Shown: positions 1 to 64,000 of the stretch, in pieces
How positions within the stretch are numbered: the first letter of the stretch is position 1
How the letters are laid out: each line of letters starts with the position of its first letter
DNA from: Bacteroidales bacterium UBA3724
Lineage (GTDB): Bacteria; Bacteroidota; Bacteroidia; Bacteroidales; P3
Length of the DNA: 64,000 nucleotides
Assembly (NCBI GenBank): GCA_002371315.1
Contig: DFHL01000013.1
Span: 5,742-69,741 of the forward strand
Direction of reading: 5' to 3'
Program-made: the position numbers and the translations under genes
Notes under the pieces: model-generated
What the model saw: the letters and a program-made list of their open reading frames with translations, nothing else
Told to the model about the DNA's origin: nothing
Databases searched by the model: none

Positions 1-126
1 CGCCTGTTTGTCAACCAGCACTCATATTTCACCATAGGCCTCAGTGTCAACCTGATTGCGCTGACTGGTATAATCCTTATCCCATAAACAGACCGGAGCC
101 TACGGTCAACAAAACCCGACAACTTT

Positions 127-2394
127 ATGGAAGAAGTATCAGAAGATGTACTTGTCCAACAAACGTATGAAAAACTGATAGCTGCCTGCCGTGCAAACCA
201 GACGCTGACAGCTGCCGACGAAAGCAATATTTTCCGAGCATTCAACATTGCCCGCAATGCACACAGCGACACGCGCCGCAAAAGTGGCGAGCTGTACATA
301 TTCCACCCCCTGGCGGTGGCGATGATAGCCGTCCAGGAGGTGGGCCTCGGCCCCATAGCGGTGGTCTGCGCCCTGCTTCACGATGTGGTGGAGGACACCG
401 ACATAACACTGGACACCTTGCGTGCCATCTTTGGCGACCGCGTGGCAAGAATAGTGGACGGCGTGACCAAAATCGACAAGGCATCGATGATTGCCGAGCA
501 GAACGACGACTTCTCGTCGCAGGCTGAAAACTACCGCAAGATACTGCTGGCAATGTGCGACGACGCATACGTCATCTTCCTCAAGCTGTGCGACAGACTG
601 CACAATATGCGCACGCTGGGATCGATGAAAGACACCAAGAAGCTGGCCATATCGTCCGAGACGCAGTATCTATACATACCTTTAGCCCACCGTCTGGGTC
701 TGTACAACATCAAGACTGAGCTTGACGACCTGGTGATGCAGTACACCAACCCTGACAAATATGCCGAAATAGCAGACAAAATAAGCCAGACCGTGGGCAC
801 GGAGAAGAAACTGAAGAAATGCTTCACCGCACCCATCCGCGAACTGCTTGACCAGAATGGATTCCAATACAAAATAAAGACACGCGTAAAATCGGTCTAC
901 TCCTGCTGGAAAAAGATGCAGAACAAGGGCGTTCAGTTCGACGAAATCTTCGACCTCTACGCTATGCGCATCATCCTTGACATACCAGGGGGCGACAGTA
1001 TGCCGGAAGAAGAGCTGCGCAAAATTGAAAAAGAAGAGTGCTTCAAGGTCTACGCCCTGATTACAGGCCTCTTCCGGCCGCAGCCCACACGTTTCCGCGA
1101 CTGGATTACCACACCCAAGAACAACGGCTACGAGTCGCTGCACACCACCGTGATGAGCCCCATAGGCCGATGGGTTGAAGTGCAGATTCGCACCACGCGT
1201 ATGGACCAAATAGCCGAGAAGGGTATGGCAGCACACTTCCTCTACAAGGAAGCCCATCCCGACGAGCCCGTGCAGCAGTCGCCCGTCGAGCAATGGCTTG
1301 GACAAATACGCACCTCGCTCGAAGACCCCAACCGCAACGCTTTGGACCTTGTCGAGGAATTCAAGGAAACCCTGTATACCAAAGAAATATACATCTTCAC
1401 CCCCAAGGGAGAGACCATCAAAATGCCATCGCGCAGCACCGTGCTAGACTTTGCTTACGCCATCCACTCCGAGCTTGGCGACCATTGCATCGGTGCCAAG
1501 GTCAATGCCCGCGTGGTGCCCATAGGCTACCGCCTGCACAGCGGCGAGCAGGTGCAGGTGCTGACGTCGAAAAAGACCTTCCCCGCCGAGGAATGGCTCA
1601 AAGATGTCCAAACACAACGTGCCAAAGACCACATCAAAGACTATCTGCGCAACGAGAAGAAGCAATACTTTGACGACGGCGAGCAAAAGCTGCGTGCCTT
1701 CCTCGAAAAGTCAAAACTCACCCTCACGCCCGAAAGAACGGCCCGATTGAAACTCTTCTTCAACTCGGACAGCGACATAGACCTCTACTACCGCATAGCC
1801 ACAGGCGACATCACCGAAGAGGGTATGAGGCAATGCTTCCACCTGTCGCGCTCAAAGCCGCAGCTGCTTTTCCTGCAGCCCTATGAGCAACTGTTCGACG
1901 ACAAGGAGAACCGGAAAGACTTGCAAAAAGGCCAGAGGAAATCCATAACCACATCGCCTTTCCTTGCCGACTCGCAATACGACAACCTCGAAACCCAACC
2001 CGCCACCTGTTGCAAACCCGTTCAGGGCGACCGCGTAATAGGCATCGTCACCGAAAACCGCATAATGGTGCACCGCACCAACTGCCCCAACGCCATCCAC
2101 GAAATGTCGACCCACGAAGACCGCATCGTGCGTGTGCGCTGGCGCCCCGGCGAAAAGATTGCCTTCCTTACCGGCATCACCATCACCGCCATCGACCGCA
2201 AAGGCCTTTTGCAGCAGCTCACACGTATCATCAGCGAGGATATGGACCTGAATATGCGTGCCATAACACTCGAAACGTCCGAGGGTGTAGTGCACGGCCT
2301 GATAATGCTCTACGTCCACAACCTGGGCGGCCTCGACCAGCTGATAGAGAGCATCCGCGCCATCGACGGTGTAGAGCAGGTGCAGCGCGTCTGA
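127..2394 (+). CDS. RelA/SpoT-family bifunctional (p)ppGpp synthetase/hydrolase
   Basis: 755-aa ORF. HD hydrolase motif (HPLAVA...LLHDVVEDT), synthetase core (YESLHTTV...VEVQIRT), TGS-like and C-terminal ACT-like regions. Confidence 0.93.
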   Translation: MEEVSEDVLVQQTYEKLIAACRANQTLTAADESNIFRAFNIARNAHSDTRRKSGELYIFHPLAVAMIAVQEVGLGPIAVVCALLHDVVEDTDITLDTLRAIFGDRVARIVDGVTKIDKASMIAEQNDDFSSQAENYRKILLAMCDDAYVIFLKLCDRLHNMRTLGSMKDTKKLAISSETQYLYIPLAHRLGLYNIKTELDDLVMQYTNPDKYAEIADKISQTVGTEKKLKKCFTAPIRELLDQNGFQYKIKTRVKSVYSCWKKMQNKGVQFDEIFDLYAMRIILDIPGGDSMPEEELRKIEKEECFKVYALITGLFRPQPTRFRDWITTPKNNGYESLHTTVMSPIGRWVEVQIRTTRMDQIAEKGMAAHFLYKEAHPDEPVQQSPVEQWLGQIRTSLEDPNRNALDLVEEFKETLYTKEIYIFTPKGETIKMPSRSTVLDFAYAIHSELGDHCIGAKVNARVVPIGYRLHSGEQVQVLTSKKTFPAEEWLKDVQTQRAKDHIKDYLRNEKKQYFDDGEQKLRAFLEKSKLTLTPERTARLKLFFNSDSDIDLYYRIATGDITEEGMRQCFHLSRSKPQLLFLQPYEQLFDDKENRKDLQKGQRKSITTSPFLADSQYDNLETQPATCCKPVQGDRVIGIVTENRIMVHRTNCPNAIHEMSTHEDRIVRVRWRPGEKIAFLTGITITAIDRKGLLQQLTRIISEDMDLNMRAITLETSEGVVHGLIMLYVHNLGGLDQLIESIRAIDGVEQVQRV

Positions 2395-2498
2395 CAATAC
2401 TCATCATAAACCAATCAAAAAAAGGAAAGTCACACTTGCAATAAACTCAGCCATTTGTCGTTAGACTGTGGCAACCAGAGGAAAACAACCATATCGGA

Positions 2499-3311
2499 AT
2501 GACGGAAGAACAGAAATCCCTGCAATGGCTCAGCAACATCCTGGACACACTGAGAAAAGAGTGTCCGTGGGACAGCGTCCAGACCATCAAGAGTTTGCGT
2601 TACCTTACAATAGAGGAGGTCTACGAGCTGTCGGAAGCCATCACTGCAGGCAACTACGACGAGATGCGCAAGGAACTGGGCGACCTGTTTATGCACCTTG
2701 TCTTCTATGCAAAGATAGCCGACGACGAGGGACGCTTTGGCCTCAGCGACGTTCTGGACGGCATCTGCCAAAAACTCACAGCACGCCATCCGCACATCGC
2801 CCTGCCTGACCGTGAAGGCAATATCCAGGCCGCCACACAGAGCTCCACACCAAAATGGGAACAGGTGAAGATGAAAGAAGGCCGCCGCTCGGCACTGGAA
2901 GGCGTGCCGGAGTCTTTGCCCTCACTTATCAAGGCCATCCGCATACAGGAAAAAGCCGCAGGACTGGGCTTTGAATTCCCGAACAGAGAGATGGCAAAAG
3001 CCAAAGTGGACGAAGAATACAGCGAATTCATCGAGGCTCTCGACAAATACCACGCCAACGGCAAGACAGCACAAAAAGATGCAGAGGAAGAACTTGGCGA
3101 CCTGATATTCGCAATCATCAAATGGGCCCGATTCGAGAATCTCAACGCCGACGATGCCCTTGCCCGCACCAACCTGAAATTCACTCAACGCTTCAAATAT
3201 GTAGAGTCGAAAGCTCACGCCAGCGGACGCAATATGCAGGACCTCAATCTTGACGAGATGGAGACCTACTGGAACGAAGCCAAAACAGTTTTACGCAAAC
3301 AACAAGAATAA
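2499..3311 (+). CDS. mazG: nucleoside triphosphate pyrophosphohydrolase MazG
   Basis: 270 aa with two MazG repeats (EEVYELSEAI...ELGDLFMHL and EEYSEFIEAL...ELGDLIFAI). Confidence 0.9.
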   Translation: MTEEQKSLQWLSNILDTLRKECPWDSVQTIKSLRYLTIEEVYELSEAITAGNYDEMRKELGDLFMHLVFYAKIADDEGRFGLSDVLDGICQKLTARHPHIALPDREGNIQAATQSSTPKWEQVKMKEGRRSALEGVPESLPSLIKAIRIQEKAAGLGFEFPNREMAKAKVDEEYSEFIEALDKYHANGKTAQKDAEEELGDLIFAIIKWARFENLNADDALARTNLKFTQRFKYVESKAHASGRNMQDLNLDEMETYWNEAKTVLRKQQE

Positions 3312-3508
3312 TCTACAATAATATGAAACGCAACTACATAGCCCCAAGTCTAACCGTCGTAACCTTTAAGGTGGAAAAAGGTTTTGAGAATAGCAGCACG
3401 GTCAGTTCGCCCCTCGAGTTCGATTTCTTCACTTTCGACCCCAACGAGGAGCAGAACCAAGCTGCCAGCTATAACGAAAGCCACTGGAACTGGTAGGGAA
3501 TCCCGTTC

Positions 3509-4549
3509 CTACTGCGCACCAAGAATCGTCACCGCAGCGGCACGACCGTCGTTGACGGCATCGTTTATCGACATTGGCCGCTTGCAGGAGCCACACACAA
3601 ACAAGCCCTCCTGCCCTGTCAGGCAGTCGCCCAAATGCGGGTCGGCCGACTGCGCGAAACCATATTCGCCACAGATATTGCAGGCCTTGGCAAGACAGCG
3701 CGTACCCTCCGAGGCTTCCATTCCAACCATCAGCACCAACAAATCGGCAGTCATCTTGAGCGGCAGACCCATCAGGGTGTCTTCGGCCTTGATTTGCACA
3801 CGGCCGTCGAAAGTGCCCGAAGCCTCTGAAATGCGGCCACGCACATAGCGCACACCATACTCCTGTTGCGACTGACGGTAAAGCTCCTCGAAATGCTGAC
3901 CCCACATACGCAAATCCATATAGAATATATAAGCCTCCGTATCAGGCATCATCCGCTTTAGTTCTATAGCCTGCTTGACGGCGGTCACGCAGCATACCTT
4001 TGAGCAATAATGGTTGCCCGACTTTTCGTCGCGCGAGCCCACACACTGCAAAAACACGACGCGCTTCGGCTTCTCGCCCAGCGAGTTGACAACCTGATTG
4101 TAGCGTATCATCTTCTCCATCTCCAACGACGTCACCACACCGCCATATATGCCATAGCCAAGCTCCTCCTTGCGGCGGGCATCGAACGGAGTGTAGCCTG
4201 TGGCCAGCAGGACACCGTCGCTATAGTAGGTTGAACCCTTGCCGTCCACGACCTTCCAGCCCTGACCCTCGCGTCGCAAATCTACAATCTCGGTGTCGGA
4301 ATGGAGAGTAATATTGTTGTTCAGAAGCTTCTTGTTCATCTGTTCCACGATGTCGCTCGCAGCGGCAAAATTAGGGAAAAGGAACGCTTTGTCGGCCACG
4401 TTTTTCAGCGGAGAGGACGATTTTTCAAAAAGCAACACTTTCAGTCCCTGCTTGGCAAGCACCGAAGCAGCCTCGATGCCCGCCGGGCCTGCGCCTATGA
4501 TGGATATTGATTTCATTGCTGATATATTGGTTATACTATTAATACTCAT
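3509..4549 (-). CDS. HdrA-like FAD/Fe-S flavoprotein (short form)
   Basis: Dinucleotide fold IIGAGPAGIEAA and the HdrA signature CVGSRDEKSGNHYCSKVCC. I chose the start at 4549 because it forms an ATGA overlap with the upstream stop. The ORF track extends to 4567. Confidence 0.8.
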   Translation of the reverse strand: MSINSITNISAMKSISIIGAGPAGIEAASVLAKQGLKVLLFEKSSSPLKNVADKAFLFPNFAAASDIVEQMNKKLLNNNITLHSDTEIVDLRREGQGWKVVDGKGSTYYSDGVLLATGYTPFDARRKEELGYGIYGGVVTSLEMEKMIRYNQVVNSLGEKPKRVVFLQCVGSRDEKSGNHYCSKVCCVTAVKQAIELKRMMPDTEAYIFYMDLRMWGQHFEELYRQSQQEYGVRYVRGRISEASGTFDGRVQIKAEDTLMGLPLKMTADLLVLMVGMEASEGTRCLAKACNICGEYGFAQSADPHLGDCLTGQEGLFVCGSCKRPMSINDAVNDGRAAAVTILGAQ

Positions 4550-5613
4550 TGTTCTACCTTGAGGCATTCGGGCTGTGCCGGCCTGGGCAGCAGACGGCCG
4601 CTGACGCCTTTGTATTTCTCATCGGGATTAAAGGCTATGCCTATCTTGTTGAACAGCGGCTCGCTCTGCACCTGGTGCAGTTGGAATCCCAGCTTCCAGG
4701 GGTCGTAGCCCAACAGCAGGCCTGTCAGCTCCTCGTATGTCAACACCGGAATGCCATAACCCTGCCTGTCGTATGTCTTGTGCTCCATTTCGGCAATCGT
4801 GTATTGCCATTTGTCCAGGAACATATTGCATCCAGGGCAGTTGGTCAGTATAAAGTCCGGCTCATAAGGCTCCATCGACTGGAATTTTTTCTTTGTATTG
4901 GCAATCGAATAGCCACGATTTTCCTGCACAAGATACTGGCGGAATCCGAAACCGCAACAATGGCGGCGTTCGGGATAGTCGATTACCTCTCCGCCCCAGG
5001 CCTCGATCATTCCAGCCAGGACGTAAGGAAACTCCGCCTTGCCGATGCCGCGTTCGGGAAATATCTTGGCATAGTGGCATCCTATATGCTCCACCACGCG
5101 CAACGGTTTGCCCGTAAAGCGGTTCACGAGCTGATACTTCATCTTGGGTTTCAGGTCGAAACGGAACTTGTATATCACATCCGAAGGGTGGGCGATGTTT
5201 TTCGGGATCTTGAATTCACGTTTAGTCGCTTCCCAAAGGAACTGTCGTGCCTGGTCAAGCAGGGCAGGATCATTCTCCCATTTCTCAATCACTTCCGAGA
5301 AAACGCCAAACGAAGTGACGCACGACGGCACATAGTTCTCGTATCCGCACTCTGTCATCAGCGAGAACAGGCGTGCCACGACGGTCATCGTCGTCTCGAA
5401 CGGCACCACATCGCTGTGGTAGCCGATGCCCGTACAGGTATGCTGATGAGGATTGTCGCATATATCCTTGCCAAGCTCGTCGCGCAGAATGCGCAGGAAA
5501 GCCGCTTCCGAGCCAGGGAAAAAAGTCTGGCGGATGCAGCTGCGCTCATAGAAGAAATGGTCGTCGGCAATCTCCTTCTGGTATTCGTTCCAAAAACGTT
5601 TTTCCATATTCAC
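4546..5613 (-). CDS. HdrB-like CCG-domain subunit
   Basis: 355 aa. C-terminal CCG motif (RRHCCGFG ... NCPGCNMF) as in heterodisulfide reductase subunit B / GlpC-type proteins. Confidence 0.78.
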   Translation of the reverse strand: MNMEKRFWNEYQKEIADDHFFYERSCIRQTFFPGSEAAFLRILRDELGKDICDNPHQHTCTGIGYHSDVVPFETTMTVVARLFSLMTECGYENYVPSCVTSFGVFSEVIEKWENDPALLDQARQFLWEATKREFKIPKNIAHPSDVIYKFRFDLKPKMKYQLVNRFTGKPLRVVEHIGCHYAKIFPERGIGKAEFPYVLAGMIEAWGGEVIDYPERRHCCGFGFRQYLVQENRGYSIANTKKKFQSMEPYEPDFILTNCPGCNMFLDKWQYTIAEMEHKTYDRQGYGIPVLTYEELTGLLLGYDPWKLGFQLHQVQSEPLFNKIGIAFNPDEKYKGVSGRLLPRPAQPECLKVEQ

Positions 5614-5637
5614 AGATTTCTTATGAATTCAAACAAA

Positions 5638-7515
5638 TCATTTTTTTATTATATTTTCCGCCACAATCTCGGCAATATCCTTGACCGGCACATTGTCGGC
5701 TCGCGTGAAGGCCTTCTTGCACATCGGGCAGGCAGTGGCAATGACGTCGGGATCCGGGGCAAGCAGATTGTCGCGCGAGGCGTTGCGGATTTTGGTCTGC
5801 TGCTCGATGTCCAGCAGCGGATTGCCCAAGTTGAAGCCACAGCATAGGCTATGCTCGCGTTCTTCCTTGGTTTTGAGCAGCGTGGTGGCAGCCTTGAGCA
5901 CATTGCGCGGCTCGTCATAGATGCCACATCCGCGGCCCAGTTCGCAGGGATCGTGATAGGTCACCTTCCTGTCGTCCTTGCGCAGGTTCAGGCGGCCACT
6001 CTCAATCAGCATATTTATATACTCCGAGTGGTGCAGAACGGGTATCGAAAGCTTATACTCCTTCTTGAACGACTGATAGCAAATCGGGCACGAGGTGATA
6101 AGCATCGTCGCCTTGCTGTTGACGATAAGCTCCGTGTTCTTACGGCGCAGCTCGAAAGCCTGGTTCTCAAAGCCCTGCTGCAGCAGCGGGCGTCCACAGC
6201 AGATCGTTTCGTCGCGGTCCATATACCAATACTTCTGACCGGCGGCATTGAAAATCGTCTCCATCGCCTTCCCGATGCCCGGCGTGAGGTGCGACATACA
6301 GCCGCCGAAATACACCACGCGGCCTATCGAATTGAACGGCTGGACATCGCGCAGATAGGTGTACCCACCCTTGCTGTCGATATCCTTCTTGTTCTTTATT
6401 CGCACCTGACGGCGTATGACCGAAAGGTCGAGGTTCACCGGACAGTCGGCCACGCAGCGGTCGCACATTAGGCAGTTCTCGGCAATCGGCTCGGCATTCC
6501 TCTGCAGCTCCAGATTGCGGATCGACTGCAGCATATACACGCCCTGCATATTGACAATGCCGAGCTCCTTGTTCATCGGGCACCCGTCGATGCAGATGCC
6601 GCAACGCGAGCAGGCACTGAGTTCGAACATCGTATAGCCCGTCTTCTTGTCGCTGTCGTACACACCCAAGTTGCGGAAATAGATGAGGAACACCTCCGTA
6701 AAGATGTGCATATAGCGCGAGAACGGCATCAGGCAGAAGAATGCGCCCAAGGCAATGCTGTAGAGCGTCCAGCAGGTATACTCGAACGCCTCGTTGGACA
6801 GGCCCAGGGCATAAATCATATCGCCCAACGGCCCTATCATAAAACCGCCGTTGCCGTAGAGCGAAGAGGTGACCCCCTCCGACAGAAGCCTCAACGGGAA
6901 GATGCACCACAAGGCCAGCTTGGCCACGCGGTCCATAAGCGTGTGGCGCGTTGTGCGTTTCATACCCATCGGGCGCGACCACACCTTTTTGAACATTGCA
7001 AGGAAAAGTCCGCTGAGGACATAGATCAGCAATGCATCCATCAGATTGGCAAACAGTTCGGCGTGCCTGAAGGCCGAAAGGTCCACATCGTTCTCAAAGA
7101 AATTGAAGAAAATGGCCACCCAGAAAGGATGCCCGTCAGGAAACGCCAGACGCGCCTGAACCGCACCCACAACAATGAGCAGAAACCATCCGAAAGCCAG
7201 ACTGCGGTGCATATAGCCCAACAGGACATTCTTCTTCGTTATGCGCCAATGCAGCAAGCCCTCGCGGAAAGCCTCCCAAATGGCAGGCAGAAAACGCCAC
7301 GACCAGATATTCTTGCGTATAATGGCACGCTGAAGCTTGTCGAAACCGTTAATCCAGCGCCAGTACTTGACGATGGAGAAAAACAGCAGCAGAATGACAC
7401 CCAGCACAAACGGCAGCACAAAGACCGAAAACAGCGGCTCGAAGAACGACCACACTATCAGCCCCACCGCGGCCAGCCAATAGACAACCATAAAAACCAC
7501 AAACGGCCATTTCAT
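5638..7515 (-). CDS. membrane-anchored Fe-S/CCG protein (NarI/DsrM-like domain fused to HdrD/DsrK-like domain)
   Basis: 625 aa. About 270-aa N-terminal polytopic domain with conserved His (GYMHRS, SRYMHIF). This is followed by CSRCGICIDGCP and CLMCDRCVADCP ferredoxin motifs and two CCG motifs (ICCGRP...CPICY, LCCGFN...CPMCK). ATGA overlap with the upstream gene. Confidence 0.8.
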   Translation of the reverse strand: MKWPFVVFMVVYWLAAVGLIVWSFFEPLFSVFVLPFVLGVILLLFFSIVKYWRWINGFDKLQRAIIRKNIWSWRFLPAIWEAFREGLLHWRITKKNVLLGYMHRSLAFGWFLLIVVGAVQARLAFPDGHPFWVAIFFNFFENDVDLSAFRHAELFANLMDALLIYVLSGLFLAMFKKVWSRPMGMKRTTRHTLMDRVAKLALWCIFPLRLLSEGVTSSLYGNGGFMIGPLGDMIYALGLSNEAFEYTCWTLYSIALGAFFCLMPFSRYMHIFTEVFLIYFRNLGVYDSDKKTGYTMFELSACSRCGICIDGCPMNKELGIVNMQGVYMLQSIRNLELQRNAEPIAENCLMCDRCVADCPVNLDLSVIRRQVRIKNKKDIDSKGGYTYLRDVQPFNSIGRVVYFGGCMSHLTPGIGKAMETIFNAAGQKYWYMDRDETICCGRPLLQQGFENQAFELRRKNTELIVNSKATMLITSCPICYQSFKKEYKLSIPVLHHSEYINMLIESGRLNLRKDDRKVTYHDPCELGRGCGIYDEPRNVLKAATTLLKTKEEREHSLCCGFNLGNPLLDIEQQTKIRNASRDNLLAPDPDVIATACPMCKKAFTRADNVPVKDIAEIVAENIIKK

Positions 7516-7901
7516 TGTTCAGCCCCCTTTCTCACAAACGTGTTGGGCTGCACGTTGGCAAGCAGCCTCCTCATATTGATTATAAGCGAACGGGTATTGA
7601 CGCCGCGCGGGCACACCAGCAGGCATTTGCCACACAGCATACAGCGCTTCAGCTGCTCGTCCAGGCCGTCATACTGGGCCCGAAGGAACGACGTGTGGAT
7701 CTTGCGGATATTATAGTCCGTAAAGCCCGCTGCCGAGCAGGTCGCCGTGCAGCCTCCGCAGCCGATGCATAACTTGTACGAAGGCACCAGCTCGAGCAAC
7801 TTGTCGGCCTTCTCCGACCTCATCTCGTCGAAGTTGAGCTGCCTCCCTTTCGAAATCGTAAAACCAAAATTCTTCATAACTCTGTCATTCCTAATTGTCA
7901 A
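7512..7901 (-). CDS. HdrC-like 2x[4Fe-4S] ferredoxin subunit (small)
   Basis: 129 aa with CIGCGGCTATCS and CMLCGKCLLVCP motifs. Confidence 0.72.
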   Translation of the reverse strand: MTIRNDRVMKNFGFTISKGRQLNFDEMRSEKADKLLELVPSYKLCIGCGGCTATCSAAGFTDYNIRKIHTSFLRAQYDGLDEQLKRCMLCGKCLLVCPRGVNTRSLIINMRRLLANVQPNTFVRKGAEQ

Positions 7902-8502
7902 GAACCTTTTTCCTCAACTCCGTACCGCCGGTGACATCAAAGATGCGGCGCACCTCGTCAAGGTCCTCCTCGGGAATGGTGCGCAGCGCGCCGGCACCGT
8001 TGCCGTGATAGTTGGCACCAAGCTTGGGAGCAATCTCCTCTATGTTCTCGCGATACCATTCCCATATCGGGCCCTGCTCGGGATGATACTCAGGGTCCAC
8101 ACGGTCGGGATGCACACAGTAGCCAATCTCCAGAATGTTGGTCCCTATCGAGTTCATCAACTGTTTCTGCTGCAGGCCCTTCTCACTCTCGGAGTAGTAG
8201 CCCAGCTCCTGCGACGCGCGACGCAGCACACTAATAAGCTCGCCGGGCACATTGCCGCGCGGACAGCGGGTCTTGCACGACATACACTGGCCGCAATACC
8301 AAATCGTGTCGCCCTTCAGCAAAGCCTCTATCTCGTTCTCGTCGCCTCGCTGCACCGTGTCGCAGATGCGGCGGGGGTCATAGTCGTAAAACTCGGCCGC
8401 AGGGCACACCGCAGTGCACATACCGCAGTTCATACACGCCTTCAGAGCCTCGTCGGCCCTGACATCCTGTTTCAGATAATCTACCAGATTGCTCATAGCC
8501 AT
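7891..8502 (-). CDS. HdrC-like 2x[4Fe-4S] subunit
   Basis: 203 aa with CMNCGMCTAVCPAAEF and CGQCMSCKTRCPRG. TAATG junction with the upstream VOC gene. Confidence 0.75.
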   Translation of the reverse strand: MAMSNLVDYLKQDVRADEALKACMNCGMCTAVCPAAEFYDYDPRRICDTVQRGDENEIEALLKGDTIWYCGQCMSCKTRCPRGNVPGELISVLRRASQELGYYSESEKGLQQKQLMNSIGTNILEIGYCVHPDRVDPEYHPEQGPIWEWYRENIEEIAPKLGANYHGNGAGALRTIPEEDLDEVRRIFDVTGGTELRKKVLDN

Positions 8503-9572
8503 TAGTTGAATTTAACCTTGTTGAGGCCCATCAGGCGGAAAAACACCTTCGGGAATGCCTTCTCGCGGTCGCGTTTCAGCATATCGATATAGATGTGCGG
8601 ACGCTTCAGCACCGTCAGCTTGTGCGCCTCGACCAGCTCTATCAGCGTCCCGTCGGGGTCCTCGACGTATGTGAAATGGCCGCTGGCCTCACCCATATCG
8701 AAATGCTCATTGCCCTTGCAGCTGTCCACCGTGAAGGGGAAGCCCAAAGCGTTGCAATGCTTCTCCAGCGCACGCATATTCGTCACATCGAAGCAGATCT
8801 GGATAAAGCCCGGATCGCCCCACTGGCGACCCTCGTAAATCTTGCGGGGCTGGCGGTCGAGCGGCTGAACCAGCTCGATGGCGCTCTCGCCAAACAGGGG
8901 CACAAAAGCCCCCTTGCGCTTCTTGCTGCCAGCCAGCAGCACACGGCGGAAACGGCCGTTGCCGCCGCGCATAAAGGCCAGGTCGTCGAACGTGCCCGTC
9001 ACGTCGTAGACGATGCGGTCGTAGCCCAGCACGTCACGATACAGCGGAATCGTGCGCTCGATGTCGGTGCATCCAGTGGCCGCACCCACGATGCCGCCGC
9101 TCAGGCGTCCGCGGTCGATGAACACATAGCTGTCCTCGACCACCTGGAACCAGTTGCCCCACGGGTCCTCGACCACAAAGCAGCGGCGCCCGTCGGGAGC
9201 CGTGCACAGGGGCCCTATCTTGTCGTACTTCAGCAGCAGCTCCTTGCGGAAAGCCTCGACGTTGCGGCTCTTGATTCTTGCCGCAAAGATGCCCAAATCG
9301 CCCACCTGGATGTCGAAATCCACCGGCTGGGGCTTGCGCTCGCTGTACTGCCATATCTCGAATCCGCCGCCACCCTGCAGGTTGACAGCGATACAGGCGT
9401 GGCGCTTCTGCGCCTTGCCGCCGGTGTAGGGCAGCATACGCTCGGCCACCGTGTCGTCCTCAAGGATGCGCACATCCATCTGGAACATATCTATATACCA
9501 ACGCCAGGATGCCTGAAAATCAACACATCCCACGCCGACTTGCTGTATTCCTGAAACAAAGAAATCTTCCAT
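8502..9572 (-). CDS. VOC (glyoxalase/bleomycin-resistance/dioxygenase fold) family protein, multi-module
   Basis: 356 aa. Repeated beta-alpha-beta-beta-beta style modules (GIQQVGVGCVD..., FEIWQY, DPWGNWFQV, DPDGTLIELVE) typical of VOC proteins. Confidence 0.7.
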   Translation of the reverse strand: MEDFFVSGIQQVGVGCVDFQASWRWYIDMFQMDVRILEDDTVAERMLPYTGGKAQKRHACIAVNLQGGGGFEIWQYSERKPQPVDFDIQVGDLGIFAARIKSRNVEAFRKELLLKYDKIGPLCTAPDGRRCFVVEDPWGNWFQVVEDSYVFIDRGRLSGGIVGAATGCTDIERTIPLYRDVLGYDRIVYDVTGTFDDLAFMRGGNGRFRRVLLAGSKKRKGAFVPLFGESAIELVQPLDRQPRKIYEGRQWGDPGFIQICFDVTNMRALEKHCNALGFPFTVDSCKGNEHFDMGEASGHFTYVEDPDGTLIELVEAHKLTVLKRPHIYIDMLKRDREKAFPKVFFRLMGLNKVKFN

Positions 9573-9741
9573 ATCGGTTCCAAAAAATTTATTTCATTTG
9601 CCCACAAAACGACAAATGTTGCAAAAAATTATTTTTCAACGTGTTAAAAGTGCAGAAAAACTTCGCTCGTCCGTAACGTTTTCCCGCCCCGGGCCTCTGC
9701 CGACACCCGTTCCGAGCCCCTTTCACGCTCTACATCAACGC

Positions 9742-9770
9742 AAAAAAGAGGGGACCCTTCCGGATCCCCC
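9742..9770 (-). terminator. rho-independent terminator after the lipoprotein gene
   Basis: On the minus strand: GGGGATCCGGAAGGGTCCCC hairpin followed by TCTTTTTT. Confidence 0.55.
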
Positions 9771-9856
9771 GCTTTTCTACAGATTATTTATTTACAAAAT
9801 ACTCACAAACAATTTGTGCCTATTTCAGCTGGATTTACAAACCAATCGCTATCGGC

Positions 9857-10432
9857 TTACACAAGGCTGAAAACAAGCGTCTCGAAGAAGCCGAGGAACG
9901 TCGAGCTGACCGGGTCGGTGGGGTCGCCCTGCAGCGGAGAGCTGACAGTCATCGTGTTGGTGGCGGCGTCATAGACAAAATCGAGCGTGATGGTCACAGG
10001 GTCGCCGTTCGAAATCTCGTTGACGGTGCCAACCATAGTGCCGATGTTGGTGGTCTGGTCGAAAACGAAGGCAAAGTCGATGGTCATCGTCTCGCCGTCG
10101 GCAGTGACAAACACGACTTCCGTGCTGTCGAAAGCGCTGATGGACATAGCCAGCGTGTCGCCCGTCGAGTTGAAATCGAGCGAGAAAGTGGCGTTGATGG
10201 GAAGCGAAAGATCGACATTGGGGATATTGAGGCCATAGACAGAAGCGAGGTCGAGGACGGTGTCCACATTGCAGACCCACTGCGTGTTGGCAAAATTGTT
10301 GCTCTTGTTGGCCTTCAGGGCGTTGGTGTTGATTTCGATGTTCTGGTTGGCGGGTTCAACGTTCTCTTTTGAGCAGGAAGCCATACCAAGGGTAAGGAGT
10401 GCAGCAAGTGCGAAGAAAAAAGTTTTTTTCAT
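9857..10432 (-). CDS. hypothetical lipoprotein
   Basis: 191 aa. Signal peptide with lipobox (LTLGMASCSKE). No family recognised. Confidence 0.7.
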   Translation of the reverse strand: MKKTFFFALAALLTLGMASCSKENVEPANQNIEINTNALKANKSNNFANTQWVCNVDTVLDLASVYGLNIPNVDLSLPINATFSLDFNSTGDTLAMSISAFDSTEVVFVTADGETMTIDFAFVFDQTTNIGTMVGTVNEISNGDPVTITLDFVYDAATNTMTVSSPLQGDPTDPVSSTFLGFFETLVFSLV

Positions 10433-10718
10433 TTTGATTGTTTATTTAATTGTTTTGAATTTGATTTTTTTTGTTTTGCTTTTAACCCTAAAACGTATCG
10501 CGGAACCCAAAAACTACAAAATGATGAAAAAAAATTTTGAAAATATTTTCAGAAGGCTGATTTGCAGCACTAAACAGATGAAAAATTTTTTCTTCCGCCC
10601 TATGCGTCCGCGCCTTCTGGCCGCCTCGGGGCATCGCACCGCCGACGGCGACATCGCCGCCGAGCCACCTCTGCCATTTTGTCAGTCTTTGAAATCCTAT
10701 CCAAAATCCACCCATACT

Positions 10719-10855
10719 CCACTGGCGAAAAATTTGGTAAAAACAAGGTAGAACTTTGAGTGAACTTTGATAGGAAATTGGTATTGGGAATCAGGCGTTT
10801 AAAAATGCCGATTTTTGGCCGTTTTTGGCGGTTTCGAAATGTTTTTGAAACAAAA
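10719..10855 (+). repeat. dispersed intergenic element, copy 1 (11-bp-phased TTTGGTA-type heptamers)
   Basis: ccACTGGCGaaaaaTTTGGTAaaaacaaGGTAgaacTTTGAGTgaacTTTGATAggaaaTTGGTAttgggaatcag...atttttggccgtttttggcgg. Aligns with the copies at 25.1, 42.9, 51.3 and 60.0 kb. Confidence 0.8.
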
Positions 10856-10885
10856 AAAACTGACAAAATGTCAGTTAATTTTTTT
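10852..10885. terminator. bidirectional hairpin terminator
   Basis: AAAAAAAA-CTGACA-aaa-TGTCAG-TTAATTTTTTT. T-runs follow the hairpin on both strands. It lies downstream of the LptF/G-family gene. Confidence 0.5.
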
Positions 10886-11055
10886 AGGAAGGGGTTCGAT
10901 TATGATTTCCGCCCTGCCCGGAGGTGCGAGGATTAGCACTTCCCGGCGGTGCAAAACATCACAACATTTTATTTATAGCTTCTGGATGTGTCGCACCAAT
11001 GAACAAAAAGAAACAGGGTTCCGCAGGGAGAAAACAGCTCCGCTGCCGATGGCGG

Positions 11056-12417
11056 TCAGCGCTGGACGGCCTTATAGGTGAGGAATAGGCCTATGGGCAG
11101 CATCACGAAGGTGGAAATCCACATACCGATGCTTCCGAGGGCACCCTCGCGGACGGCCTTTTCGGCTATCATTCCCACTACATAATAAAGTACAAAGAAG
11201 ATAACCGATGCCACAAGGGGCACGCCCAGGCCGCCCTTGCGCACAATGGAGCCAAACGGCGCGCCGACAAGGAAGAGCACGATACAGGCAAGGCTGAGGG
11301 TCCATTTGCGGTGCCATTCGATGTAGTGGCGGTTGATGTATTCGTTCTGCGAGGTGATGACCTGGCTGTGGATGCGGATGTCGCTTTGGCTGCGCTCGGC
11401 CTTGGCTATGGCGTCGCCGCATACGCGCTTCAGGGTTTTCAGGTCGAGCGAGTCGCACAGGTCGGAGCAGTCCACGCGCTGGCTGCGCCCGGCGGCGGTG
11501 CTTGGCGGCTTGTGTCCGTCGGCATAGCACAGCGGTACCGAATTACTCAGGTTCTCACGCTGGCTGGCGACGTTGGCGTCGCGCTGCTCTTTGAGGCGGA
11601 CGATGTTCGAGTCGAGCTGGCTGGTGTTCATCATCTGGTAGCCGCCCTGGAAGATGCTTTCGTCGGTCTTGTCGAAGGCGAAGCTCGAGAGGTCGAAGGT
11701 CATCTCGTTCTTTTCGAAGCGTATGCGCGTGAAGGGTTTGGACTCGGCGCTGCTGTTGGCATCGTTTTCGCTGTAGGAGCATCCGTCGTAGAGGGTGAAG
11801 AGCAAATAGCGCTCGTCGGGGGTGGTCTGCATCGTGCCGCGGCGGGCCACGACCACGTCGGGCTGGCTCGACGAGGTGCGATGGTCGTAGATGGTGATGT
11901 CGTGCAGCGTCTTGCCGTCGGGGTCTTTCTGGTTGACGCGTATCACGAAGCCGTCGATTTCGGAATAGTATTCGCCGGGACGGATGTTGAGGGCCGGTTT
12001 CTTGCGCGTTATGTCGTAGAGGGTTGTGCGGTATTTGAGCACCGCCGACGGCATAACATAGTCGGCAAAAAGATAGGCCACCACGGTCATCATCAGCACG
12101 ATGATGCCCATCGGCATCATTGCGCGCCACAGGGGCACGCCGCCGCTTTTGATGGCCACCAGTTCGTAGTGCTCGCCGAGGTTGCCCATCGTCATTATCG
12201 AGGCGAAGAGGACGGCAATGGGCATAGCCATAGGCACAAAGGTGGCCGAGGCGTCGAGCAGCAGCTCGGCGATGATGCCCACCGAAAGGCCCTTGCCGGC
12301 AATGTCGTCGACATACTTCCAGATGAACTGCATCAGCAGGACAAAGACGGCGATGACGAAAGTGAGGACCAGCGGCCCCACATAGGATTTCACTATCAGT
12401 TTGTCGAGTTTCTTCAT
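11056..12417 (-). CDS. LptF/LptG-family LPS export permease
   Basis: 453 aa. N-terminus KLDKLIVKSYVGPLVLTFVIAVFVLLMQFIWKYVDDIAGKGL is typical of the YjgP/YjgQ family. Periplasmic middle domain and C-terminal TM helices. Confidence 0.88.
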   Translation of the reverse strand: MKKLDKLIVKSYVGPLVLTFVIAVFVLLMQFIWKYVDDIAGKGLSVGIIAELLLDASATFVPMAMPIAVLFASIMTMGNLGEHYELVAIKSGGVPLWRAMMPMGIIVLMMTVVAYLFADYVMPSAVLKYRTTLYDITRKKPALNIRPGEYYSEIDGFVIRVNQKDPDGKTLHDITIYDHRTSSSQPDVVVARRGTMQTTPDERYLLFTLYDGCSYSENDANSSAESKPFTRIRFEKNEMTFDLSSFAFDKTDESIFQGGYQMMNTSQLDSNIVRLKEQRDANVASQRENLSNSVPLCYADGHKPPSTAAGRSQRVDCSDLCDSLDLKTLKRVCGDAIAKAERSQSDIRIHSQVITSQNEYINRHYIEWHRKWTLSLACIVLFLVGAPFGSIVRKGGLGVPLVASVIFFVLYYVVGMIAEKAVREGALGSIGMWISTFVMLPIGLFLTYKAVQR

Positions 12418-12486
12418 CTGTTGTGCAGTTTTAGTGCCGAGGCCGGCAGCGGCGACGGGCAGCGCCGGCCTCGAGTCAACATATTG

Positions 12487-13941
12487 TCAGAATCCCAGCC
12501 AGCGCAATATGTCGTTGCCGTTGGCCACAACGAGAAGTGCCAGGAGCAGGAACATACCGATGGTCTGCGACACTTCGAGGAATTTCTCGCTCGGCTTGCG
12601 GCGGGTTATGATTTCCCACAGCGTGAAGAGGATGTGGCCGCCGTCGAGACCGGGGATGGGGATGACGTTCATAAAGGCCAGGATCAGGGCCAGCAGGGCC
12701 GTGATGTTCCAGAACGAATACCAGTCCCAATGCGAGGGGAAGAGGCCGCCGAGGGTGCCGAAACCGCCGAGGCCCTTGTAGCCGTCCTTGGTGAAGAGGA
12801 TGCGCAACGAGCGGGCATAGGTGGTCATCTGTTCCCAGCCGTAGCTGATGCCCACGGGGATGGCCTGGAAGAAGGTGTAGTCGGTGTGGACGCACTCGAA
12901 GAGGTCGCGGAAGTCGGCCAGGTAGACACCGATCTTGCCTTTGCCGTCGATTTCGACCTGGACGCTGTCGAGCTGGCCGTTGCGCCACAGGCCAATAGTG
13001 GCGGTGGTGTTCTTGAGTTCGGCAAGGCGGGCCGAGATCTCGGTAAAGCAGGCCATCGGCTCGCCGTTGATGCTGACCACGCTGTCGCCTATCTGCATAC
13101 CACCGCGTTTGGCGCGCGAGCCGGGGCCGAAGTCCTTGACAACGAACGGGGCGCGGACGGAGAAGAGCAGATTGGTGTCGCGCGGTTCAATCTTGGTCAG
13201 CAGGTCGCCCGATATGGGCAGGTCGACGCGCACGACGGTGTCGCGGCAAGAGGTGGACAGGGTGCTGTCGGGGCCGTAGACGGTGTCGACGATGCTGGTG
13301 TGGCGCATAACCGAGACGACGTTGGGACGGTCGAGCAACAGCTTGTGCTGGGTCTTGACGATATCGGTCATTTCCTCGCCGTCGATGGCACAGATGATGT
13401 CGCCCGACTGGAAGCCTTCGCTCACCAGCACGGGGTGATAGTCGTAGCCCAGTTTGGCATTCTGGAGCGGCAGGTCGTTTTTGCCCCAGTGGGCGAAGAT
13501 GCAGCTGTAGAGGAGCAGGGCCGAGAGGAAGTTGACCAGCACGCCGCCGCTGATGATGCAGAGGCGCTGCCAGGCGGGTTTGGAGCGGTACTCCCACGAT
13601 TGCGGTTCGCTCTCGAGGTCGTCGGCGCCCTTGGTCTCGTCGATCATTCCGGCAATGTCGCAATAGCCGCCGAGCGGAATCCAGCCGATGCCCCACAGGG
13701 TGTTGTCCTGGTCTTCGGGGGCGAGGTTTTTCTCGTCCCACTCGTCGGGTGTCTTGTCGTTAAAGAAAAGGAAGTGCCATTTGCCGCCGAACTTCTTGGC
13801 TTTCAGGATAGAGAACTTCCAGTTGAAGAAGATGTAGAAGCGGCGGACGCGCGTTTTGAACAGGCGGGCAAAGAGGTAGTGTCCAAGCTCGTGTGTCAGC
13901 ACGAGCAGAGTGAGGCTGAGTATAAGAGCCAGTATTTTCAT
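12487..13941 (-). CDS. rseP: RIP (site-2) zinc metalloprotease RseP
   Basis: 484 aa. HELGH motif in the first TM region, central PDZ-like segments, C-terminal PIPGLDGG motif. Confidence 0.9.
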   Translation of the reverse strand: MKILALILSLTLLVLTHELGHYLFARLFKTRVRRFYIFFNWKFSILKAKKFGGKWHFLFFNDKTPDEWDEKNLAPEDQDNTLWGIGWIPLGGYCDIAGMIDETKGADDLESEPQSWEYRSKPAWQRLCIISGGVLVNFLSALLLYSCIFAHWGKNDLPLQNAKLGYDYHPVLVSEGFQSGDIICAIDGEEMTDIVKTQHKLLLDRPNVVSVMRHTSIVDTVYGPDSTLSTSCRDTVVRVDLPISGDLLTKIEPRDTNLLFSVRAPFVVKDFGPGSRAKRGGMQIGDSVVSINGEPMACFTEISARLAELKNTTATIGLWRNGQLDSVQVEIDGKGKIGVYLADFRDLFECVHTDYTFFQAIPVGISYGWEQMTTYARSLRILFTKDGYKGLGGFGTLGGLFPSHWDWYSFWNITALLALILAFMNVIPIPGLDGGHILFTLWEIITRRKPSEKFLEVSQTIGMFLLLALLVVANGNDILRWLGF

Positions 13942-13948
13942 TTCTAAA

Positions 13949-15100
13949 CTATTTGTTCATCAATTCTTTACGGACTTCGGCATCGCATTCAAGGAGCTGG
14001 TCGAAAGTCGGTTTTGCAATAAAATGGGCGCGCTCGACAGCATCGGCCACATAGTCGGCGATGTCGAGGAACCGCAGCTTGCCGTCGATGAAGCGCTGCA
14101 CAGCCACTTCGTTGGCGGCATTGAGGACGCAGGGGATATTGCCGCCGCGCTCTATGGCCTTGTAGGCCAAGGGGAGGCAGCGGAACGTTTCGGTGTCGGG
14201 ACGCAGGAAGGTCAGCTCGGGATGCTCCCAGAAGCTGAAGCGCGGCAGGTGGCTTTCGATGCGGTGGGGATAGGAAAGGGCGTACTGGATGGGCGTTTCC
14301 ATCGTCGGCGTGCCTATCTGGGCCTTGATGGAGCCATCCTCGAACTGCACCATAGAATGGACGATGCTCTGCGGATGGACAAGCACTTCGATGCGTCCGG
14401 TATCGACACCGAACAGCCATTTGGCCTCAATGACTTCAAGCCCTTTGTTCATCAGGCTGGCAGAATCGATGGTCACCTTGCGGCCCATATTCCAATTGGG
14501 GTGACGCAGCACCTCGGCAAGGCTGACTGTGGCCAGCTGGTCGCGGCTGCGGCCCAGCAGCGGCCCGCCCGAGGCGGTGAGCAGTATCTTGTCGATGCGG
14601 TTTTGCATCTCGCCCTGCAGGGTCTGGAAGATGGCCGAATGCTCGGAATCGACAGGCAGGATGGCGGCACCGTGGCGACGCGCCTCGGCGGTGACAATCT
14701 CGCCGGCGACGACCATAGTCTCCTTGTTGGCCAGGGCGATTGTTTTGCCTGCTTCGATGGCGCGCATTGTCGGCTTCAGGCCGGCAAAACCCACGATGGC
14801 GGCGACGACGATGTCGACGCAGTCCATTGCAACGGCATCGCACACCGAGCCCTCGCCGGCGAAGACCTTGACATCGGTGGCTTTGAGGGCCTCGCTGACT
14901 TCGGAATATTTGGCCTTGTCGGCGATGACCACCATATTGGGCTTAAATTCCAATGCTTGCTCTATCAGCAGGCTGGCATTGGAACCAGCCACAAGCACTT
15001 CGGCTTCGAAGAGGTCGGGATGACGACGTATGACGTTCAGCGTCTGGGTACCTATGGACCCGGTTGATCCTAATATTGCTATATGTTTCTTTCCGTTCAT
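13949..15100 (-). CDS. dxr: 1-deoxy-D-xylulose-5-phosphate reductoisomerase
   Basis: 383 aa. ILGSTGSIGTQTL NADPH-binding N-terminus, LANKE and PVDSEHSAIFQ motifs. Confidence 0.95.
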   Translation of the reverse strand: MNGKKHIAILGSTGSIGTQTLNVIRRHPDLFEAEVLVAGSNASLLIEQALEFKPNMVVIADKAKYSEVSEALKATDVKVFAGEGSVCDAVAMDCVDIVVAAIVGFAGLKPTMRAIEAGKTIALANKETMVVAGEIVTAEARRHGAAILPVDSEHSAIFQTLQGEMQNRIDKILLTASGGPLLGRSRDQLATVSLAEVLRHPNWNMGRKVTIDSASLMNKGLEVIEAKWLFGVDTGRIEVLVHPQSIVHSMVQFEDGSIKAQIGTPTMETPIQYALSYPHRIESHLPRFSFWEHPELTFLRPDTETFRCLPLAYKAIERGGNIPCVLNAANEVAVQRFIDGKLRFLDIADYVADAVERAHFIAKPTFDQLLECDAEVRKELMNK

Positions 15101-15621
15101 TTGTTTTTGCTCTCCCTCGATTCCACTTCTTCGCGCAGCAGGCTGTCGGCCTTGGACTTGACGTAAGGCGTAGGCTGCACCTTGACGCTGTCGCTGCGAC
15201 GCTGCTCGACGGCGTGGCGTTCGGCAGGGTCTTTGCCTAACATTATATATTGTATGTCGGCAAGCATTTCTTCCTGATTCTTGAGCTCGGTTTCGAGCGA
15301 ATCGATGATACGAGCGTTTTCGTATGTCTGCTCCACCATACCCGTGTTGGCATAGCCCGGTATGAGCTCGCGCAGCGGAGTGAAGGCAAGCAGCAGGGCA
15401 GTAAGGAAAATCAGCACCAGCGACGTTATGCCAAGGAAGACGAAGATGTTGATGCCCGACAGTTGGAACGATATCTTTTCTTTATAGGTATCGGTGTCGA
15501 GAACGACAAAGCGATGCTTGTGTTTCACAAGGTCGCCTATCGTGTGGCGCCCGTTCCAGAGACGCTGGAAGAAGCGCTTAACACCTGCAAAGAAGCTTGA
15601 TATCTTTCCCTTTACCGACAT
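15097..15621 (-). CDS. hypothetical single-pass membrane protein
   Basis: 174 aa with one TM helix (INIFVFLGITSLVLIFLTALLLAF) and a coiled-coil tail. 4-nt overlap with dxr. Confidence 0.6.
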   Translation of the reverse strand: MSVKGKISSFFAGVKRFFQRLWNGRHTIGDLVKHKHRFVVLDTDTYKEKISFQLSGINIFVFLGITSLVLIFLTALLLAFTPLRELIPGYANTGMVEQTYENARIIDSLETELKNQEEMLADIQYIMLGKDPAERHAVEQRRSDSVKVQPTPYVKSKADSLLREEVESRESKNK

Positions 15622-15718
15622 ACTTGTTCAGTCAAAAAAAGCGGTGCTTCGATCTCCACCTCCGCACCGCCTTGTTTTACGTTTGTCAAATACGCTGTCT
15701 CAAACGCTGTCGCTATGT

Positions 15719-17848
15719 TTAGAGGTACATAAGCCTGTTGTCGACAATCTTGATACGGCTCTGCAGCACAGGGATAATGTAGTTGAGACCATTCATACCT
15801 GCATTCTGGTATCTTTGGCGGATGCCCTCTGCATCGGCGGCCTCGACCTTGTTGTTGCTGTCGACGCTGATGACATATACGCCATTGGCACCCTGGATGG
15901 GTCCGATGATGCCGGTGTCGTTCTTGGCAGCGATGGCCGAAGTGGCTTTAGGTTCCATACCGTTGCGGCCAAGATAGCCACCGAAGGCCACATCGGCAAC
16001 TGTGTCTACGCTGACATTCAGCTTGGCAGCGATGGCGTTGATGTCATTGCTACCCTTGATGGCCTCGGCAGCCTTGGCAGCGAGCTGCTCGCCAAGTTTC
16101 TCGAGGCGCACACGGTCCTCGATAAGGGGACGTGCCTGGTCGAGGGTCAGCTGGTTGGGGACATAGATTTCGCGAAGTCCGACAACAATATAGCTGTAGT
16201 CCGAATTGTAGATTTCGCCACTTACGGCACCCGACTGGGTCTTTTCATTGAAGGCCCAGCGGACAGCGTCGCGGGTATTGGAGAATCCCGTCAGCGAGTC
16301 GCTCATCGAAATAAGCAGGGCACTGCGCATCTGAACGTTCTGCGACTGGGCTCCGTCGATCATAGCCTGGCAAGTCGAGAACTGGCTTGCAAACTGGTTG
16401 GCACGGTCGCGGACATCCTTCTCGGTATCGGTGCTGGGAGTGATGACTTTCTGGGCCAGAGCGACACGGTATTTCATCTTGGCAGCGGTTTTGCCGGTCA
16501 CCTTGACGATAAAGTAGCCTGCATTGTTGGGAAGTTCCTTCTCAAAGACTTCGCCGACATTGTGATGGACGATATCCTCGTTCAAAATGCCAAAGGCGCC
16601 ATCGGGTTGCCAGTTCTGGTCGCCAGCATTGGTGGTGTCGATCGAGAAAGCGGCAACAGCAGCCTCAAACGGCATTCCGGCCTTGATGCTTGCCATAGCG
16701 CTGTCGCGCAGATGGGCGGCCTGTTCAGGGGTACGGGTAATGCTCTGATGATAGTTCTGCGAGGGGATAAGGATCATCGATATGCGCAGGCTGTCGGGAC
16801 GCATCTCGGTCTTCAGCACCTTGCCCATAACATATTCGCCATAAGTGTGACGGTTGTATCCGTCCTTGGTCAGGTTCTGCACAACGATGGGAGCAATCTC
16901 GGCACCGGCGTGCGAAGCCTTGACAATCGAGTCGAGCGGAGCGGCAAAGATGTCGCTGCTGACGAACATCGAGTCATAGCCACCGTGCATATTGACGAAG
17001 TCGATGACGCTGTTTTCGTCCATCTGCTGCATTTCGCCCCACCATTCGGCAACTTCGCTCTCAAGCTCGGCAATGTCGTTCTGCGAAGGCTGAGCGGTAA
17101 AGACGGCATAAGCCACCTCGCGCTGCTCGCGGTTGTCCAAGCCGAAGACGCTGCGGTTCAGCTCTTTCTTATGAGTGTCAAAATACTTCTGATAGTCGGC
17201 ATCTGTCAGGTCGACCTGAACATCGGCAGCCTGTGAATAGAGCAGGCCGGCAACGCGGACATCCGAATGCTTGCTGCCCATCTCCGAAATCTTGTTGGCG
17301 AGGGTCTTGGGCATATACATACCGTTTTGCAGCAGGGATATATATTTGGTTCTCTGACGGTCCTGACGCACCTGCTCCTGGAATTTGAGCCACTGGATCT
17401 TTGCCTCCATCGTGTCGGGCATAGTCTCAATCTGGCGCACATAATTGCTGATGCCCTGACGGTCGTAGGCTCCAGTCTGAGGGTTGGTAAACTGCTGCTG
17501 CAGCGAGGGATGGATGAAGCGACCGACATACATATCGCTAACTTCCGCATCGGTGACCACCACGCCAAGCGCCGTCATTTCCTTGTCAAGCAGACGCTCC
17601 TGAACGATCTCCTGCCACACATTCTCTTTGAAGGCATAGCTGCTGTTGCCACGCATATTGTAGTCTTGCTCGCGCTGCATAAGACGGTCGCTGAAGTACT
17701 TGTAGGTCACTTCCTCGCCATCCAGCTTGGCAAAAGCCTCCTGGTTACGGTTCTTCTGAAGGTCGCCGATAATGAATGCAATGATAGCAATACCCACAAT
17801 GGTAACTGCTATCCACGAATGTTTTCTAATGTTTCCAATAATTCCCAT
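15719..17848 (-). CDS. PpiD-like periplasmic chaperone / peptidylprolyl isomerase
   Basis: 709 aa. N-terminal anchor MGIIGNIRKHSWIAVTIVGIAIIAFIIGD is typical of PpiD/SurA-N proteins. Confidence 0.85.
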   Translation of the reverse strand: MGIIGNIRKHSWIAVTIVGIAIIAFIIGDLQKNRNQEAFAKLDGEEVTYKYFSDRLMQREQDYNMRGNSSYAFKENVWQEIVQERLLDKEMTALGVVVTDAEVSDMYVGRFIHPSLQQQFTNPQTGAYDRQGISNYVRQIETMPDTMEAKIQWLKFQEQVRQDRQRTKYISLLQNGMYMPKTLANKISEMGSKHSDVRVAGLLYSQAADVQVDLTDADYQKYFDTHKKELNRSVFGLDNREQREVAYAVFTAQPSQNDIAELESEVAEWWGEMQQMDENSVIDFVNMHGGYDSMFVSSDIFAAPLDSIVKASHAGAEIAPIVVQNLTKDGYNRHTYGEYVMGKVLKTEMRPDSLRISMILIPSQNYHQSITRTPEQAAHLRDSAMASIKAGMPFEAAVAAFSIDTTNAGDQNWQPDGAFGILNEDIVHHNVGEVFEKELPNNAGYFIVKVTGKTAAKMKYRVALAQKVITPSTDTEKDVRDRANQFASQFSTCQAMIDGAQSQNVQMRSALLISMSDSLTGFSNTRDAVRWAFNEKTQSGAVSGEIYNSDYSYIVVGLREIYVPNQLTLDQARPLIEDRVRLEKLGEQLAAKAAEAIKGSNDINAIAAKLNVSVDTVADVAFGGYLGRNGMEPKATSAIAAKNDTGIIGPIQGANGVYVISVDSNNKVEAADAEGIRQRYQNAGMNGLNYIIPVLQSRIKIVDNRLMYL

Positions 17849-18023
17849 TTGTTATTGTTTTTTTATAAATTTACATAGTTATAAAGAGACACAATATGCC
17901 TCGAACAAGTTTGCAAAAGTACAAAGAAAAATCAGTATGACAAACTTTTGTGCGAAAACTTTTTGCCATTCTGCCTATTTAACATTGGATTTCAATCTTT
18001 TAAGCAAAACAAAATCCATTGCC

Positions 18024-18488
18024 TCACATCGAAAAAATAAAGGGCAAAAGCGATTCGACGCCTTCGAATACTAATATTTTGTCGGCTGAATAATAGCACA
18101 AAACACGCAATTTGCTCTCCTGCCTGCTCTCCTGCTCGGCCATCACCTGACGGCAGGCTCCGCAGGGGCTGGCGGCCGTCAGCACACCCTCAGGATTGCG
18201 GCCCACTATGGCCAGCATCTCAATTGCAACGCCCGGATGCTGTGCCGATGCCGCAAAAAGTGCTGTGCGCTCGGCGCAAAGGCCGCTGGGATAGGCTATG
18301 TTCTCCTGATTGCTGCCTTTGACAATGGTGCCGTCGGCCAGGCGCAAAGCCGCGCCGACGTGGAAGTTGGAATAGGGGGCATAGGCCGTGTCCGTCGCCT
18401 CGATGGCGGCATCAATCAGGGCGCGGTCGGCAGCGGCAAGCTCGTTCAGGGTATACTCTTGATAATGTATAGTTTGTGTTCTTTCCAT
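18024..18488 (-). CDS. cdd: cytidine deaminase
   Basis: 154 aa with zinc motifs CAERTALF and PCGACRQ. Confidence 0.92.
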   Translation of the reverse strand: MERTQTIHYQEYTLNELAAADRALIDAAIEATDTAYAPYSNFHVGAALRLADGTIVKGSNQENIAYPSGLCAERTALFAASAQHPGVAIEMLAIVGRNPEGVLTAASPCGACRQVMAEQESRQESKLRVLCYYSADKILVFEGVESLLPFIFSM

Positions 18489-18505
18489 AATTTTTACTAT
18501 CTTTG
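18473..18505 (+). promoter_or_regulatory. Bacteroidetes-type promoter (-33 TTTG / -7 TAnnTTTG) for the dus gene
   Basis: TTTG (18473-18476), 21-nt spacer, TATCTTTG (18498-18505). It lies 43 nt upstream of the ATG. Confidence 0.5.
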
Positions 18506-18547
18506 CATCTGTTTCCGCTTAACGCAAAACGACGCAAAATATTGTAG

Positions 18548-19525
18548 ATGGCAAAAATAGGCAACATAGAACTGGGCGAATTCCCGCTGTTTCTGTCGCC
18601 GATGGACGACATAACCGACCTCCCATTCCGGCAGCTCTGCAAGCGGCACGGGGCCGACGTGCTCATCAGCGAGTTCATCGCCAGCGAGGCCCTGATCCGC
18701 GATGCCGAAAAGAGCCGCCGCAAGATGCTCTTTGCCGAATTCGAAAGGCCCATCGGCATACAGGTGTTCGGCAACGACGAGAACTCGCTTCTGCGCTGCA
18801 TCGATGTGGTAGCCGACGCCCGACCCGACTTCATCGACATCAACTGGGGCTGCCCCGTGCGCAAAGTGGCTGGCAAAGGTGCCGGCTCGGGAATGCTGAA
18901 AGAGCCTGAAAAACTGATAGCTATCACCGCAGCACTCGTCAAGCGCTCGCCCCTGCCCGTCACCGTCAAGACGCGCTTGGGCTACGACGAAAACAGCAAG
19001 ATTATCGTCACCCTTGCCGAGCAGCTGCAGGACGTCGGCATCGCCGCCATCAGCATCCACGGCCGCACCAAGTCGCAAATGTACCGCGGCGAGGCCGACT
19101 GGACGCTCATCGGCGAAACCAAAGCCAACCCGCGCCTGCACATACCCGTCTTCGGCAACGGCGACATCACCACACCGCAGCAGGCCCTCGAGGCACGCCA
19201 ACGCTACGGCGTCGACGGCATCCTCATTGGCCGCGCCGCCATCGGCAACCCCTGGTTTTTCGAACAGACTAAAGAACTGATGCAATCGGAAAATTCCTCT
19301 CCGCTTTCCGTTGCCTCCCGTGTCGCCGTCTGCCGCGAGCACCTACTTGCCGCCGTCGACTTCAAGGGCGAGCGCCAGGCCATCTTCGAAATGCGCAAGC
19401 ACTACGGTGCCTACTTCCGCGGCCTCTTCGACTTCAAGCGCTTCCGCATCCCTCTGGTCAGCGTCACCACCCTCGACGAGGTGCAGGCCATCCTCGACCA
19501 GATTGATGCACATTACACAGAGTAA
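18548..19525 (+). CDS. dusB: tRNA-dihydrouridine synthase
   Basis: 325 aa. LSPMDDITDLPFRQLC, INWGCP and HGRT motifs of the Dus family. Confidence 0.92.
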   Translation: MAKIGNIELGEFPLFLSPMDDITDLPFRQLCKRHGADVLISEFIASEALIRDAEKSRRKMLFAEFERPIGIQVFGNDENSLLRCIDVVADARPDFIDINWGCPVRKVAGKGAGSGMLKEPEKLIAITAALVKRSPLPVTVKTRLGYDENSKIIVTLAEQLQDVGIAAISIHGRTKSQMYRGEADWTLIGETKANPRLHIPVFGNGDITTPQQALEARQRYGVDGILIGRAAIGNPWFFEQTKELMQSENSSPLSVASRVAVCREHLLAAVDFKGERQAIFEMRKHYGAYFRGLFDFKRFRIPLVSVTTLDEVQAILDQIDAHYTE

Positions 19526-19544
19526 CAAGAATCTACAAAATAAA

Positions 19545-19573
19545 AGAACCCCAGACTTGCCGTGTAGGGTTCT
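19545..19573. terminator. hairpin terminator between convergent genes
   Basis: AGAACCC-N15-GGGTTCT. On the minus strand it is followed by TTTTATTTT (OMP gene). Confidence 0.55.
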
Positions 19574-19597
19574 CTCGTTACTGTATGTTCGTTTCTT

Positions 19598-20230
19598 TTA
19601 GAAGCGGATGCCGAAGGTAAACTGGATGCTGCATCCAGTCATTTGCGGTGCGTCGGTGGCAGTATAGCCTAAAGCGGTAAGGCCAGCAGGCAGTTCCGCA
19701 GGTTCGCTGCCAATGTTGGCATAATAAGGCAGCTGTGCGTGCAAACCCACGAAGGTATGCTCGCTGCTTTTGTAGTTGATGCCCATCTCGAAGTTGCAGC
19801 AGAAACCAAAACGTGCGGCAGATTCAATATTGCCGGCAAATTCGTATCCACTACCGTGGAACAGCACTCCCAAAGCGGCACCAGTTTCCAGTTCAAAACG
19901 GTTACCAAGAGGAACATAGTCACGGAAGTCTGCCATAATGTCAAGGTCGAAGAAATTCTCGTCCAATGCGCGGAACGAGGTGTTGCCGCCACGCGATCCG
20001 ATATTGAGGCCGACAAAAGCGTTGTTCTTAAAACGGTAGCCCAGCGTGATGTGTTCCGAAGGAATCATACTGTAGGCATCGGTGGGGTCGACAAAGGCCG
20101 ACACGGGTGCATAGTTACCGAACTTAGAGAAACCAAGACCGGCTTCGGTCATAAAGCCGCCTTTCGATTCCTGTGCGCCGCACACGGCAGCCACACACAG
20201 AAGAGCAGTCAGAATCAAAGTATTTTTCAT
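19598..20230 (-). CDS. outer-membrane beta-barrel (porin-family) protein
   Basis: 210 aa. Signal peptide, alternating beta-strand pattern, C-terminal aromatic residue (FGIRF). Confidence 0.75.
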   Translation of the reverse strand: MKNTLILTALLCVAAVCGAQESKGGFMTEAGLGFSKFGNYAPVSAFVDPTDAYSMIPSEHITLGYRFKNNAFVGLNIGSRGGNTSFRALDENFFDLDIMADFRDYVPLGNRFELETGAALGVLFHGSGYEFAGNIESAARFGFCCNFEMGINYKSSEHTFVGLHAQLPYYANIGSEPAELPAGLTALGYTATDAPQMTGCSIQFTFGIRF

Positions 20231-20284
20231 AATCGTTTATTGTTTTTGTTTATGAAATAATATTGTTTTGAATAGTCGTTATTA

Positions 20285-21094
20285 TCACCAGTCCGAATCC
20301 CAGTCGGTGCTGCTTGAGCTCCAGCTGTCGCTGCTGCTCCACTTCGAGTCGCTGTCCCAGTCGTCATCATCGTCACTCGAACCCGACGAGCCATTGTCGT
20401 ACCAGTTGGTCTGCTCGAAGGCCGTACCCTCGTGTCCGCTGTACTTGTACTGGTCGGCGTTGTCGTCGTTGATGTATTCCGACAGGGATTCCGCCTCAAG
20501 CCATTTGTCGGTAGTGGGGTCATAGCTGAACCATTTCGAATTCTGATGGTAGTATTCCGTGCCGTTGTACTTGTAATAACCCCTTGGCGGAACTCCGTCA
20601 AAAACCGAATAAGCGATAAAGAAGATCATCATTATAACCAGGAGCGTGACAAATCCGCAACCCAAACAACAATTTCTTTTCTTAAAGATATCATCTTTCA
20701 ATGCCGTGGGCTTGGCACCTGGCGAGTTGTGCTTCTGGTCGGCAATCTCGGCTTTGAGGCGCTGATATAGCTCGTTGACGGCATAGCCTTCGTCGGCACC
20801 CTTGTAGCGCACCGCGCGCTCGCCGGTCGACTTGTTCTTGTAGACAACAAAGTCGCCCGTCTCGGTCTTGTAGATGCCGAACGCCTTGGGCTCAGAAATA
20901 TCCTTGCCTATAAAGAAGCGCGTTATCTCCTCCGGGGGCAGGTTGTGGGCCACATACCACGCCTTCAGCTCCTCGATGGTCTGAGGCTGGCCTGACGCCG
21001 TGCGGTTCACGCCCGACAGAGGGGCGCCACAATGTGGGCACGACTGGCTTCGCTCGTCGATCATCGACCCACAAAAATCGCATTTGATGTTCAT
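20285..21094 (-). CDS. zinc-ribbon membrane protein with acidic Ser/Asp/Trp-rich tail
   Basis: N-terminal CDFCGS...CPHCG zinc ribbon, one TM helix (CLGCGFVTLLVIMMIFFIAY), tail ...SSGSSDDDDDWDSDSKWSSSDSWSSSSTDWDSDW. I chose the start at MNIKCDF. The ORF track extends to 21136. Confidence 0.65.
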   Translation of the reverse strand: MNIKCDFCGSMIDERSQSCPHCGAPLSGVNRTASGQPQTIEELKAWYVAHNLPPEEITRFFIGKDISEPKAFGIYKTETGDFVVYKNKSTGERAVRYKGADEGYAVNELYQRLKAEIADQKHNSPGAKPTALKDDIFKKRNCCLGCGFVTLLVIMMIFFIAYSVFDGVPPRGYYKYNGTEYYHQNSKWFSYDPTTDKWLEAESLSEYINDDNADQYKYSGHEGTAFEQTNWYDNGSSGSSDDDDDWDSDSKWSSSDSWSSSSTDWDSDW

Positions 21095-21151
21095 AGTTGT
21101 TCTGTTATTAAGTGTTTTTGATTGCTTTAAGCACAAAGCCTTTGCAACGGG

Positions 21152-21952
21152 CTACATAGGCTTGATTTTCCTTGCCAGTCGGGCAGCCAGTCCGGGCAGG
21201 AACTGCTTGATGTAGGCCATCAGCAGCTCGTAGCGGCCCACCATCACCTCGCGTTTCTTCTTGTAGACAGCCTTGACAATCTTGTCGGCAGCCTGCTGGG
21301 GCGTGACGCCACCGGCCTGGCCGGCATCCATCTTGCCGTGCTGGCGGCCGTCCTTTTCGAGGGCGTACTTCGAAATGTTGGTCTGCACGCGACCTGGACA
21401 CACAATGGTGACGCGAATGTTCTGGTCGTAGGTCTCGGCCTGAACGGTCTCGAAAAAGCCGTAAAGGGCGTGCTTGGCCGAGCTGTAGGCACAACGCAGC
21501 GGGAAGCCGAAGCGACCGGCGATGCTGGTGGTCACAACCAGCTGTCCCCCACCCCGTTCTATCATCCGTGGCAGGATGTTCTTGGTCAGGATTACGGGGG
21601 CAAAATAGTCGATGTCCATCACCTTGCGGATGACGCGCATCTCGGTCTCGACGGTGGTGCCGCGCTGGCTGATGCCGGCATTGTTGTACAGGACGTCGAT
21701 GCCGCCGAAGCGGTTCCACGCCTGCTCGGCAAGGGCATCGAGCCCGTCGCTGTCCGACAGGTCGAAGGGCAACGCCGCAGCATCGGGAGCGCCGAGCTCC
21801 TTGCAGCGGGCCACGACCTTTTCGAGCAGGTCGGCCTCCAGGGCGGTGACAATCACCATTGCGCCCTCCTCGGCAAAGCGGTAGGCCGTAGCCTCGCCGA
21901 TGCCCGACGAGGCACCTGTAATCCAGACAGTTTTATTTTCGAATTTCTTCAT
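21152..21952 (-). CDS. SDR-family oxidoreductase (candidate dehydrocapnine/3-keto-sphingoid reductase, CapC-like)
   Basis: TGASSGIG cofactor motif and YSSAK catalytic motif. Same strand as, and adjacent to, the ThrC-like and AONS-like genes. Start chosen at MKKFENKTVWITG. Confidence 0.8.
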   Translation of the reverse strand: MKKFENKTVWITGASSGIGEATAYRFAEEGAMVIVTALEADLLEKVVARCKELGAPDAAALPFDLSDSDGLDALAEQAWNRFGGIDVLYNNAGISQRGTTVETEMRVIRKVMDIDYFAPVILTKNILPRMIERGGGQLVVTTSIAGRFGFPLRCAYSSAKHALYGFFETVQAETYDQNIRVTIVCPGRVQTNISKYALEKDGRQHGKMDAGQAGGVTPQQAADKIVKAVYKKKREVMVGRYELLMAYIKQFLPGLAARLARKIKPM

Positions 21953-22054
21953 TTGTTTTGCGGATTGAAATCCATTCATTATCTGCGACAAACCATAGAT
22001 TCGTCACAATACATTGCTAATCAGACACACCCTGGCATCCTACAGCGGCAGCCA

Positions 22055-22132
22055 GTTAAGGTCAAGGTTATGGTTAAAGTTAAGGTTAAAGTTAAGGTTA
22101 AAGTTAAGGTTAAAGTTAAGGTTAAAGTTAAA
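22055..22132. repeat. 12-bp tandem repeat (GTTAAGGTTAAA)n
   Basis: Four perfect units at 22079-22126, two degenerate units upstream and a half unit downstream. It abuts the stop codon of the ThrC-like gene. Confidence 0.95.
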
Positions 22133-22133
22133 C

Positions 22134-23348
22134 TCAACCCTCCACCAACTCCTTGAACCACTGGGCGCGGTCGCAGCCCTCGCCGGTGTTGAGCAGCACA
22201 ACGTCGCCGTTCTTGATCTCGCCTTTGTCCACAGCCTGGAAAAATCCGGCATAGCACACCATCGAGGCAGGACCCATCAGCACTCCGCGGCTGGCCTTCA
22301 TCTCCTTGCCGTAGCGGGGCAGCTCGGCCTCCTTGACACGGATAAAGGTGCCGCCCGAACGCTTAACCAGCGGAGCCACAAGCGGATAGTTGCCCGGATT
22401 GGCAGCCGTCAGGATGCCGATGCGGGTCTTGATGTCCTTCTTGGCCTCGTACTGCTGCTCCCATCCTGCGGGGAATCCGGCAGCCGTGGCCTTCTCCCAG
22501 GCCGTCACCATCGGGTCGCACTCGTCCTGCTGCACCAGCAGCATTCGCGGCAGCTCATATTTCTTGTCGCCATCCATAGCCTGCAGGTCGCGGAAGCCCT
22601 TCTCGAAAGCCAGCGGCGACGTGCCGCCAGCCACAGCCTGCATATAGACCGTGGGCAGCTGGCCCATCTGGCGCAGGCACTCGAACACCACCAGACGCTT
22701 CGACTCGATGCGCAGCGGATCGGTGTTGCCGCCGCTGATCAGCACATTGTTGGTCTTGTGATAGTTGGCAGCCTCTTCCTTAGCAGCGCCGTAGCCGCCG
22801 GCCGAGACGACCACAGGCTGACCCACCTTGCGGATGGCCTCGACCGTGGCGGGGTCGATGCAGTTGGGCGCAAACTCGGTGAAGCGGATGCCTGCCTTGG
22901 CGCTGTAGGTGGCAAAAGCCACGCCGGCGTTGCCCGTCGACGCCAGACAGTACTCCTTGACGCCCTGCTCCTTCAGCACCGTGGCGGCCAGCGCCGCGCT
23001 GATGTCCTTGAACGAGCCGCTGCCGCGGTTCAGGTCGTTGCGATAGACAAACACCTTGCAGTCAACGCCTTTACCCTTTGCATAGGCCTCCAGGTTGTCC
23101 CACCTTTCGATGGGAATCAGGCCCTCGCCAAAGCTGACCACGTTGCTGCGGTCGGCGATGGGCAGCATATCGAAGTAATAGTCTTGGTACGAGTCGGTTG
23201 CAGGCTCCTCGGCAGGGGCGTGCAGCGGCTCCAGGTATTCCACCTCGGCATATCCGCTGCCGCAGTCGCACTTCTGGTCCTGGCGAAACCAAGTGGCAAA
23301 GTCGGCGATGACCTTGCCACATTTCTTGCATCTGAGTTGGTATTTCAT
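22134..23348 (-). CDS. threonine-synthase-fold PLP enzyme (candidate cysteate synthase, CapA-like)
   Basis: About 404 aa. N-terminal Cys4 ribbon (CKKCGK...CDCGSG) and PLP-lysine context GSGSFKDISA. Start chosen at MKYQLRC so that the 18-bp hairpin at 23373-23430 is intergenic. Confidence 0.75.
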   Translation of the reverse strand: MKYQLRCKKCGKVIADFATWFRQDQKCDCGSGYAEVEYLEPLHAPAEEPATDSYQDYYFDMLPIADRSNVVSFGEGLIPIERWDNLEAYAKGKGVDCKVFVYRNDLNRGSGSFKDISAALAATVLKEQGVKEYCLASTGNAGVAFATYSAKAGIRFTEFAPNCIDPATVEAIRKVGQPVVVSAGGYGAAKEEAANYHKTNNVLISGGNTDPLRIESKRLVVFECLRQMGQLPTVYMQAVAGGTSPLAFEKGFRDLQAMDGDKKYELPRMLLVQQDECDPMVTAWEKATAAGFPAGWEQQYEAKKDIKTRIGILTAANPGNYPLVAPLVKRSGGTFIRVKEAELPRYGKEMKASRGVLMGPASMVCYAGFFQAVDKGEIKNGDVVLLNTGEGCDRAQWFKELVEG

Positions 23349-23372
23349 CACTACAGGTTTTAAAGTTTCAAA

Positions 23373-23430
23373 GGTTGAAGGGTTAAAAGGAGCCTGAGAC
23401 ACGCAAGCTATCCCTTTTAACCCTTCAACT
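23373..23430 (-). terminator. very strong intercistronic hairpin (terminator/attenuator or RNA-stability element)
   Basis: GTTGAAGGGTTAAAAGGA / TCCTTTTAACCCTTCAAC. 18 consecutive Watson-Crick pairs around a 19-nt loop. No clean T-run follows on the transcribed strand. Confidence 0.45.
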
Positions 23431-23440
23431 TCCCAACCTT

Positions 23441-24706
23441 TTAGTTTTTCTTGATGATATGCATATCGGGCATCGGCTTGTTGTAGACACCCTCGTCCAG
23501 TTTCTTCTTCACCTCGCGGAACACCTCGATCGTGCGGTTGGCGTGCTCCATAGTGTGGACCGCCGTGGGGATGATGCGCAGCATAATCTGGCCCTTCGGC
23601 ACAACGGGATAGACCACGATGGAGCAGAAGATGCCGTAGTTCTCACGCAGGTCGACCACCACGTTGGTGCCCTGGTTCACGTCGCCCGGGAAGAAGACCG
23701 GCGTGATGGGGCTCTCGGTGACGCCCGTGTTCAGGCCCTCGGCCTGGAGCGACTTCTGCAGATAGGTCGACAGCTCCCACAGCTTCTCGCGGTATTCGGG
23801 ATGCTGGTTGATGATTTCCAGACGGCGCTTGACGCCCCAAACGATAGGCATCGGCAGGCTCTTGGCATAGATTTGCGAGCGCATATTGAAGCGCAGGTAG
23901 GTGATGATGTCCTCGTCGTTGCAGCCGATAAAGCCGCCGATGATGGCCATCGTCTTGGCGAAAGCGCAGAAATAGAGGTCAATCTCGTCCTCGCAGTTGA
24001 AGTGCGTGTGCGTGCCGCGGCCCTCGGGACCCATAACGCCCATACCGTGGGCATCGTCGATCAGGATGCGGAAGTTGAACTCCTTCTTCAGAGCCACAAT
24101 CTTGTCCAGCGCACCCAGGTCGCCCTCCATACCATACACACCCTCGGTGGCCACCAGGATGCCGCCGCCCTGCTTCTCGGCCAGCGCCGTGGCCTGGGTC
24201 AGCTGCTTGCGAAGGCTCTCGATGTCGTTGTGCTGATATTTGAAACGCTTGGCACCCGTCACGCGGAAACCGTCGATCAGGCAGGCGTGAGCCTCGCTGT
24301 CGTAGACGATGACGTCGCGCAGGCTGACGATGGTGTCGAGGATACTGATCTGGCCCTGATAGCCGAAGTTGAGCAGGTAGCCGTACTTCTTGTGCGTATA
24401 CTGGCACAGCATCGACTCAACCTCCTCGTGCAGAGCGGTATGGCCGCTCATCATACGGGCACCCATCGGATAGGCCAGGCCCCAGCGGCGGGCGCCCTCC
24501 TCGTCGGCGGCGCGCACCTCAGGGTTGTTGGCCAGACCCAGATAGTTGTTCAGGCTCCAGTTCAGCACCTTCTTGCCGTTGAACGTCATCTCGGGACCCA
24601 GCTCGCCCTCGAGCTTCGGAAAATAGAAATAGCCATCGGCCAGCTTGCGATACTGTCCCAGCGGACCGCCGGTCGACTCTTTGATTCTTTCAAAAATATC
24701 CTTCAT
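23441..24706 (-). CDS. alpha-oxoamine synthase family PLP enzyme (candidate cysteate-C-fatty-acyltransferase, CapB/SulA-like)
   Basis: 421 aa. AONS/SPT-family features (NYLGLANNPEV, DDAHGMGVMG, PLP-lysine context AFAKTMAIIGGF). Confidence 0.8.
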   Translation of the reverse strand: MKDIFERIKESTGGPLGQYRKLADGYFYFPKLEGELGPEMTFNGKKVLNWSLNNYLGLANNPEVRAADEEGARRWGLAYPMGARMMSGHTALHEEVESMLCQYTHKKYGYLLNFGYQGQISILDTIVSLRDVIVYDSEAHACLIDGFRVTGAKRFKYQHNDIESLRKQLTQATALAEKQGGGILVATEGVYGMEGDLGALDKIVALKKEFNFRILIDDAHGMGVMGPEGRGTHTHFNCEDEIDLYFCAFAKTMAIIGGFIGCNDEDIITYLRFNMRSQIYAKSLPMPIVWGVKRRLEIINQHPEYREKLWELSTYLQKSLQAEGLNTGVTESPITPVFFPGDVNQGTNVVVDLRENYGIFCSIVVYPVVPKGQIMLRIIPTAVHTMEHANRTIEVFREVKKKLDEGVYNKPMPDMHIIKKN

Positions 24707-24865
24707 ATTGTTTAAATTTTATTTAGATTTCAGCGCAATATTATCATATTCAGCCACTAACGCCTTGACGCGCGTGGCACTTCAAACCGCAAAAATACTA
24801 AAAAAACCTAAAACCGCAAGCCTTCGCCACCCGAAATCTTCGCATTCGCACTATTTTTAACATTT

Positions 24866-25049
24866 CCCCCACCCCGCCCCAACGCCATCCCCACATCACC
24901 CCCACACCGCCCCCACACCCATCCAACCTCCGAATCCAATCCCCCGGCACCAACCATCCATCCACCCGTCACCCCATACCCGACCCGTCGACACCCAAGA
25001 CCCAACCAGCCGTCGCCCGAACCCCGTCCGCCCAACACCCCTACCACAG
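24866..25049. other. extreme C-rich (minus strand G-rich) tract, G-quadruplex/i-motif prone
   Basis: By my count, 18 runs of three or more C in about 185 nt, with almost no T or G on the plus strand. Confidence 0.85.
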
Positions 25050-25086
25050 AAAACTCCCTCTCCGAAAGGGCCGCTCTGAACTATCT

Positions 25087-25285
25087 TCTGAAAAAGTTAT
25101 TAACAAATTCTGACCATCTTCTACTGGCGTAAAATTTGGTAAGAATTTGGTAAGAACTTGGGTAGAATTTGGTAAGAAGATGGTACCTGGAAAACAGACA
25201 GTTGCAAAAGGCCGTTTTTTGCCCGTTTTTGCCCCCTTCGGAAGGCAAGTTATCAACAATTTTCGGAGCCCTTTTCCAGAAAACT
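25087..25285 (+). repeat. dispersed intergenic element, copy 2
   Basis: ctACTGGCGtaaaaTTTGGTAagaaTTTGGTAagaacTTGGGTAgaaTTTGGTAagaagaTGGTAcctggaaaacag...gccgttttttgcccgtttttgcc. Bracketed by AGTTATTAACAAATT (25095) and AGTTATCAACAATTT (25248). Confidence 0.85.
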
Positions 25286-25375
25286 CCGCCCCGCCCCCGG
25301 CACGCCGCCGCCCCTCCCCCGACACCCCCGCTACGCAGGCGCCCCGCCTGCGAAAAAACAGACACCCCCACCCGC
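25286..25375. other. second C-rich tract
   Basis: ccgccccgcccccggcacgccgccgcccctcccccgacaccccc...gacacccccacccgc, lying on the other side of element copy 2. Confidence 0.75.
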
Positions 25376-25412
25376 AACTCTATCTATTCCGCAGACGAGG
25401 CTCCAGCGCACC

Positions 25413-25503
25413 AATTTGAAGATTTTTCAGACAAGATTTGAAGATTTATTTTCATACTTTTGAAGATTTTTCTTTGCAGAATTGAAGATTTTCTGTATTT
25501 TTG
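25413..25503 (+). repeat. 4 x 22-bp direct-repeat array (TTGAAGATTT cores)
   Basis: Cores start at 25416, 25438, 25460 and 25482, exactly 22 bp apart. The last unit overlaps the promoter boxes of the AAA-ATPase gene. Confidence 0.85.
25473..25503 (+). promoter_or_regulatory. Bacteroidetes-type promoter for the AAA-ATPase gene
   Basis: TTTG (25473-25476), 19-nt spacer, TATTTTTG (25496-25503). The ATG is at 25525. Confidence 0.5.
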
Positions 25504-25524
25504 CAGCCAGAAAAACGATACAAT

Positions 25525-26712
25525 ATGATAAGACGAATTCATAATAACGACTTGATTTCCCGCATTAAGGAGCCTCGCCGCACTATCCAAGTGGTTGCCG
25601 GCCCTCGGCAAGTTGGCAAGACAACTATGGTAAAACAGGTTTTGGAAGAGCTGGCAATCCCTTCCTTGTATTGCAATGCCGATGCAGTAAAGCCTGACGA
25701 CAAGGGTTGGATAGCATCGCGGTGGGAAGAGGCCCGCTCGAGGATGCGCTTCGACGGCATAGGAGAATTTATTCTGGCTATAGACGAGATTCACAAAATC
25801 AACGACTGGAGCGAGCAAGTGAAAAAGGAATGGGACGCCGACAGCTTTAACAATATAAATATCAAGGTTATATTGCTCGGTTCGTCAAGGCTTCTGCTGA
25901 AAAAGGGATTGACCGAATCGCTTGCCGGACGGTTTGAGATTTTTCCAATGGGCCATTGGACATTCAAAGAGATGAATGAGGCTTTTGGCTTGAATATCAA
26001 CCAATACGTATATTTTGGCGGATACCCGGGCTCGGCCGCATACATAGCCAACGAGAGTCGCTGGCGCAAGTATATGCGTGATTCAATCATAGCACCTGCC
26101 ATCGAAAAGGATGTGCTGCAAACGACCTTTATCTACAAGCCCGCTTTGATGCATCAGCTGTTTCATCTTGGATGCAGCTATTCAGGCGAACTGCTGGCAT
26201 ACAACAAGATGCTTGGAATGCTGCAGGATGCCGGCAACGCGACCACATTGGCTGTCTATCTGAAGACGCTCGGCGAGAGCAAACTTCTGACTGGACTGCA
26301 GAAATACGCCCTCGACAGCGCACGCAAATACCGCTCAATCCCAAAACTCCAGGTTTACAACAATGCATTGCTTTCGGCAATGACAGACGGTATGACCTAC
26401 GAGAAGGCGTACACCAATCCCCAACTGTGGGGCAGATGGGTTGAATCGGCCGTCGGATGCTTCCTTCTCGACAAAGCCGAAGAGCTTGAATACCAGGTGT
26501 ATTATTGGCGAGAGAACAATATGGAGGTCGATTTCGTCATAGTAAGAGGCCAGAGTGTTTTGGCTATTGAAGTCAAAAGCGGCAAAATACAGATGAACAG
26601 CGGATTGGCGATATTCCGCGAACGCTTCAAGCCGCGCCACTCGCTGGTCGTCGGAGGCGATTCGATGCCCCTTGAATCGTTTTTCAACGGCGACATAGAG
26701 AACCTGCTGTAA
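25525..26712 (+). CDS. AAA-family ATPase with C-terminal PD-(D/E)XK-like (DUF4143-type) domain
   Basis: Walker A GPRQVGKTT, Walker B-like LAIDEIH, C-terminal NMEVDFVIV...LAIEVKSGK nuclease-fold motif. First ATG is at 25525 (the track uses TTG at 25501). Confidence 0.8.
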   Translation: MIRRIHNNDLISRIKEPRRTIQVVAGPRQVGKTTMVKQVLEELAIPSLYCNADAVKPDDKGWIASRWEEARSRMRFDGIGEFILAIDEIHKINDWSEQVKKEWDADSFNNINIKVILLGSSRLLLKKGLTESLAGRFEIFPMGHWTFKEMNEAFGLNINQYVYFGGYPGSAAYIANESRWRKYMRDSIIAPAIEKDVLQTTFIYKPALMHQLFHLGCSYSGELLAYNKMLGMLQDAGNATTLAVYLKTLGESKLLTGLQKYALDSARKYRSIPKLQVYNNALLSAMTDGMTYEKAYTNPQLWGRWVESAVGCFLLDKAEELEYQVYYWRENNMEVDFVIVRGQSVLAIEVKSGKIQMNSGLAIFRERFKPRHSLVVGGDSMPLESFFNGDIENLL

Positions 26713-26732
26713 CAAAAACAAATTCAACAATA

Positions 26733-26800
26733 CAACTTTTTCGGGGTTTTGACGTAATATACTCGTATGGAAGCGAAGAACATTATTGAGACAAAGAACA
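26733..26800 (+). repeat. direct repeat A (copy of the smpB upstream region + first 11 codons)
   Basis: caactttttcggggttttgacgtaat...ATGGAAGCGAAGAACATTATTGAGACAAAGAAC aligns with 27795-27862. Confidence 0.85.
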
Positions 26801-27777
26801 GTAATCTTTTGTTTAATGCCATATCGGGCATTATAAACGAGGCGCGTGGCAAAGCCTACCGTGCTGTCAATTTCGTTATGGTGCAGGCTTACTGGGAAAT
26901 AGGCCGACTAATCACCGATGACGAACTGAATGGACAGCGCGCGGCCTACGGCAAGGAAGTGCTGAAACATCTTGCCGCACGACTGACCAAGGAATACGGC
27001 AAAGGCTTTGACGAAAGAGAACTGCGCAAGATGTGCCAGTTTTACAAATACTTCCAAATTCGGGACACACTGCGTCCCGAATTGAGCTGGTCGCATTACC
27101 GCCGGCTGTTGAGCGTTGAAAACGAGAAAGCTCGGGTGTGGTATATGAACGAGGCCGCCGATGCCACGTGGTCAACTCGCCAGCTCGACCGGCAGATATC
27201 CACGTTGTATTACGAGCGTCTGTTGGCCAGCCGCGACAAGTCGCCCGTAATAGAAGAGGCCAAGGAGAAGATGTCCCAACTGCAGCCGCAGGATGTCTTT
27301 CACGACCCTTATGTGCTTGAATTTCTAAATCTGAAAGACTATCCTGCCTTGCACGAGAGCAATGTGGAAAAGGCACTGATAGACAATCTTCAAAGCTTCC
27401 TGCTGGAGCTGGGGACTGGCTTCTGTTTTGTGGCTCGGCAAAAGAGGATGCGCTATGGCGACGACGATTTCTATATAGACCTTGTCTTCTATCACAGTCG
27501 ACTGAAGTGCCACGTGCTGATTGACCTCAAGATGGGTAAGCTTACACACGCCGATGTTGGGCAGATGGATAGCTATATCCGTATGTTCGACGACCTGTAC
27601 AAGGCCGAGGACGACAATCCGACAATTGGTCTAATACTGTGTTCGGAAAAGAACGAGGCCGTGGCCCGCTATTCGGTACTTGCCGACGGGAAACAGATGT
27701 TTGCCGCAAAATATATGACTTATCTTCCTACAGAAGAGGAGCTGACAAGAGAGGTTGAGCGCGTGCTTAAAAATTAA
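26767..27777 (+). CDS. PD-(D/E)XK nuclease family protein (YhcG/DUF1016-type)
   Basis: 336 aa. N-terminal helical part (VNFVMVQAYWEIGRLI). C-terminal nuclease core DFYIDLVFYH...HVLIDLKMGKL...GQMDSY. Confidence 0.8.
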   Translation: MEAKNIIETKNSNLLFNAISGIINEARGKAYRAVNFVMVQAYWEIGRLITDDELNGQRAAYGKEVLKHLAARLTKEYGKGFDERELRKMCQFYKYFQIRDTLRPELSWSHYRRLLSVENEKARVWYMNEAADATWSTRQLDRQISTLYYERLLASRDKSPVIEEAKEKMSQLQPQDVFHDPYVLEFLNLKDYPALHESNVEKALIDNLQSFLLELGTGFCFVARQKRMRYGDDDFYIDLVFYHSRLKCHVLIDLKMGKLTHADVGQMDSYIRMFDDLYKAEDDNPTIGLILCSEKNEAVARYSVLADGKQMFAAKYMTYLPTEEELTREVERVLKN

Positions 27778-27794
27778 AATTCGGAGTGGAAGCA

Positions 27795-27862
27795 CAACAT
27801 TTTTGCGGTTTTGACGTAATTGTAGTTGTATGGAAGCAAAGAATATCATCGAAATAAAGAAC
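27795..27862 (+). repeat. direct repeat B (native smpB upstream region + first 11 codons)
   Basis: caacatttttgcggttttgacgtaat...ATGGAAGCAAAGAATATCATCGAAATAAAGAAC. Confidence 0.85.
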
Positions 27863-28282
27863 AAAAAAGCTGAGTATCAGTACTTCCTGATGGATTCGTA
27901 CACAGCGGGGCTGGTGCTGACGGGCACGGAGATAAAGAGTATCCGCGAGGGGCGCGCCAACCTGACGGATGCATACTGCGCCTTTATCGGCAACGAACTG
28001 TACGTGAAGCAGATGCACATTGCAGAGTACCGCTTCGGCAGCTGGCTGAACCACGCCGCCAAGCGCGACCGCAAGCTGCTGCTAAACCGCAAAGAGCTGC
28101 GCAAGCTGCAGAACAAAATCAAAGAACGCGGCTTCACCATCGTCCCTACGCTGCTGTTTATCAACCCCGAAGGCTACGCCAAGCTGAACATCTCGCTGGC
28201 GCGAGGCAAGAAATTCTTCGACAAGCGCGAAACCATCAAGGAGAAAGACACCCGCCGCGATATGGAACGCCAGCTGAGCTGA
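27830..28282 (+). CDS. smpB: SsrA-binding protein SmpB
   Basis: 150 aa. NKKAEYQYF...[19 protein letters not shown]...[20 protein letters not shown]. Confidence 0.95.
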
Positions 28283-28380
28283 AGGTCGGGTTTTAAGGTT
28301 TAGGAGTTAAGGTTGGTCAGAATCAAAATATTAATTCCGCATCTGAAGTTAAGGTTAAAGTTTAAGTTAAGGTTTTCACT

Positions 28381-29652
28381 ATGAACGTCTTCAAATTCGG
28401 CGGGGCATCCGTCAACAGCGCAGAAGCCATACGCAACGTGGCGGAAATCGTAAGGCAATATCTTGAAACGCCGCTGGTGGTGGTCATTTCGGCAATGGGC
28501 AAGACGACCAACCTGCTGGAAAAGGTGGTGCCCGGCGTGCCGACGTCGGACGACGAACGGCGAAAGCTGCTGCAGCAAAACACTGACTATCACCTGTCGA
28601 TTGCCGACAGCCTGTTTGCCGACAAGGGCGATCCGACCTATGGGCGGCTGCGCGAGTTGTTCGGCCGGCTCGACGAAGTGTCGTCCCGCAAGGCGACCAA
28701 CTACAACTTCGACTACGACCAGACGGTTTCGTTTGGCGAGCTGATTTCGACCACGCTCATTTCGGGATACCTTAACAGCATTGGAATCAGCAATGTATGG
28801 GTAGATGTTCGCGACATAATCCGCACCAACGAGAACTACCGCGAGGGCATCGTCGACTTCGACACCACCCGTCTCCAGGCACAAGAGACAATCAATTCGC
28901 AATTTACAACTCACAACTCGCAATTGATTATCACTCAAGGTTTCATCGCCGGCACCGCCGCCGGGACGACCACCACGCTGGGGCGCGAGGGCAGCGACTA
29001 CTCGGCCTCGATCCTCTCCTACTGCCTCGATGCCGACAATATGACCATCTGGAAAGACGTGCCGGGATTCCTCAACGCCGACCCCAAGTTTTTCGCCAAT
29101 ACCGTCAAAATAAACAAGATACCCTTCAACGAGGCCATCGAGCTTGCCTACTACGGCGCATCGGTGATACATCCCAAGACCGTCAAGCCAATCCAAAACA
29201 AGGGTATCCTGCTGAATATTAAGTCATTCCTCGACCCGTCGGCCGACGGGTCGGTCATCGGGCCCTTCGATTCTATAGAGCCGCTTACGCCGCTTTACAT
29301 CTTCAAAAACAATCAGATACTCATTTCCATACAGCCCAAAGACTTCTCCTTCATAGCCGAAGAGAATCTTCAAACCATCTTTGCCGTGCTGGCCGAGCTG
29401 AACATCCGCGTCAACCTGATGCAGAATTCGGCCCTGAGTTTCTCGCTCTGCCTCGACTACAACGAGATACTGCTCGACAAGATACGCGAGCGGCTCGAAT
29501 CGCAGTTCCGGCTGGTATATAACACAGGCTTGCAGCTGATTACGATACGCTACTACAACCAGCAGATAATCGACGAGATTGTCGACGGGCGAACGATACT
29601 GCTGCAGCAGCGTTCGCGAACGACAACGCAGCTATTAGTTGATTCCAAATGA
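28381..29652 (+). CDS. lysC: aspartate kinase
   Basis: 423 aa. N-terminal MNVFKFGGASV, TTLGREGSDYSA motif, C-terminal ACT-type regulatory region. Confidence 0.9.
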   Translation: MNVFKFGGASVNSAEAIRNVAEIVRQYLETPLVVVISAMGKTTNLLEKVVPGVPTSDDERRKLLQQNTDYHLSIADSLFADKGDPTYGRLRELFGRLDEVSSRKATNYNFDYDQTVSFGELISTTLISGYLNSIGISNVWVDVRDIIRTNENYREGIVDFDTTRLQAQETINSQFTTHNSQLIITQGFIAGTAAGTTTTLGREGSDYSASILSYCLDADNMTIWKDVPGFLNADPKFFANTVKINKIPFNEAIELAYYGASVIHPKTVKPIQNKGILLNIKSFLDPSADGSVIGPFDSIEPLTPLYIFKNNQILISIQPKDFSFIAEENLQTIFAVLAELNIRVNLMQNSALSFSLCLDYNEILLDKIRERLESQFRLVYNTGLQLITIRYYNQQIIDEIVDGRTILLQQRSRTTTQLLVDSK

Positions 29653-30323
29653 TTTACCGACTGACCAAAAGCAAATTCATCCGTGGTCTGCAATGCGAGA
29701 AGGCCCTTTATCTGGACGTCTACAAGCCGCAGCTGGCATACTATCCGCCCGAGACGCTGGAACGCTTTCGGAAAGGACGCGACTTCGAGGCCAAGGTCAA
29801 GTCGCTGTTTCCAAATGCCGTAGATGTAAGCCGACAGCTTGGACGGCAAATAGGGAAGTATCCCGAACTGACTGCCACGCTGCTTGCGCAGTCGGGCGAG
29901 GTGAACCTCTATGAGGCTGGTTTTGTGCATAATGAGGTACTTGTGCTGGCCGACGTTGTCCACAAGGATGCCGACGGAAACATCGCGGTTTATGAGATAA
30001 AGAATTCGCTGTCGGTCAAGGATGTCTTTCGCCGCGATGTGAACATACAGCACTATGTCATAAGTCATTGCATCGAGAAGCTGTCTTCGTTCTCAATAAT
30101 TTACAACGACGGCAACGACGAGCCATTATACGAGGAGCTCCTGGATGACGCGCGCGAGGCTGAACCGCTGATAGCAAAGCAGGTAGAGCGAATGAAAGAG
30201 GTGCTGCAGGGGATGGAACCCAGCGCGGAGCCCGGCGAGCAATGTTCGGCACCCTACGAGTGCCCCTACTTGCGCTACTGCAACGGCAAAGTGGCTACGC
30301 AGTTAGAGCTTGCTGAATTTTAG
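29649..30323 (+). CDS. Cas4/RecB-like PD-(D/E)XK nuclease family protein (DUF2779-like)
   Basis: 224 aa. N-terminal Cys (GLQCEKALY) plus C-terminal CSAPYECPYLRYC (Cas4-type Fe-S cysteine pattern). ADVV...VYEIKNS nuclease core. ATGA overlap with lysC. Confidence 0.65.
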   Translation: MIYRLTKSKFIRGLQCEKALYLDVYKPQLAYYPPETLERFRKGRDFEAKVKSLFPNAVDVSRQLGRQIGKYPELTATLLAQSGEVNLYEAGFVHNEVLVLADVVHKDADGNIAVYEIKNSLSVKDVFRRDVNIQHYVISHCIEKLSSFSIIYNDGNDEPLYEELLDDAREAEPLIAKQVERMKEVLQGMEPSAEPGEQCSAPYECPYLRYCNGKVATQLELAEF

Positions 30324-31373
30324 CAGCGCATCGCGGATTTCGTTCTCGTCGACGGCCACATCGATGACAGGAGTGCCTACTTCTTGCAGCAAAACACATA
30401 GAATCAGGCCATCAGCATTTTTTTTGTCCTTGCGCATATAGGACAGGATATGTTCGGTATCGGCAAGTGTGAAACGTTCGAAGTCAACAATATGATGGAG
30501 CATTTTCTTCAAAAGGGAATATGTATTTTCTGCCAGCCCCAGTTTCTTTGTCGAAAGATAAAGCGCACATTCCAAGCCGATTCCGACGGCAACGCCGTGG
30601 GTTATGGCGCGTTTCTGCTCCAGCATATAGCTCTCAATGGCGTGGCCGAAGGTATGCCCCAGGTTCAGCATCTTGCGGATTGACTTGTCGTAGGGGTCGG
30701 CATCGACAACACTCTGCTTGAAATCAACACATTGACTGATGTATTGTTTGATGACACCGAGAGGATAAGCCGAACAACCAATAAGCGCATCGGTCAGGGA
30801 TTTGAAAGCTTGTCCATCACTAAGCAGCAGTGTTTTAGTCATTTCGAAAAGGCCAGAAACTATTTCCAGATCGGGCAGCGTATCGAGAAAATCCGGGTAG
30901 ATGCATATTGCATCGGGCTGATGGAAGAAGCCAACCTGGTTCTTTGCATTTTCCACATTGACAGCCGTTTTGCCACCAACAGAGGCATCAATCATACCAA
31001 CAAGAGTGGTAGGGATGTTGATGTAACGGATGCCGCGCTTGAAGCCTGCGGCAACAAAACCGCCGATATCGCTGACGCAGCCGCCGCCAAGGTTCAGAAT
31101 CAAGCTGTTGCGGTCGGCACCGCTGTCGAGCAAGGCACCCCAGAGCTGGGCCGCCACCTCGAGCGACTTGGCCTCCTCGCCAACGGGAACCTCGAAGAAT
31201 TCGGCATTCTCCAATGCCGCCACCTTGCTAATCAGCAACGGAAGGCACTGGTTGTATGTATTTTCGTCGACCAGGATAAAGAACTTGGCATTGCTGTACG
31301 CTTCGGACGACAGAAGCCGGTTCAACTTTGCCAGAGACGAAATGCGAGAGGGATACAAAATATTTGATTTCAT
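30303..31373 (-). CDS. aroB: 3-dehydroquinate synthase
   Basis: 356 aa. LGGGCVSDIGGFVAAGFKRGIRYINIPTTLVGMIDASVGGKTAVN and NLGHTFGHAIE motifs. Confidence 0.92.
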   Translation of the reverse strand: MKSNILYPSRISSLAKLNRLLSSEAYSNAKFFILVDENTYNQCLPLLISKVAALENAEFFEVPVGEEAKSLEVAAQLWGALLDSGADRNSLILNLGGGCVSDIGGFVAAGFKRGIRYINIPTTLVGMIDASVGGKTAVNVENAKNQVGFFHQPDAICIYPDFLDTLPDLEIVSGLFEMTKTLLLSDGQAFKSLTDALIGCSAYPLGVIKQYISQCVDFKQSVVDADPYDKSIRKMLNLGHTFGHAIESYMLEQKRAITHGVAVGIGLECALYLSTKKLGLAENTYSLLKKMLHHIVDFERFTLADTEHILSYMRKDKKNADGLILCVLLQEVGTPVIDVAVDENEIRDALLKFSKL

Positions 31374-31508
31374 ATAGAGACTTTATTATTAGACATATAC
31401 ACCAATTCGGAATAATAGCGAAGAGATACAAAAGTACAAGAATTTTTGGATGCGTGTGATTTTTTTGTGGTTTTTGCGTTTAATATAGTCAAAAGCTTTC
31501 CGCAAAAT

Positions 31509-31997
31509 ATGCAGACAAACGAACATCCATTCCTCGAAACCATCACACGGCATACGGCACTTATCGAAAAGATGTGCCGCTCGTTTTGCGGCGACAGCCG
31601 AGAGGATCGCGAGGATCTTCGTCAGGATATACTGCTTAACCTGTGGAGAGGCTGGAAACATTGGAAACCAGAACATAAACCCATAACGTGGATATACCGC
31701 GTGGCGAAAAACACAGCCATCACGTGGAAGCGGAACAAGGAACGGCAAATAAATGTACAGCCGCTGGATCCCACAGATATTCCGCATTCCACAGACAACG
31801 ACGAAGCCGTCGAACAACTATACTCGCTCATACGACAATTGCCAGCAGAGGACCAAAGACTGATACAACTTTACATCGACGGATGGAACGCAAAGGAGAT
31901 GGCACGGATGCTGCAAACATCTGAAAGCAACGTCACTACACGTATTTCACGCATAAAGCAAAAGCTGAATGAAATGAACAGAAAGGAGCAACTATGA
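31509..31997 (+). CDS. ECF-type RNA polymerase sigma-70 factor
   Basis: Region 2 (DLRQDILLNLW...) and region 4 HTH (AKEMARMLQTSESNVTTRISRIKQKL). Start chosen at MQTNEHPF. Confidence 0.85.
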   Translation: MQTNEHPFLETITRHTALIEKMCRSFCGDSREDREDLRQDILLNLWRGWKHWKPEHKPITWIYRVAKNTAITWKRNKERQINVQPLDPTDIPHSTDNDEAVEQLYSLIRQLPAEDQRLIQLYIDGWNAKEMARMLQTSESNVTTRISRIKQKLNEMNRKEQL

Positions 31998-32278
31998 ATA
32001 CCGATATAATTATAGAACAACTGCACCAGGCCAATGCCGCCGAACGCCAGAAAGAACGCACCAGGCATATCAATTTCCGTCCTTGGTGGATAACAATACC
32101 TGCTGCTGCAGCTATAGTCCTGATGGTGTTGATTCCGCAACGCAGTAATGCCGAACCCAAACCTGTGACAGGCCTACACGTCTATTGCAACAATAACTGC
32201 CAGAAAGAGAATGCTATGGACATCATCAGGCAAAATATCAACGAGATAAGCATAACACCCATAGAATCAGAAATATGA
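31994..32278 (+). CDS. small single-pass membrane protein (possible anti-sigma factor)
   Basis: 94 aa with one TM helix (WWITIPAAAAIVLMVLI). 4-nt overlaps with the genes on both sides. Confidence 0.55.
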   Translation: MNTDIIIEQLHQANAAERQKERTRHINFRPWWITIPAAAAIVLMVLIPQRSNAEPKPVTGLHVYCNNNCQKENAMDIIRQNINEISITPIESEI

Positions 32279-32724
32279 AGAATCTCCTTTTTATATTATT
32301 GTCCTCGCTTGCCATCGCCACGGCACACAGCCAGTCGGCAATCTGCCTGCAGTTTCTGCCGCAAAAGAACATACAGACCTATTGCGTAGACAACTATCCA
32401 CTTGGCAGCGACGACAGCATAAACGTCACCTTCCTGATGGCTGCCGACAGCGACGCTTACAACACGATGATAAAATATCTGTTTACGCTGCCAAAACAGA
32501 ATCAACCATCGTCGTTAGAGCAGCATTCTACAAAATACAAGGACCTTGACAACAAAAAATATTTCATTATACGCCTATCTTCCGCCCTGCCCAGCGACAA
32601 AGGGCTATACCTAACCTTCTTTTCGCCCCACAACCTTTCGGCAACAATATTCCAGATAAGGGACAACAGAGATATGGAAAAAGTTGTGGCACACGTATTG
32701 ACCAGAGAAACCACAAAAGACTAA
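32275..32724 (+). CDS. hypothetical secreted protein
   Basis: 149 aa with an N-terminal signal peptide (MKNLLFILLSSLAIATAHSQ). Confidence 0.55.
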   Translation: MKNLLFILLSSLAIATAHSQSAICLQFLPQKNIQTYCVDNYPLGSDDSINVTFLMAADSDAYNTMIKYLFTLPKQNQPSSLEQHSTKYKDLDNKKYFIIRLSSALPSDKGLYLTFFSPHNLSATIFQIRDNRDMEKVVAHVLTRETTKD

Positions 32725-32729
32725 TACCG

Positions 32730-34994
32730 ATGAATTTACGTAACCTCTTGTTACCACTGCTGATAGCAGTGGCGGCACCCGCTGTGTGCCAAACCGTCGA
32801 CACGACAAAGACTGCGAAGCCGGCCAAAACCCTTCAGGCTGTGACCATTGCCGCAAAACGGCCCATCTACACCGCCGACGGCGAAAAGAACATATACAAC
32901 GTGGCCGACGACCCGTCGGTGCAGAGCGGAACCACCGAGGACGCGCTGCAAAACACACCCGGCGTGACGGTCGACGTTGAGGGTAACCTGCAGCTGCGCG
33001 GGGTAAGCAGCATAGAGATATGGATTGACGACAAGCCGTCGAAGCTGAGCGAGGAGAACCTGAAGACCTGGCTGCAGACACTGCCGGCCAGTGCCATAGA
33101 CCACATCGAAACCATCACGAATCCCTCGGCAAAATACGCGACCGAGGCCGAAGCCGTAATCAACATCATCACACGTGCCCACATCAAGAAAAACCATTTC
33201 CTGAGCTTTGGCCTGAACGCAGCTTCGCAGCCTTACGTCTCGCCGTGGATCAGCTACACCTGGGCCAGCGACAAGCTGTCGTTCAACATCTACGGCAGTT
33301 TTCGCAACAGCAATAACGACAACGAGTCGTGGAGCAAAAGCACCACATTCGGCGACGACCCCACAGCCCCGGGCGACCTCGAACGGCTGCAAATGCTGAT
33401 ACGCAACACCAACAGTTCAAACTATGGAACCCACAACAATATGGGCACCATTTTTATGAGCCTCAACTACGCCATCGACAGCACCAGCGACATCAACTTC
33501 TGGAGCAACCTGAGCCCCAGCACACACGATATCGAGTCCTCTCTGTGGGTGCAACGTGAGCATTTCTTTCCTTACCCTGCATTGTACATCTACAATCAAG
33601 ACCAGACACAACATTTCAACACGCTGTTTGGTTTTTTCGGAGGCTACTACACCAAACGATTCGACAAAAAAGGTCACAACCTGACCGTCAGCCTCAATGG
33701 AAACATCAACAAGACCGGCCAAAAAATCATCTATAACCGCGTCTATAGTGTCACCGACGGCCTGGAAAGCAATAGTTACAAATTCAAAGACGTAAACCAG
33801 TTTATGCCCTCCGTCACTATGCGGCTGCGCTACAACCGCCCATACAGCGACGATGGCGAGTTCACCTACGGACTGTCTGCTTCCCAGTCCAACAGCTACA
33901 GTGACCTTCAGCCTTACATACTCAATGCAGCCTATGACGAGCAGACCACCGTCCTCTCCCCTGCCCTGTACGACACGCTGCGACGCTACATCTTCAACGC
34001 CGACAACAAAGCCGCCGGTGCCGACATCGGATGGCAGCACAGGTGGGGAGGCCTCACACTGAAACTTGGAATGGGAGCAAGGATAAGCTACTACAAGTAT
34101 GCTTACACCGAGACGATTACACTTCCCGGTGTCGACACCTCACTGCTCAACATAACCTACAACCCCTCAATCCATCTGACCTATCGGACTGAGAAGATGC
34201 ACAACTTAAAACTCAACTACACGCTGCGGATGCAAAATCCGAACTCAAATGAATTGTCACAGTTCCGCACCTACGGCGAGGATAGCTATACAGTTGGCAA
34301 CCACAACCTTTCGCAGAGCTACATACACAGCGCCGAGGCGGGCTGGAGCAAATATATGAGCAAAGGCAGCATCAGCGCCGACCTGTACGCCAAACTGTCG
34401 ACCGGCGAAATAGAATGGCTCACGGACGTCACCGACGGCATCGACCCCTACATCGGCAGGGTGATAACCGTCAGCACACCCTACAATCTCGGCTCTTCGC
34501 ACCGCTACGGCCTGACTGCCAACGGCACTTGGCGCCCCACGGCCTTCTTCAACCTGCGCTTCGATGGAAATATCTATAACTATGGCTACAGCATACATTA
34601 CGACCGCCTGGGGCAAGAGCCGTACAGCAACAGCCAGTGGCAATACAGTATGAAACTGAATCTGTGGGCAAAGATACTGGGGCGCTATCAAGTGAACGCG
34701 TCGGCCAACTACACTTCGCCAACGATAGGGCTGCTGTCGACCGGAAGCGCGCAATACAGGCTCAACGCCGGCATCCGTGCCGACTTCTTCAAACGCAAGC
34801 TTAGCGCCTTCGTCAACATTCAGGACATCTTCAACTGGGGCAAACGTATTGGCAACGAAATCAATAACACCAATCCCTACTACATCCGCGAAAGCCTGAG
34901 CCGGACCCTCAACAGCCGCTACATCTCGGCCGGCATAACCCTGCGATTCGGCAAGATGGAGCTGGAAAGCAAAACCAAAAGCGGAAGCGAGTAG
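32730..34994 (+). CDS. TonB-dependent-receptor-like outer-membrane beta-barrel protein
   Basis: 754 aa. Signal peptide, plug-like region (DALQNTPGVTVDVEGNLQLRG...IETITNPSAKY), long beta-barrel, C-terminal LRFGK. Confidence 0.8.
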   Translation: MNLRNLLLPLLIAVAAPAVCQTVDTTKTAKPAKTLQAVTIAAKRPIYTADGEKNIYNVADDPSVQSGTTEDALQNTPGVTVDVEGNLQLRGVSSIEIWIDDKPSKLSEENLKTWLQTLPASAIDHIETITNPSAKYATEAEAVINIITRAHIKKNHFLSFGLNAASQPYVSPWISYTWASDKLSFNIYGSFRNSNNDNESWSKSTTFGDDPTAPGDLERLQMLIRNTNSSNYGTHNNMGTIFMSLNYAIDSTSDINFWSNLSPSTHDIESSLWVQREHFFPYPALYIYNQDQTQHFNTLFGFFGGYYTKRFDKKGHNLTVSLNGNINKTGQKIIYNRVYSVTDGLESNSYKFKDVNQFMPSVTMRLRYNRPYSDDGEFTYGLSASQSNSYSDLQPYILNAAYDEQTTVLSPALYDTLRRYIFNADNKAAGADIGWQHRWGGLTLKLGMGARISYYKYAYTETITLPGVDTSLLNITYNPSIHLTYRTEKMHNLKLNYTLRMQNPNSNELSQFRTYGEDSYTVGNHNLSQSYIHSAEAGWSKYMSKGSISADLYAKLSTGEIEWLTDVTDGIDPYIGRVITVSTPYNLGSSHRYGLTANGTWRPTAFFNLRFDGNIYNYGYSIHYDRLGQEPYSNSQWQYSMKLNLWAKILGRYQVNASANYTSPTIGLLSTGSAQYRLNAGIRADFFKRKLSAFVNIQDIFNWGKRIGNEINNTNPYYIRESLSRTLNSRYISAGITLRFGKMELESKTKSGSE

Positions 34995-35037
34995 CAATAC
35001 CACACAATAAAATAAACATACTGGCGTTTACGTCAGT

Positions 35038-36900
35038 ATGGAAACAAAACTCGAACTGCTGGCACCGGCGAAAAACGCCGAGCAAGGCATCGCGGCCATC
35101 AACCACGGTGCCGATGCCGTTTATATCGGTGCGCCGCTGTTTGGCGCACGGGCGGCGGCTGGCAACAGCATCGACGACATCGACAAGCTGGTAAAATGTG
35201 CGCACCTATTTGGTTCCAAAGTCTTTGCAACAGTAAACACACTCCTTTTCGACAACGAACTCGAAGCAGCAAGGCAAATGATATGGACACTCTACGACAC
35301 TGGCGTAGACGCTATCATTATGCAAGATATGGGCCTATTGGAGATGGATCTTCCGCCCATCGAACTACACGCATCGACACAGACCCACAACATCGACCCT
35401 CAACGCGTAAAGTTCTTGGAACAAGTGGGTTTCAAGCGCATCATATTGGCTCGCGAAACATCGCTAAAGCAGATGGCCGAGCTACGCAAAGAGACCACTG
35501 CCGACCTCGAAGCATTCGTCCAAGGGGCCCTGTGCGTATGCTACAGCGGACAGTGCTATATGAGTCTGTATCTTGACAGACAGCGCAATAAAGCCTGCGA
35601 CACTCCACGCAGCGGCAATCGTGGCAGCTGCACGCAACCCTGCCGTGCCGCATACGATCTTGTTAACGGTCAGGGCGAAGTGCTTCGCAAAAACGAGCAC
35701 CTGCTTTCATTAAAGGATTTTTCTGCCGCGCAGAGCATTGAATCTATGATAGATGTAGGCATCACTTCGTTCAAAATCGAAGGACGCCTCAAAGACATCT
35801 CATACGTAAAGAATGTTACCGGCTACTACCGTCAGCTGCTCGACAGCATAATGGCCCGACGTGAAGGGCTGAAGCCAGCCTCGTCGGGGTCTACACGACT
35901 GTTTTTTACGCCAGATCTGGAACGCACTTTCAACCGTGGCTTCACCGACTATTTCCTGAACAGTCGCAAGCCAATGGCATCATACGCAACTCAGAAGTCG
36001 CTGGGCAAGATGATAGGAACTATTGTTTCCGGCAACGGCAACACTCTTGTTATCAACAGTAAAGATTCCTTGACTGCTGGCGATGGCATCTGCTTTTTCA
36101 ATGACGAGAAGCAGATTGAAGGATTCCTTGTCAACCACGTGAACGGCAATCGCATCACAGCCAACAAGTCACTGAACATCAGCAAAGGGACACAACTGTG
36201 GCGCAACAACGACTTCGCATTCGAAAAGCAGCTGCAAGGCAACACATCGGAACGCAAGATTGCTGTTTCTATGACACTTGCAGAGACAGCCGATGGATTA
36301 AGCCTGACGATTACGGACGAAGACGGTATAGAAGCATCTGCCGCTGTCGAATGCACAAAAGAGCCAGCCCGCAACGAAACAAGAGCAAAAGAAACCATTA
36401 TCGCGCAACTATCGAAACTGGGCGGTACGCCTTTTGAAACCAGCAATATAACCATCGAAACACGACAGCAGTATTTCCTGCCAGCATCAATGCTGAACGA
36501 ATTGCGACGCAAAGCCGTAGAAGAACTGAAGACAAAACGCATCACGGCCAATAGACCTACAGACACAATCCTTGCTCTCGACGACATACCCTACTTCCAG
36601 ACCACCGTCGACGGACGCACCAACATCGTCAACGACAAAGCCGAGGCCTTCTACCGCCGACACGGCGTAACTACCATAGAACGAGGACCCGACCAGCCGG
36701 GAGTCGAATTCAAAGACGACTTTCCGCTGATGACAACCAAGTACTGCCTGCGCTACGAACTGGGCCAATGCCTGATGCACAAGTGCAACAAAACCGTCAG
36801 CCCCGACTATGCCAGCGACCTGTTCCTTTACAACAACGGCAACAAGTTCAGACTGTCGTTCGACTGCAAAAAATGCGAAATGCAAATACATAAATCGTAA
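35038..36900 (+). CDS. peptidase U32 family protein (long RlhA/YdcP-like form)
   Basis: 620 aa. N-terminal LELLAPAKN...GADAVYIG and the E..VQGALCVCYSGQCYMS motif of the U32 family, plus a long C-terminal extension. Confidence 0.82.
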   Translation: METKLELLAPAKNAEQGIAAINHGADAVYIGAPLFGARAAAGNSIDDIDKLVKCAHLFGSKVFATVNTLLFDNELEAARQMIWTLYDTGVDAIIMQDMGLLEMDLPPIELHASTQTHNIDPQRVKFLEQVGFKRIILARETSLKQMAELRKETTADLEAFVQGALCVCYSGQCYMSLYLDRQRNKACDTPRSGNRGSCTQPCRAAYDLVNGQGEVLRKNEHLLSLKDFSAAQSIESMIDVGITSFKIEGRLKDISYVKNVTGYYRQLLDSIMARREGLKPASSGSTRLFFTPDLERTFNRGFTDYFLNSRKPMASYATQKSLGKMIGTIVSGNGNTLVINSKDSLTAGDGICFFNDEKQIEGFLVNHVNGNRITANKSLNISKGTQLWRNNDFAFEKQLQGNTSERKIAVSMTLAETADGLSLTITDEDGIEASAAVECTKEPARNETRAKETIIAQLSKLGGTPFETSNITIETRQQYFLPASMLNELRRKAVEELKTKRITANRPTDTILALDDIPYFQTTVDGRTNIVNDKAEAFYRRHGVTTIERGPDQPGVEFKDDFPLMTTKYCLRYELGQCLMHKCNKTVSPDYASDLFLYNNGNKFRLSFDCKKCEMQIHKS

Positions 36901-36903
36901 TAT

Positions 36904-37602
36904 ATGTTCGTAGAAATATGCTGTAATTCTGTGCTTTCCGCATCTAACGCCAAACGCGGCGGAGCATACCGCATAGAGCTGTGCCAAGCTCTGGGCGAAG
37001 GAGGCACAACACCGTCGGCAGCGGCCATAGAATACTGCGTCAAAGAGCTGAATCTACACACACGCGTGCTGATACGGCCTCGTGGCGGCAATTTCGTTTA
37101 CGACGATGCAGAAATGCGAGTCATTCTGCGCGACATCGAGTTGGCCCACAGGCTCGGAGCGAACGCCGTAGTGATTGGATTCCTTACGCCAGATGGCGAC
37201 ATAGACATAATGAAGACACGTCAAGCGGTAGAAGCTGCTAACGGTATGGATATCACATTTCACCGTGCCTTCGACGAATGCTGCAATCCCGAAGAAGCCT
37301 TGGAGCAGATCATCGACTGCGGATGCAACAAGCTGCTGACCTCGGGTTGCGCACCTACAGCACTGGAGGGCAAAGAGATGCTCAAAAAACTGCTCAAACA
37401 AGCCAACAGACGTATAGACATAATCGGAGCAGCAGGAATCACCGCCGACAACGTACATCAATTAGTATGGGATACAGGCCTTTACGAAGTCCACGGTTCA
37501 CTTAAGCATACCGTCGACGGACTTACCTGCACAGACACCGACCAAGTGCGTGAATTTATGAAAATCACTGACGATTTTCCAAATTATCCACCATTCAATT
37601 GA
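36904..37602 (+). CDS. cutC: copper homeostasis protein CutC
   Basis: 232 aa. MFVEICCNSV...RIELCQALGEGGTTPS...FHRAFD motifs. Confidence 0.88.
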   Translation: MFVEICCNSVLSASNAKRGGAYRIELCQALGEGGTTPSAAAIEYCVKELNLHTRVLIRPRGGNFVYDDAEMRVILRDIELAHRLGANAVVIGFLTPDGDIDIMKTRQAVEAANGMDITFHRAFDECCNPEEALEQIIDCGCNKLLTSGCAPTALEGKEMLKKLLKQANRRIDIIGAAGITADNVHQLVWDTGLYEVHGSLKHTVDGLTCTDTDQVREFMKITDDFPNYPPFN

Positions 37603-37619
37603 AACAAAACAACTTTAAT

Positions 37620-40310
37620 ATGAAAGCTAAATTACTCATTCCAACGTTATTATTGACTCTTTTAGCCACCTCGTGCCACAAGGAGAAACATTTCATCACC
37701 GACAAAGAATATCGCGCGCAGGTTCACGACGACTACGTCAACCGGCAGCAGATGGCGGCAGGACGCGCCGACGTCCTTTTTGGCGGAATGGACACACTCG
37801 ACACAGAGACGCGCGAAGCCTTGGAATTCCTCTACGCCTATATGCCCTACAGCGACCTGGCCGACTACGACCAAACCTTTTACTTGCAGCAGATTAGAGC
37901 CGCATTCAAGGCACGCGAAGAGTTCAGCTGGGGCAAAAAGATTCCCGAAGACATCTTCCGCCACTTTGTTCTCGTCTATCGCGTTAATAACGAGAATCTT
38001 GACACAGCACGACTATTGATGCAGCGCGAACTGAAACCGCGAGTCGAAGGCCTTTCGATGTACGAGGCCGCCCTCGAGGTCAACCACTGGTGCCACGAGT
38101 ATGTTGCCTACCGCGCCAGCGACGGCCGTACCTCAGCCCCGCTGGCCACAATGCGCACATCATTAGGCCGTTGCGGTGAGGAATCAACCTTCGCTGTCAC
38201 CGCCCTGCGCAGCGTCGGTATCCCCGCACGCCAATGTTATACGCCCCGCTGGGCCCACTGCGACGACAACCACGCCTGGGTCGAAGTCTACATCCCCGAC
38301 AGCAACCGCTGGTACTTCCTCGGTGCCTGCGAGCCCGACCCCGAACTGGATATGGGCTGGTTTGCAGTACCTTCCACACGTTGTATGATGGTCCACAGCA
38401 AAGCCTTTGGCCGCTACAAAGGCGATGAAGAGGTTGTGAAACAGACCGCGTTGTACAGCGAACTGAACCTTCTGAGCCACTACGCCCCGACAAAGAAAGC
38501 CACAGTGCGCGTTTTTGACGCAAACAACAAGGCCGTCGAGGGTGCTGACGTAAAGTTTAAACTATACAATTACAGCGAATTCTACACCCTCGCAACAATA
38601 AAGACCGACAAAAACGGCATCGCCCAGCTAACCACAGGCCTTGGCGACCTGCAGATATGGGCTACCGACGGGCAGAATTACAATTACGTGATGATGGATG
38701 TCCGCAAGCAAGACACTGTAAACATATATCTTACGCGCGAAGCAGGCACAGAATACACCGAAATGGCCGACGTTGTTCCCCCGGTTGCCGGCGAGGCCAA
38801 GGTGACACCCTCCAAAGAGAAAGCCGACCGCAACGCAAAACGATTGGAATATGAGGATTCCGTCCGCGGCGCATACGTTGCGACGTTCCCGACAAAAGAA
38901 AACTACAAAAACCTGCTGAAACCCAACAAAAACCTTACCGACGAGCAAGCTTGGGATGTGATTCACAAGGCCGAAGGAAACTATGAAGAAATCGCCAAAT
39001 TCATAAACAATCACGCAGACGAAAACATTGCCGTAAACACAACAATAATAGCAGGAGAACGCGAAGGAAACATCGCTTGCAACCATCTCTACAATTACCT
39101 CAAGACCTTCAGCGACAAAGATATGCGTGACATTTCGGCCGAAACTCTCGAGTCGCATTGGCGTAAACCTGCAATATCCTGCATTATGGAGACCTACGAT
39201 GAATTCTATGTCAAAGGCCTTATGCCTGCCCGCATCAGCAACGAGATGGTGCGTCCCTGGCGCCAGTTCCTGGCAGAAAAACTAACCGACATTAAGGATG
39301 CCAACAGTCTGATAGTATGGACGAAAGAAAACATATTGGTCGACGATACCGGCAACTACTACAACTGTCCCATTTCGCCCCATGGCGTATATGAGCTGCG
39401 CCACAGCGACCGCCACAGCCGCGACTTTTTCTTCGTTGCCGCCTGCCGCTCGATTGGCATTCCGGCCTATCTCGACAACGCCACCAACACCATATACGTC
39501 TGCGACGGCGACGCTGAAAAGCTCTGGAAGAAAGGCAAATGGGTCAAAGTGTCGTTTGAAGAGGACACCGAAGTGCAACCAACCGCCAAACTGACGTTGA
39601 CATACAAACCCACCAAAGAGCTGGCCAAACCTGTCTACTGGCCACACTTCACGATAGCAAAATACGAGAATGGCGACTTCGTCACCTTCGACTTCGAAGG
39701 CGATCCGCGTATGGACATATTCCCTGCGACAATCAACTTGGAACCAGGCTACTATCGCCTGATGACCGGCAACCGCTACCCCGAAGGTGACGTACTGACC
39801 AAAACGGAATATTTCACAGTCAAAGAAGGTCAAACAGTGTCTAAAGAAATCATTCTAAGACCTTTGACCGACCGCAGCGCAAAAGCCGCCGCAAGCATCG
39901 ACCCAAACCAGGAAATCATCGCCGATATGGCCACCTTGGCCGACTATGCCGGCGAAACAGGGATGCTGTTCATCTTCGTGGGCGACTACAAGGAGCCCAG
40001 CAAGCACCTGATCAAAGAGATGCAAGCCCTTGAAAAAGAGTACAAAGCCTGGGGCGGAATGACCTACCTTGTAGCACCGGCATCGGCCAAGCCCGTCAGT
40101 TTCGGTCTGCCCAACGCCGACTGCATCATTCGCGAAGCTGTCGACAAAGACCCGTTCGAGACACAGATTCTCAATGCTTTGAAGCTCGACCTGAAGAATG
40201 ACTACCCGCTCGTCGCACTTGTCAACAAACGCGGCGAGATCCTCTTCCACAGCCACGGTTATTCCATAGGCCTGGCCGAACAAATACTAAAAAGAACAAA
40301 AAAGAACTAA
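37620..40310 (+). CDS. transglutaminase-domain lipoprotein with C-terminal thioredoxin-like fold
   Basis: Lipobox LLATSC. Transglutaminase core GRCGEESTFAVTALRSVGIPAR...DNHAWVEVY. C-terminal region resembles a TlpA-like fold without CxxC. Start chosen at ATG 37620 (the track uses TTG at 37599). Confidence 0.75.
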   Translation: MKAKLLIPTLLLTLLATSCHKEKHFITDKEYRAQVHDDYVNRQQMAAGRADVLFGGMDTLDTETREALEFLYAYMPYSDLADYDQTFYLQQIRAAFKAREEFSWGKKIPEDIFRHFVLVYRVNNENLDTARLLMQRELKPRVEGLSMYEAALEVNHWCHEYVAYRASDGRTSAPLATMRTSLGRCGEESTFAVTALRSVGIPARQCYTPRWAHCDDNHAWVEVYIPDSNRWYFLGACEPDPELDMGWFAVPSTRCMMVHSKAFGRYKGDEEVVKQTALYSELNLLSHYAPTKKATVRVFDANNKAVEGADVKFKLYNYSEFYTLATIKTDKNGIAQLTTGLGDLQIWATDGQNYNYVMMDVRKQDTVNIYLTREAGTEYTEMADVVPPVAGEAKVTPSKEKADRNAKRLEYEDSVRGAYVATFPTKENYKNLLKPNKNLTDEQAWDVIHKAEGNYEEIAKFINNHADENIAVNTTIIAGEREGNIACNHLYNYLKTFSDKDMRDISAETLESHWRKPAISCIMETYDEFYVKGLMPARISNEMVRPWRQFLAEKLTDIKDANSLIVWTKENILVDDTGNYYNCPISPHGVYELRHSDRHSRDFFFVAACRSIGIPAYLDNATNTIYVCDGDAEKLWKKGKWVKVSFEEDTEVQPTAKLTLTYKPTKELAKPVYWPHFTIAKYENGDFVTFDFEGDPRMDIFPATINLEPGYYRLMTGNRYPEGDVLTKTEYFTVKEGQTVSKEIILRPLTDRSAKAAASIDPNQEIIADMATLADYAGETGMLFIFVGDYKEPSKHLIKEMQALEKEYKAWGGMTYLVAPASAKPVSFGLPNADCIIREAVDKDPFETQILNALKLDLKNDYPLVALVNKRGEILFHSHGYSIGLAEQILKRTKKN

Positions 40311-40436
40311 CACATTTTAAAATAAATGCGTATTTTTGCATTCATTAATTTGGCGGACAACGATTGTTTTGTTCGTCAAAAATACGCGTAATCAATATAA
40401 TACATAAATCTACAAACTTCAAAACACCTAAAGAAT

Positions 40437-42305
40437 ATGTGTGGAATAGTAGGATACATCGGGGAACAGGAAGCCTATCCCATATTGATAAAAGGGCTTC
40501 ACAGACTTGAATACCGTGGATACGACAGCGCGGGAGTATCGATGATCAACGCCAAGGGCGAACTGTCTGTCTATAAGTCAAAAGGCAAGGTTTCGGCACT
40601 CGAGGCCTCGGTCGAAGACAAAGACGTCAGCGGCACCATCGGCATAGCCCACACCCGCTGGGCCACCCACGGCGAACCCAACGCCACCAACGCCCATCCC
40701 CACTTCTCGCAGTCGAAAAACCTATCCTTGGTACACAACGGCATCATCGAGAACTACAAGGCCCTGCGCGCCGAGATGGAAAAACACGGAATGACATTCT
40801 GCAGCGAGACCGACACCGAAGTGCTGGTACAACTGGTTGAATATACACAGAATACACACAACTGCGACCTCTACACCGCCACACAGCTGGCCCTGAAGAG
40901 CGTCATCGGTGCCTACGCCATCGCCATCCTCGACAAACGCAACCCCGACCAGCTGATCTGCGCCCGCAAAGGCAGTCCGCTCATCATCGGCGTGGGCAGC
41001 CACAACGGCGAAGAAAACGGCAAAGCCGAGTTCTTCCTCGGCAGCGACGCAACGCCAATCATCGAGTACACAAACCAGGTCATCTACCTTCAGGACGAGG
41101 AAATCGCCATTATGAACCGCAACGGAGACCTGAAAATCACCAACCTTAGCAACGTCAAGCAGACCCCCCAGCTGGTGACACTGCAGATGAACCTCGACGA
41201 GCTGGAGAAAGGCGGCTACGCCCACTTTATGCTCAAGGAAATCTACGAACAGCCGGCAGCAATGCGCATCTGCACCAAAGGCCGACTGAATATCGTCGAC
41301 AAAGACGTGCTGCTGAGCGGCATCATCGACCACAAAGAGAAATTCGTCAACGCACGCCGCATCATCATCTGCGCCTGCGGAACCTCCTGGCACTCAGCGC
41401 TCATCGGCAAATACTTCATCGAAGAAGCCGCCCAGATACCCGTCGAGGTGGAATACGCCTCCGAGTTCCGCTACCGCAACCCCGTCATCTTCCCCGACGA
41501 CGTGGTGATAGCCGTCTCGCAGTCGGGCGAAACCGCCGACACCCTGGCCGCCATCCAGCTGGCCAAGAGCAAGGGCGCCTTCCTGTACGGAATTTGCAAC
41601 GTAATCGGCTCCTCAATCCCCCGCGCCACCGACAGCGGCACATACCTCCACGTCGGTCCCGAAATCGGCGTAGCGTCGACAAAAGCCTTCACCGGACAGG
41701 TGATAACCCTCATAATGCTCGGTCTGGCCATCGCCAAGGAGAAAAAGACCCTCAGCGACGAAATGTTCCATATGCTCGTCAACGAACTCCAGATGATTCC
41801 CGACAAGATGCAGTGGACCCTCGACCACAACAAGGGCATCGACCAGTTTGCCCAGATGTTCACCTACGCCCGCAACTTCATCTATCTGGGACGCGGCTAC
41901 AACTACCCCGTCGCAATGGAAGGAGCCCTGAAACTGAAGGAAATCAGCTACATCCACGCCGAAGGCTATCCCGCCGCCGAAATGAAGCACGGCCCCATAG
42001 CCCTCATCGACGAAGAGATGCCCGTTGTCGTCATAGCCCCCAAACGCGGTATGTACGACAAAATCGTCAGCAACATACAGGAAATCAAGTCGCGCAAAGG
42101 CAAGATTATCAGCGTCGTGACCGAAGGCGACACCATCGTCAAGGGAATGAGCGACTACTGCTTCGAAATCCCCGACACACGCGACTGCTACGTGCCGCTG
42201 CTGGCCATCCTGCCGCTGCAGCTCCTCTCCTACTACGTGGCCATCGCCAAAGGCCGCAATGTCGACCAGCCGCGCAACCTGGCCAAATCGGTCACCGTCG
42301 AATAG
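40437..42305 (+). CDS. glmS: glutamine--fructose-6-phosphate aminotransferase
   Basis: 622 aa. MCGIVGY N-terminus, two SIS domains, C-terminal PRNLAKSVTVE. Confidence 0.97.
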   Translation: MCGIVGYIGEQEAYPILIKGLHRLEYRGYDSAGVSMINAKGELSVYKSKGKVSALEASVEDKDVSGTIGIAHTRWATHGEPNATNAHPHFSQSKNLSLVHNGIIENYKALRAEMEKHGMTFCSETDTEVLVQLVEYTQNTHNCDLYTATQLALKSVIGAYAIAILDKRNPDQLICARKGSPLIIGVGSHNGEENGKAEFFLGSDATPIIEYTNQVIYLQDEEIAIMNRNGDLKITNLSNVKQTPQLVTLQMNLDELEKGGYAHFMLKEIYEQPAAMRICTKGRLNIVDKDVLLSGIIDHKEKFVNARRIIICACGTSWHSALIGKYFIEEAAQIPVEVEYASEFRYRNPVIFPDDVVIAVSQSGETADTLAAIQLAKSKGAFLYGICNVIGSSIPRATDSGTYLHVGPEIGVASTKAFTGQVITLIMLGLAIAKEKKTLSDEMFHMLVNELQMIPDKMQWTLDHNKGIDQFAQMFTYARNFIYLGRGYNYPVAMEGALKLKEISYIHAEGYPAAEMKHGPIALIDEEMPVVVIAPKRGMYDKIVSNIQEIKSRKGKIISVVTEGDTIVKGMSDYCFEIPDTRDCYVPLLAILPLQLLSYYVAIAKGRNVDQPRNLAKSVTVE

Positions 42306-42326
42306 GCCAACCCTACGAAAAGAAAA

Positions 42327-42354
42327 AGCCGGAGCATAAGCTTCGGCTTTTTTT
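42327..42354 (+). terminator. rho-independent terminator of glmS
   Basis: AGCCGGAG-cataag-CTTCGGCT followed by TTTTTTT. Confidence 0.65.
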
Positions 42355-42355
42355 G

Positions 42356-42428
42356 TGACCACGCTGGGGCTCGAACCCAGGACCCCATCCTTAAAAGGGA
42401 TGTGCTCTACCTGCTGAGCTACGTAGTC
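42356..42428 (-). tRNA. tRNA-Lys (anticodon UUU)
   Basis: The reverse complement GACTACGTAGCTCAGCAGGTAGAGCACATCCCTTTTAAGGATGGGGTCCTGGGTTCGAGCCCCAGCGTGGTCA folds as a 73-nt cloverleaf with anticodon loop CTTTTAA. Confidence 0.93.
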
Positions 42429-42449
42429 TGCGAAAACGACATTTACCAG

Positions 42450-42522
42450 TGACCACGCTGGGGCTCGAACCCAGGACCCCATCCTTAAAAGGGATGTGCT
42501 CTACCTGCTGAGCTACGTAGTC
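42450..42522 (-). tRNA. tRNA-Lys (anticodon UUU), identical second copy
   Basis: Same 73-nt sequence as 42356-42428, separated from it by a 21-nt spacer. Confidence 0.93.
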
Positions 42523-42554
42523 AACGCCTTATTTTTACCCTCAAATTGAGTTTG

Positions 42555-42585
42555 CAAAAGTACTACTTTTTTGCGAACTGGCAAA
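42555..42585 (-). promoter_or_regulatory. Bacteroidetes-type promoter for the tRNA-Lys pair
   Basis: On the minus strand: TTTG, 19-nt spacer, TACTTTTG. The -7 box ends 33 nt before the mature tRNA 5' end. Confidence 0.55.
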
Positions 42586-42860
42586 AAAAAATTCGCATTG
42601 TTCCAAACCACGCGCGCTATACAGATAATTATCAGATACATACAACCAAGCGAAAAGAAATCTTTTCTTTTTTAAAACCAGCCGTAAATCATCGCCCGGG
42701 GTCGGAAACGAGCAAAATGGAACAGGAAAAAACAGATATTTCGGCACCGATTATGCTGTGCTCCAGCCGCGGAACGACAACCGTCGCGAGGCACAACCCG
42801 ACGCCGCGGCGACGAATTGCCCAGCGGCACAAAATCGCGCCCTAAACGGCCCTTTGCAAA

Positions 42861-43055
42861 GCTGGAAACACGCCCCTAAAATTGTTAATAACTTCATTCA
42901 AAAACGGCCAAAAAAGAGCCAAAAATGCCGTTTTGCAACTGCCTGTTTTCCAGGCACCATCTTCTTACCAAATTCTACCCAAGTTCTTATCAAATTCTAC
43001 CCATATTTTACCACAGTAGAAGATGGTCAGAAATTGTTAATAACTTTTCAAGAAT
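42861..43055 (-). repeat. dispersed intergenic element, copy 3 (inverted relative to copy 2)
   Basis: The reverse complement matches copy 2 with 9 mismatches over the ~125-nt core by hand alignment. Bracketed by AAATTGTTAATAACTT at 42878 and 43031. Confidence 0.85.
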
Positions 43056-43213
43056 TTGACCCAGCGAATGGTCTCAGCAGCGGCAACCGGAAGCAAAACA
43101 AGTCTGGCAGAACGGCAGGCAAAGCAGGACTGCATAAAGGCCGTTTAGGATATTGTGAGCATAGCAATAACCATCATATTATCAATATATTACCATCAAA
43201 ATAAAATAAAAAT

Positions 43214-43244
43214 TTTGCCATTTCGGCGAATATATGTATCTTTG
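43214..43244 (+). promoter_or_regulatory. Bacteroidetes-type promoter
   Basis: TTTG (43214-43217), 19-nt spacer, TATCTTTG (43237-43244). It lies 44 nt upstream of the ATG at 43288. Confidence 0.5.
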
Positions 43245-43287
43245 TAAACTTTTAGGCATCAAACTACGAACCAAAAATATTTGAAAA

Positions 43288-43701
43288 ATGGAGTATTCAA
43301 TTGAGATAAAGAAAGGCCTGGGCAGCGTCCTGTTCGGTATGCCGGTCGAAGAAGTGGTAGCCCTGCTCGGCGAGGCCGAAGAGGTGGAATGCGTGGACAA
43401 TGCGGCCGACGAGACGACGACCATCCTGCACTACGAAGACGGCGCCCTGACGCTGTTTTTCGAAGGCGAAAACCCGACGCTGGAGTGCATCGACCTTTCG
43501 GTGGACAATGCGACGCTGTTTGGCAACAACGTTTTCGATATGAACGAGAAAGAGATTGTTCAGCTGATGGTGAAGAACAACTATTTCGAGCAGGATGCCG
43601 ACGAGGAGGCCTGGGGCGAACGCCGCATTTCGTTCGGCGAAGGCAATATCGACTTTTTCTTTGAGGACGACGAACTGCTTGCCGTCGTTTTCGGAAGCTG
43701 A
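43288..43701 (+). CDS. hypothetical acidic cytoplasmic protein
   Basis: 137-aa ORF with a promoter directly upstream. No family recognised. Confidence 0.55.
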   Translation: MEYSIEIKKGLGSVLFGMPVEEVVALLGEAEEVECVDNAADETTTILHYEDGALTLFFEGENPTLECIDLSVDNATLFGNNVFDMNEKEIVQLMVKNNYFEQDADEEAWGERRISFGEGNIDFFFEDDELLAVVFGS

Positions 43702-43711
43702 ACAGCCACAG

Positions 43712-44338
43712 ATGAACACACACGCCGCGCTCTTCCCTACCGCCTATTTCCCGTCAATTCCGCTGATGGCCGCTATGGCACAGGCCGAAGTCATCACGAT
43801 TGAAACCAACGAAAGTTTCCCCAAACAGACCCACCGCAACCGCTGCGTCATCCCCACCGCTAACGGCCCGATGACGCTTTCGGTGCCCGTCCTTCGCCCC
43901 AACGGCACGCACACGCGCACCTGCGACATCGGCATCAGCTATGCCGAAAAATGGAACGTCGTCCACTGGCGAGCCATCGAGTCGGCCTACAACTCGTCGC
44001 CTTTCTTCCTCTACTACCGCGACGAAATCGAGCGCATATTAACCTCAAGGCACAACTCGCTGCTGCAGCTCAACGAGGAAATACTGCGGTTCCTTTTGAA
44101 AAAAATCAGGCTCGAGCGCCCAATTGAATACACAACCTCATACCTCAAACCCGGCGAAATCGAGCAGGACTTCCGCGACCGATATTCGTACAAGCATCCC
44201 GAAAACAATCCGGCCTGTCCGCAATACAGCCAGGTGTTCGGCGACAGGTACCCCTTCGACTGCAATGTGAGCATCCTCGACACACTTTTCAATTTAGGCC
44301 CTGAAACAAAGGACTATCTGTCCACTATCAGCATCTAA
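43712..44338 (+). CDS. WbqC-like family protein
   Basis: LFPTAYFPSIPLMAAM...ESFPKQTHRNRCVI...GPMTLSVPV...EKWNVVHWRAIESAYNSSPFF is typical of the WbqC family. Start chosen at ATG 43712. Confidence 0.7.
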   Translation: MNTHAALFPTAYFPSIPLMAAMAQAEVITIETNESFPKQTHRNRCVIPTANGPMTLSVPVLRPNGTHTRTCDIGISYAEKWNVVHWRAIESAYNSSPFFLYYRDEIERILTSRHNSLLQLNEEILRFLLKKIRLERPIEYTTSYLKPGEIEQDFRDRYSYKHPENNPACPQYSQVFGDRYPFDCNVSILDTLFNLGPETKDYLSTISI

Positions 44339-44402
44339 ACATCATAGTCTATGATGTTTAGGACCAAAATCGCCCATTTTGGACACCAAAACCAACAAAA
44401 AG

Positions 44403-44439
44403 AGGCTGTAAATATCATAGACTATGGTATTTACAGCCT
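44403..44439 (-). terminator. rho-independent terminator of mnmG
   Basis: 12-bp stem AGGCTGTAAATA/TATTTACAGCCT. On the minus strand it is followed by CTCTTTTTG. Confidence 0.6.
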
Positions 44440-44455
44440 TGTTTCACGGGAAACA
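44439..44455. promoter_or_regulatory. GTTTCAC-N2-GAAAC palindrome (imperfect copy)
   Basis: ttgtttcacGGgaaaca has one mismatch to the perfect palindrome at 46383. Confidence 0.25.
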
Positions 44456-44463
44456 TTGCACGG

Positions 44464-46347
44464 TCAACGGCAGTTCATCAGTATCAGAAGGACCGAAATA
44501 TCGGCCGGCGAAACGCCGCTAATCCGCGATGCCTGGCCTATTGTTTTCGGCCTCATTTTCGACAGTTTCTCGCGTGCCTCAAACGACAGCGCCGACACCG
44601 CACGGTAGTCAAGGTCCTCCTTGATTGGCAGATTTTCGTACTTCAGTATCCTGTCGGCCACCTCGCGCTCCTTCTCGATATAGCGGCTGTATTTTATCAA
44701 TATTTCGGACGACTCGCACACCTCGCTGCGTATCGAGGAGGGCGTAGCGTTGACGAAATCGGACAGCTTTGGCGACATCTGCATCAAATCTGCCAAGGTC
44801 AATTCGGGCCGCAAAAGCAGGCTCGAAAGTGTCACTTTCTGCTGGATTGGGGCCGAATTGTGTGCTTCCAGAAACTGGTTGCATTCGCCAGGCAAGACGG
44901 ATGTACGGCCGACAAAATCGACAAGACTCTGCGAATAACGCTGCTTCTCCTCGACCCTCGCCATCCGCTCGGCCGAAGCAAGTCCAAGCTCGAACGACAA
45001 GGGTGTCAGACGCACATCGGCATCGTCTTGCCGCAAAAGGATGCGATACTCCGCACGCGAGGTGAACATACGATACGGCTCGTCGACGCCCTTGGTCACC
45101 AGGTCGTCGATAAGCACACCTATATACGCCTGCGTGCGACCTAGCACAAACGACGAACGTCCTCTCAGCTTCAAGACGGCATTGATTCCAGCCATCAGTC
45201 CCTGGCAGGCTGCCTCCTCGTATCCAGTCGTGCCGTTGATTTGCCCTGCAAAAAAGAGATTCTCTATCTTCTTGGTTTCAAGGGTATAATTGAGCTGGGT
45301 GGGCGGGAAATAATCATACTCGATGGCATAACCGGGCTTGAGGATTTGCGCCTTCTCGAAGCCCTCAATCGAGTGCAAAGCCTGCAGCTGCACCTCGAGC
45401 GGGAGCGACGAGGAGAAGCCGTTCAGGTAGTAAGAGTTTGTGCGAATGCCCTCAGGCTCGACAAAGAGCTGGTGCCGATCCTTGCCCGAAAAGCGCTCGA
45501 TCTTGTCCTCAATCGAAGGACAGTAGCGAGGACCACGACCCTGGATACGGCCAGTAAATAGCGGCGACTTGCTGAAACCCTCCTTCAATATCTCGTGCGT
45601 CTTCAAATTGGTATAAGCCAAATAGCACGACTTCTGCGCCTTGAGCGGCTCCGTAATAGGGCTGAACGAAAATTTGGCAGGATTTTCATCGCCTGGCTGC
45701 TCCGCAAGGACGGAAAAGTCTATAGTCCTACCGTCAATTCGTACCGGCGTGCCTGTTTTAAGTTTCTCTACTTCAAAGCCATAATCCCTCAACTTGTCGG
45801 ACAGCCCCTCGGCCGCTCTCTCCCCTATCCTGCCGCCGGAGAAGGAGGTCTCGCCGATAAAAATGCGGCCGTTCAAGAAGGTACCGTTTGTCAGAACAAC
45901 TGCGTCTGCCGGAATTTCGACCTGCATCTTGGTCACGCAACCCACGACAGCACCACCGTCAATGACAATATCGACAACCTCGTCCTGCCACAAATAAAGG
46001 TACGGTATATTTTCAATCACCTGCTTCCAGTTGGAAGAGAATTCGGCTTTGTCACATTGTGCACGCGGACTCCACATAGCGGGCCCTTTCGACCGGTTGA
46101 GCATCCTGAACTGAATCATCGAACGATCGGTGACAATCCCCGACCATCCGCCAAGGGCGTCAATCTCGCGCACTATCTGTCCCTTGGCGACACCGCCCAT
46201 TGCCGGGTTACAGGACATCTGGCATATAGAATCCAGGTTTTGCGTAATCAAAATAGTCTTTGCTCCAAGTCCGGCAGCAGCGGCGGCGGCTTCGGCACCG
46301 GCGTGACCGGCACCAACAACTGCGACATCGAATTTCTCAAACCTCAT
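44464..46347 (-). CDS. mnmG: tRNA uridine-5-carboxymethylaminomethyl(34) synthesis enzyme MnmG
   Basis: 627 aa. FDVAVVGAGHAGAEAA FAD motif, with GidA family features throughout. Confidence 0.96.
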   Translation of the reverse strand: MRFEKFDVAVVGAGHAGAEAAAAAAGLGAKTILITQNLDSICQMSCNPAMGGVAKGQIVREIDALGGWSGIVTDRSMIQFRMLNRSKGPAMWSPRAQCDKAEFSSNWKQVIENIPYLYLWQDEVVDIVIDGGAVVGCVTKMQVEIPADAVVLTNGTFLNGRIFIGETSFSGGRIGERAAEGLSDKLRDYGFEVEKLKTGTPVRIDGRTIDFSVLAEQPGDENPAKFSFSPITEPLKAQKSCYLAYTNLKTHEILKEGFSKSPLFTGRIQGRGPRYCPSIEDKIERFSGKDRHQLFVEPEGIRTNSYYLNGFSSSLPLEVQLQALHSIEGFEKAQILKPGYAIEYDYFPPTQLNYTLETKKIENLFFAGQINGTTGYEEAACQGLMAGINAVLKLRGRSSFVLGRTQAYIGVLIDDLVTKGVDEPYRMFTSRAEYRILLRQDDADVRLTPLSFELGLASAERMARVEEKQRYSQSLVDFVGRTSVLPGECNQFLEAHNSAPIQQKVTLSSLLLRPELTLADLMQMSPKLSDFVNATPSSIRSEVCESSEILIKYSRYIEKEREVADRILKYENLPIKEDLDYRAVSALSFEAREKLSKMRPKTIGQASRISGVSPADISVLLILMNCR

Positions 46348-46382
46348 AGCAGAACACTTTTAGTATTAACAACTTATTTGCC

Positions 46383-46400
46383 TTGTTTCACGTGAAACAA
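46383..46400. promoter_or_regulatory. perfect 18-bp palindrome TTGTTTCACGTGAAACAA
   Basis: Lies 36 nt upstream of the mnmG start codon. Related copies are at 44439 and 62244. Confidence 0.35.
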
Positions 46401-46407
46401 CAGTCAA

Positions 46408-46839
46408 TCACACACCGGAAAGGGTATCAAGAACGGCCAGCGACTCGTCCTCTTTCTGGCGCATAACAGCGGCATCGGCATCCGTCTTGTCCTTGAATCC
46501 GAGCAAATGAAGCACACCGTGAATAATGACACGATGCAATTCTCGCTTAAAAGGAATGGCCATCGTCCTCGCATTCTCCACCACCCTATCGACGCTAATC
46601 ATAATATCACCCGAGATTAGATTTCCCTCAACATAATCAAAAGTGATTATGTCGGTATATGTATCGTGGCCAAGAAACTTTACGTTGGCATCGTACACAT
46701 ACTCGTCCGAGCAGAAAAGATAATTCACCCTTCCCAAATTTTTCCCATAGGACGTCACAATCCGAGAAATCCATTTTTTCATCAAATCGGCATCCTTCAG
46801 GACAAAATCCACATCACTATTGGAAAAATAAACGGCCAT
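46408..46839 (-). CDS. ybeY: rRNA maturation RNase YbeY
   Basis: 143 aa with the HGVLHLLGFKD zinc motif. Confidence 0.93.
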   Translation of the reverse strand: MAVYFSNSDVDFVLKDADLMKKWISRIVTSYGKNLGRVNYLFCSDEYVYDANVKFLGHDTYTDIITFDYVEGNLISGDIMISVDRVVENARTMAIPFKRELHRVIIHGVLHLLGFKDKTDADAAVMRQKEDESLAVLDTLSGV

Positions 46840-47037
46840 ATCGATAAATTTATCTTAAATCAATTATTAGCGCAAAGAATCTGCTTGTAGGCAACAAGCA
46901 AGTACAATGCTGAATAAAAATAAGTTACAGTCTGAAATTGAAATTTATTCGTCAATTTCCTTCCCGTAGAATCGGTATCGGAAAGCACACGCCCGTCTGA
47001 TCTGAAAGAAAAAGACGAAACAGGCGACAGCGAAGAA

Positions 47038-47493
47038 TTACGCATTGACAAAACGTGGAGCATAGAAATTACGCAGAGCGACAATACGCTCGAGGGCGCG
47101 AGAAGCCTCGATGCCATTGATGACAAAATCGAGACGTACCGTCCTGCCACCATCCGAAAAACTCAAGCCATCCGAGAGGGTTTTCATCAGATATATTCCC
47201 ATACCACTCCCCTCACCTTCTGGAATTTCGCCGTACTTTTGAAAGTCGAAACCGCAACCTTCATCAGAGACAGTAAAAAAGACACCACCCTTACACAGGT
47301 CGCTTGTGATGGTCACACGCTTGGCAACATCATTGCCATTGCCGTGAACAATAGCATTTTCTACCGCCTGAAGCAAGGACATAGAGATAGCCGCGGCATA
47401 ATTATTGATGTTGCAAGTGTCGCAAACGGCACTTACAAAGCGTTCGACCTCGATTAAATTACTTGTATCAGACTGAATAATAAGTTTTTCCAT
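47038..47493 (-). CDS. HATPase-fold anti-sigma-regulatory-factor-like protein (RsbW/SpoIIAB-like)
   Basis: 151 aa. N-box-like ENAIVHGN and G-boxes DEGCGFD, GSGMGIYL. Confidence 0.7.
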   Translation of the reverse strand: MEKLIIQSDTSNLIEVERFVSAVCDTCNINNYAAAISMSLLQAVENAIVHGNGNDVAKRVTITSDLCKGGVFFTVSDEGCGFDFQKYGEIPEGEGSGMGIYLMKTLSDGLSFSDGGRTVRLDFVINGIEASRALERIVALRNFYAPRFVNA

Positions 47494-47602
47494 AACGTTA
47501 TGCTATAACGGTCTCTGATACAAAAATACATTATTTTTGCGAAATCACAAAATAAAATACACATCCAACGGCAAAAAAACCAGAGGGGTAGGGGATAGGA
47601 GC

Positions 47603-50600
47603 CTAAAACTTAAAGAAATAGTCGTTTACTTTGTTCTTATAATAATTGTTCAGCGACGGCGGAGTGGTATGGAAAAGCTCCTGATTCTTCTCCTGAAGGC
47701 GCTTGTACTCCTCAAGGTCACCTTGCGAAGGCTGATATACGTCCTTACCCTCCGTGCTTTCGCGGCGATCCTCTTTTTCTCGCTGCAATTCAGCCTTTTC
47801 GTGTTGCAAGAGGCGCGTCATTATCTGTTGCTGACGCTGTATCGTCTGACGCGTAATAGTCTTATTGACGAGGTCGGTCTCCGTTTGCTCCATCTGACGC
47901 ATAATATCATCTATCTCTTTGGCAATCTTACTATTGCCGCCACTCTGTTCCTTCATCTCCTGCCCATACTGCTGCATCATACGACGTATCTGCTCCTGCC
48001 GGGCAGCCATCTTGGCAAACTCCGAACTCATCGTATTGCCTTTGCCTATCTTCGTTCTTCCGCCAGGCTTACTCCCCTGTTTTTCAAGTTCCTTCTTCAA
48101 CGACTGCATCTGCTTGTTCAACTCATCCTGCATCTGACGCATCGACTTGGGCGACGGCTTGCCAGAGCCTGGATTCTCGCACTGTCCACCCTTCATCTTC
48201 ATACCCGGCCGTTTGCAACTGCCATTGTTCTTTTTTTGCTGGTTTTGACGCATCTGATTCTGCATCTGATCCAACGACTCCGCCAGAACGAGCGAAAGAT
48301 TGTTTAGCGATGTCATCGAATACTGCATTGACTTGGAGGATGTTGTATTGCGAAACGAGCCGTAAATCGACTCGTTGTACTGCATCAGGCCCGACATCGA
48401 TTTGGCGATGTTGGCATTGACCGAGGCGAGTTCCTTGTTGACAACCGAAGCCACAGCAACCTGCCTCTTGGCCAAAGCCCTCAACGAATCTTCAACACTG
48501 CGGAAGTCGTCTTTCAGTCGGTTCTGGTCAGCAATAATCTGCTGATACTTGGGGTCTTGCACACTTACTGAACCAGTCGACGAAATCAGTTTCTCTTGAT
48601 TGAAAGAGAGCTGCACCAAGTTCTTCAGCAACAGACGAATCTGTTCCGAATCCTCGGCCAAGTCCTGCTGCTCAATATCCATTTGCGATTCCGCCAACTG
48701 TTCCGAAAGCTTCTTCAAGTCGTCGGCAGCCGACTGCTGCGATTTCGAGGCATCTTTTTTCTTGCCTTTCGACAGCTTGTTTTCGGCATCCTGCTGGCTT
48801 TGCTCGATTTTCTTTTGCAACGCTTCATCAGTCTTGAAATCAGACGGATGGTCAAGATTTTTATACTCTTGCTTTATCTGTTCGATGTCTTTTTGCAGCT
48901 GTTTGAATTGCTCGGAAAGCTTCTGCTGTTCCTGCAGATTTTCCTTCGAATCACCCTGCTTTTGCGACAGCTCTTCCTGCTTTTTTGACAGCTCGTCAGC
49001 CTTGTTCACAGCCTGCTCAACCTTTTTTTCAATCTCCAAGCGCTTCAGCAGCTCGATATTCTGGTCCAACTGCTTCTCCAGGTCCTCATTCTTCAGTTTC
49101 ATATTTTCAAGCTCCTCTTGGACCTTCTTCTTATCCATCTCATTCATAAGGCGTTCCATCTCCTTCATCAACTCCTTCATCTCGTCGTTCATCACCTCGT
49201 CAAACAAGCGATCCAATTCCTTTTGCTTCTCCAAAAGCTGCTCGCTCTGGTCGCGGAACTTTTCCTCAAGGCGGTTGTTTTCCTTGATTTGCTCGCGCAT
49301 CTGCTGCAGCTGGTTTTTCACCTCTTCCTGCTTCTTTTTCAGCTCCTCGATCTGCTTCTTGTCCTGCCACGAAAGCTCTTTTTTGTCGACAAGCTTACGC
49401 ATCATTTCGTTGATTTCCTCTTGCAGTTTCTTGAGTTCCGAAATCGACAGGTCGGCCTGCTGATGGATCTGCGACGACGACGAACGAATAATCTCGTCAA
49501 TTTCCTCTTCTGTAGGAACTTGCACTTCAAACGATTGCGACTGTGTCGACTTTGCCCCATTGATGCCGTCATTGTCCCACACCTCGAAATAATACTTCAC
49601 GTGGTCGCCTGGATTGGCCGCAAACTGCGACAGGTCGGATGAGAAATGGAACTCCTGCGACGCCTCAGCGCTGATTGCAACAGGTATACGCCGTACATCT
49701 TTGACCGATGTGTCTGAAGCATTAGTCTTTATGACTACAAATTCGAGCTTTGAAAAGCCATAATCATCCTTGATTTGGCCCTTGAAAAAATGCCGCTCGG
49801 GCATCAGCGAATCGCTCATCCTGATGACGGCAATCATCGGGAAGGCATCGTCCACAACCGAAACCGAATAGCTCAGCGTGTCCGAAACCGTGCGATTGTT
49901 GCTGACACAGAAACCGTATGAAAACGAGCCCATTGCACGCACCGACGTCTTCACACGTCCATTGCCGTTCGGCGCCAAGTCGTGGGCACTGTTGTCGGTA
50001 AAGAAATGCAGCGTGTCTGCATCCGACGTCTGGAAAGCCCACTCGATGCGCGTCCCCTTCGGCAACGTGATGTCGCCTTCGTTGGCAAGCGTTTCGGGTT
50101 CTTTCCCGGTATAGGCAGGGTAGGAGAGAAGTGCCTGAAAATAAGCCACCGTAGGGCGCGCCAAAACCTCGAGGCTGTAGACTCGCGACATCACTCCGAC
50201 CGCGCTGAACAGGAAATCGTGCGAACGCTGCAGGTTTTTGAACGTGTAACTATAGTGGACATTGTCAAGCTTTTGCATACGATAGTTTACGCCATCGACA
50301 ACGATGGCAACCTCGTTTGGCACCTCCTCACCCTCAACCGAGACCCGAACAGTGAAATCATCCTGCTGGGAAGCTGACAAACTATTGTTTTCCAACACAA
50401 AGGCGAATGGCGCCGGACGTTCGTAATAGGTCGAATGATTGATGATGCGTCTGGAAGGTTCCGTTATCACAGACGGAGCAATAATTAACGCCACAACAAT
50501 GATTGCCAGAGGAATAGCGGCGTATTTTACATACTTTACGTTTTTCCGCAGATCGATAGCTTTGAGGAACGGCACCGGCGACAGCTGTGCCGTCTTCTGC

Positions 50601-51001
50601 TCGATTGAAGCTGCCAGAAGCTCATTTCCCGTCGCTTCACCCATCTGCTGCAACTGCAACAGATTGAGCAATTTATCGCTGACATCTGGAAAATGTTTGC
50701 CTATAATATATGCCGCCTGCTCATAGGAGATGCGATTGCCGAGCCGCATCATCTTCAATAACGGCGATACAACATAAAAGCCGACGACGGTGGCCAGCGA
50801 CGCAATAAAAGCCCAGAACAATGCCGTTCGCACTCCCGTACCAAACCACCCAAAATGCTCAAGCAAAACCATCACTATATATAACGTCAGCAATATGGCG
50901 ACGGACAGCAGCAATCCTTTTAGCAGCCTGTTCTTGTAGTACTTACGGATGAAGGCATCCAGTTTCTCGATTATATTGTTTCCAGAATACACGAAATTCA
51001 A
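47603..51001 (-). CDS. large membrane-anchored coiled-coil protein (DUF4175-like)
   Basis: 1132 aa. Three N-terminal TM helices, a beta-rich middle region, about 450 aa of K/E/Q-rich coiled coil, C-terminus NYYKNKVNDYFFKF. Confidence 0.75.
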   Translation of the reverse strand: MNFVYSGNNIIEKLDAFIRKYYKNRLLKGLLLSVAILLTLYIVMVLLEHFGWFGTGVRTALFWAFIASLATVVGFYVVSPLLKMMRLGNRISYEQAAYIIGKHFPDVSDKLLNLLQLQQMGEATGNELLAASIEQKTAQLSPVPFLKAIDLRKNVKYVKYAAIPLAIIVVALIIAPSVITEPSRRIINHSTYYERPAPFAFVLENNSLSASQQDDFTVRVSVEGEEVPNEVAIVVDGVNYRMQKLDNVHYSYTFKNLQRSHDFLFSAVGVMSRVYSLEVLARPTVAYFQALLSYPAYTGKEPETLANEGDITLPKGTRIEWAFQTSDADTLHFFTDNSAHDLAPNGNGRVKTSVRAMGSFSYGFCVSNNRTVSDTLSYSVSVVDDAFPMIAVIRMSDSLMPERHFFKGQIKDDYGFSKLEFVVIKTNASDTSVKDVRRIPVAISAEASQEFHFSSDLSQFAANPGDHVKYYFEVWDNDGINGAKSTQSQSFEVQVPTEEEIDEIIRSSSSQIHQQADLSISELKKLQEEINEMMRKLVDKKELSWQDKKQIEELKKKQEEVKNQLQQMREQIKENNRLEEKFRDQSEQLLEKQKELDRLFDEVMNDEMKELMKEMERLMNEMDKKKVQEELENMKLKNEDLEKQLDQNIELLKRLEIEKKVEQAVNKADELSKKQEELSQKQGDSKENLQEQQKLSEQFKQLQKDIEQIKQEYKNLDHPSDFKTDEALQKKIEQSQQDAENKLSKGKKKDASKSQQSAADDLKKLSEQLAESQMDIEQQDLAEDSEQIRLLLKNLVQLSFNQEKLISSTGSVSVQDPKYQQIIADQNRLKDDFRSVEDSLRALAKRQVAVASVVNKELASVNANIAKSMSGLMQYNESIYGSFRNTTSSKSMQYSMTSLNNLSLVLAESLDQMQNQMRQNQQKKNNGSCKRPGMKMKGGQCENPGSGKPSPKSMRQMQDELNKQMQSLKKELEKQGSKPGGRTKIGKGNTMSSEFAKMAARQEQIRRMMQQYGQEMKEQSGGNSKIAKEIDDIMRQMEQTETDLVNKTITRQTIQRQQQIMTRLLQHEKAELQREKEDRRESTEGKDVYQPSQGDLEEYKRLQEKNQELFHTTPPSLNNYYKNKVNDYFFKF

Positions 51002-51253
51002 ATTTGATATAGAATAACGTCATACATTCTATTTTATTGTAGGCAAGCCAGCTATTAATTACATATAGATTCCACTCTAAAAATCTCGCGACGACCCCCT
51101 TCGAAATGTTAAAAACATACATCATTTTAACATTTTATTTTAACATTTATATCTTACTGATTGTCAATGGTTAATTTTGCAACCGCTTGGAGAAATTCCA
51201 CACATCGCCCGATTTTGACCTGTATAAAACCCTGACGCAAGGGCTATTAAAGC

Positions 51254-51392
51254 CCACTGGCGTAGGGTTTGGAAAGGCTTTGGATGGGCTTTGGGTGAAC
51301 TTTGGTAGGTATTTGGTACCTGCAAAACAGCGAGTTGCCACATCGAAAAATTGGCCAAAAACCGCATCTGAAATGTTAAAATTTAACATTTC
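51254..51392 (+). repeat. dispersed intergenic element, copy 4
   Basis: ccACTGGCGtagggTTTGGAAaggcTTTGGATgggcTTTGGGTgaacTTTGGTAggtaTTTGGTAcctgcaaaacag. The T-run/GGCC module is inverted here (aaaaattggccaaaaacc). Confidence 0.8.
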
Positions 51393-51542
51393 CTCTTGCC
51401 TAATTAATCTAACCACACGCGCCCCCAGCGGATTTCGCCCACCTCACGGACAGGAGAATTTTAGTACATTATTTTTTGGATTACTAATGACAATTATGCC
51501 ATCAAACACATAATAAGCAAACCCCTTTTGCGTTATAAAGCT

Positions 51543-52352
51543 ATGAAAACTATGAGCAAAGTCGTATTTATATCCGGAGCCTCGTCGGGCTTTGGCAAGG
51601 CAACAGCAGAACTTCTGGCATCGAAAGGCTACATCGTCTACGGTACCAGCCGCAAAAGCATAACGCACAGCCAAATCCATTACTTGTATATGGATTTGCA
51701 GGAGCGCGAATCTGTCAGAAAAGCCATCGAACGCATTGTAGAAGAACAGGGTAGGATAGACGTGGCGATCAACAATGCCGGAATGGGGATAGGGGGGTCG
51801 TTGGAATTGGCCACCGACGAAGAGATTGACATACAGATGGATACCAATTTCCGCGGCTGCGTGAGCGTGTGCCAGCACGTGCTGCCCGTGATGCGGAAGC
51901 AGGGCGGAGGCCAAATCATCAACCTGAGCTCAATTGGCGGCATTATGGGTCTGCCGTACCAGGGCTATTACTCAGCCTCTAAGTTTGCCATCGAGGGCTT
52001 CACCGAGGCGCTGGCGGCCGAAGTCCGCGGCTTTGGCATAAAAGTGTCGATGGTCGAGCCCGGCGATTTCGCCACCAATTTCACGGCCCGGCGCAAGATA
52101 TCGGAGGCGACGCAGAAAAGCGCCGCCTACGGCGACAGTTTTGCCCGCAGCCTGTCGCTCATCGAGAAAGAGGAGAACGGTGGCCTGAAGCCCGAAAAAC
52201 TGGCCAAAACGATAGAGAAAATCATCCGCAGCCGACGCCCGCGCCTGCGCTACGTCGTCGCCAACTTCGAACAGAAGCTTTCAGTCCTCCTGAAGCGCAT
52301 CATCCCCGGCAACTGGATGGTGTCGATTTTGAGAAACTATTATAAGGTTTAA
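51543..52352 (+). CDS. SDR-family oxidoreductase
   Basis: ISGASSGFG cofactor motif, NNAG and YSASK motifs. Start chosen at ATG 51543. Confidence 0.85.
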   Translation: MKTMSKVVFISGASSGFGKATAELLASKGYIVYGTSRKSITHSQIHYLYMDLQERESVRKAIERIVEEQGRIDVAINNAGMGIGGSLELATDEEIDIQMDTNFRGCVSVCQHVLPVMRKQGGGQIINLSSIGGIMGLPYQGYYSASKFAIEGFTEALAAEVRGFGIKVSMVEPGDFATNFTARRKISEATQKSAAYGDSFARSLSLIEKEENGGLKPEKLAKTIEKIIRSRRPRLRYVVANFEQKLSVLLKRIIPGNWMVSILRNYYKV

Positions 52353-52370
52353 CCATTAACAATCAGCAAT

Positions 52371-52790
52371 ATGAACAACCACGGCAAAGACATCTGCAAA
52401 CAATTGAAGGAAATCCGCAAGCAGATAGCATCCGATAACGACATCCCTCTCGAGGAACACGAGTGCCACTACGACGGCCCGTGCAAGGGCACCTGCCCGC
52501 GCTGCGACGCCGAGCTGCAATATCTTGAAACAGAACTTGGCCGCCGCGGCAAGTTGAGCAAGGCCGCCATTGTGGCCGGCGTGACCCTGAGCCTTGCCGC
52601 CAGCGCCTGCACCACGGAAGGCGACCCACTGCCCGACCCGCTTACGGGCGATGTCTACTACCCCGAAGACACCACGCAATGCCCGAACGACACAACAGCA
52701 ACATCAAGCGAAGAGACCTTCTGCTTTACGGAATCAAGACAAAGCGAGTTGCCATCAAACAAGGCGAAAAGCGACGAGAAGGGGTGCTGA
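52371..52790 (+). CDS. hypothetical Cys-rich single-pass membrane protein
   Basis: 139 aa. N-terminal ICKQLKEIRKQIA...ECHYDGPCKGTCPRCDAEL zinc-ribbon-like segment and one TM helix. It starts 18 nt after the SDR gene. Confidence 0.6.
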   Translation: MNNHGKDICKQLKEIRKQIASDNDIPLEEHECHYDGPCKGTCPRCDAELQYLETELGRRGKLSKAAIVAGVTLSLAASACTTEGDPLPDPLTGDVYYPEDTTQCPNDTTATSSEETFCFTESRQSELPSNKAKSDEKGC

Positions 52791-52825
52791 TTGAAGCAAT
52801 GTGAAATTAGCAATACACATAACAA

Positions 52826-52860
52826 TAAAAAACCCACAAGACTAGCCGTGTGGGTTTTTG
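52826..52860. terminator. bidirectional rho-independent terminator
   Basis: AAAAAA-CCCACA-N10-TGTGGG-TTTTTG. Confidence 0.65.
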
Positions 52861-52980
52861 ATTATGCGCATCCGTACCTTGGCGATATGATGCGTAAATA
52901 GCCACGATTTTGGTGGCCTCTTAATACGAACTATTGTTCACAGGAAATGATAGTTCTTTCTCCGTTCATATGCATACATT

Positions 52981-53379
52981 TTATCTTGAGAACGTTGCAT
53001 AATAAAGCTGATTTTTACCGCCCTCAAGTGCATAGTCAGTCGCAGCATACGTCAGTCTCAATTTAGATTCAGACAGTTCTTCTATTGTGCAATTCCCCGA
53101 CCAGTTGTCATCCATAATTGTTAATGTTTTGCCATCTACTTTGTAATCATAACTGCCGTATTTAGATATTAATTTACCCTCTTTTGTAAATTCCCATATA
53201 GCTCCCTCCCAACTGTAAGTAACCTCTACTGGCTCACCAGTTTCAATATTTGAGAAATGTGCTCCTGCTTCAATTACTGACCATTTTCCGACAATGGAAT
53301 CTTCATCCTTGGAGCACGACGTCATCATTCCTAATGTTGCGATGCAAAGCATTACTGCAAAAAATTTAAGTGTCTTCAT
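52981..53379 (-). CDS. lipocalin-like lipoprotein
   Basis: 132 aa with lipobox MMTSCSKD and the GKWSV motif. Paralogous in layout to the next gene. Confidence 0.65.
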   Translation of the reverse strand: MKTLKFFAVMLCIATLGMMTSCSKDEDSIVGKWSVIEAGAHFSNIETGEPVEVTYSWEGAIWEFTKEGKLISKYGSYDYKVDGKTLTIMDDNWSGNCTIEELSESKLRLTYAATDYALEGGKNQLYYATFSR

Positions 53380-53445
53380 TTTATTAATGCCGTGTTATCC
53401 TGTTGGCTCATCAGTTTTAGTTATTAATATTTAAAAAAACAATAG

Positions 53446-53928
53446 TTACAATCTTTTCATTTTAAAAGTGGCAATTGGATAGGTAACAATACTCCTCCCG
53501 TAATAATCTACGGCACCTGCATCAACAGAAGCACAGACACTCAACTTGAGCATATCATCCCAATAGTTAAGAACATCTATTGCCTCGTAATATGGGTGCT
53601 GACCATTCTCATATTCCAGAAAGATTGTACCCTTAAATTCCTCTCCTTCATACTCAACTTCATTTATAGTCCACTTTCCTGTACACGATTGTGATTTCGC
53701 ATTCATAGAAAAAGAACCATCTTCTTTTAAAATCAACCGCGATGGAACATCCGAATATCTACCCCATGCATTTATTGATATGTCTCCTAGTTCATAATAA
53801 TTAAATGTTACATTCTCCGTTTGCCAATTACCAATTACTTTATCGCGAATGGTCTCTTCTTTAGAGCATGACATTACTAGCCCCATTGAGGCAATGCAGA
53901 GCATCAATTTTAAAACTTTTTTTCTCAT
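53446..53928 (-). CDS. lipocalin-like lipoprotein (paralogue)
   Basis: Lipobox LVMSCSKE and the GNWQT motif. Start chosen at MRKKVLKL (the track extends to 53997). Confidence 0.62.
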   Translation of the reverse strand: MRKKVLKLMLCIASMGLVMSCSKEETIRDKVIGNWQTENVTFNYYELGDISINAWGRYSDVPSRLILKEDGSFSMNAKSQSCTGKWTINEVEYEGEEFKGTIFLEYENGQHPYYEAIDVLNYWDDMLKLSVCASVDAGAVDYYGRSIVTYPIATFKMKRL

Positions 53929-54261
53929 TTTTTTACTTGTTTCGCTCTTCCGCACCCCGTTGAGCATTATTAAAAGAAGCGTGGTGCCGTACGCCACGTC
54001 TTTAATTGGAGGTCGTGAGAATTACCTTTGAGGAAGATGTAACCGTAAACAGCCCACGCCATACGCGCGAACCCTTACGCCCTCTTGCCTCGTTGAAAAT
54101 TTCTCACGTTTCCAATTACAAGAACGAGCATAACGCTTCGTCAGATTTCCTATGAAATCAACTGCAAAGATACAAACCTTTTCTGACACGGCAAAAAAAT
54201 ATTTTACTCTTGACGCCATTAGTAATTGTAACAATGTGTGATATAAACGTTTCGGACATCC

Positions 54262-54295
54262 AAAAAAGCAAAAAAAGTGTCCCAAAACGGGACAC
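54262..54295 (-). terminator. rho-independent terminator (minus strand)
   Basis: On the minus strand: GTGTCCC-gtttt-GGGACAC followed by TTTTTTTGCTTTTTTG. Confidence 0.5.
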
Positions 54296-54457
54296 AATTC
54301 ATATTATCAGCTATATATAGCTAAATAATTAAAGAGCATATTAGATAATTAATATCTAATATTTAATATATTCTTTCTTTGAAAAATATACTATAAAATA
54401 ACGATTATTTTTTGTTTTTACAACGAGCATTATTTGCCCTTTTTGCTCTCATAATAG

Positions 54458-54754
54458 GCACACTTTGCACAAATTCTCAATATTGACAATTCCACCGATA
54501 TTCCAGGCTTCAACGTATATCCAAATCCAACAGACAACAGCATTTCTGTCAACGTATCACATACTGATACTTATTCCTATGAATTACTCGATGTTAATGG
54601 ACGAAGCGTCTTAAAAGGAGAATTTAAAGGGACCATTACAACCATAAATATATCTTCACTTCCCGCAGGACACTATCTATTTCTTCTGAAAACAACAAAT
54701 GCTACATCATTTCGCACTATCGTGAAAAAACACATTAAGATTTATAATGAATGA
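54458..54754 (+). pseudogene. orphan T9SS C-terminal sorting domain (remnant of a truncated cargo gene)
   Basis: Open frame with no ATG. It translates to ...FNVYPNPTDNSISVNVSHTDTYSYELLDVNGRSVLKGEFKGTITTINISSLPAGHYLFLLKTTNATSFRTIVKKH, a Por/T9SS type-A CTD. An in-frame stop lies at 54455-54457 and AT-rich non-coding DNA lies upstream. Confidence 0.7.
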
Positions 54755-54755
54755 A

Positions 54756-54788
54756 GAAAGAAGAGTCTCAATTTGAAACTCTTCTTTC
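54756..54788. terminator. hairpin terminator between convergent units
   Basis: GAAAGAAGAGT-N11-ACTCTTCTTTC. Confidence 0.55.
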
Positions 54789-54811
54789 TCAAATCAATAT
54801 TTCTATTGTAG

Positions 54812-55933
54812 TCAAATCTTCTTGCCGAACACGGCGCGTTTCATCAGCTCTTCGGTCTGGTAGGTGGTGCCCCAGATCTTCTCGGCCTCGTTACCGATGA
54901 TCTGCGGGTTGGTATAGGCCCAAACAACATTGTTTTTGATGGCGTTGCGGTTCATCTCGGCATAGTAGATGGAATGCACGCCGCGCTTCTGCCAGTCGGG
55001 ATGCACGCCGTTGAGCAGCAGGTCGATAGTGTCGTATTTGCGCAGGGCGCGCAGCAGGTGGTACCATCCGAAGGGGAAGAGGCGTCCGTTGGCCTTCTGA
55101 TAGGCTTCGGTGAGGCTGGGAATGCTCAGGCCAAAAGCCACCAGGTTGTCGTCCTGATCGACGACGAAATTGACGAAATCGAGGTTCACGAAGGGAAAGT
55201 ACTCCTTGATATAGACCTCGATTTCCTTCTCGGTCATCGGCACAAAGTCGTACAGATCCTTAAAGGCATCGTTCAGCGTGTGGAAGAATTTGTGCGCGTA
55301 GGGGTATACCTCGCTGCGTTTCTTGAACTTGAGCAGTTTGAGGTTATATCGTTCCAGGATGAGCTGGTTGATGCGCGCCACCTTGTCGGGAATCGGCTGG
55401 CTGGCCGGCATCTTGTACTGCTGCCAGCGGCAAAGCTCCTTGCAGCCAAGGCGCTCAATAAAGTCGATATAGTACTTCGGATTGTAGAGCGTGCTGAGGT
55501 TCTGGCGGGCGTCGAAACCCTCTATGACCCAGCATTCCTTGTCCATATCCGTAAAGCCGAACGGGCCTTCGATCTCGGTCATTCCCTTGCTGCGACCATA
55601 TTCCACCACCTTGTCGAACAGTGCCTTGCAGACATCGAAATCCTCGACGAAATCGAACCATCCAAAGCGGACGGCCTTCTTGTTCCAATGCTCGTTGACG
55701 GTGTGGTTGATGATGGCAGCCACGCGGCCCACAACCTTGCCGTCGACGGTGGCCAGGTACATCTGCAGGTCGCTATGCTCCAGCGACGGGTTCTTGTCCG
55801 TCAGCAAAGCGCGTTCGTCGCGGTTCAGGGGCGGCACGTATGTCGGCACGCCTTTGAAAAGTTTGTTGGGAAAAGCTATGAACCTGTTAAGGTCTCGGCG
55901 ACCTTTAACTTCACTGATAACGATATTGTTCAT
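54812..55933 (-). CDS. GNAT-fold acyltransferase-like protein
   Basis: 373 aa. N-terminal acyl-CoA N-acyltransferase-like region (YLATVDGKVVGRVAAIINH...FGWFDFVEDFD). It starts 17 nt downstream of the SPT-like gene. Confidence 0.65.
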   Translation of the reverse strand: MNNIVISEVKGRRDLNRFIAFPNKLFKGVPTYVPPLNRDERALLTDKNPSLEHSDLQMYLATVDGKVVGRVAAIINHTVNEHWNKKAVRFGWFDFVEDFDVCKALFDKVVEYGRSKGMTEIEGPFGFTDMDKECWVIEGFDARQNLSTLYNPKYYIDFIERLGCKELCRWQQYKMPASQPIPDKVARINQLILERYNLKLLKFKKRSEVYPYAHKFFHTLNDAFKDLYDFVPMTEKEIEVYIKEYFPFVNLDFVNFVVDQDDNLVAFGLSIPSLTEAYQKANGRLFPFGWYHLLRALRKYDTIDLLLNGVHPDWQKRGVHSIYYAEMNRNAIKNNVVWAYTNPQIIGNEAEKIWGTTYQTEELMKRAVFGKKI

Positions 55934-55950
55934 ATCCTTTTTTTAAAACA

Positions 55951-57135
55951 TTACAAAAGTCCAAGTTTCTTGAAGCATTTGACCGTCTTGTCGACGGCAA
56001 AGTCCACCTGCTCGATGGTGTGCGTTGCCATCCACGCCAGGCGTATCAGCGTATCCTCGGGCGGCACTGCCGGCGAGATGACAGGATTGACGAAAACGCC
56101 CTCGTCCAGCAGCATACGCGTGACCATAAAGGTCTTCTCGTTATCGCGCACATAGAGCGGAATGATGGGCGTTTCGGTGTTGCCAATCTCGAAGCCGGCC
56201 TCGCGGAACGACTTGAGGGCATAGTTGGCCACCTTCCACAGGTTCTCCTGGCGCTCCGGCTCGCTGCGCATAACCTCGATGGCGGCAATGACCGAAGCCG
56301 TGGCCGACGGCGGGATGCTGGCAGTGAAGATGTAGGGGCGCACATTGTGGCGCATCCAGTTGATAGTGTCCTTGTCGGCAGCGATGAAACCACCGATCGA
56401 AGCCAGCGACTTGGAGAAAGTGCCCATAATGAGCTCTGTCTTGTCGAGCAGTCCGAAATGGTCGGTAACGCCGCGTCCTTCGCGTCCGAACACGCCCAAA
56501 CCGTGGGCCTCGTCGACCATCAGCGTGGCATCGTATTTGTCGCACAACGCTTGTATTTCAGGCAGTTTAGCCACATCACCCTCCATACTGAACACGCCGT
56601 CGGTGACCACCAGCTTGCCAGCCTCGACGGGGCAGCGCTGCAGCACACGCTCCAGGTCGGCCATATCGTTGTGGCGGTATTTCAGCGTCTGGGCAAAGGT
56701 GAGGCGCTTGCCCTCGATGATCGACGCGTGATCCATCTCGTCGAAGATGACATAGTCGCCACGCCCAGTGACGCAGGGAATGACACCAGAATTGGCCTGA
56801 AAACCAGCCGAGAAAAGCATCACGCCATCCTTGCCGAGAAATTCCGACAGGATATTTTCGAGTTGCTTGTGGATGTCGAGAGTGCCGTTGAGGAAAGGCG
56901 AGCCGGCACATCCGGTGCCGTATTTGTCGATGGCGGCCTTGGCAGCCTCCTTAATTTTTGGATGATTGGTGAGTCCTAAATAGCTGTTGGATCCCAGCAT
57001 CAGCACTTTGCGTCCGTTCATAAGGACCTCAGTGTCCTGATCGCTCGAAATCTCCCTGAAATAAGGATAAACCCCCTTGGCCATAGCCTCTTGGGGAGCA
57101 GTGTATCGCGCAAGTTTCTGTTGCAGTGGCTTCAT
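55951..57135 (-). CDS. serine palmitoyltransferase-like alpha-oxoamine synthase
   Basis: 394 aa. GVYPYFREI...GSNSYLGLTNHPKIKEAA...GCAGSPFLNGT...DEAHGLGVFG...TFSKSLASIGGF. Length and N-terminus resemble Bacteroides SPT. Confidence 0.82.
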   Translation of the reverse strand: MKPLQQKLARYTAPQEAMAKGVYPYFREISSDQDTEVLMNGRKVLMLGSNSYLGLTNHPKIKEAAKAAIDKYGTGCAGSPFLNGTLDIHKQLENILSEFLGKDGVMLFSAGFQANSGVIPCVTGRGDYVIFDEMDHASIIEGKRLTFAQTLKYRHNDMADLERVLQRCPVEAGKLVVTDGVFSMEGDVAKLPEIQALCDKYDATLMVDEAHGLGVFGREGRGVTDHFGLLDKTELIMGTFSKSLASIGGFIAADKDTINWMRHNVRPYIFTASIPPSATASVIAAIEVMRSEPERQENLWKVANYALKSFREAGFEIGNTETPIIPLYVRDNEKTFMVTRMLLDEGVFVNPVISPAVPPEDTLIRLAWMATHTIEQVDFAVDKTVKCFKKLGLL

Positions 57136-57204
57136 CTAAAAAAATCTCGTTAGTATATACGTTAAAAGTGCAAAATAACAAAAAAAAAACGGATAATGAA
57201 GCAT

Positions 57205-58062
57205 TCAAAATGTTAAAAGATTTTGCAATTGCGCCGTCAGGCGGCTCGTTCCAATCCTAAAAATCTGATTTGAAACATCTTGAGTATTGAACATTATTCT
57301 AAAAAGAAACAGGTAAAACAGGGCGTCGTCGGGCGTAGTGATGCCTCCTGCGGCCTTGAATCCGACCGTTTTTTTTGAAATTTTCACAAATTCGCGCAGG
57401 GCGCAAAGCATAGCGTAGGCCGCTTCGGGAGTGGCACCGACGGCAATTTTGCCCGTTGAAGTCTTGATGAAATCGGCCCCGGCGCGCAACGCCAGCATCG
57501 AAGCACCATAGATGTTGGACGGCGACTGCAATTCGCCCGTCTCGATGATAACCTTGAGTTTCACCTCGTTGCCGCACACAGCCTTGGCAGCCGCTATCTC
57601 GTCCGAAACATACTGCACATCGCCGTCAAGCAGTCGGCCGCGGTTGATGACGAAATCCACCTCGTCGGCACCTTCGCCGACGGCATAGCGAACCTCCTCG
57701 ATTTTAATGCTTTGCGAGGTCTGTCCGGCCGGAAAACCGCCAGCCACCGAAGCCACGCGCAATGCCGAACCGGCCAATTCGCGCTTGGCAACGCCAACAA
57801 AGCAGGGGTAGACACACACCGACGCAACGCCGACAGGCCCCTGCAGCGACGTGACGGCCAGCCCTCTTGCCGACCGGCAAAACGCCGCCACGCCCGAAGG
57901 CGTGTCCGACCCGCTGAGCGTCGTGTTGTCGATGCATCCGAACAGCGTCAGCAGGGCCTTTCTCCGCCCGGCCACGTCCAGCGAGGCTATTTCGGCTTTC
58001 ACCTGCTCGCATACAGTCTGGAAACCAGACATATCGAAGTCCGAAAAGACGTTATTTCCCAT
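57205..58062 (-). CDS. deoC: deoxyribose-phosphate aldolase
   Basis: 285 aa with GADFIKTSTGK (Schiff-base lysine) and a DeoC-like layout. Confidence 0.88.
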   Translation of the reverse strand: MGNNVFSDFDMSGFQTVCEQVKAEIASLDVAGRRKALLTLFGCIDNTTLSGSDTPSGVAAFCRSARGLAVTSLQGPVGVASVCVYPCFVGVAKRELAGSALRVASVAGGFPAGQTSQSIKIEEVRYAVGEGADEVDFVINRGRLLDGDVQYVSDEIAAAKAVCGNEVKLKVIIETGELQSPSNIYGASMLALRAGADFIKTSTGKIAVGATPEAAYAMLCALREFVKISKKTVGFKAAGGITTPDDALFYLFLFRIMFNTQDVSNQIFRIGTSRLTAQLQNLLTF

Positions 58063-59209
58063 TTTCCGACTGTTTTTTCATAGATTTGTTGAACGTCTCG
58101 TTGGCAAAAGGCAGGATGCGGTGCGTCCTGCGATAGTCCGACGACAGGAACTTCAGCAGCAAATGGCGCCTCATCAGCTTGTTGCCGTTCATTTTTTTGC
58201 GGCTCGAAAGCATCTTGCGCATAATCGACAGGCGCCGGCGGTCGTCCTTGTCCACAGCATTGTTTTCCAGCAGTATCTGGCGGCTGTCGACAATCATATC
58301 GCGAATCGGCAGCGCAATGGGGCACACCTCCTCGCAGCGGCCGCAGAGCGTGCAGGCGTAAGCCACGTGCCGATAGCTTTCAATCGTCTCGAGATAGGGG
58401 AGGGTGATGTTGGCAACCGGCCCAGCGAAAACGTTGTTGTAGGGCTCGTCGCCGACGGTCTGGTAGACAGGACAGACGTCGTTGCAACGGCCGCAGCCGA
58501 TGCAGGTCAACGCCTGGCGCAACTCCTTGTGGCGAAGCACATTGGTGCGCTGGTTGTCGATGATGAAGAGATAGCTGTTGCAATGTTCCGACTCGCGGAA
58601 GACAATCATATCCTGCGAACCGCCACCGTTGCGGTAGGACATCAGCTGCTGATAGACTTCGGCCCAGTCGCTGCTGCCAACAATGCGGTCGATGGTGGTG
58701 AAAAAAACGTTGGTCTTGCTGTTTGTCAGGCGGCCGAAACCTGAGTTCGACTGGTTGAGCAGCACCAGCGAGCCCGTGTCGGCCAGCATCAGGTCGGCGA
58801 CAAAGAACTGCATATCGCCCTCTTCGGCCAGCTCGATCTTGGCATCGCGCAGAAAATACTTGATTCCAAGCTCGCGGAACACGGTGGAAGAATTGACATT
58901 GGGCAGACGCACCGACTTGATTTTGTAGGCTTTGAAAAGCTTTTTCAGGCAGTCGAAGACATCATTGTAGTCCGTAGCCCAGAAGACGGTATTGCGCTTG
59001 CCCGAAAACTGCTTCCCGAAGCGCGCCAGCTCCTCGTCAAGATTCTCGATGCTGCGCTGCAAGGCCAGCCTGAAGCGCTCGGCGGCAGCACGCTCTGTTG
59101 CCACCGCAGGCACAGGGCGCTCCTTGAGCCCGAAGGCAGCCGGACCAGACTTGTCGGCAATCACCTTGCGCGACGAGTCGAGAAAGCTTGTATAGAAGTC
59201 GTTGTTCAT
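58052..59209 (-). CDS. LUD-domain / 2x[4Fe-4S] protein (LutB-like)
   Basis: 385 aa. ADTGSLVLL LUD-type segment, CIGCGRCNDVCPVY and CTLCGRCEEVCP motifs. Confidence 0.7.
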   Translation of the reverse strand: MNNDFYTSFLDSSRKVIADKSGPAAFGLKERPVPAVATERAAAERFRLALQRSIENLDEELARFGKQFSGKRNTVFWATDYNDVFDCLKKLFKAYKIKSVRLPNVNSSTVFRELGIKYFLRDAKIELAEEGDMQFFVADLMLADTGSLVLLNQSNSGFGRLTNSKTNVFFTTIDRIVGSSDWAEVYQQLMSYRNGGGSQDMIVFRESEHCNSYLFIIDNQRTNVLRHKELRQALTCIGCGRCNDVCPVYQTVGDEPYNNVFAGPVANITLPYLETIESYRHVAYACTLCGRCEEVCPIALPIRDMIVDSRQILLENNAVDKDDRRRLSIMRKMLSSRKKMNGNKLMRRHLLLKFLSSDYRRTHRILPFANETFNKSMKKQSENGK

Positions 59210-59212
59210 CTA

Positions 59213-59656
59213 TCAGTCGAGTAACTTGTTGATTTTCTCAACCCTGCGCTGGTGGCGCCCGCCTTCGAACGGCGTGGAGAGGAAAATGTCGACGATTTTC
59301 AGCGCCACATCGACCGGTATGAAGCGGGCAGGCATCGAAAGGATGTTGGCATCGTTGTGCTGGCGTGCCAGCTGGGCGATTTCCTCGTTCCAGCAAAGGG
59401 CGCAGCGCACGTTGGGATACTTGTTGACGGTCATCTGCACGCCGTTGCCCGAACCGCAGATGACGATGCCGCGGCCATAGTCGCCACGGTTGACGGCGGC
59501 ACCCACCTGATGCGCAAAGTCGGGATAGTCGACGCTGTCGGCCGAAAAAGTGCCAAAATCTTTTGTTTCAATGCCTTTGGAAGCAAGGTAGCTCTTCACC
59601 TCCTCTTTGAGTTCGAATCCGGCGTGATCCGAAGCTATGGGTATAATTTCGCTCAT
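59213..59656 (-). CDS. rpiB: ribose-5-phosphate isomerase B
   Basis: 147 aa. IASDHAGFELKE, GIVICGSGNG and RHQRRV motifs. Confidence 0.93.
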   Translation of the reverse strand: MSEIIPIASDHAGFELKEEVKSYLASKGIETKDFGTFSADSVDYPDFAHQVGAAVNRGDYGRGIVICGSGNGVQMTVNKYPNVRCALCWNEEIAQLARQHNDANILSMPARFIPVDVALKIVDIFLSTPFEGGRHQRRVEKINKLLD

Positions 59657-59949
59657 TTTTTTAAGATTTAATATGCAAAGTTACGACAAATAGTCCATCC
59701 GTCAGCCGGCGGCATACGGTTTTTTTCCACAGTTTACACTTAACTGCGTAAACGACAAATGGTTGAAGTTTTATAATTTGTTCCGCGCCCCGCCCTCGAC
59801 GGCCGATTTCCCCGATGCGGGACCCGTATGTTCCCGCTGTCGGCAAGCGAAAGAGGATTATTTTCCGAAACAACCATTTTTCCACCGTCCGAAGGGGGCA
59901 TTGTAAGGGCAAAAATCGGAGCAGAGTTTTCTGAAAAACCGGTCAAAGT

Positions 59950-60120
59950 CCACTGGGGTGATTTTTGGTAAAAATATGGTAAAAGTTTGGGTGAACTTTG
60001 GTAGGTATTTGGTACTTGGAAATCAGTGGGTTGTATTTTTGGAAAAATGGCACTTTTTTTGGCCTTTTTCGACACTTTTTTTTGGCATTTTCCGTTACTG
60101 ATTTTGGCACTTTTGGAAAC
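59950..60120 (+). repeat. dispersed intergenic element, copy 5
   Basis: ccACTGGGGtgattTTTGGTAaaaataTGGTAaaagTTTGGGTgaacTTTGGTAggtaTTTGGTActtggaaatcag. Shares 30 identical nt with copy 4. Extended T-run/GGC tail. Confidence 0.8.
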
Positions 60121-60670
60121 GCGAGTTTTCGTTTTTGTTTCCTGTTTTTTCGGGTTGGAATCCGGCACGGTTCGACCCCGGCGCAAAGTGCCACCGCTCA
60201 GGTCGGTGTGGAGTTATAAACAGGGGTCTGTTTATTTGTTGATGAAAATGATTTCATAAAAGTGTTGATAAAATAACGGTGTTGATAACTGTTGAAAGAT
60301 GTTAGGAAAATGGCGACTTTCCATTGTTTTTCACCAGCTGTTTCAACCGAAAGGAAAAATTGAACAAAACGGTGTTCGAACCGCTTTCAACAGTGTGTTG
60401 ATAAAGTTGCAAGGCTTTGAGGTATGAAGATTTATCTGGTGAAAAGTGATGGAAACGCTGTTGAAAGAAAAGTGTGAAAAGTGAGATTTTTCGAGGGTTT
60501 TGAACATTTCAACAGTCCTAAAAAAAAGAAAAGAAAAAAAATTATAATTCTTAATGATTTTATTTTTTTCCCGATTCGCCGAAAAATCGTATTTTTGCAT
60601 TGTCTATCGGCTTTGCCGAAAGCGGATATCAAGTTCAAAATAAGGATTCACGAAAATAAAATTCCTAAAT

Positions 60671-61618
60671 ATGACCAACGAAGAGTATAAAAAAGAGATT
60701 TTGAGGCTGAAAAAAGAGAAGAATGCCGTCATCTTGGGCCACTATTACCAGATTGACGAAATCCAGGAGCTGTCGGACTATGTGGGCGACAGCCTGGCGC
60801 TGGCGCAGGAGGCCCAGCGGACGGATGCCGACATCATCGTGTTTTGCGGCGTCCATTTTATGGCCGAGACGGCTAAGATATTGAATCCGAGTCGCAAGGT
60901 GCTGCTGCCCGACGTCAATGCAAGCTGCTCGTTGGCCGAGTCGTGCACGGGTGCCGACCTGAGGGAGTTCAAGAAGCGCTATCCCGACCATATCGTCGTG
61001 TCGTATGTCAACTGCTCGGCAGAGGTGAAGGCCGAATCAGACCTGATCTGCACTTCGGGCAACGCCGAGAAGCTTATCAACTCGCTTCCCGCCGACCAAA
61101 AGATTATTTTTGCCCCCGACAAGAACCTTGGTGGCTACATCAACCGCCAGACGGGCAGGCAGATGGTGCTGTGGAACGGTGTCTGCACGGTCCACGACGC
61201 TCTGGAGGCGGAAAGTATACTGCGGCTGAAGCAGCAGAACCCCGAAGCCCCGGTGGTGGCCCATCCCGAATGCAACGCTGCAGTGCTGGCGGTGGCCGAT
61301 TTTGTTGGTTCGACCAAGGCAATGCTGAACTATATTGCCGCCTCGGCAAGCCGGAGGTTCATCGTCGTCACCGAATCGGGCATACTGTACGAGATGAAGC
61401 GCAACAATCCTGACAAGGAGTTCATTGCCGTGCCCGGCGGCGAGGGATGCATCTGCGCCGAATGTTCGTATATGAAGATGAACACTCTCGAAAAACTGTA
61501 CAAATGCCTGTGCGATGAGACTCCCGAAATCACGCTCGACAGCGAGATGATCGAGAAGGCTGCCCGCCCGATAGTGAGGATGCTGGATATGTCGCGCCAG
61601 CTGGGTATAATCAAGTAG
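60671..61618 (+). CDS. nadA: quinolinate synthase
   Basis: 315 aa. ILGHYYQ, FCGVHFMAETAKIL and HPEC motifs, C-terminal Cys ligands. Confidence 0.95.
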   Translation: MTNEEYKKEILRLKKEKNAVILGHYYQIDEIQELSDYVGDSLALAQEAQRTDADIIVFCGVHFMAETAKILNPSRKVLLPDVNASCSLAESCTGADLREFKKRYPDHIVVSYVNCSAEVKAESDLICTSGNAEKLINSLPADQKIIFAPDKNLGGYINRQTGRQMVLWNGVCTVHDALEAESILRLKQQNPEAPVVAHPECNAAVLAVADFVGSTKAMLNYIAASASRRFIVVTESGILYEMKRNNPDKEFIAVPGGEGCICAECSYMKMNTLEKLYKCLCDETPEITLDSEMIEKAARPIVRMLDMSRQLGIIK

Positions 61619-61653
61619 CGGTGCTGAATGCTGACGAATAACTGTGGAACGAT

Positions 61654-62172
61654 ATGAGCAGCAACAGGATAGGCCAGCCGCAGGTGTACGAGTGTCTTGA
61701 GCGGCTTGGCATCGAGTATGAATATTATGAGCATCCCGAGGCTCCGACCATCGAGATTGCGGAGCGCTTCTATCGCGGCGAGGGTACGACGCTGTGCAAG
61801 AACCTTTTCTTCCGCAACCACAAGGGCAACCGCCACTATCTGGTGATTATGGAGAGCCATTTCGCGATGGATATCCACAGTGTGGAGCGGATGCTGCATC
61901 AGGGCAAGCTGTCGTTTGCGTCGCCCGAGCGTATGATGCGCTATCTTGGCGTGACGCCCGGGTCGGTGAGCCTTTTCAACCTGGTCAACGATGTCAACAG
62001 GGAGGTCACGCTTTTTGTGGATTCGAAGTTGCTGAGTGTCGAGAAGGTGAGTTTTCACCCCAACGACAACCGTGCTTCGCTGGTGATAAGCAGTGCCGAT
62101 ATGTTGAAATTCATCCGGGAAATGGGCATTCGCTACGAGGTGCTGGATTTATACGGGCAGGATGTTGATTAA
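61654..62172 (+). CDS. YbaK/prolyl-tRNA-synthetase-associated deacylase-domain protein
   Basis: 172 aa with TLCKNLFFRN...GVTPGSVSLF...SFHPNDN features of the YbaK/ProX family. Confidence 0.78.
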   Translation: MSSNRIGQPQVYECLERLGIEYEYYEHPEAPTIEIAERFYRGEGTTLCKNLFFRNHKGNRHYLVIMESHFAMDIHSVERMLHQGKLSFASPERMMRYLGVTPGSVSLFNLVNDVNREVTLFVDSKLLSVEKVSFHPNDNRASLVISSADMLKFIREMGIRYEVLDLYGQDVD

Positions 62173-62243
62173 TAGTGGATAAGTGTTGAAAACGAAAAAT
62201 AATTAAATATTAGTATTATATTGTAAAAGAAAAGGTTACGGGT

Positions 62244-62261
62244 ATGTTTCACGTGTAACAT
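62244..62261. promoter_or_regulatory. GTTTCACGTG-type palindrome (one mismatch)
   Basis: ATGTTTCACGTGTAACAT ends 19 nt upstream of the pseudouridine synthase start codon. Confidence 0.3.
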
Positions 62262-62280
62262 TTTTTGGAACGAAGGTAGT

Positions 62281-63150
62281 ATGAAAACTGTCGAAATCGA
62301 GGTTAAGGAACCTATAAAACTGATGGAGTTGCTGGAGAAGGTTTTCCCCGACAGCAGCCGGAGCAAACGAAAGGAGATACTGGCTCATCGTGTCGTCGTT
62401 GCGTCGCGTAGGATTACGCAATACGATTTTCCGCTCGCTGCGGGGATGAAGGTGACGATAGAGGGCGACGAGGATAGGAACAAGCTGATGCGCGGAAAGA
62501 TGCCCATAGTTTTCGAGGACCATTATCTTATGGTGGTCAACAAGCCTGTGGGCCTGCTGAGCAGCGGCATCCATCCCAACGACAAGTCGGTGATAAGCGA
62601 GTTGAACAATTATTTCATCCGGCGCCGTTCGCGCCAGCGTGCGCACGTGGTGCACAGGCTGGACCGCGACACGTCGGGCCTGCTGCTTGTGGCCAAGTCG
62701 AAGGATGTGGCCCGCGAGCTGGAACACAACTGGAAGGAGCGCGTCTTCGACCGCGCATACGTGGCTGTGTGCTGGGGGGCTCCGGTGCCGTCGAGCGGAA
62801 TGGTGCGCTCGTGGCTGACCGACGGCGAGTTTTGCGTCGAGTCGTCGCCCACCGACAATGGTGGCAAACTGGCCATAACACACTACAAGACGCTGAGGAA
62901 AAACAGGCGTTTTGCGTTGATGCAGATGTCGCTCGAGACGGGTCGCCGCAACCAGATAAGGGTGCATATGCGCGACTTGGGCCATCCGTTGCTGAAGGAT
63001 CCCATCTATGGCTATCGCGACGACGATTCGCCCATCAACCGGCTGGCCTTGCACGCTTTCCGCCTCTGCTTCTATCATCCTGTAACCGGCAAGGAAATGA
63101 GGTTTGAAACGGAGATTCCGAACGAGTTTTTGGCTATTTTCGACAAATAG
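62281..63150 (+). CDS. RluA-family pseudouridine synthase
   Basis: 289 aa with an N-terminal S4-like segment, the catalytic HRLDRDTSGLLL motif and NQIRVH. Confidence 0.9.
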   Translation: MKTVEIEVKEPIKLMELLEKVFPDSSRSKRKEILAHRVVVASRRITQYDFPLAAGMKVTIEGDEDRNKLMRGKMPIVFEDHYLMVVNKPVGLLSSGIHPNDKSVISELNNYFIRRRSRQRAHVVHRLDRDTSGLLLVAKSKDVARELEHNWKERVFDRAYVAVCWGAPVPSSGMVRSWLTDGEFCVESSPTDNGGKLAITHYKTLRKNRRFALMQMSLETGRRNQIRVHMRDLGHPLLKDPIYGYRDDDSPINRLALHAFRLCFYHPVTGKEMRFETEIPNEFLAIFDK

Positions 63151-63212
63151 ATTGTGCGCGGGACAATAAAAGCGGGGTAATGGCCGTTGTAATATAAAAT
63201 CAATAATAAGGA

Positions 63213-63848
63213 ATGGAATACAATACTAAGAGAGGCGATATGATGTTCAGGGAATATGGGCGCTCGGTGAAGAAAATAGTCGACGATGTCTGTAATCTTC
63301 CTGAAGGAGAAACAAAAAAGAACGCGGCACGGGCTGTCATCACGATGATGGGAATGGTGGGCGGAATGTCGTTGCGCGACGATGTGTCGTACCATAAGTT
63401 GTGGGACCATCTGATGCTGATGTCGGATTTCAGGCTTGCGGAGGCTTGGCCTTTTCCAGCCGAGGAACTCGAAAGCCTCAAGGCCCGTCACAGTGTGGAC
63501 GAGAGCGAGACCCGGCAGCGTCTGCCCTACAAGAATGCCAACATCGGCGTGCGCCAGTATGGCGAATATCTGCAGTCGATGCTCGAGCATCTGAAGGAGG
63601 TGCCCGACGGCGAGGAGTACAAGTCGCTTGTCACCCTTGTGGCGCAACAGGCCAAGCGTGACTACCTGGTGTGGAACGGCGAACTGTCGGACGACAATAT
63701 CATCGTTGACCAGATGGTGCGCCTGTCGGGCGACAGCCGTATAGAAGGACTGCTGCGCGACAAGCCGATCGTTGTGCCCAACGGCACGCTGCCGGTCGAG
63801 ACCGCGACGCCGAAAAAGAAAAAGAAGAAGAAAAAGAATAATTACTAA
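63213..63848 (+). CDS. DUF4290-like protein
   Basis: 211 aa. REYGRSVKKIV N-terminus, position directly upstream of murA as is usual in Bacteroidetes, poly-Lys tail. Confidence 0.65.
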   Translation: MEYNTKRGDMMFREYGRSVKKIVDDVCNLPEGETKKNAARAVITMMGMVGGMSLRDDVSYHKLWDHLMLMSDFRLAEAWPFPAEELESLKARHSVDESETRQRLPYKNANIGVRQYGEYLQSMLEHLKEVPDGEEYKSLVTLVAQQAKRDYLVWNGELSDDNIIVDQMVRLSGDSRIEGLLRDKPIVVPNGTLPVETATPKKKKKKKKNNY

Positions 63849-63869
63849 TCAGTAAAAAAAGCTGTTACT

Positions 63870-64000
63870 ATGAGTAGTTTTGAAATAGAAGGTGGCTGCA
63901 AGCTAAGAGGTACAATCGTGCCGCAAGGTGCCAAGAACGAGGCCTTGCAGGTGCTGTGTGCCGTGCTTTTGACAGAGGAGAGGGTGGTTATTGAGAACGT
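63870..64000 (+). CDS. murA: UDP-N-acetylglucosamine 1-carboxyvinyltransferase (5' end, truncated by the window)
   Basis: MSSFEIEGGCKLRGTIVPQGAKNEALQVLCAVLLTEERVVIEN. Confidence 0.88.
   Translation, partial: MSSFEIEGGCKLRGTIVPQGAKNEALQVLCAVLLTEERVVIEN

Follow-up and report, generated by a model that had tools for sequence, protein, structure and literature searches.

A membrane-anchored Hdr-like gene set with a VOC-fold protein recurs beside sulfonolipid genes in Bacteroidales

Six genes of Bacteroidales bacterium UBA3724, packed on the minus strand at positions 3509-9572 of the 64,000-nucleotide stretch of contig DFHL01000013.1 analysed here (the window), appear to encode a membrane-anchored Hdr-like iron-sulfur/flavin complex together with a VOC-fold metalloenzyme, and probably serve as an accessory module to the genes with which anaerobic Bacteroidales make sulfonolipids (capnine/sulfobacin). 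The linkage of Hdr to sulfonolipid genes is recurrent and withstands rearrangement. What substrate is used, which way electrons flow, whether the subunits form a complex linked to quinone, and what the VOC protein does are inferred, as set out below. The literature searched describes no function for this gene arrangement, in agreement with the initial annotation, and no link between an Hdr module and sulfonolipids.

The genes are transcribed in the order VOC, HdrC1, HdrC2, membrane HdrE/HdrD fusion, HdrB and HdrA, and the open reading frames, their coordinates and their overlapping or short junctions were confirmed with small corrections of detail. VOC and HdrC1 overlap by 1 nt (TAATG), and HdrC1 and HdrC2 by 11 nt if HdrC2 starts at TTG 7901; an alternative in-frame ATG at 7877 would leave a 13-nt gap. 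HdrC2 joins the fusion gene through ATGA, the gap between the fusion and HdrB genes is 24 nt with GTG 5613 or 30 nt with ATG 5607, and HdrB and HdrA meet in ATGA when HdrA starts at 4549 (its longest reading frame begins at 4567). A terminator scan found none above shuffled background inside the six-gene set, and the genes are probably co-transcribed. Terminator scan and inspection of the upstream intergenic region (9573-9770, minus strand) placed the hairpin and T-run terminator of the preceding lipoprotein gene at 9770-9749; the roughly 175 nt between it and the VOC gene are A/T-rich and presumably contain the promoter. A search of 9573-9770 gave no exact match to the Bacteroidetes TAnnTTTG box.

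All domain assignments first made for these proteins hold, and a membrane HdrE/HdrD-type module is indeed combined with soluble HdrA-, HdrB- and HdrC-type parts. HdrC1 (7891-8502, minus strand, 203 aa) matches NCBIfam HdrC models at 1e-26, with scores far below the model cut-offs, and HdrC2 (7512-7901, minus strand; 129 aa from the TTG or 121 aa from the ATG, its homologues being called at 93-121 aa) matches Fer4 families and HdrC models (6.5e-12). Each carries two CxxCxxCxxxC motifs (2x[4Fe-4S]); the cysteines of HdrC1, at 23-33 and 70-80, are 100% conserved, and its C-terminal extension holds invariant C129 and H140. The HdrB-like protein (4546-5613, minus strand, 355 aa) matches NF041780 HdrB at 3e-41, under the cut-off, and PDB HdrB chains at 3e-27. 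It has a single intact CCG motif, a correction to the earlier reading: the C-terminal motif is complete (C179, C219, C220, C259, C262), while just three invariant cysteines (C26, C60, C98) remain in the N-terminal half. The short HdrA (3509-4549, minus strand, 346 aa, or 352 aa from ATG 4567) has a FAD/thioredoxin-reductase-like domain with GAGPAG and one [4Fe-4S] motif, CVGSRD-x7-CSKVCC (the spacing had been miscounted as x8), in which C169, C182, C186 and C187 are invariant; ferredoxin domains are absent. Over its whole length it aligns with sHdrA 6TJR (349 aa; 2.5e-52, 181 bits), whose truncated architecture it shares, but residues 113-341 alone score higher against methanogen HdrA (184.7 bits), and orthology to sHdr is therefore not established.

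The 625-aa fusion (5638-7515, minus strand; Pfam CCG 4e-23, and Fer4) joins a domain of 5-6 transmembrane helices to an HdrD-like part with two CxxCxxCxxxCP motifs (2x[4Fe-4S]) and two CCG domains, both with complete C..CC..CxxC ligand sets. The membrane part has no Pfam match at E<=1, and its description as NarI/DsrM-like therefore stands on fold and not on HMM evidence. H89, H103 and H270 of the membrane part are invariant among 45 sequences compared for Cys/His conservation. The best PDB match in both sequence and fold is 9ojn, EtfD of M. smegmatis, which has five transmembrane helices, haem b and a menaquinone site, requires EtfAB, and has degenerate, non-catalytic CCG sites (PMC13083937). 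The fusion, in contrast, keeps its CCG sites intact and has no EtfAB here. Because its fold matches EtfD and three histidines are invariant in its membrane part, it is presumed to be the menaquinone-interacting subunit. The EtfD match, the intact CCG sites and the missing EtfAB do not place these proteins in a characterised system of the GlpC/LutAB type, which the initial annotation had named as an outcome that would speak against its reading.

The VOC-fold protein (8502-9572, minus strand, 356 aa) matches Pfam Glyoxalase (8.9e-10) in its C-terminal half and weakly in its N-terminal half. Its AlphaFold model (pLDDT 91) has two domains with four beta-alpha-beta-beta-beta modules, and the nearest PDB folds, PcpA, GLOD4 and maize glyoxalase I, reach merely TM 0.5-0.6 at 12-16% identity; a PDB sequence search gave no match. 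Conservation across 43 diverse members points to a metal site formed by Q10/Q11, E72, Q258 (His in most relatives) and E312, predicted to be a glyoxalase-I/epimerase-like set (Gln/Glu/His/Glu) and not a dioxygenase-like one. The protein had been taken as leader of the Hdr genes, a view we revise, since its ties to sulfonolipid genes are no less frequent: it occurs with these where no Hdr gene is nearby, and the Hdr set also occurs without it. Its tightest partner is a short-chain dehydrogenase/reductase (SDR), and VOC-SDR pairs are found with nothing else nearby. It could be an enzyme handling a sulfur substrate, or an isomerase or epimerase of the sulfonolipid pathway; the thiol adduct first hinted at as its substrate is a speculative one.

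As initially noted, the window shows no genes for Dsr, Qmo/Apr, Mvh, Flx or methanogenesis; nor does it hold an LbpA/TusA-like match. However, the accompanying view that none of the usual partners was in sight overlooked the real and recurrent ones, the sulfonolipid genes at 21152-24706, which in other species form a single operon with the Hdr genes. A cysteate fatty-acyltransferase (SulA/CapB orthologue; 23441-24706, minus strand, 421 aa), encoded 13.9 kb upstream of the VOC start, is 57% identical to the consensus protein of the surveyed loci. This consensus matches A. finegoldii SulA (PDB 7u7h) at 1e-164 and 28eh at 1e-158, as against 1e-62 for serine palmitoyltransferase; it carries, in YAKSLPMP, the lysine diagnostic of SulA (PMC9304779), and on the Spt model it scores merely 295 bits (cut-off 640). 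Adjoining it in every such locus is the gene of a threonine-synthase-family PLP enzyme (22134-23402, minus strand, 422 aa; PALP 9e-42) with an N-terminal Cys4 ribbon. Its matches to cysteate synthase TIGR03844 (2.6e-30) and to ThrC models (9e-42) are all under cut-off, and we regard it as a candidate archaeal-type cysteate synthase, a homologue of which is in use in gut Alistipes and Odoribacter (review PMC10191378). The SDR (21152-21991, minus strand, probable start ATG 21952; adh_short family, NF004825), 78% identical to the one recurring beside VOC, is by analogy (PMC11211663) a candidate 3-ketocapnine reductase. Together the three genes make up the sulfonolipid (capnine) pathway.

We surveyed 85 related loci, mostly one per GTDB species. 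VOC adjoins all five Hdr genes in about 39 of them, most from different GTDB species, and by this recurrence the grouping is more than chance; in about 55, VOC adjoins one or more sulfonolipid genes. Protein identity among linked loci falls to 38-60%. Several arrangements occur (V, VOC; D, fusion; cfat, acyltransferase; cys, cysteate-synthase homologue): V-C1-C2-D-B-A with convergent sdr-cys-cfat in eight loci, cfat-cys-sdr-V-C1-C2-D-B-A in six and V-C1-C2-D-B-A-cfat-cys-sdr in one. In seven loci from seven species (V-cfat-sdr-C1-B-A-C2-D-cys) the five Hdr genes lie inside the sulfonolipid operon; at one locus (L067) all nine genes are closely packed into a single operon, in which the SDR and cysteate-synthase homologue flank the Hdr genes. 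The VOC protein is the same in two strains of one species (L084 and L085) and their flanks are 98% identical; what sets them apart is a 5,064-bp C1-B-A-C2-D cassette placed precisely between the stop of cfat and the start of cys. Some strains and species retain VOC-cfat-cys but lack the cassette, and reduced sets exist (VOC-C1 alone, or VOC-C1-C2-D without B and A). Within 9 kb, sulfonolipid genes are lacking at 11 VOC-Hdr loci, and one Hdr set (L089) has neither these nor VOC. Several loci carry a YeiH/TauZ-type "putative sulfate exporter" and a MarR gene behind the synthase gene.

One possible explanation, which we favour tentatively and hold to have nearly an even chance of being right, is that the complex, sHdr-like but independent of LbpA and linked to menaquinone, makes sulfite for cysteate synthase by oxidising sulfide or sulfane sulfur. 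A role in sulfite supply is suggested because the co-substrate of the flanking enzyme is sulfite, the proposed product of sHdr, for which oxidation of protein-bound sulfur to sulfite has been put forward (PMC6067878). Sulfide or thiol-bound sulfane sulfur would be oxidised with water at the non-cubane cluster(s) of HdrB, the fusion or both, as proposed for sulfur-oxidising sHdr complexes. The HdrC ferredoxins and HdrA would relay the electrons to the fusion, whose [4Fe-4S] clusters and haem would hand them on to menaquinone and, from there, fumarate reductase; cysteate synthase would trap the sulfite with O-phosphoserine as cysteate, which the SulA orthologue would condense with acyl-ACP, the SDR reducing the product to capnine. 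The reaction is calculated to be feasible from standard potentials (HSO3-/HS- -116 mV, menaquinone -74 mV, fumarate +33 mV). The order C1-B-A-C2-(CCG protein) is that of sulfur-oxidising sHdr systems (shdrC1B1A(H)C2B2); for type II sHdr, an EtfAB/EMO branch has been proposed to carry electrons to menaquinone (PMC11094781). The hallmark sHdr partners (LbpA with lipoylation genes, sHdrH, TusA/DsrE/rhodanese) are absent from the window and all loci examined. Reports of a "complete Hdr system" in anaerobic Bacteroidota isolates concern genera that produce capnine (PMC11129491). Since the cassette is dispensable where VOC-cfat-cys is kept, sulfite must have another source too, and the reduced sets are not explained by sulfite supply.

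The intact CCG motifs fit the reverse direction equally well. Such motifs are classically disulfide-reducing sites, and the architectures closest to this one, HdrDE and DsrMK, are reductases driven by quinol. It is thus conceivable, if rather unlikely, that the same complex runs reductively, drawing on menaquinol or, through HdrA, on NAD(P)H to reduce a disulfide or persulfide at the intact CCG sites; this would regenerate a thiol/Cys carrier, possibly on VOC, after thiol attack frees the sulfite of thiosulfate or polysulfide, or recycle a disulfide of low molecular weight. General thiol reductases would then take over in strains that lack the cassette. The full catalytic cysteine set in both fusion CCG motifs, not shared by EtfD (PMC13083937), and the retention of VOC where the cassette is optional agree with this. 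VOC Cys260 and Cys285 are well conserved within the Bacteroidales clade but not nearly invariant in the wider family, no thiosulfate- or polysulfide-handling genes are nearby, and the sHdr-type gene order and short HdrA indicate oxidative systems.

The EtfD match would also accommodate an electron sink, in which the fusion, much as EtfD/EMO in beta-oxidation, passes electrons from lipid tailoring (dehydrogenation of the capnoid base or acyl chain, e.g. anaerobic desaturation) to menaquinone. HdrA/HdrB or VOC would catalyse the dehydrogenation, VOC being a 3-ketocapnine epimerase/isomerase, as its close tie to the SDR, lone pairs included, and its predicted metal site would allow. We consider this improbable: EtfAB and acyl-CoA-dehydrogenase-like genes are absent, the fusion CCG sites are intact where those of EtfD are degenerate, and the combination of short HdrA, HdrB and HdrC is known solely from thiol and sulfur chemistry. 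Less probable again is sulfur oxidation for detoxification or energy, protective or respiratory, with the sulfonolipid genes merely using or tolerating the product. This reading has been given for Hdr genes of Bacteroidota isolates from sulfidic water (PMC11129491) and suits the sulfide-rich rumen/hindgut habitat and the loci without sulfonolipid genes within 9 kb, but it leaves unexplained the Hdr insertion within the sulfonolipid operon and a linkage that outlasts many rearrangements, and no sulfite-oxidising or -exporting enzyme is consistently present. Least probable is a general oxidoreductase of fermentation or respiration that has nothing to do with sulfonolipids and is linked to their genes by chance, such as an NADH-linked Hdr or a CCG dehydrogenase of the lactate, glycolate or glycerol-3-phosphate type: CCG proteins do occur in LutABC, GlpABC, GlcDEF and SdhE, and the CCG part of the fusion gives a LutA fold match, but the HMM matches to TfrB, LdhH and GlpC are weak and all far under cut-off, the LutB/LutC, GlpA/B and GlcD/E partners are absent from the cluster, and the sulfonolipid linkage spans dozens of species and several gene orders.

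If the sulfite-supply reading is true, the Hdr module may provide sulfite for sulfonolipids without oxygen in this gut or rumen bacterium and its relatives.

The six genes at 3509-9572 on the minus strand of the window are, in order of transcription, those for a VOC-fold protein (V; 8502-9572, 356 aa), two HdrC-like proteins (C1; 7891-8502, 203 aa, and C2; 7512-7901, 129 aa), a fusion of a membrane part with an HdrD-like part (D; 5638-7515, 625 aa), an HdrB-like protein (B; 4546-5613, 355 aa) and a short HdrA (A; 3509-4549 or 3509-4567, 346 or 352 aa). The initial annotation had claimed six consecutive minus-strand reading frames, all of which were found at these positions, and its series of TAATG, 11-nt overlap, ATGA, 24-nt gap and ATGA junctions was borne out, two of them hinging on the choice of start codon; C2 may start at TTG 7901 or ATG 7877, and HdrA at ATG 4549 or 4567. 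A lipoprotein gene upstream of the cluster has its terminator (hairpin and T-run) at 9770-9749, no terminator-like site above shuffled expectation was found inside the cluster, and co-transcription of the six genes appears probable from gene packing and conservation.

Pfam and NCBIfam searches matched every domain call of the initial annotation (for the label of the membrane part, see below). Since the curated models for HdrA/B/C, DsrK, GlpC, GlcF, LdhH and TfrB all scored far under their cut-offs, the Hdr proteins of the window are regarded as relatives, not members, of the characterised families. An identity of the GlpC/LutAB/GlcF/TfrB/LdhH kind was rejected: the GlpC, GlcF, LdhH and TfrB models gave 49-113 bits against cut-offs of 278-800, and no partner genes of the LutB+LutC, GlpA+GlpB or GlcD+GlcE type are found in the cluster. 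The LutB-like gene present at 58052-59209 lies 48 kb away from the cluster and has no relation to it.

Residues 12-343 of the short HdrA align with residues 1-337 of sHdrA in the Hyphomicrobium crystal structure 6TJR (349 aa, E 2.5e-52), and this end-to-end alignment indicates the same minimal architecture, with an FAD domain, one [4Fe-4S] cluster and no ferredoxin domains. All four cysteines of the cluster motif are invariant; its spacing needs amendment, to CVGSRD-x7-CSKVCC from x8. Orthology with sHdrA was considered and not adopted, because the architecture is common to both but sequence similarity to sHdrA (181 bits for the whole protein) is not above that to methanogen HdrA (184.7 bits for residues 113-341). 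The HdrB-like protein has only one complete CCG motif (C179, C219, C220, C259, C262), with three invariant cysteines kept in its N-terminal half. Methanogen HdrABC differs in both respects, its HdrA being about 650 aa long with N-terminal, inserted and C-terminal ferredoxin domains (346 aa in the window) and its HdrB having two complete CCG motifs as opposed to one and a three-cysteine remnant; the NCBIfam HdrA, HdrB and HdrC scores, far below cut-off, likewise place the cluster outside the methanogen type.

The fusion protein contains two [4Fe-4S] motifs (C302-C312 and C348-C358) and two CCG sets (C406/C439/C440/C476/C479 and C524/C558/C559/C596/C599), all 100% conserved in 45 sequences, and in its membrane part H89, H103 and H270 are invariant among the 45 relatives. 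Its best PDB match is 9ojn, the EtfD of Mycobacterium smegmatis, both by sequence (phmmer E 2.5e-19) and by fold (Foldseek E 6.4e-17 over 744 columns; model pLDDT 72.8), and the membrane part is modelled with 5-6 helices at pLDDT 70-90. The earlier description as a membrane domain fused to an HdrD/DsrK-like domain holds in substance, whereas the label NarI/DsrM-like, for a dihaem cytochrome b of the NarI/HdrE/DsrM type, found no HMM support: no Pfam match was obtained for the membrane part even at E<=1, and the HMM-based assignment was dropped, leaving the fold similarity to EtfD. Judged by its motifs and predicted structure, the protein is most fittingly called a fusion of the HdrE/HdrD type whose topology resembles that of EtfD. 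The window protein and its closest relatives have an extra N-terminal helix of about 25 residues, and most homologues (about 600 aa) are without it.

EtfD (Rv0338c family) is a single-polypeptide ETF:menaquinone oxidoreductase. It crosses the membrane with five helices, binds a single haem b and carries two [4Fe-4S] clusters as well as two CCG domains; according to its authors it overlays on a model of HdrDE (PMC13083937). The window fusion, like EtfD and EMO, combines transmembrane helices, two [4Fe-4S] motifs and two CCG motifs in one polypeptide. The CCG sites of EtfD are degenerate, non-catalytic and shielded, holding a linear [3Fe-4S] and a His-ligated cluster, and its donor is EtfAB (PMC13083937); the window fusion, in contrast, keeps both CC and both CxxC pairs and thus complete ligand sets, and etfAB was not found in the window or in any locus. 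With HdrDE of Methanosarcina and with DsrMK(JOP)/Tmc/Hmc the cluster shares a membrane part that presumably binds haem b, a presumed quinone/quinol link, and a cytoplasmic part that bears a pair of [4Fe-4S] clusters and a pair of complete CCG motifs. It differs from them in that both parts are in one polypeptide, accompanied by soluble HdrA, HdrB and two HdrC proteins, and in having no methanophenazine/CoM-CoB genes, no DsrC/DsrAB context and no Pfam NarI match.

The VOC protein was modelled with confidence (pLDDT 91.4) as four beta-alpha-beta-beta-beta modules; it matches Pfam PF00903/PF13669, and its top fold matches are VOC structures. The four-module fold is common to plant and yeast glyoxalase I, GLOD4, PcpA and MhqO-like proteins, and the nearest solved structures (PcpA, GLOD4, maize glyoxalase I and Bacillus MhqO-like; TM 0.5-0.6, 12-16% identity) are distant and from different enzyme classes, so that an enzyme assignment from structure was not made in spite of the confident model. 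A PDB sequence search with the protein gave no match, and its scores fell far short of every curated cut-off, those of the glyoxalase I models included (TIGR00068, 20.6 bits against 120; TIGR03645, 25 against 262). Among 1.84 billion representative proteins there were 562 matches at E<=1e-3 and 129 at E<=1e-30, and by their sequences these proteins of about 355 aa form a distinct compact family of their own. The near-invariant residues of 43 diverse members fall in the motifs GGGGxEIWQ, DPxGN, RxWGDxGFI(H/Q)xCFD and YxEDPDG, with QGGGGxEIWQ and RxWGDxGFI(H/Q) as the family signatures, and the canonical VOC metal positions in these members are Gln, Glu, His (Gln in the window) and Glu. The predicted site resembles that of glyoxalase I and methylmalonyl-CoA epimerase, and we take it to be of the glyoxalase-I/epimerase type rather than the 2-His-1-carboxylate dioxygenase type.

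When a single genome of each GTDB species was scanned with the VOC alignment, at least 560 stretches matched, and the best 80 all come from Bacteroidales metagenome-assembled genomes (MAGs) of rumen, hindgut and human gut. Within these loci the six window proteins were placed by tblastn and all neighbouring ORFs clustered. Length-based ORF picking sometimes chose antisense ORFs (cluster 'c10'; window 22014-23363, +), and the gene-order census was therefore built on tblastn. Very long antisense ORFs lie over real genes of the window at 4549-5847 (+, 432 aa), 11311-13947 (+, 878 aa) and 22014-23363 (+, 449 aa); they are codon-bias artefacts.

Across 85 loci the VOC/Hdr genes recur with sulfonolipid genes. 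The first recurrent neighbour (cfat) is a 421-aa alpha-oxoamine synthase that matches SulA of Alistipes finegoldii (cysteate acyl-ACP transferase, 7u7h) at 1e-164 and the 'cysteate-C-fatty acyltransferase' 28eh at 1e-158, and serine palmitoyltransferase at 1e-62 only. The second (cys) is a PLP enzyme of the threonine-synthase family, about 409 aa long with an N-terminal Cys4 ribbon, which reaches 7e-28, below cut-off, with the archaeal cysteate synthase model TIGR03844, and the third is a 266-aa short-chain dehydrogenase/reductase (SDR; sdr). By similarity, the three are enzyme types of the sulfonolipid pathway, which comprises cysteate synthase, cysteate fatty acyltransferase and 3-ketocapnine reductase (PMC11211663, PMC11525784); gut Alistipes and Odoribacter employ an archaeal cysteate synthase homologue in place of CapA, according to a review (PMC10191378). 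The three adjoining genes match the sulfonolipid (capnine/sulfobacin) pathway of cysteate synthase, SulA/CapB and CapC/KCR, which as published has three steps and N-acylation only.

Gene order varies widely among the 85 loci. The arrangement V-C1-C2-D-B-A occurs alone in 11 loci, followed by convergent sdr-cys-cfat in eight, preceded by the trio as cfat-cys-sdr-V-C1-C2-D-B-A in six and followed by it as V-C1-C2-D-B-A-cfat-cys-sdr in one; interleaved orders are V-cfat-sdr-C1-B-A-C2-D-cys (seven loci) and V-cfat-cys-sdr-C1-B-A-C2-D (one locus). In about 20 loci VOC and sulfonolipid genes are present and Hdr genes absent within 10 kb. Reduced sets consist of V-C1 only (seven loci: L037, L048, L056, L057, L066, L069 and L075) or of V-C1-C2-D without HdrB and HdrA (five loci: L031, L034, L038, L041 and L042). 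The two-gene V-C1 loci suggest that the VOC protein may act together with an iron-sulfur protein, much as XylE, a catechol dioxygenase of the VOC fold, is reactivated by the ferredoxin XylT. Among loci seeded with the fusion protein, VOC is directly upstream in five of six, and L089 has the five Hdr genes without VOC. In L087 a MATE transporter gene (12427-13803) stands between HdrB and HdrA, with MazG/RelA synteny as in the window.

In a human-gut Rikenellaceae MAG (L067) all nine genes form one tight operon, with the Hdr genes between SDR and cys. Two assemblies of one species, L084 and L085, encode an identical VOC protein and have 98% identical flanks, and a 5,064-bp C1-B-A-C2-D segment that extends in L084 (12346-17409) exactly from the cfat stop to the cys start is missing in L085. 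The L084 cassette opens with a remnant of the N-terminus (5' gene end) of an SDR. In this species the Hdr cassette within the sulfonolipid operon is naturally polymorphic, present in one assembly and absent from the other. In 'bacterium P3' (L001/L002) the position of the L084 cassette, between cfat and cys, is occupied by a 184-aa cupin (17463-18017) with a faint match to cysteine dioxygenase (CDO_I), which may be another route to oxidised sulfur. The cys homologue is followed by a divergent MarR and a YeiH/TauZ-family (PF03601) 'putative sulfate exporter' in L084 (18706-20811), L085, L086, L047 and L050, and in the same five loci a conserved membrane protein of 91-107 aa also follows it.

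The window has its own trio, on the same strand as the VOC gene: cfat at 23441-24706 (-), cys at 22134-23402 (-) and the SDR at 21152-21991 (-), the end of which is 11.6 kb upstream of the VOC gene (the trio lies 11.6-15 kb from the cluster), with housekeeping genes in between. The window cfat carries the SulA-specific active-site lysine (PMC9304779) in YAKSLPMP, where Spt has Ala, and reaches 295 bits on the Bacteroidota serine-palmitoyltransferase model, whereas the true Spt at 55951-57135 scores 662 bits (cut-off 640); the organism probably makes both sphingolipids and sulfonolipids. The genes that flank Spt (54812-59209, -) encode a 373-aa protein without a family match, a DeoC-like aldolase and an Fe-S protein of the LutB/LUD kind. 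The window cys belongs to the ThrC family, gives 105 bits with TIGR03844 against a cut-off of 325 and scores higher with a ThrC model; its candidate role as a cysteate synthase draws on its position next to cfat and on what PMC10191378 states for Alistipes and Odoribacter. After the trio, a gene at 20285-21136 (-) encodes a zinc-ribbon protein of 283 aa, and another at 19598-20230 (-) an OMP beta-barrel protein. Upstream of cfat, an intergenic stretch of about 300 nt (24808-25100) is strongly G-rich on the minus strand (GGGG/GGTG runs), holds spurious short ORFs only and has a TATTTTTG box 91 nt ahead of the cfat start codon. The regions upstream of the VOC operon and of the cfat operon in the window have no 9-mer or longer word in common.

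The soluble components resemble those of the sHdr systems of Hyphomicrobium, Acidithiobacillus, Aquifex and others, which PMC11094781 divides into type I (shdrC1B1AHC2B2) and type II (shdrC1B1AHB3-etfAB-emo); a term search of its text did not find Bacteroidota by name. The likeness lies in the short HdrA, in the presence of two HdrC-like and two CCG-containing subunits, in the order C1-B-A-C2-(CCG protein) of the variant loci, which is that of shdrC1B1A(H)C2B2 as laid out there, in a proposed electron exit to menaquinone, as in type II, and in a proposed product, sulfite, that is the need of the adjacent enzyme. From the sHdr syntenic core, C1, B, A and C2 are present and sHdrH, soluble B2/B3 and etfAB are absent. 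The window differs further in its gene order (C1-C2-D-B-A, the related loci having C1-B-A-C2-D), in a second CCG subunit joined with a membrane domain where sHdr has soluble B2/B3, EtfAB and EMO, in the single complete CCG motif of HdrB, and in its host, a strict anaerobic fermenter. The cluster resembles sHdr, HdrDE and EtfD in its parts; it lies outside sHdr, lacking sHdrH, LbpA and sulfur transferases, and outside EtfD, with its CCG sites intact and EtfAB absent, and likewise outside methanogen HdrABC and Lut/Glp/Glc.

Because the linkage outlasts many independent rearrangements, it is very likely that the cluster shares a function with sulfonolipid synthesis. The published pathway begins at cysteate or sulfite, and sulfite is its unexplained input in a strict anaerobe. 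For sHdr complexes, formation of sulfite by oxidation of protein-bound sulfane sulfur has been proposed (PMC6067878), and for type II PMC11094781 proposes that electrons reach menaquinone via EtfAB and an EMO-type membrane protein. Given the sHdr-like parts and gene order, the need for sulfite and the EtfD/EMO-like membrane protein in the cluster, we favour, tentatively and at slightly less than even odds, a reaction like that of sHdr, independent of LbpA and linked to menaquinone. Sulfide or sulfane sulfur would be oxidised to sulfite at the complex, with electrons passing to menaquinone, and the sulfite would then serve as co-substrate of cysteate synthase; we infer the substrate, the direction, the assembly into a complex and what the VOC protein catalyses. 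The standard potentials of HSO3-/HS- (-116 mV), menaquinone (-74 mV) and fumarate/succinate (+33 mV) make sulfide oxidation coupled to fumarate respiration feasible. Supporting hints are the YeiH/TauZ-family exporter and MarR after cys in several loci and the cysteine-dioxygenase-like cupin in one genome. A further hint is that anaerobic Bacteroidota isolates from sulfidic Black Sea water have been described with a 'complete heterodisulfide reductase system' (PMC11129491); they belong to capnine-producing genera, and the authors draw no connection between Hdr and capnine. It is conceivable, with somewhat less assurance, that the cluster represents a third sHdr-like type, LbpA-independent and wired to the membrane through the HdrE/HdrD-type fusion, for menaquinone/fumarate-driven anaerobic sulfite-making that serves biosynthesis and not energy.

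Several observations stand against sulfite formation. Neither the window nor any locus examined contains LbpA with its lipoylation genes, sHdrH or TusA/DsrE/rhodanese: probing gave no significant GcvH/LbpA-like (tblastn) or TusA-like match in the window, no LbpA or lipoylation gene is among the called genes of L001, L003 and L084-L089, and neither TusA, DsrE nor rhodanese is a recurrent neighbour in the 85 loci. The cassette is also dispensable in some strains, and the reduced sets V-C1 and V-C1-C2-D are unaccounted for. The main rival, which we consider rather unlikely, is a quinol-driven disulfide or persulfide reductase serving the sulfonolipid pathway; intact CCG sites, as kept in the fusion, classically reduce disulfides, and the sHdr-like gene order and the short HdrA speak for the oxidative direction. 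Still less probable is a sink of the EtfD kind for electrons from a lipid-tailoring oxidation, with the VOC protein as an epimerase acting with the SDR, a role that its predicted metal site would suit; the complete CCG ligand sets distinguish the fusion from EtfD. Sulfide detoxification or energy metabolism, which would leave the place of Hdr genes inside the sulfonolipid operon unexplained, is improbable, and an unrelated CCG dehydrogenase, with the persistent linkage against it, is more improbable again.

A literature search found, among the papers it covered, no published link of Hdr-like or VOC genes to sulfonolipids, and no work on the sulfonolipid pathway that names such genes or the origin of sulfite in anaerobes. 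TLR4 signalling of the host is affected by the sulfonolipids of gut Bacteroidota (Alistipes, Odoribacter and relatives), and inflammatory bowel disease goes with a depletion of the genes for sulfonolipid biosynthesis (PMC11525784). An Hdr module within or beside the pathway genes, built like proposed sulfite-making complexes and also occurring as a natural strain-level presence/absence polymorphism, offers a concrete, testable answer on sulfite supply, a question that applies likewise to coenzyme M in methanogens. Even if sulfite formation by the sHdr-like complex proves wrong, the linkage still points to VOC and Hdr genes as parts or modifiers of sulfonolipid metabolism that had gone unrecognised. 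If it is correct, the sulfonate head group of gut and rumen Bacteroidales sulfonolipids would be supplied by an Hdr-like complex, the first described sulfite route for sulfonate biosynthesis in strict anaerobes of sulfidic habitats; Hdr-like sulfur oxidation would extend to fermentative anaerobes and to a biosynthetic role, and a new membrane-fused Hdr architecture would be defined. The VOC family of about 355 aa, widespread and unannotated in at least 560 species genomes, would gain a function as a new enzyme of the sulfonolipid pathway, and sulfonolipid producers would be better predicted from metagenomes.

Follow-up and report, generated by a model that had tools for sequence, protein, structure and literature searches.

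What is the non-coding sequence that recurs between the genes of this stretch of DNA? In an initial annotation, the window (the whole 64,000-nucleotide stretch analysed here) was described as carrying five copies of a dispersed intergenic element of no known family, built from heptamers in an 11-bp register. To our knowledge, proteobacteria and a handful of pathogens have well-described interspersed repeats, but such repeats have scarcely been described from the uncultured Bacteroidales dominating the rumen. Using both a pattern and a profile search, we find that all five copies are present at about the positions first given. A degenerate 27-nt pattern spanning units 3-5 of the array matches the window exactly five times (0 expected from shuffles), and TTTGGTA-N4-TTTGGTA with up to three mismatches matches it 24 times (4.1 expected). 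An nhmmer profile search of the window returned the five copies alone, together with matches of the element to its own reverse strand that expose an internal inverted repeat.

The repeat is not confined to this window. A pattern scan of genome contigs identified the family in at least seven ruminant-gut Bacteroidales genomes; the genomes among the matches listed comprise six labelled Bacteroidales or Bacteroidetes and one Paludibacteraceae MAG, plus one chance match. These seven genomes hold at least 79 copies besides the five in the window's 64 kb, and RUG13410 has at least 21 exact pattern matches in 1.9 Mb of contigs. A Paludibacteraceae MAG matches the window itself at 96% identity. In Rfam, only the two tRNA-Lys genes of the window pass the gathering cut-off, and the best sub-threshold match of copy 2 is P14 (18.7 bits; cut-off 45). 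With no Rfam match to the element and no named family found, the original impression of novelty holds: these intergenic DNA repeats of about 150-330 bp are a real and previously uncatalogued family of ruminant-gut Bacteroidales. The core pattern has 0 matches in viral contigs and none in plasmids. A looser three-unit pattern is found at 16 loci in viral contigs, and in the most similar of these (L094/L097) five TTTGGTAAGAC units stand close to ParA and ribbon-helix-helix genes. Given its AGGAG ribosome-binding sites and TTGACA-17-TATAAT promoter, the host of this locus is not a member of the Bacteroidetes, and we set it aside as a relative since the likeness is probably a coincidence. A metagenome search for three perfect units gave four GC-rich loci that are unrelated.

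Each copy has the same layout. A bracket is followed by a pair of inverted 11-bp units; then come a variable 4-7-bp centre, five direct units, the junction TGGAAAWCAG..GTT, a tail of about 90 bp, and the same bracket again. There are thus seven units per copy, five direct and two inverted, and the direct-unit consensus is nTTTGRTAARA. Conservation covers nine of the 11 positions of a unit and extends to units 1-2, outside the search pattern. In an alignment of 77 copies, five direct units are present in 74 and the other three carry extra whole units; inside the array only insertions of 11 nt or a multiple of 11 were seen, and the 11-bp register proposed at the outset is strictly kept. The array strand is poor in C (5.4%), as had been remarked. 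Of the four-part architecture first described, the heptamer register and the inverted T-run/GGCC module stand, and three parts had been overlooked: the bracket repeats, the left arm of inverted units, and the phased A/T tracts of the tail. The motif CYACTGGSG, originally taken as the left end, is not an end, because two reverse-complement units stand to its left; it is instead the centre of an imperfect inverted repeat, in whose 14-bp arms only 72% of the pairs are Watson-Crick. Three further details of the initial annotation proved correct: copies 4 and 5 have 30 identical nt in common, copies 2 and 3 are closely alike (86% over 158 nt), and the sequence of the copy at 51 kb bears out the inversion of its T-run/GGCC module.

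Table 1. The five copies of the repeat in the window and their parts, with positions counted from the first nucleotide of the window.
Feature	Position	Strand	Remark
Copy 1, d-type	10671..10874	+	whole copy
Copy 1 left bracket	10671-10685	+	CTGCCATTTTGTCAG
Copy 1 inverted units	~10697-10727	+	
Copy 1 five direct units	10733-10787	+	tail continues to right bracket
Copy 1 right bracket and terminator palindrome	10860-10874	+	CTGACAAAATGTCAG
Copy 2, b-type, focal copy	25047..25287	+	extent including outer direct repeat
Copy 2 outer direct repeat	25047-25057 and 25277-25287	+	CAGAAAACTCC
Copy 2 left bracket	25095..25106	+	AGTTATTAACAA; core palindrome GTTA-T-TAAC
Copy 2 left arm	25107..25124	+	ATTCTGACCATCTTCTAC; reverse complement of ~1.5 units
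Copy 2 centre	25125..25134	+	variable tetranucleotide TGGC, then GTAAAA; site of ACTGGCG, the originally proposed left end
Copy 2 array, five direct 11-bp units	25135..25189	+	TTTGGTAAGAA, TTTGGTAAGAA, CTTGGGTAGAA, TTTGGTAAGAA, GATGGTACCTG
Copy 2 conserved junction	25182..25204	+	GGTACCTGGAAAACAGACAGTTG; family consensus TGGAAAWCAG..GTT
Copy 2 tail	25205..25247	+	G/C clusters between T runs ~10 bp apart (phased A/T tracts)
Copy 2 right bracket	25248..25259	+	AGTTATCAACAA
Copy 3, b-type	42882..43045	-	96% identity to its ortholog L030
Copy 3 brackets	42882-42893 and 43034-43045	-	TTGTTAATAACT
Copy 3 five units	42951-43005	-	
Copy 4, c-type	51104..51392	+	tail: A runs replace T runs
Copy 4 left bracket and left side	51104; 51125 and 51138	+	bracket from 51104; AAATGTTAAAA at 51104; TTTTAACATTT at 51125 and 51138
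Copy 4 five units	51268-51322	+	
Copy 4 right bracket (from 51371) and palindrome	51371-51391	+	AAATGTTAAAATTTAACATTT
Copy 5, f-type	59924..60130	+	T-tract tail
Copy 5 brackets	59924-59931 and 60123-60130	+	GAGTTTTC
Copy 5 five units	59964-60018	+	

Because a short bracket repeat flanks each copy on both sides, the window copies measure about 165-290 bp from bracket to bracket (Table 1). Four of five bracket motif types have 0 occurrences beyond 350 bp of a core in 648 kb, and this confinement indicates that the motifs belong to the element. The bracket sequence is subfamily-specific: in the b, d and f types, which account for four of the five window copies, the brackets are direct or palindromic, while a1 copies end in inverted repeats of about 23 bp that carry a matched GCCAAA/TTGGC variant. 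In a1 and c, inverted repeats lie about 270-310 bp apart. The left arm of copy 2 is complementary to unit 1, and its closer complement is units 4-5. The tail carries 5.1 A4+/T4+ tracts per 90 nt versus 2.0 in AT-matched background, and 52% of successive tract spacings are 9-12 bp versus 18% in the background. At copy 5, short-read contigs break; contigs with the exact RpiB protein otherwise show the same structure.

All copies examined are intergenic, in agreement with the earlier description of a non-coding, intergenic element with an array period of 11. A coding function was considered and rejected: the period is 11, the array strand meets a stop every three units, and only the complementary strand has open frames. 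Judging from these reading frames, the ORFs listed over copies on that stop-free strand are probably artefacts.

If the element is not translated, it might still act as RNA, either as a small RNA family or sponge RNA whose UUUGGUA repeats titrate an RNA-binding protein, or as a leader or terminator RNA acting in cis. Sponge RNAs such as CsrB and CrcZ typically carry repeated single-stranded motifs. Read by eye, many a- and b-type tails have an A-run, a 3-5-bp GC stem, a T-rich loop and a T-run, like intrinsic terminators; the tail is like a weak terminator in some copies, and a terminator scan flags copies 1 and 3. However, inversion of the tail module in c-type copies destroys the terminator-like hairpin, and the copies have no orientation bias relative to genes. 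Neither an Rfam match nor a strand-specific wobble signal was found. The 77 copies contain a single Bacteroidetes -7 box, TAnnTTTG, against 281 occurrences of TA-n3/n4-TTTG, and one full -33/-7 promoter. On this evidence we regard an RNA function as highly unlikely. Other promoter candidates were also set aside: a sigma-54-like TGGCAC-N5-TTGC lies near a few e-type tails and is not general (1 near, 1 far), and a sigma-70 scan of the copies used a model that is not informative for Bacteroidetes.

A related question is whether the inverted repeat folds. In single-stranded DNA or RNA, the left arm might form a stem with either unit 1 or units 4-5, making the family a foldback element whose hairpin or cruciform would be recognised by a HUH/RAYT-like or integron-integrase-like enzyme, or whose transcript would be processed by RNase as in Correia and ERIC elements. 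Both stems outscore every slid control over the 77 copies. The stem of left arm and unit 1 has 78.5% standard pairs and 58 double changes (39.6 shuffled), and the long stem of left arm and units 4-5 has 87% and 52 (21.6 shuffled), with right-hand columns that are partly fixed by the gathering pattern. The self-match to the reverse strand in the nhmmer search points the same way. But the two stems are mutually exclusive and score alike, a result that is expected if the units of one copy all share subfamily-specific spacer bases. RNAalifold predicts 0 pairs across the 77 copies, as the initial annotation had anticipated in arguing against a folded RNA on the array strand, and the arm mismatches lack a wobble asymmetry (G·T 64 versus A·C 71), with transversions (164) outnumbering transitions. 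Single-copy folds are inconsistent (z-scores -0.4 to -3.1): copy 3, copy 4 and copy 2 read on its minus strand fold better than shuffles (z about -3), whereas the plus strands of copies 1, 2 and 5 do no better. The junction forms a short hairpin in some copies only. A functional foldback therefore seems improbable to us, given these folding results and the imperfect pairing of the 14-bp arms.

The heptamers had also been compared with the sites of OmpR/PhoB-type winged-helix and iteron-binding proteins, which raises the possibility that the array is an operator for a regulator of the co-oriented downstream gene. Direct repeats of a 7-bp core and a 4-bp spacer do suit that class at the 11-bp period, and the distances given for the window are right: for four of the five copies, a co-oriented gene lies 136-551 bp downstream. 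This placement does not hold as a rule. For the 65 copies that have a called gene on each side, the gene downstream points the same way as the copy in 34 cases and the opposite way in 31; 15 copies (23%) lie between convergent genes. The neighbours are functionally unrelated housekeeping genes (in the window LptF/G, aminotransferase, SmpB, SDR, RpiB and NadA), and orthologous genes retain promoters of their own whether the element is there or not. Sister species have the element in either orientation in one and the same spacer. Since there is no general upstream, co-oriented placement, we think an OmpR/PhoB-type promoter-proximal operator very improbable; the geometry stands and the positional rule does not.

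Comparison of orthologous loci separates inheritance from gain and loss. Orthologous copies are 93-96% identical, and place and orientation are kept in 23 of 23 orthologous locus pairs. Paralogs share about 69% identity on average, and since no paralog pair exceeds 88% there is no sign of recent movement. Spacers nevertheless differ in what they hold. For instance, the spacer upstream of the SDR gene carries a c-type copy in plus orientation in the window and a copy in minus orientation in L017 and L011, and has no copy in L107, L108 and L110. In L018, L062 and L067, a copy lies between two genes that abut in the window, and in L067 the site of copy 3 is empty. Given that invertons are common in Bacteroidales, these differences could reflect an invertible promoter, with inverted repeats around a switchable segment of 250-300 bp. 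The separation of the a1 and c inverted repeats would suit such a segment, switching would explain the missing orientation bias, and copy 4 is inverted relative to L017 and L011. However, the flanking modules at the copy 4 site differ entirely from those in L017 and L011, beyond mere orientation; most subfamilies have direct brackets; no Bacteroidetes promoter motif marks the interior beyond the single TAnnTTTG; and convergent genes flank 15 of the 65 copies. We reject this exceedingly unlikely reading because all 23 orthologous pairs keep their orientation.

The array itself is better conserved than the spacer DNA around it. Identity between orthologs is 0.78-0.88 in the core, 0.61-0.72 in the flanking spacer and 0.74-0.85 in the coding flanks, and conservation of the array is roughly on a par with that of the adjacent, mostly coding, DNA. 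The conservation is partly a selection effect at units 3-5, because the pattern with which the copies were gathered fixed 18 bases there. Strict 11-bp phasing and conserved unit positions fit an array of protein-binding sites, from which we infer that a protein binds; no binding protein for the array was found. Based on the anatomy and the history of the copies, we propose with moderate confidence that the family is an ancient non-autonomous mosaic repeat of the MITE or BIME kind whose phased units bind one protein cooperatively, and not an RNA or promoter module. The element would work as double-stranded DNA. A mosaic of this kind would have entered intergenic spacers long ago, and its seven phased units would form a cooperative platform for one sequence-specific protein, either the mobilising recombinase or transposase of the family or a nucleoid protein. 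The phased A/T tracts of the tail would supply intrinsically bent DNA and so may let about 150 bp wrap into one complex. Copies would now be inherited vertically, with purifying selection keeping the array.

Past transposition, and an enzyme for it, we infer. The initial annotation had named a known IS or MITE end, with terminal inverted repeats and target-site duplications, as the finding that would count against novelty; we find terminal inverted repeats of about 23 bp in one subfamily, and no target-site duplication, parent IS or named family. Beside the a1 termini there is no duplication, and in four attempts the "empty" orthologous spacers were too diverged to align, so no exact insertion boundary can be defined. 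Next to the copies examined there is no transposase or recombinase gene, the arms of a copy never enclose coding DNA (79 loci and the window), and no autonomous IS with the same ends lies in the 648 kb around 84 copies. In being short (165-330 bp per copy, thus < ~600 bp), non-coding, multi-copy and dispersed the repeat resembles a MITE, although most subfamilies, with direct or palindromic brackets in place of inverted termini, would be atypical of DDE-type MITEs.

Several known systems are similar in part. Correia (CREE) and ERIC/IRU elements are non-autonomous intergenic repeats of about 100-160 bp with tens to hundreds of copies and an inverted-repeat character; they influence neighbouring transcription, and we know of no cognate transposase for them. 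Correia elements have 26-bp terminal inverted repeats, a TA duplication, promoters, and transcripts forming hairpins cut by RNase III. Unlike these Neisseria Correia elements, the copies here yielded no target duplication, promoter motif or conserved hairpin. BIME-1/RIP-RIB and the REP/REPIN sequences of enterobacteria and pseudomonads are alike in being high-copy intergenic mosaics with palindromic units bracketing a protein-binding motif, and in being vertically inherited and long-lived with no gene inside. Proteins bound by BIMEs include IHF and gyrase; an IHF site was rejected here, as just 24 of 77 copies fit the E. coli consensus. BIMEs are described as binding sites (PMC2817692), REPINs as persisting long-term (10.1101/2022.05.22.493013; PMC3337134), and a REP as an imperfect palindrome of 20-40 bp with a GTAG or CGTC tag, present as singlets or inverted doublets (PMC3733652). 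The present core falls outside that REP/REPIN definition, being a 77-bp array of 11-bp units with arms only 72% complementary. REPs are GC-rich palindromes tied to a RAYT gene, whereas here AT-rich palindromic brackets accompany seven AT-rich units and an A-tract tail, and no RAYT gene lies in the window or the loci examined.

Closer in host is the BrickBuilt MITE of Porphyromonas gingivalis, with 23-nt bricks, small inverted-repeat ends, 19 copies and bidirectional promoter activity (PMC4596501). It too belongs to a Bacteroidales host, is always intergenic, and has a leader and a tail around head-to-tail short repeats. By description, BrickBuilt differs in its 23-nt minisatellite bricks; here the units are 11 bp, fixed at five direct and two inverted, and have no promoter motif. 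We read "minisatellite" to mean that the number of bricks is variable. A further example is the IS607 family, which has no terminal inverted repeats and no target duplication, and whose member IS1535 has four helically phased 9-bp direct repeats 20-60 bp from its left end and two at the right; the winged-helix domain of its transposase forms a filament over about 70 bp (PMC6188088). Our element likewise sets five direct against two inverted phased units, a likeness that is architectural only. By this analogy, the five-versus-two units and the missing duplication would fit an IS607-type left end fused to a right end, but no serine transposase (tnpA) or tnpB is linked to any copy, and a1 has long inverted termini.

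A never-mobile binding site encoded by the host would account just as well for the strong array conservation and for the stable positions of orthologous copies. Here a nucleoid-associated or partition-like protein would coat the units together with the bent tail at anywhere from tens to hundreds of places on the chromosome, serving nucleoid organisation, supercoil management or the insulation of transcription units. The R1 centromere parC offers a precedent: two sets of five head-to-tail 11-bp iterons in about 160 bp of strongly curved DNA, bound cooperatively by about one ParR dimer per iteron (PMC2241845). The geometry of five 11-bp units is matched here, and the fixed unit number and register, the phased tail tracts, the array that is better conserved than the flanking spacer, the stability of the 23 orthologous pairs and the lack of young copies would all suit such a site. 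R1 parC, however, has two direct sets around its own promoter and is single-copy beside parM and parR, whereas our element has one set of five plus two inverted units and tens of chromosomal copies with no par genes nearby; housekeeping neighbours and five copies in 64 kb do not describe a parC-type centromere. A never-mobile site must also account for orthologous spacers that vary in presence, subfamily and orientation of the copy, for private bracket or terminal repeats in each subfamily as in transposable families, and for placement indifferent to the type of neighbouring gene, and it needs another route into many unrelated spacers. We consider it unlikely. In a more specific form, which we think quite unlikely, the copies would be host-maintained, chromosome-wide nucleoprotein wrapping sites, parC-like arrays on bent DNA with a dedicated candidate DNA-binding protein, and not relics of transposition. 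If true, this would add a new clade-specific system for nucleoid organisation, or for plasmid or phage interference, in these Bacteroidales, and the subfamily brackets would be secondary operator-like sites.

The design of the family, a strictly phased iteron array joined to a phased A-tract tail and persisting across species, is unusual. Together with the conservation of the array, it offers a tangible starting point in the search for a new DNA-binding protein or recombinase of these organisms. As an ancient mosaic repeat, the family would also be a test case for whether selfish repeats become sites of host chromosome architecture. In practice, the copies break short-read assemblies and appear to create spurious ORFs on the stop-free strand, and annotators of rumen MAGs should mask them. 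Lastly, we draw no conclusion from a weak preference in replication strand, with 47 copies versus 27 directed toward the G-rich strand when orthologous copies are counted as independent.

The five copies of the dispersed intergenic repeat listed in the initial annotation are all present in the window at the positions it gave, and their number far exceeds chance. A degenerate pattern of 27 nt across units 3-5 of the 11-bp repeat matches exactly these five copies (0 expected), and a pattern of two heptamers, allowing at most three mismatches, matches 24 times against 4.1 expected. An nhmmer profile finds no sixth copy in the window, and it also matches the reverse strand of copies 2 and 3, indicating that the element holds an inverted repeat. 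The same annotation was right about the 11-bp register of the units, the 30 identical nt of copies 4 and 5, the likeness of copies 2 and 3 (86% over 158 nt) and the inversion of the T-run module in copy 4.

To describe the element we used an alignment of 85 pattern matches from the window and other genomes, comprising 84 true copies and one chance match (L046; L-numbers denote loci fetched from other genomes or contigs). CYACTGGSG, previously read as the left end, is actually the centre of an imperfect inverted repeat, with two units in reverse complement on its left (for example, TTCTTACCAAATTCTAC). The core thus runs from two inverted units through a variable 4-7-bp centre to five direct units. 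The units share the logo nTTTG(G/A)TAA(G/A)A, in which nine of 11 positions are conserved, and this conservation extends to units 1-2 and the left arm (the inverted units), all of which lie outside the search pattern. Exactly five direct units occur in 74 of 77 copies; the remaining three carry extra whole units, and no other length change was seen within the array in these 77 copies. After unit 5, a conserved TGGAAAWCAG..GTT leads into a tail of about 90 bp that is poorly conserved in sequence but in which A4+/T4+ tracts number 5.1 per 90 nt, versus 2.0 in an AT-matched background. Successive tracts are most often 10 bp apart, and the 9-12-bp class accounts for 52% of the spacings (18% in the background). 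In c-type tails A runs replace T runs with the phasing unchanged. Phased A tracts are a textbook cause of intrinsic DNA curvature. Lastly, every copy is flanked on both sides by a short bracket motif that marks its subfamily (a1, b, c, d or f). In 648 kb, four of five types of bracket motif turned up nowhere but near a core, so the brackets are parts of the element and not independent genomic motifs. A matched GCCAAA/TTGGC variant of the a1 termini occurs in L006 and L031.

Positions of the repeat copies, their brackets and other sequence features (window coordinates unless a locus is named)
Feature	Position	Strand	Sequence	Remarks
Copy 1	~10671-10874	+	CTGACAAAATGTCAG	d bracket
Palindrome	10858-10876		CTGACAAAATGTCAG	Between A run and T run; perfect, bidirectional terminator-like; also adjoins elements in several species (L004, L040, L048, L076)
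12-bp tandem repeat	22054-22137		AGTTAAGGTTAA	~7 times
C-rich tract	24715-25080		ccccacaccgccccc...	~360 bp, extremely C-rich, G-poor; between aminotransferase gene and copy 2
Copy 2	~25047-25287	+	AGTTATYAACAA	b bracket
22-bp tandem repeats	25415-25491		TTTGAAGATTT...	3-4 repeats, just upstream of AAA_14/DUF4143 ATPase gene
ATPase/nuclease segment	25501-27820			Probably a 2.3-kb insertion
27-nt direct repeats	26732-26758, 27794-27820			89% identical; on either side of the nuclease gene
Shorter repeat copy	28341-28376			Related to the AGTTAAGGTTAA array, 6 kb away
tRNA-Lys(TTT) pair	42355-42428, 42449-42522			Identical, tandem, starts 94 bp apart; TAnnTTTG-type promoter box immediately upstream, conserved in L067
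Copy 3	~42882-43045	-	AGTTATYAACAA	b bracket
25-nt palindrome	44336-44433		TAAACATCATAGTCTATGATGTTTA	Two copies 48 nt apart
Copy 4	~51104-51392	+	AAATGTTAAAA / TTTTAACATTT	c bracket
Inverted repeat	54744-54800			28-nt arms; terminator scan counts a 17-pair stem
Copy 5	~59924-60130	+	GAGTTTTC	f bracket
a1 inverted termini			ATCCGACTTTTTGATAAATT	~23 bp
Tandem array	L036, ~170-215		AACTTTAACCTTGACC	Similar to the AGTTAAGGTTAA array; adjoins an element in another genome
Five-unit array	L097, 2700-2760		TTTGGTAAGAC	Five perfect units; viral contig IMGVR_UViG_3300018494_001407, also L094

Does the element act as RNA or as DNA? The case made from the sequence against a folded RNA is borne out. The Rfam search that had been proposed gave no match, and RNAalifold predicted no pair in the consensus of 77 copies. 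The best 14-bp arms are Watson-Crick at only 72% of positions, with mismatches that are mostly transversions, and there are about as many G·T as A·C mismatches (64 vs 71), so that neither strand shows wobble pairing of the kind that a selected RNA helix would leave. From copy to copy, folds in the window vary, with + strand z-scores from -0.4 to -3.1. A minor rival is that the left arm forms a cruciform or hairpin. In pair counts on two stems that we named ourselves, standard pairs make up 87% of cells for the left arm with units 4-5 and 78.5% for the left arm with unit 1, and both stems exceed column shuffles in double changes and score above slid controls. However, the two stems are mutually exclusive, the long one (units 4-5) is partly fixed by the search pattern, and an excess of double changes is expected if, within a copy, all units have the spacer bases of their subfamily in common (AAAC vs AGAA). 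We therefore keep the cruciform or hairpin as a rival and not as a finding.

The neighbors of the window copies are ordinary housekeeping genes (LptF/G, aminotransferase, SmpB, WbqC-like, SDR, RpiB and NadA). The initial annotation had noted a co-oriented downstream gene at four of the five copies, but over 65 copies with two called neighbors (by crude ORF calling) 34 are co-oriented and 31 opposed, making the window's pattern a small-sample effect; 22 of these copies lie between divergent, 28 between co-directional and 15 between convergent genes. The Bacteroidetes -7 box consensus is TAnnTTTG. This string occurs once in 77 copies, compared with 281 occurrences of TA-n3-TTTG and TA-n4-TTTG together; hence the array lacks a canonical promoter. 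As proposed earlier, promoters of their own, outside the element, still seem to serve the tRNA-Lys and SDR genes, judging from TAnnTTTG boxes recognized by eye. Sigma-54-like sequences, TGGCACGNTTTTTG(C/T/A), lie about 100-130 bp past the tail of e-type copies in L007, L017 and L075 (exact TGGCAC-N5-TTGC in L075 only) and are not general to the family.

Scanning species-representative genomes with the core pattern, and counting the matches listed, we find the family in at least seven ruminant-gut Bacteroidales genomes (reindeer, yak, sheep, goat, cattle and others), beside one chance match. Among them is a Paludibacteraceae MAG; its locus L030, which holds the ortholog of copy 3, matches the window at 96% identity. 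Neither viral contigs nor plasmids contain the core pattern. Paralogs within a genome have a mean identity of 69% and a maximum of 88%, whereas orthologous copies between species reach 93-96%; the family is therefore old and has no sign of a recent burst.

Comparison of the window with the fetched loci shows both persistence and turnover of copies. Copy 2 has orthologs in L035 (aligned at about 87% identity) and L078 (77%), and orientation is kept in all 23 orthologous pairs among the other genomes. Conversely, two genes that lie only 3 bp apart in the window are separated in L018, L062 and L067 by a 450-bp spacer with a b-type copy, and the copy 3 spacer of L067 has no element. The SDR-upstream spacer holds a c-type copy (+) in the window, a copy (-) in L017 and L011, and none in the relatives L107, L108 and L110 (SDR protein identity 81-88%). 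None of the empty spacers can be aligned with filled ones, so neither exact ends nor a target duplication can be defined. Across 15 orthologous pairs, identity is highest over the core (0.78-0.88) and is 0.85 and 0.82 in the directly adjoining columns, which are free of the search pattern; it is 0.61-0.72 in the surrounding spacer and 0.74-0.85 in the mostly coding flanks. Because core identity exceeds spacer identity, the array is under purifying selection or, at the least, changes much more slowly than the DNA around it. Separately, three short-read Logan contigs with the same RpiB (L082, L083 and L084) end 250-340 bp upstream of rpiB, at copy 5, indicating that the repeat breaks assemblies.

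The best-supported reading is that the element works at the DNA level, as a non-autonomous mosaic repeat of the MITE/BIME kind. The phased units would form a cooperative protein-binding platform beside DNA predicted to be intrinsically bent, about 150 bp in all and in helical phase; the binding protein's identity and the mode of past movement are matters that we infer. Such geometry is in use in documented systems. In R1 parC, two sets of five 11-bp iterons lie on strongly curved DNA, with about one ParR dimer bound per iteron (PMC2241845). IS1535, of the IS607 family, carries helically phased 9-bp direct repeats, four at one end and two at the other (PMC6188088), and that family has no terminal inverted repeats and no target duplication, with a winged-helix transposase that coats about 70 bp (PMC6188088; PMC4058570). 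Given the five-versus-two unit asymmetry and the missing duplication, a fused left-end/right-end derivative of an IS607-type element would be an attractive origin, but none of the copies has a serine transposase linked to it and the inverted termini of a1 are long, so the likeness stays an analogy. In behavior the DNA-level repeat is most like E. coli BIME-1/RIP, Neisseria Correia elements and BrickBuilt, a MITE of P. gingivalis (PMC4596501), yet it appears to have neither sequence nor defining features in common with any of them. We rate it as a bacterial interspersed intergenic repeat, a known kind, and the family itself as new: accounted for by no catalogue and under constraint. The unusual point is that three traits occur together: an iteron array of fixed unit number and strict phasing, a tail of phased A tracts, and bracket repeats that are specific to the subfamily.

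Other features were noticed as well. The AAA_14/DUF4143 ATPase gene and the next gene (YhcG/DUF1016 PDDEXK nuclease) are absent from the orthologous L035 and L078, where the repeat element lies directly upstream of smpB. Long tandem arrays of 8-bp units (GCTTTCCG / CGGAAAGC) are found about 150-250 bp from elements in L004, L010 and L040, in two species. On the phage-plasmid-like contig L097 (regions 2700-2760 and 2900-5260), the TTTGGTAAGAC units lie between a lysis cassette and a ParA and ribbon-helix-helix pair; AGGAG ribosome-binding sites and a TTGACA-17-TATAAT promoter suggest that the host does not belong to Bacteroidetes. Between these units and parA is about 1.2 kb of ORF-poor sequence, possibly a structured RNA.

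What the first reader, a model, noticed from the sequence alone, without database searches (positions are those of the whole stretch)
26733..27862. DUF1016-type nuclease gene bracketed by a duplicated smpB upstream region and first 11 codons
The segments 26733-26800 and 27795-27862 are direct repeats. Each comprises about 35 nt upstream (..TTTT-G-GGTTTTGACGTAAT..) followed by the first 11 codons. As a result both the nuclease gene and smpB begin MEAKNIIE(T/I)KN.

In the 33 coding nucleotides I count 6 differences. Five are synonymous third-position changes. This is the pattern expected if both N-termini are translated and under selection, not that of a fresh duplication.

The likeliest history is that a cassette landed in the 5' end of smpB, duplicated the target, and captured the smpB expression signals. 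The tmRNA/SmpB neighbourhood is a classical island-integration hotspot, but I see no integrase.
Basis: seen in the sequence. Interest (0 to 1): 0.68.

Follow-up and report, generated by a model that had tools for sequence, protein, structure and literature searches.

The report
Nuclease gene borrowing smpB's start signals
An accessory nuclease gene (a candidate phage-defence gene) sits just upstream of the ribosome-rescue gene smpB and is fused to a second, diverged copy of smpB's promoter-like element and first 11 codons; this is a tidy but fairly ordinary case of expression-signal capture by illegitimate recombination, not a mobile element.

Summary
Window 26732-26800 and 27794-27863 are direct repeats: 57/70 identical, local score 73 against 17 +/- 2 for shuffles.

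The repeated unit is native to smpB. All 80 related species keep ME(A/E)KNIIEIKNK. In 47 of them a bipartite motif, CAA(C/T)A-N15-CGT(T/A)A, sits in fixed register 12-17 nt before the ATG. The repeat starts at that motif's -35-like box and ends at codon 11.

The gene between the repeats is an intact YhcG/DUF1016 PD-(D/E)XK nuclease (PADLOC candidate PDC-S02; dN/dS 0.03-0.09). None of 80 species representatives has it near smpB. A sister species carries a TfoX_N gene at that position, in front of a single promoter copy.

The window has no integrase, transposase, tmRNA or terminal inverted repeats.

The event is old: every sampled contig of the window's haplotype group (aspartokinase 423 aa) has the gene or its remnants. 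The gene body was later replaced by a horizontally acquired allele, and several strains have deleted the nuclease domain.

A parallel case (L105) resolves to unequal recombination between two alternative haplotypes at a 7-nt microhomology.

The 5:1 synonymous pattern does not prove selection on the nuclease N-terminus. Interest is moderate.

The parts
25501..26712 (+). AAA_14/DUF4143 ATPase gene (PADLOC candidate PDC-S01). It is the left neighbour in the variable slot and is itself present or deleted among strains.
   Evidence: Pfam and PADLOC PDC-S01 at E = 5e-171. The same ~1035-bp deletion (25519-26553) occurs in L001, L199, L201 and L203.
26732..26766 (+). Copy 1 of the smpB-type upstream element: -35-like ACAAC at 26732-26736, a 16-nt spacer after AAC, -10-like CGTAAT at 26753-26758, then an 8-nt leader.
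   Evidence: Exact match to AAC-N16-CGTAAT. It matches copy 2 at 29/36 positions. The motif is conserved upstream of smpB in 47/80 species.
26767..26799 (+). Start codon and first 11 codons derived from smpB ([11 protein letters not shown]), fused in frame to the nuclease.
   Evidence: 27/33 nt identical to smpB codons 1-11. The SmpB N-terminus is conserved in 80/80 loci. The Pfam DUF1016_N match starts only at residue 19. Homologue N-termini are hypervariable.
26767..27777 (+). Chimeric YhcG/DUF1016 PD-(D/E)XK nuclease gene, 336 aa (PADLOC candidate PDC-S02).
   Evidence: Pfam PF17761 (148.7 bits) and PF06250 (190.1 bits). PADLOC PDC-S02 at E = 5e-142. Invariant D238 and D253-L-K255. dN/dS is 0.03-0.09.
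26808..27748 (+). Gene body that is 93% nt identical to nadA-linked alleles from other hosts; a horizontally acquired replacement segment.
   Evidence: blastn against L172, L093 and L173. Sliding-window and segment identities. The NadA proteins of those hosts are only 76-83% identical to the window's NadA.
27158..27661 (+). 504-nt in-frame segment, the nuclease catalytic core, deleted in some strains between 11-nt direct repeats. The boundaries are ambiguous by the length of the repeat.
   Evidence: L187/L200, L191, L193 and L194 encode a 168-aa product containing only DUF1016_N.
27778..27793 (+). 16-nt spacer between the nuclease stop codon and copy 2. No terminator-like site lies here.
   Evidence: Sequence and terminator scan.
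27794..27829 (+). Copy 2 of the upstream element: ACAAC at 27794-27798, CGTAAT at 27815-27820, then a 9-nt leader. This is the copy that serves smpB.
   Evidence: It is part of the 489-nt window-L001 match (27794-28282) that is 95% identical, against 83% for copy 1. It is retained, with smpB, in strains that have lost copy 1 and most of the nuclease gene: L199, L201 and L204.
27830..28282 (+). smpB, 150 aa, intact.
   Evidence: Pfam PF01668 at 185 bits. The same protein occurs in many contigs.

Best explanation
The segment is a single-gene accessory cassette in a variable slot immediately upstream of smpB in an uncultured rumen/hindgut Bacteroidales species. The cassette encodes an intact YhcG/DUF1016 PD-(D/E)XK nuclease, a family listed as the single-gene phage-defence candidate PDC-S02.

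Its 5' end is a second, diverged copy of smpB's own expression module. That module is a bipartite, ECF-sigma-like promoter motif (AAC-N16-CGTAAT) lying only 8-9 nt before the ATG, then the ATG and 11 codons, joined in frame to nuclease codon 12. The nuclease is therefore most likely transcribed and translated from a copy of smpB's signals on a nearly leaderless mRNA, while smpB keeps its own complete copy just downstream (inferred). Because the -10 box lies so close to the ATG, capturing this promoter almost forces capture of the start codon and some codons, which explains the fusion (inferred).

The structure arose by illegitimate, non-site-specific recombination. That could be a partial duplication or an unequal crossover between alternative haplotypes of the slot. 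No integrase or transposase was involved (inferred from anatomy and from the resolved parallel case L105).

The event is old. The cassette or its remnants are in every sampled contig of the window's haplotype group, and a second species has the same architecture in a decayed form. The nuclease body was later overwritten by a horizontally acquired allele, and several strains have since deleted the catalytic domain or nearly the whole gene (shown).
For: - Repeat and fusion.
- Family assignment and intact catalytic residues. Strong purifying selection on the body, dN/dS 0.03-0.09.
- The repeated unit is native to smpB. The N-terminus is conserved in 80/80 loci. The motif is in fixed register in 47/80 loci. 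The motif is enriched in the window (5 hits against 0.29 expected) and usually sits just upstream of long ORFs (6/10 against 11.7% of random positions).
- Both copies keep exactly N16 spacing.
- No DUF1016 lies within 6 kb of smpB in 80 species representatives.
- The sister species L001, L197 and L198 have TfoX_N at that position and a single promoter copy. L006, L013 and L016 have only ~200 bp between the aminotransferase gene and smpB. L003 has a TIR-WG protein and L004 a DUF4160/DUF2442 pair in the slot.
- No tmRNA or integrase, and the window is collinear with L001. No inverted repeats at the cassette ends.
- Mosaic gene and horizontal transfer of the body.
- Same architecture in a second species (L088-L091), with a drifted N-terminus and a deletion in the smpB-proximal promoter copy.
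- The smpB-type promoter carried to a nadA locus by recombination (L084).
- Decay alleles.
- Parallel case L105. The widespread haplotype is MtaB-DUF1016-GT2. The alternative haplotype is ORF6N-GT2 (L174). L105 is the two stacked, with the junction at the microhomology CGATGCC and a remnant of the MtaB tail.
- Bracketing repeats occur at 3/48 independent DUF1016 loci against 0/407 control genes.
Against: - Nothing here shows transcription start sites or that the motif is a promoter. The ECF-like reading rests on sequence pattern and general knowledge only.
- The origin of the window's own duplication is not resolved. No haplotype with a nuclease carrying its native 5' end next to smpB was found, and no smpB allele identical to copy 1 was found among the 80 species.
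- The flanks of both copies look partly native, so I cannot say which copy is the original.
- Synonymous sites in the 11 codons are saturated (5 differences in 5.2 sites) while non-synonymous sites are nearly unchanged (1 in 27.8). My alternatives are a copy 1 that spent most of that time as a real smpB 5' end in another lineage, or gene conversion. Both are inferred.
Confidence: 0.6

Rival explanations
1. First reader's model. A discrete nuclease cassette inserted into smpB after codon 11 and generated a ~68-bp target duplication. Both copies then diverged in place, with purifying selection acting on the SmpB-like N-terminal peptide of both proteins.
For: - The topology is exactly that of an insertion with target duplication.
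- In the second species (L088) the left copy sits in a native-looking upstream flank, GGTTTCATACAAC, close to the corresponding flank of L013.
- Synonymous sites are saturated and non-synonymous sites nearly unchanged. With all 6 changes on an unconstrained copy, the probability of one or fewer amino-acid changes is 0.0017.
- Bracketing repeats are enriched at DUF1016 loci.
Against: - There is no transposase, integrase or terminal inverted repeats.
- The family N-terminus is hypervariable and lies outside the Pfam domain.
- In L088-L091 the peptide has drifted to MASNNYIEKTE, so it is dispensable there.
- Copy 2 and L001 share the derived state TTTTTGCGG, while copy 1 keeps the CGGGG state of L002 and L004. 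The two copies are therefore not each other's closest relatives.
- The best-resolved parallel (L105) is not an insertion of the nuclease gene.
Confidence: 0.2
2. An integrative element with att-like repeats, analogous to SXT integrating into the 5' end of prfC. A circular form carrying its own copy of the smpB 5' end integrates by site-specific or Campbell-type single crossover. This restores smpB and leaves diverged attL and attR.
For: - The repeats are diverged (81%) rather than identical, as expected for attP x attB hybrids.
- The longest identical core is 14 nt, GGTTTTGACGTAAT.
- The unit between the repeats is gene-sized.
Against: - There is no recombinase in the unit or the neighbourhood.
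- The unit was found with this promoter only at smpB, plus one recombinant nadA locus that arose by crossover inside the gene.
- All losses seen in the population are random deletions. None is a precise excision between the repeats.
Confidence: 0.06
3. The nuclease mobilises its own gene in a homing-like or nuclease-driven way. It cuts upstream regions of housekeeping genes, and repair leaves long (55-95 bp) duplications.
For: - Three of 48 independent DUF1016 loci have bracketing repeats of 55 nt or more, against 0/407 control genes (Fisher p = 0.001; about 0.01 without the window).
- The genes are ORF-sized inserts tightly embedded next to housekeeping genes. There is a 4-nt overlap with nadA and with mtaB.
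- The nuclease domain was predicted to resemble Holliday-junction resolvases (PMC1189080).
Against: - L105 is explained without any movement of the nuclease gene, which is the ancestral resident there.
- L095 looks like stacking of two DUF1016 alleles.
- No near-identical copies were found at unrelated sites.
- The enrichment can simply reflect that these genes live in recombination-prone variable slots.
Confidence: 0.05

Closest known systems
YhcG/DUF1016 family of PD-(D/E)XK nucleases (Pfam PF17761 + PF06250; COG4804; PADLOC phage-defence candidate PDC-S02)
   Same: Both Pfam domains score far above the curated cut-offs, and the conserved acidic and lysine residues of the nuclease motif are intact. 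As in the literature, the gene is an uncharacterised single gene found in mobile elements, in restriction-modification loci and in variable regions.
   Different: Its first 11 codons and its promoter-like element come from smpB. Among the 120 closest clusters, only the identical-gene cluster shares this N-terminus. No function, defence or otherwise, has been tested for this protein.
SXT/R391 integration into the 5' end of prfC, where the element supplies a new promoter and N-terminus for the host gene (recalled from the literature, not read here)
   Same: An insertion at the 5' end of a translation-related housekeeping gene leaves two versions of that gene's 5' end, and the host gene stays functional.
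   Different: SXT is a ~100-kb conjugative element with a tyrosine integrase and a short identical att core. Here the unit is one 1-kb gene with no recombinase, the repeats are 81% identical, and the extra 5' end is used by the inserted gene rather than supplied to the host gene.
Core-gene-flanked hotspots or 'slots' for defence and accessory genes
   Same: The same position between an aminotransferase gene and smpB holds different accessory genes in different lineages: TIR-WG, DUF4160/DUF2442, TfoX_N, PDC-S01 and PDC-S02. PDC-S01 and PDC-S02 are reported as abundant in rumen genomes (PMC13356809).
   Different: The slot is tiny (0.2-5 kb) and shows no mobile-element hallmarks. Here the occupant has been wired to a duplicate of the flanking core gene's promoter and start.
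tmRNA (ssrA)-associated genomic islands next to smpB in enterobacteria
   Same: Only that smpB is the neighbouring gene.
   Different: Those islands target the 3' end of ssrA through integrases. This window has no tmRNA gene and no integrase.
Chimeric genes and promoter capture by partial (segmental) duplication or unequal crossover at microhomology
   Same: The outcome is an in-frame fusion of a neighbour's 5' end to another gene, with the parental gene preserved. In the parallel case L105 the junction lies in a 7-nt microhomology and both flanking gene ends are partly duplicated.
   Different: The junction in the window itself shows no clear microhomology, and its parental haplotypes were not found.

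Membership tests
YhcG/DUF1016 nuclease (PDC-S02) | N-terminal DUF1016_N domain and C-terminal YhcG_C PD-(D/E)XK domain above the Pfam gathering scores | tested here: met
   PF17761 scores 148.7 bits (cut-off 32.8) and PF06250 scores 190.1 bits (cut-off 32.5). PADLOC PDC-S02 at E = 5e-142.
YhcG/DUF1016 nuclease (PDC-S02) | Conserved catalytic D...(D/E)xK residues | tested here: met
   D238 and D253-L254-K255 are invariant in a 27-sequence alignment. The body has dN/dS 0.03-0.09.
YhcG/DUF1016 nuclease (PDC-S02) | Nuclease or anti-phage activity | not testable with these tools
   No solved homologue by sequence. The AlphaFold model was too poor to use, mean pLDDT 51.
SmpB | Full SmpB domain | tested here: met
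   PF01668 scores 185 bits over residues 9-149. The nuclease shares only residues 1-11 and is not a SmpB.
Integrase-mediated integrative element (att repeats) | Site-specific recombinase gene in or next to the unit | tested here: not met
   The unit holds only the nuclease ORF. The flanks are collinear with L001.
Integrase-mediated integrative element (att repeats) | Target at a tRNA or tmRNA gene, or identical att core with precise empty sites | tested here: not met
   No tmRNA, and the tRNAs are 14 kb away. Losses within the species are imprecise deletions. The identical core is only 14 nt.
Transposon or insertion sequence with target-site duplication | Transposase, terminal inverted repeats, short identical direct repeats | tested here: not met
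   No transposase domain. No inverted repeat at the ends. The repeats are 69-70 nt long and 81% identical.
ECF-sigma-type promoter | AAC in the -35 box and CGT in the -10 box, separated by 16-17 nt (general knowledge of ECF promoters) | tested here: met
   Both copies match AAC-N16-CGTAAT. The motif is conserved in register in 47/80 smpB loci and enriched upstream of ORFs.
ECF-sigma-type promoter | Transcription start downstream and dependence on an ECF sigma factor | not testable with these tools
   No expression data. An ECF-type sigma gene lies at 31446-31997, but no link to this motif was shown.
Free-standing homing endonuclease gene | Near-identical copies at the same site across diverged hosts, with co-converted flanks and a cleavable empty site | tested here: inconclusive
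   The gene body has been transferred horizontally, but no cleavage data exist. The parallel case L105 needs no nuclease-gene movement.

The most novel reading that the evidence does not exclude
Bracketing duplications of a neighbour's 5' or 3' end are a recurrent signature of how single-gene defence candidates such as PDC-S02 are stacked into tiny slots beside housekeeping genes. The route would be microhomology-mediated unequal recombination without any recombinase. In the process these genes become wired to, and sometimes become the sole carrier of, the housekeeping gene's promoter. In L088-L091 the smpB-proximal copy has lost its -35 region, which would make the cassette hard to delete. 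This would be a general, integrase-independent route to defence-islet formation and retention.
Probability: 0.25. Interest if true: 0.6.

Novelty: new variant of a known kind. Interest (0 to 1): 0.4.

Why it matters
The locus gives a concrete, sequence-resolved example of how an accessory nuclease gene becomes expressed in a new genome without bringing a promoter. It acquires a duplicate of the neighbouring core gene's promoter, start codon and first codons.

The slot upstream of smpB also records the later life of such a gene in one place: replacement of the body by a foreign allele, export of the captured promoter to another locus (nadA), and repeated loss of the catalytic domain.

If the pattern is general (3 of 48 DUF1016 loci against 0 of 407 control genes), it points to a recombinase-free way of building and keeping small defence loci in gut Bacteroidales. 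Two of the most abundant 'candidate' defence genes of the rumen, PDC-S01 and PDC-S02, sit side by side here.

The work also flags a conserved ECF-like promoter motif with an almost leaderless layout in this lineage. That motif can be tested directly.

Tried and rejected
- Looked for a donor smpB allele matching copy 1 among 80 species. None is closer than 3-6 differences in 33 nt, and the upstream part is about equally distant from L001, L002, L004 and copy 2.
- Looked for a pristine empty site within the same species. The contigs that lack the gene (L199, L201, L204) still carry a ~130-nt remnant of it. True single-copy sites without remnants are only in other species.
- Tried to decide which copy is the original from the flanks. 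The result was ambiguous.
- Structure prediction from a 27-sequence alignment gave mean pLDDT 51, so I ran no fold search. A PDB sequence search found nothing.
- NCBIfam gave only a sub-threshold NucS hit.
- The sigma-70 promoter and terminator scan was no better than shuffles. It is not designed for Bacteroidota.
- Rfam found no RNA element in the region.
- Literature searches found no report of mobility, or of a tested function, for DUF1016/YhcG/PDC-S02.
- I first read L105 and L174 as a filled and empty pair for a nuclease-gene insertion. I rejected that after finding that MtaB-DUF1016-GT2 is the widespread ancestral arrangement.
- Rejected an assembly artefact, because there are many independent assemblies.
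- Rejected the tmRNA-hotspot analogy, because there is no ssrA in the window.
Full report
**Observation**

The direct repeat is real. Copy 1 (26732-26800) and copy 2 (27794-27863) align with 57 matches in 70 columns and one 1-nt indel in the leader. The upstream part matches 29/36 and the coding part 27/33. The local score between the 5' region of the nuclease gene and the region after its stop is 73. Two thousand shuffles gave 17.1 +/- 2.2 with a maximum of 29. The highest score among 407 other long genes of the window and 80 related loci is 36.

The ORF at 26767-27777 has both YhcG/DUF1016 domains, and 27830-28282 is smpB. The two proteins start [11 protein letters not shown] and [11 protein letters not shown]. 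The 33 nt differ at six positions, five of them synonymous. The arrangement recurs at 97-99% identity in more than ten independent assemblies, so it is not an assembly artefact.

**What the repeated unit is**

A scan of one genome per species returned 80 smpB loci from uncultured rumen and hindgut Bacteroidales. All 80 SmpB proteins begin ME(A/E)KNIIEIKNK or a close variant, so the coding part of the repeat is native to smpB.

In 47 of the 80 loci a bipartite motif, CAA(C/T)A-N15-CGT(T/A)A, lies in a fixed register 12-17 nt before the ATG. This can also be written AA(C/T)-N16-CGT. The closest relatives (L001, L002, L004, L006, L010, L011, L013) have the ACAAC...CGTAAT form seen in the window.

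Both window copies match AAC-N16-CGTAAT exactly. In the best alignment the single indel lies in the leader, downstream of CGTAA, so the spacer length is the same in both copies despite three substitutions in it.

The layout is that of ECF-sigma promoters (AAC in the -35 box and CGT in the -10 box, from general knowledge). It is not the Bacteroidota TTTG/TAnnTTTG housekeeping type. In the window the motif is about 17-fold over-represented (5 hits against 0.29 expected). Six of ten hits have a long ATG-ORF starting 4-29 nt downstream, against 11.7% of random positions.

The repeat thus begins at the -35-like box and ends at codon 11. It is a complete expression module with an almost leaderless layout. 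That it acts as a promoter is inferred, not shown.

**What lies between the copies**

The 336-aa protein is a full-length member of the YhcG/DUF1016 family. PADLOC lists this family as the single-gene phage-defence candidate PDC-S02. The gene to its left, an AAA_14/DUF4143 ATPase, is candidate PDC-S01.

The literature describes DUF1016 only as a predicted PD-(D/E)XK nuclease. It is found in mobile elements, inside restriction-modification loci and near programmed inversions, and both candidates are abundant in rumen genomes. I found no tested function.

The catalytic residues are invariant, and the body evolves under strong purifying selection, with dN/dS 0.03-0.09. The Pfam domain starts at residue 19, and the first ~13 residues are hypervariable among close homologues. 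Among the 120 closest protein clusters, only the identical-gene cluster begins MEAKNIIE.

**Relatives and empty sites**

None of the 80 species representatives has a DUF1016 gene within 6 kb of smpB. The aminotransferase-smpB interval is a small variable slot:

| Locus | Content of the slot |
|---|---|
| L006, L013, L016 | about 200 bp, no gene |
| L003 | TIR-WG protein |
| L004 | DUF4160/DUF2442 pair |
| L001 and its relatives L197, L198, L202, L205, L206 | TfoX_N gene |
| window | PDC-S01 plus PDC-S02 |

L001 has 100% SmpB identity and about 89-95% nt identity in the flanks. It has a single copy of the module. The 489-nt window-L001 match that begins at copy 2 and runs through smpB is 95% identical, whereas copy 1 matches L001's single copy at only 83%.

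The window has no tmRNA gene. It is collinear with L001 apart from the AAA gene and this cassette. The cassette ends carry no inverted repeats. The tmRNA-island analogy therefore does not apply, and there is no recombinase.

**History of the locus**

1. *The cassette is fixed in the window's haplotype group.* Among ten contigs that encode the identical SmpB, the DUF1016 contigs and the TfoX_N contigs form two separate groups. The DUF1016 group has a 423-aa aspartokinase 99 nt downstream of smpB; the TfoX_N group has a 419-aa one (423 aa in L197) about 180-230 nt downstream. I read these as the window's species and its sister. Every contig of the window's group carries the nuclease gene or its remnants:
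   - full length in L203 (among those ten contigs); L188, L190 and L192, found through the identical AAA protein, are also full length;
   - a 348-aa variant from a 1-nt deletion in an A-run in L081-L083;
   - an in-frame 504-nt deletion of the catalytic core between 11-nt repeats in L187/L200, L191, L193 and L194;
   - a ~130-nt remnant lacking copy 1 in L199, L201 and L204.

   In that last group smpB keeps only copy 2, so copy 2 is evidently sufficient for smpB. No loss is a precise excision between the repeats.

2. *The gene is a mosaic.* Positions 26808-27748 are 93% identical in DNA (dS 0.33) to alleles that sit immediately upstream of nadA in other hosts (L093, L172, L173). The NadA proteins of those hosts are only 76-83% identical to the window's NadA. 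The window's own nadA (60671-61618) has no DUF1016 upstream. The body was therefore acquired horizontally and recombined into an older frame that provided the 5' module and the last nine codons.

3. *A second species has the same architecture in decayed form.* In L088-L091 (SmpB 99% identical) the nuclease gene is preceded by ACAACATTTTCGGGGTTTTGACGTAAT. Its N-terminus reads MASNNYIEKTE, and the smpB-proximal copy has lost its -35 region.

4. *The captured promoter has moved to another locus.* One nadA-linked allele (L084) carries that smpB-type upstream region and N-terminus. Sliding-window identity shows that its 5' half, including at least 80 nt upstream, came from an L088-type allele by a crossover inside the gene.

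**The synonymous pattern**

Five of 5.2 synonymous sites differ, against one of 27.8 non-synonymous sites. If all six changes fell on an unconstrained copy, one or fewer amino-acid changes would have probability 0.0017. With three such changes the probability is 0.13, and with two it is 0.41. Changes on the real smpB copy can only be synonymous.

Equal-time neutral drift of copy 1 in place is therefore unlikely, but selection on the nuclease N-terminus is not the only way out. Copy 1 keeps the CGGGG state of L002 and L004, while copy 2 and L001 share the derived TGCGG state, so the two copies are not each other's closest relatives. Copy 1 may have spent most of its divergence time as a genuine smpB 5' end in another lineage, or it may have been reset by gene conversion. 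The drifted peptide in L088 and the hypervariable family N-terminus argue against a required peptide. With 11 codons the question stays open.

**Mechanism of origin**

I looked for the same topology at other DUF1016 genes. Three of 48 independent loci have bracketing repeats, against 0 of 407 control genes. Fisher's test gives p = 0.001, or about 0.01 without the window.

The clearest case is L105. A ~90-nt copy of the first 30 codons of a GT2 gene lies on both sides of the nuclease gene. At first this looked like an insertion with an empty site in L174. However, MtaB-DUF1016-GT2 is the widespread ancestral arrangement. In L105 the sequence after the left copy is a remnant of the mtaB 3' end, and the junction lies in the 7-nt microhomology CGATGCC, shared by GT2 codons 28-30 and the mtaB tail.

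L105 is therefore an unequal, illegitimate recombinant that stacked an ORF6N-GT2 haplotype onto the resident MtaB-DUF1016-GT2 haplotype. The left copy and its flank are 99% identical to L174, whereas the right side is 96.6% identical.

L095 looks like a similar stacking of two DUF1016 alleles next to a DNA methylase gene.

By analogy, and given the lack of any recombinase, I favour the same kind of event for the window. Its own parental haplotypes were not found, and the flanks do not reveal which copy is original. A one-off insertion with a long target duplication remains possible.

**How it most likely works**

Shown: an intact, constrained nuclease ORF is fused in frame to a diverged copy of smpB's conserved upstream motif, ATG and 11 codons. 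smpB retains its own copy, and no terminator-like site lies between the two genes.

Inferred: both copies act as promoters. The nuclease is made as a chimera with an 11-residue passenger peptide. The fusion was needed because the -10 box is only 8-9 nt from the ATG. The gene is a dispensable accessory (possibly defence) function that is gained, exchanged and lost, as the decay alleles show.

**Comparison, novelty and verdict**

The protein is a clear member of the YhcG/DUF1016 (PDC-S02) family. The locus is not an integrase island, a transposon or a tmRNA-linked island, because the defining features were tested and not met. It resembles the SXT/prfC situation only in outcome.

It is best filed as promoter and start-codon capture by partial duplication or unequal recombination in a core-gene-flanked accessory slot. 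That is a new variant of known kinds of event.

The most novel reading still open is that such bracketing duplications mark a general recombinase-free route for stacking and retaining single-gene defence candidates beside housekeeping genes. I give that a probability of about 0.25. Overall interest is moderate, at 0.4.

Noticed in passing
window 866, 2015, 26734, 27796, 39143, 51512 (+ strand): The ECF-like motif AA(C/T)-N16-CGT(A/T)A is over-represented in the window. The stricter form CAAYA-N15-CGTWA gives 5 hits against 0.29 expected. Six of ten hits of the looser form lie 4-29 nt upstream of a long ATG-ORF, against 11.7% of random positions. This suggests a common promoter type with almost leaderless mRNAs in this lineage.
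   Followed up: partly
window 31446-31997 (+), 31994-32724, 32730-34994: An ECF-type sigma factor gene (Sigma70_r2 + r4_2) lies 3.2 kb downstream of smpB. It is followed by two small ORFs without Pfam hits and a TonB-dependent-receptor-like outer-membrane protein. I tested no link to the smpB motif.
   Followed up: no
window 24866-24919, 25129-25185, 25415-25491: Three short tandem-repeat arrays (11-nt and 22-nt units) lie between the aminotransferase gene and the AAA/PDC-S01 gene. The number of 22-nt units at 25415-25491 differs between strains, for example L187 against the window.
   Followed up: no
window 25519-26553; L001, L199, L201, L203: The same ~1035-bp internal deletion of the AAA_14/DUF4143 (PDC-S01) gene, leaving a 72-aa C-terminal remnant, occurs in the sister species L001 and in several strains of the window's species. 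It occurs independently of whether the nuclease gene is present.
   Followed up: partly
window 27158-27661; L176 1452-2006: The nuclease domain has been lost twice independently by deletion between short direct repeats. Each time an open DUF1016_N-only ORF remains. The window-type 504-nt in-frame deletion lies between AACGAGGCCG repeats (L187/L200, L191, L193, L194). The deletion in L176 lies between GCAATTCATTAG repeats.
   Followed up: partly
L081-L083 (equivalent to window 27770-27777): A 1-nt deletion in the A-run before the stop codon extends the nuclease ORF by 12 codons (348 aa) into the promoter-like copy 2. The ORF ends at the TGA inside TTTTGACG.
   Followed up: no
window 60671-61618 (+) and L084, L093, L172, L173: In other hosts the closest alleles of this nuclease gene sit directly upstream of nadA with a 4-nt stop/start overlap. 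In Muribaculaceae-like contigs another allele overlaps the mtaB-like gene's stop by 4 nt. The window's own nadA has no such gene. DUF1016 genes seem to be habitually embedded in housekeeping operons.
   Followed up: partly
L088-L091 (L088 4328-4360): In the second species with a nuclease-smpB arrangement, the smpB-proximal promoter copy has lost its -35 region and part of the spacer. smpB may therefore depend on the promoter copy in front of the nuclease gene.
   Followed up: no
window 42355-42522 (-): Two tandem tRNA-Lys(TTT) genes. These are the only RNA genes detected in the window.
   Followed up: no
window 29649-30323 (+): A conserved 224-aa ORF overlaps the aspartokinase stop by 4 nt. 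It has no Pfam or NCBIfam hit, but it is syntenic downstream of smpB and aspartokinase in many related species.
   Followed up: no
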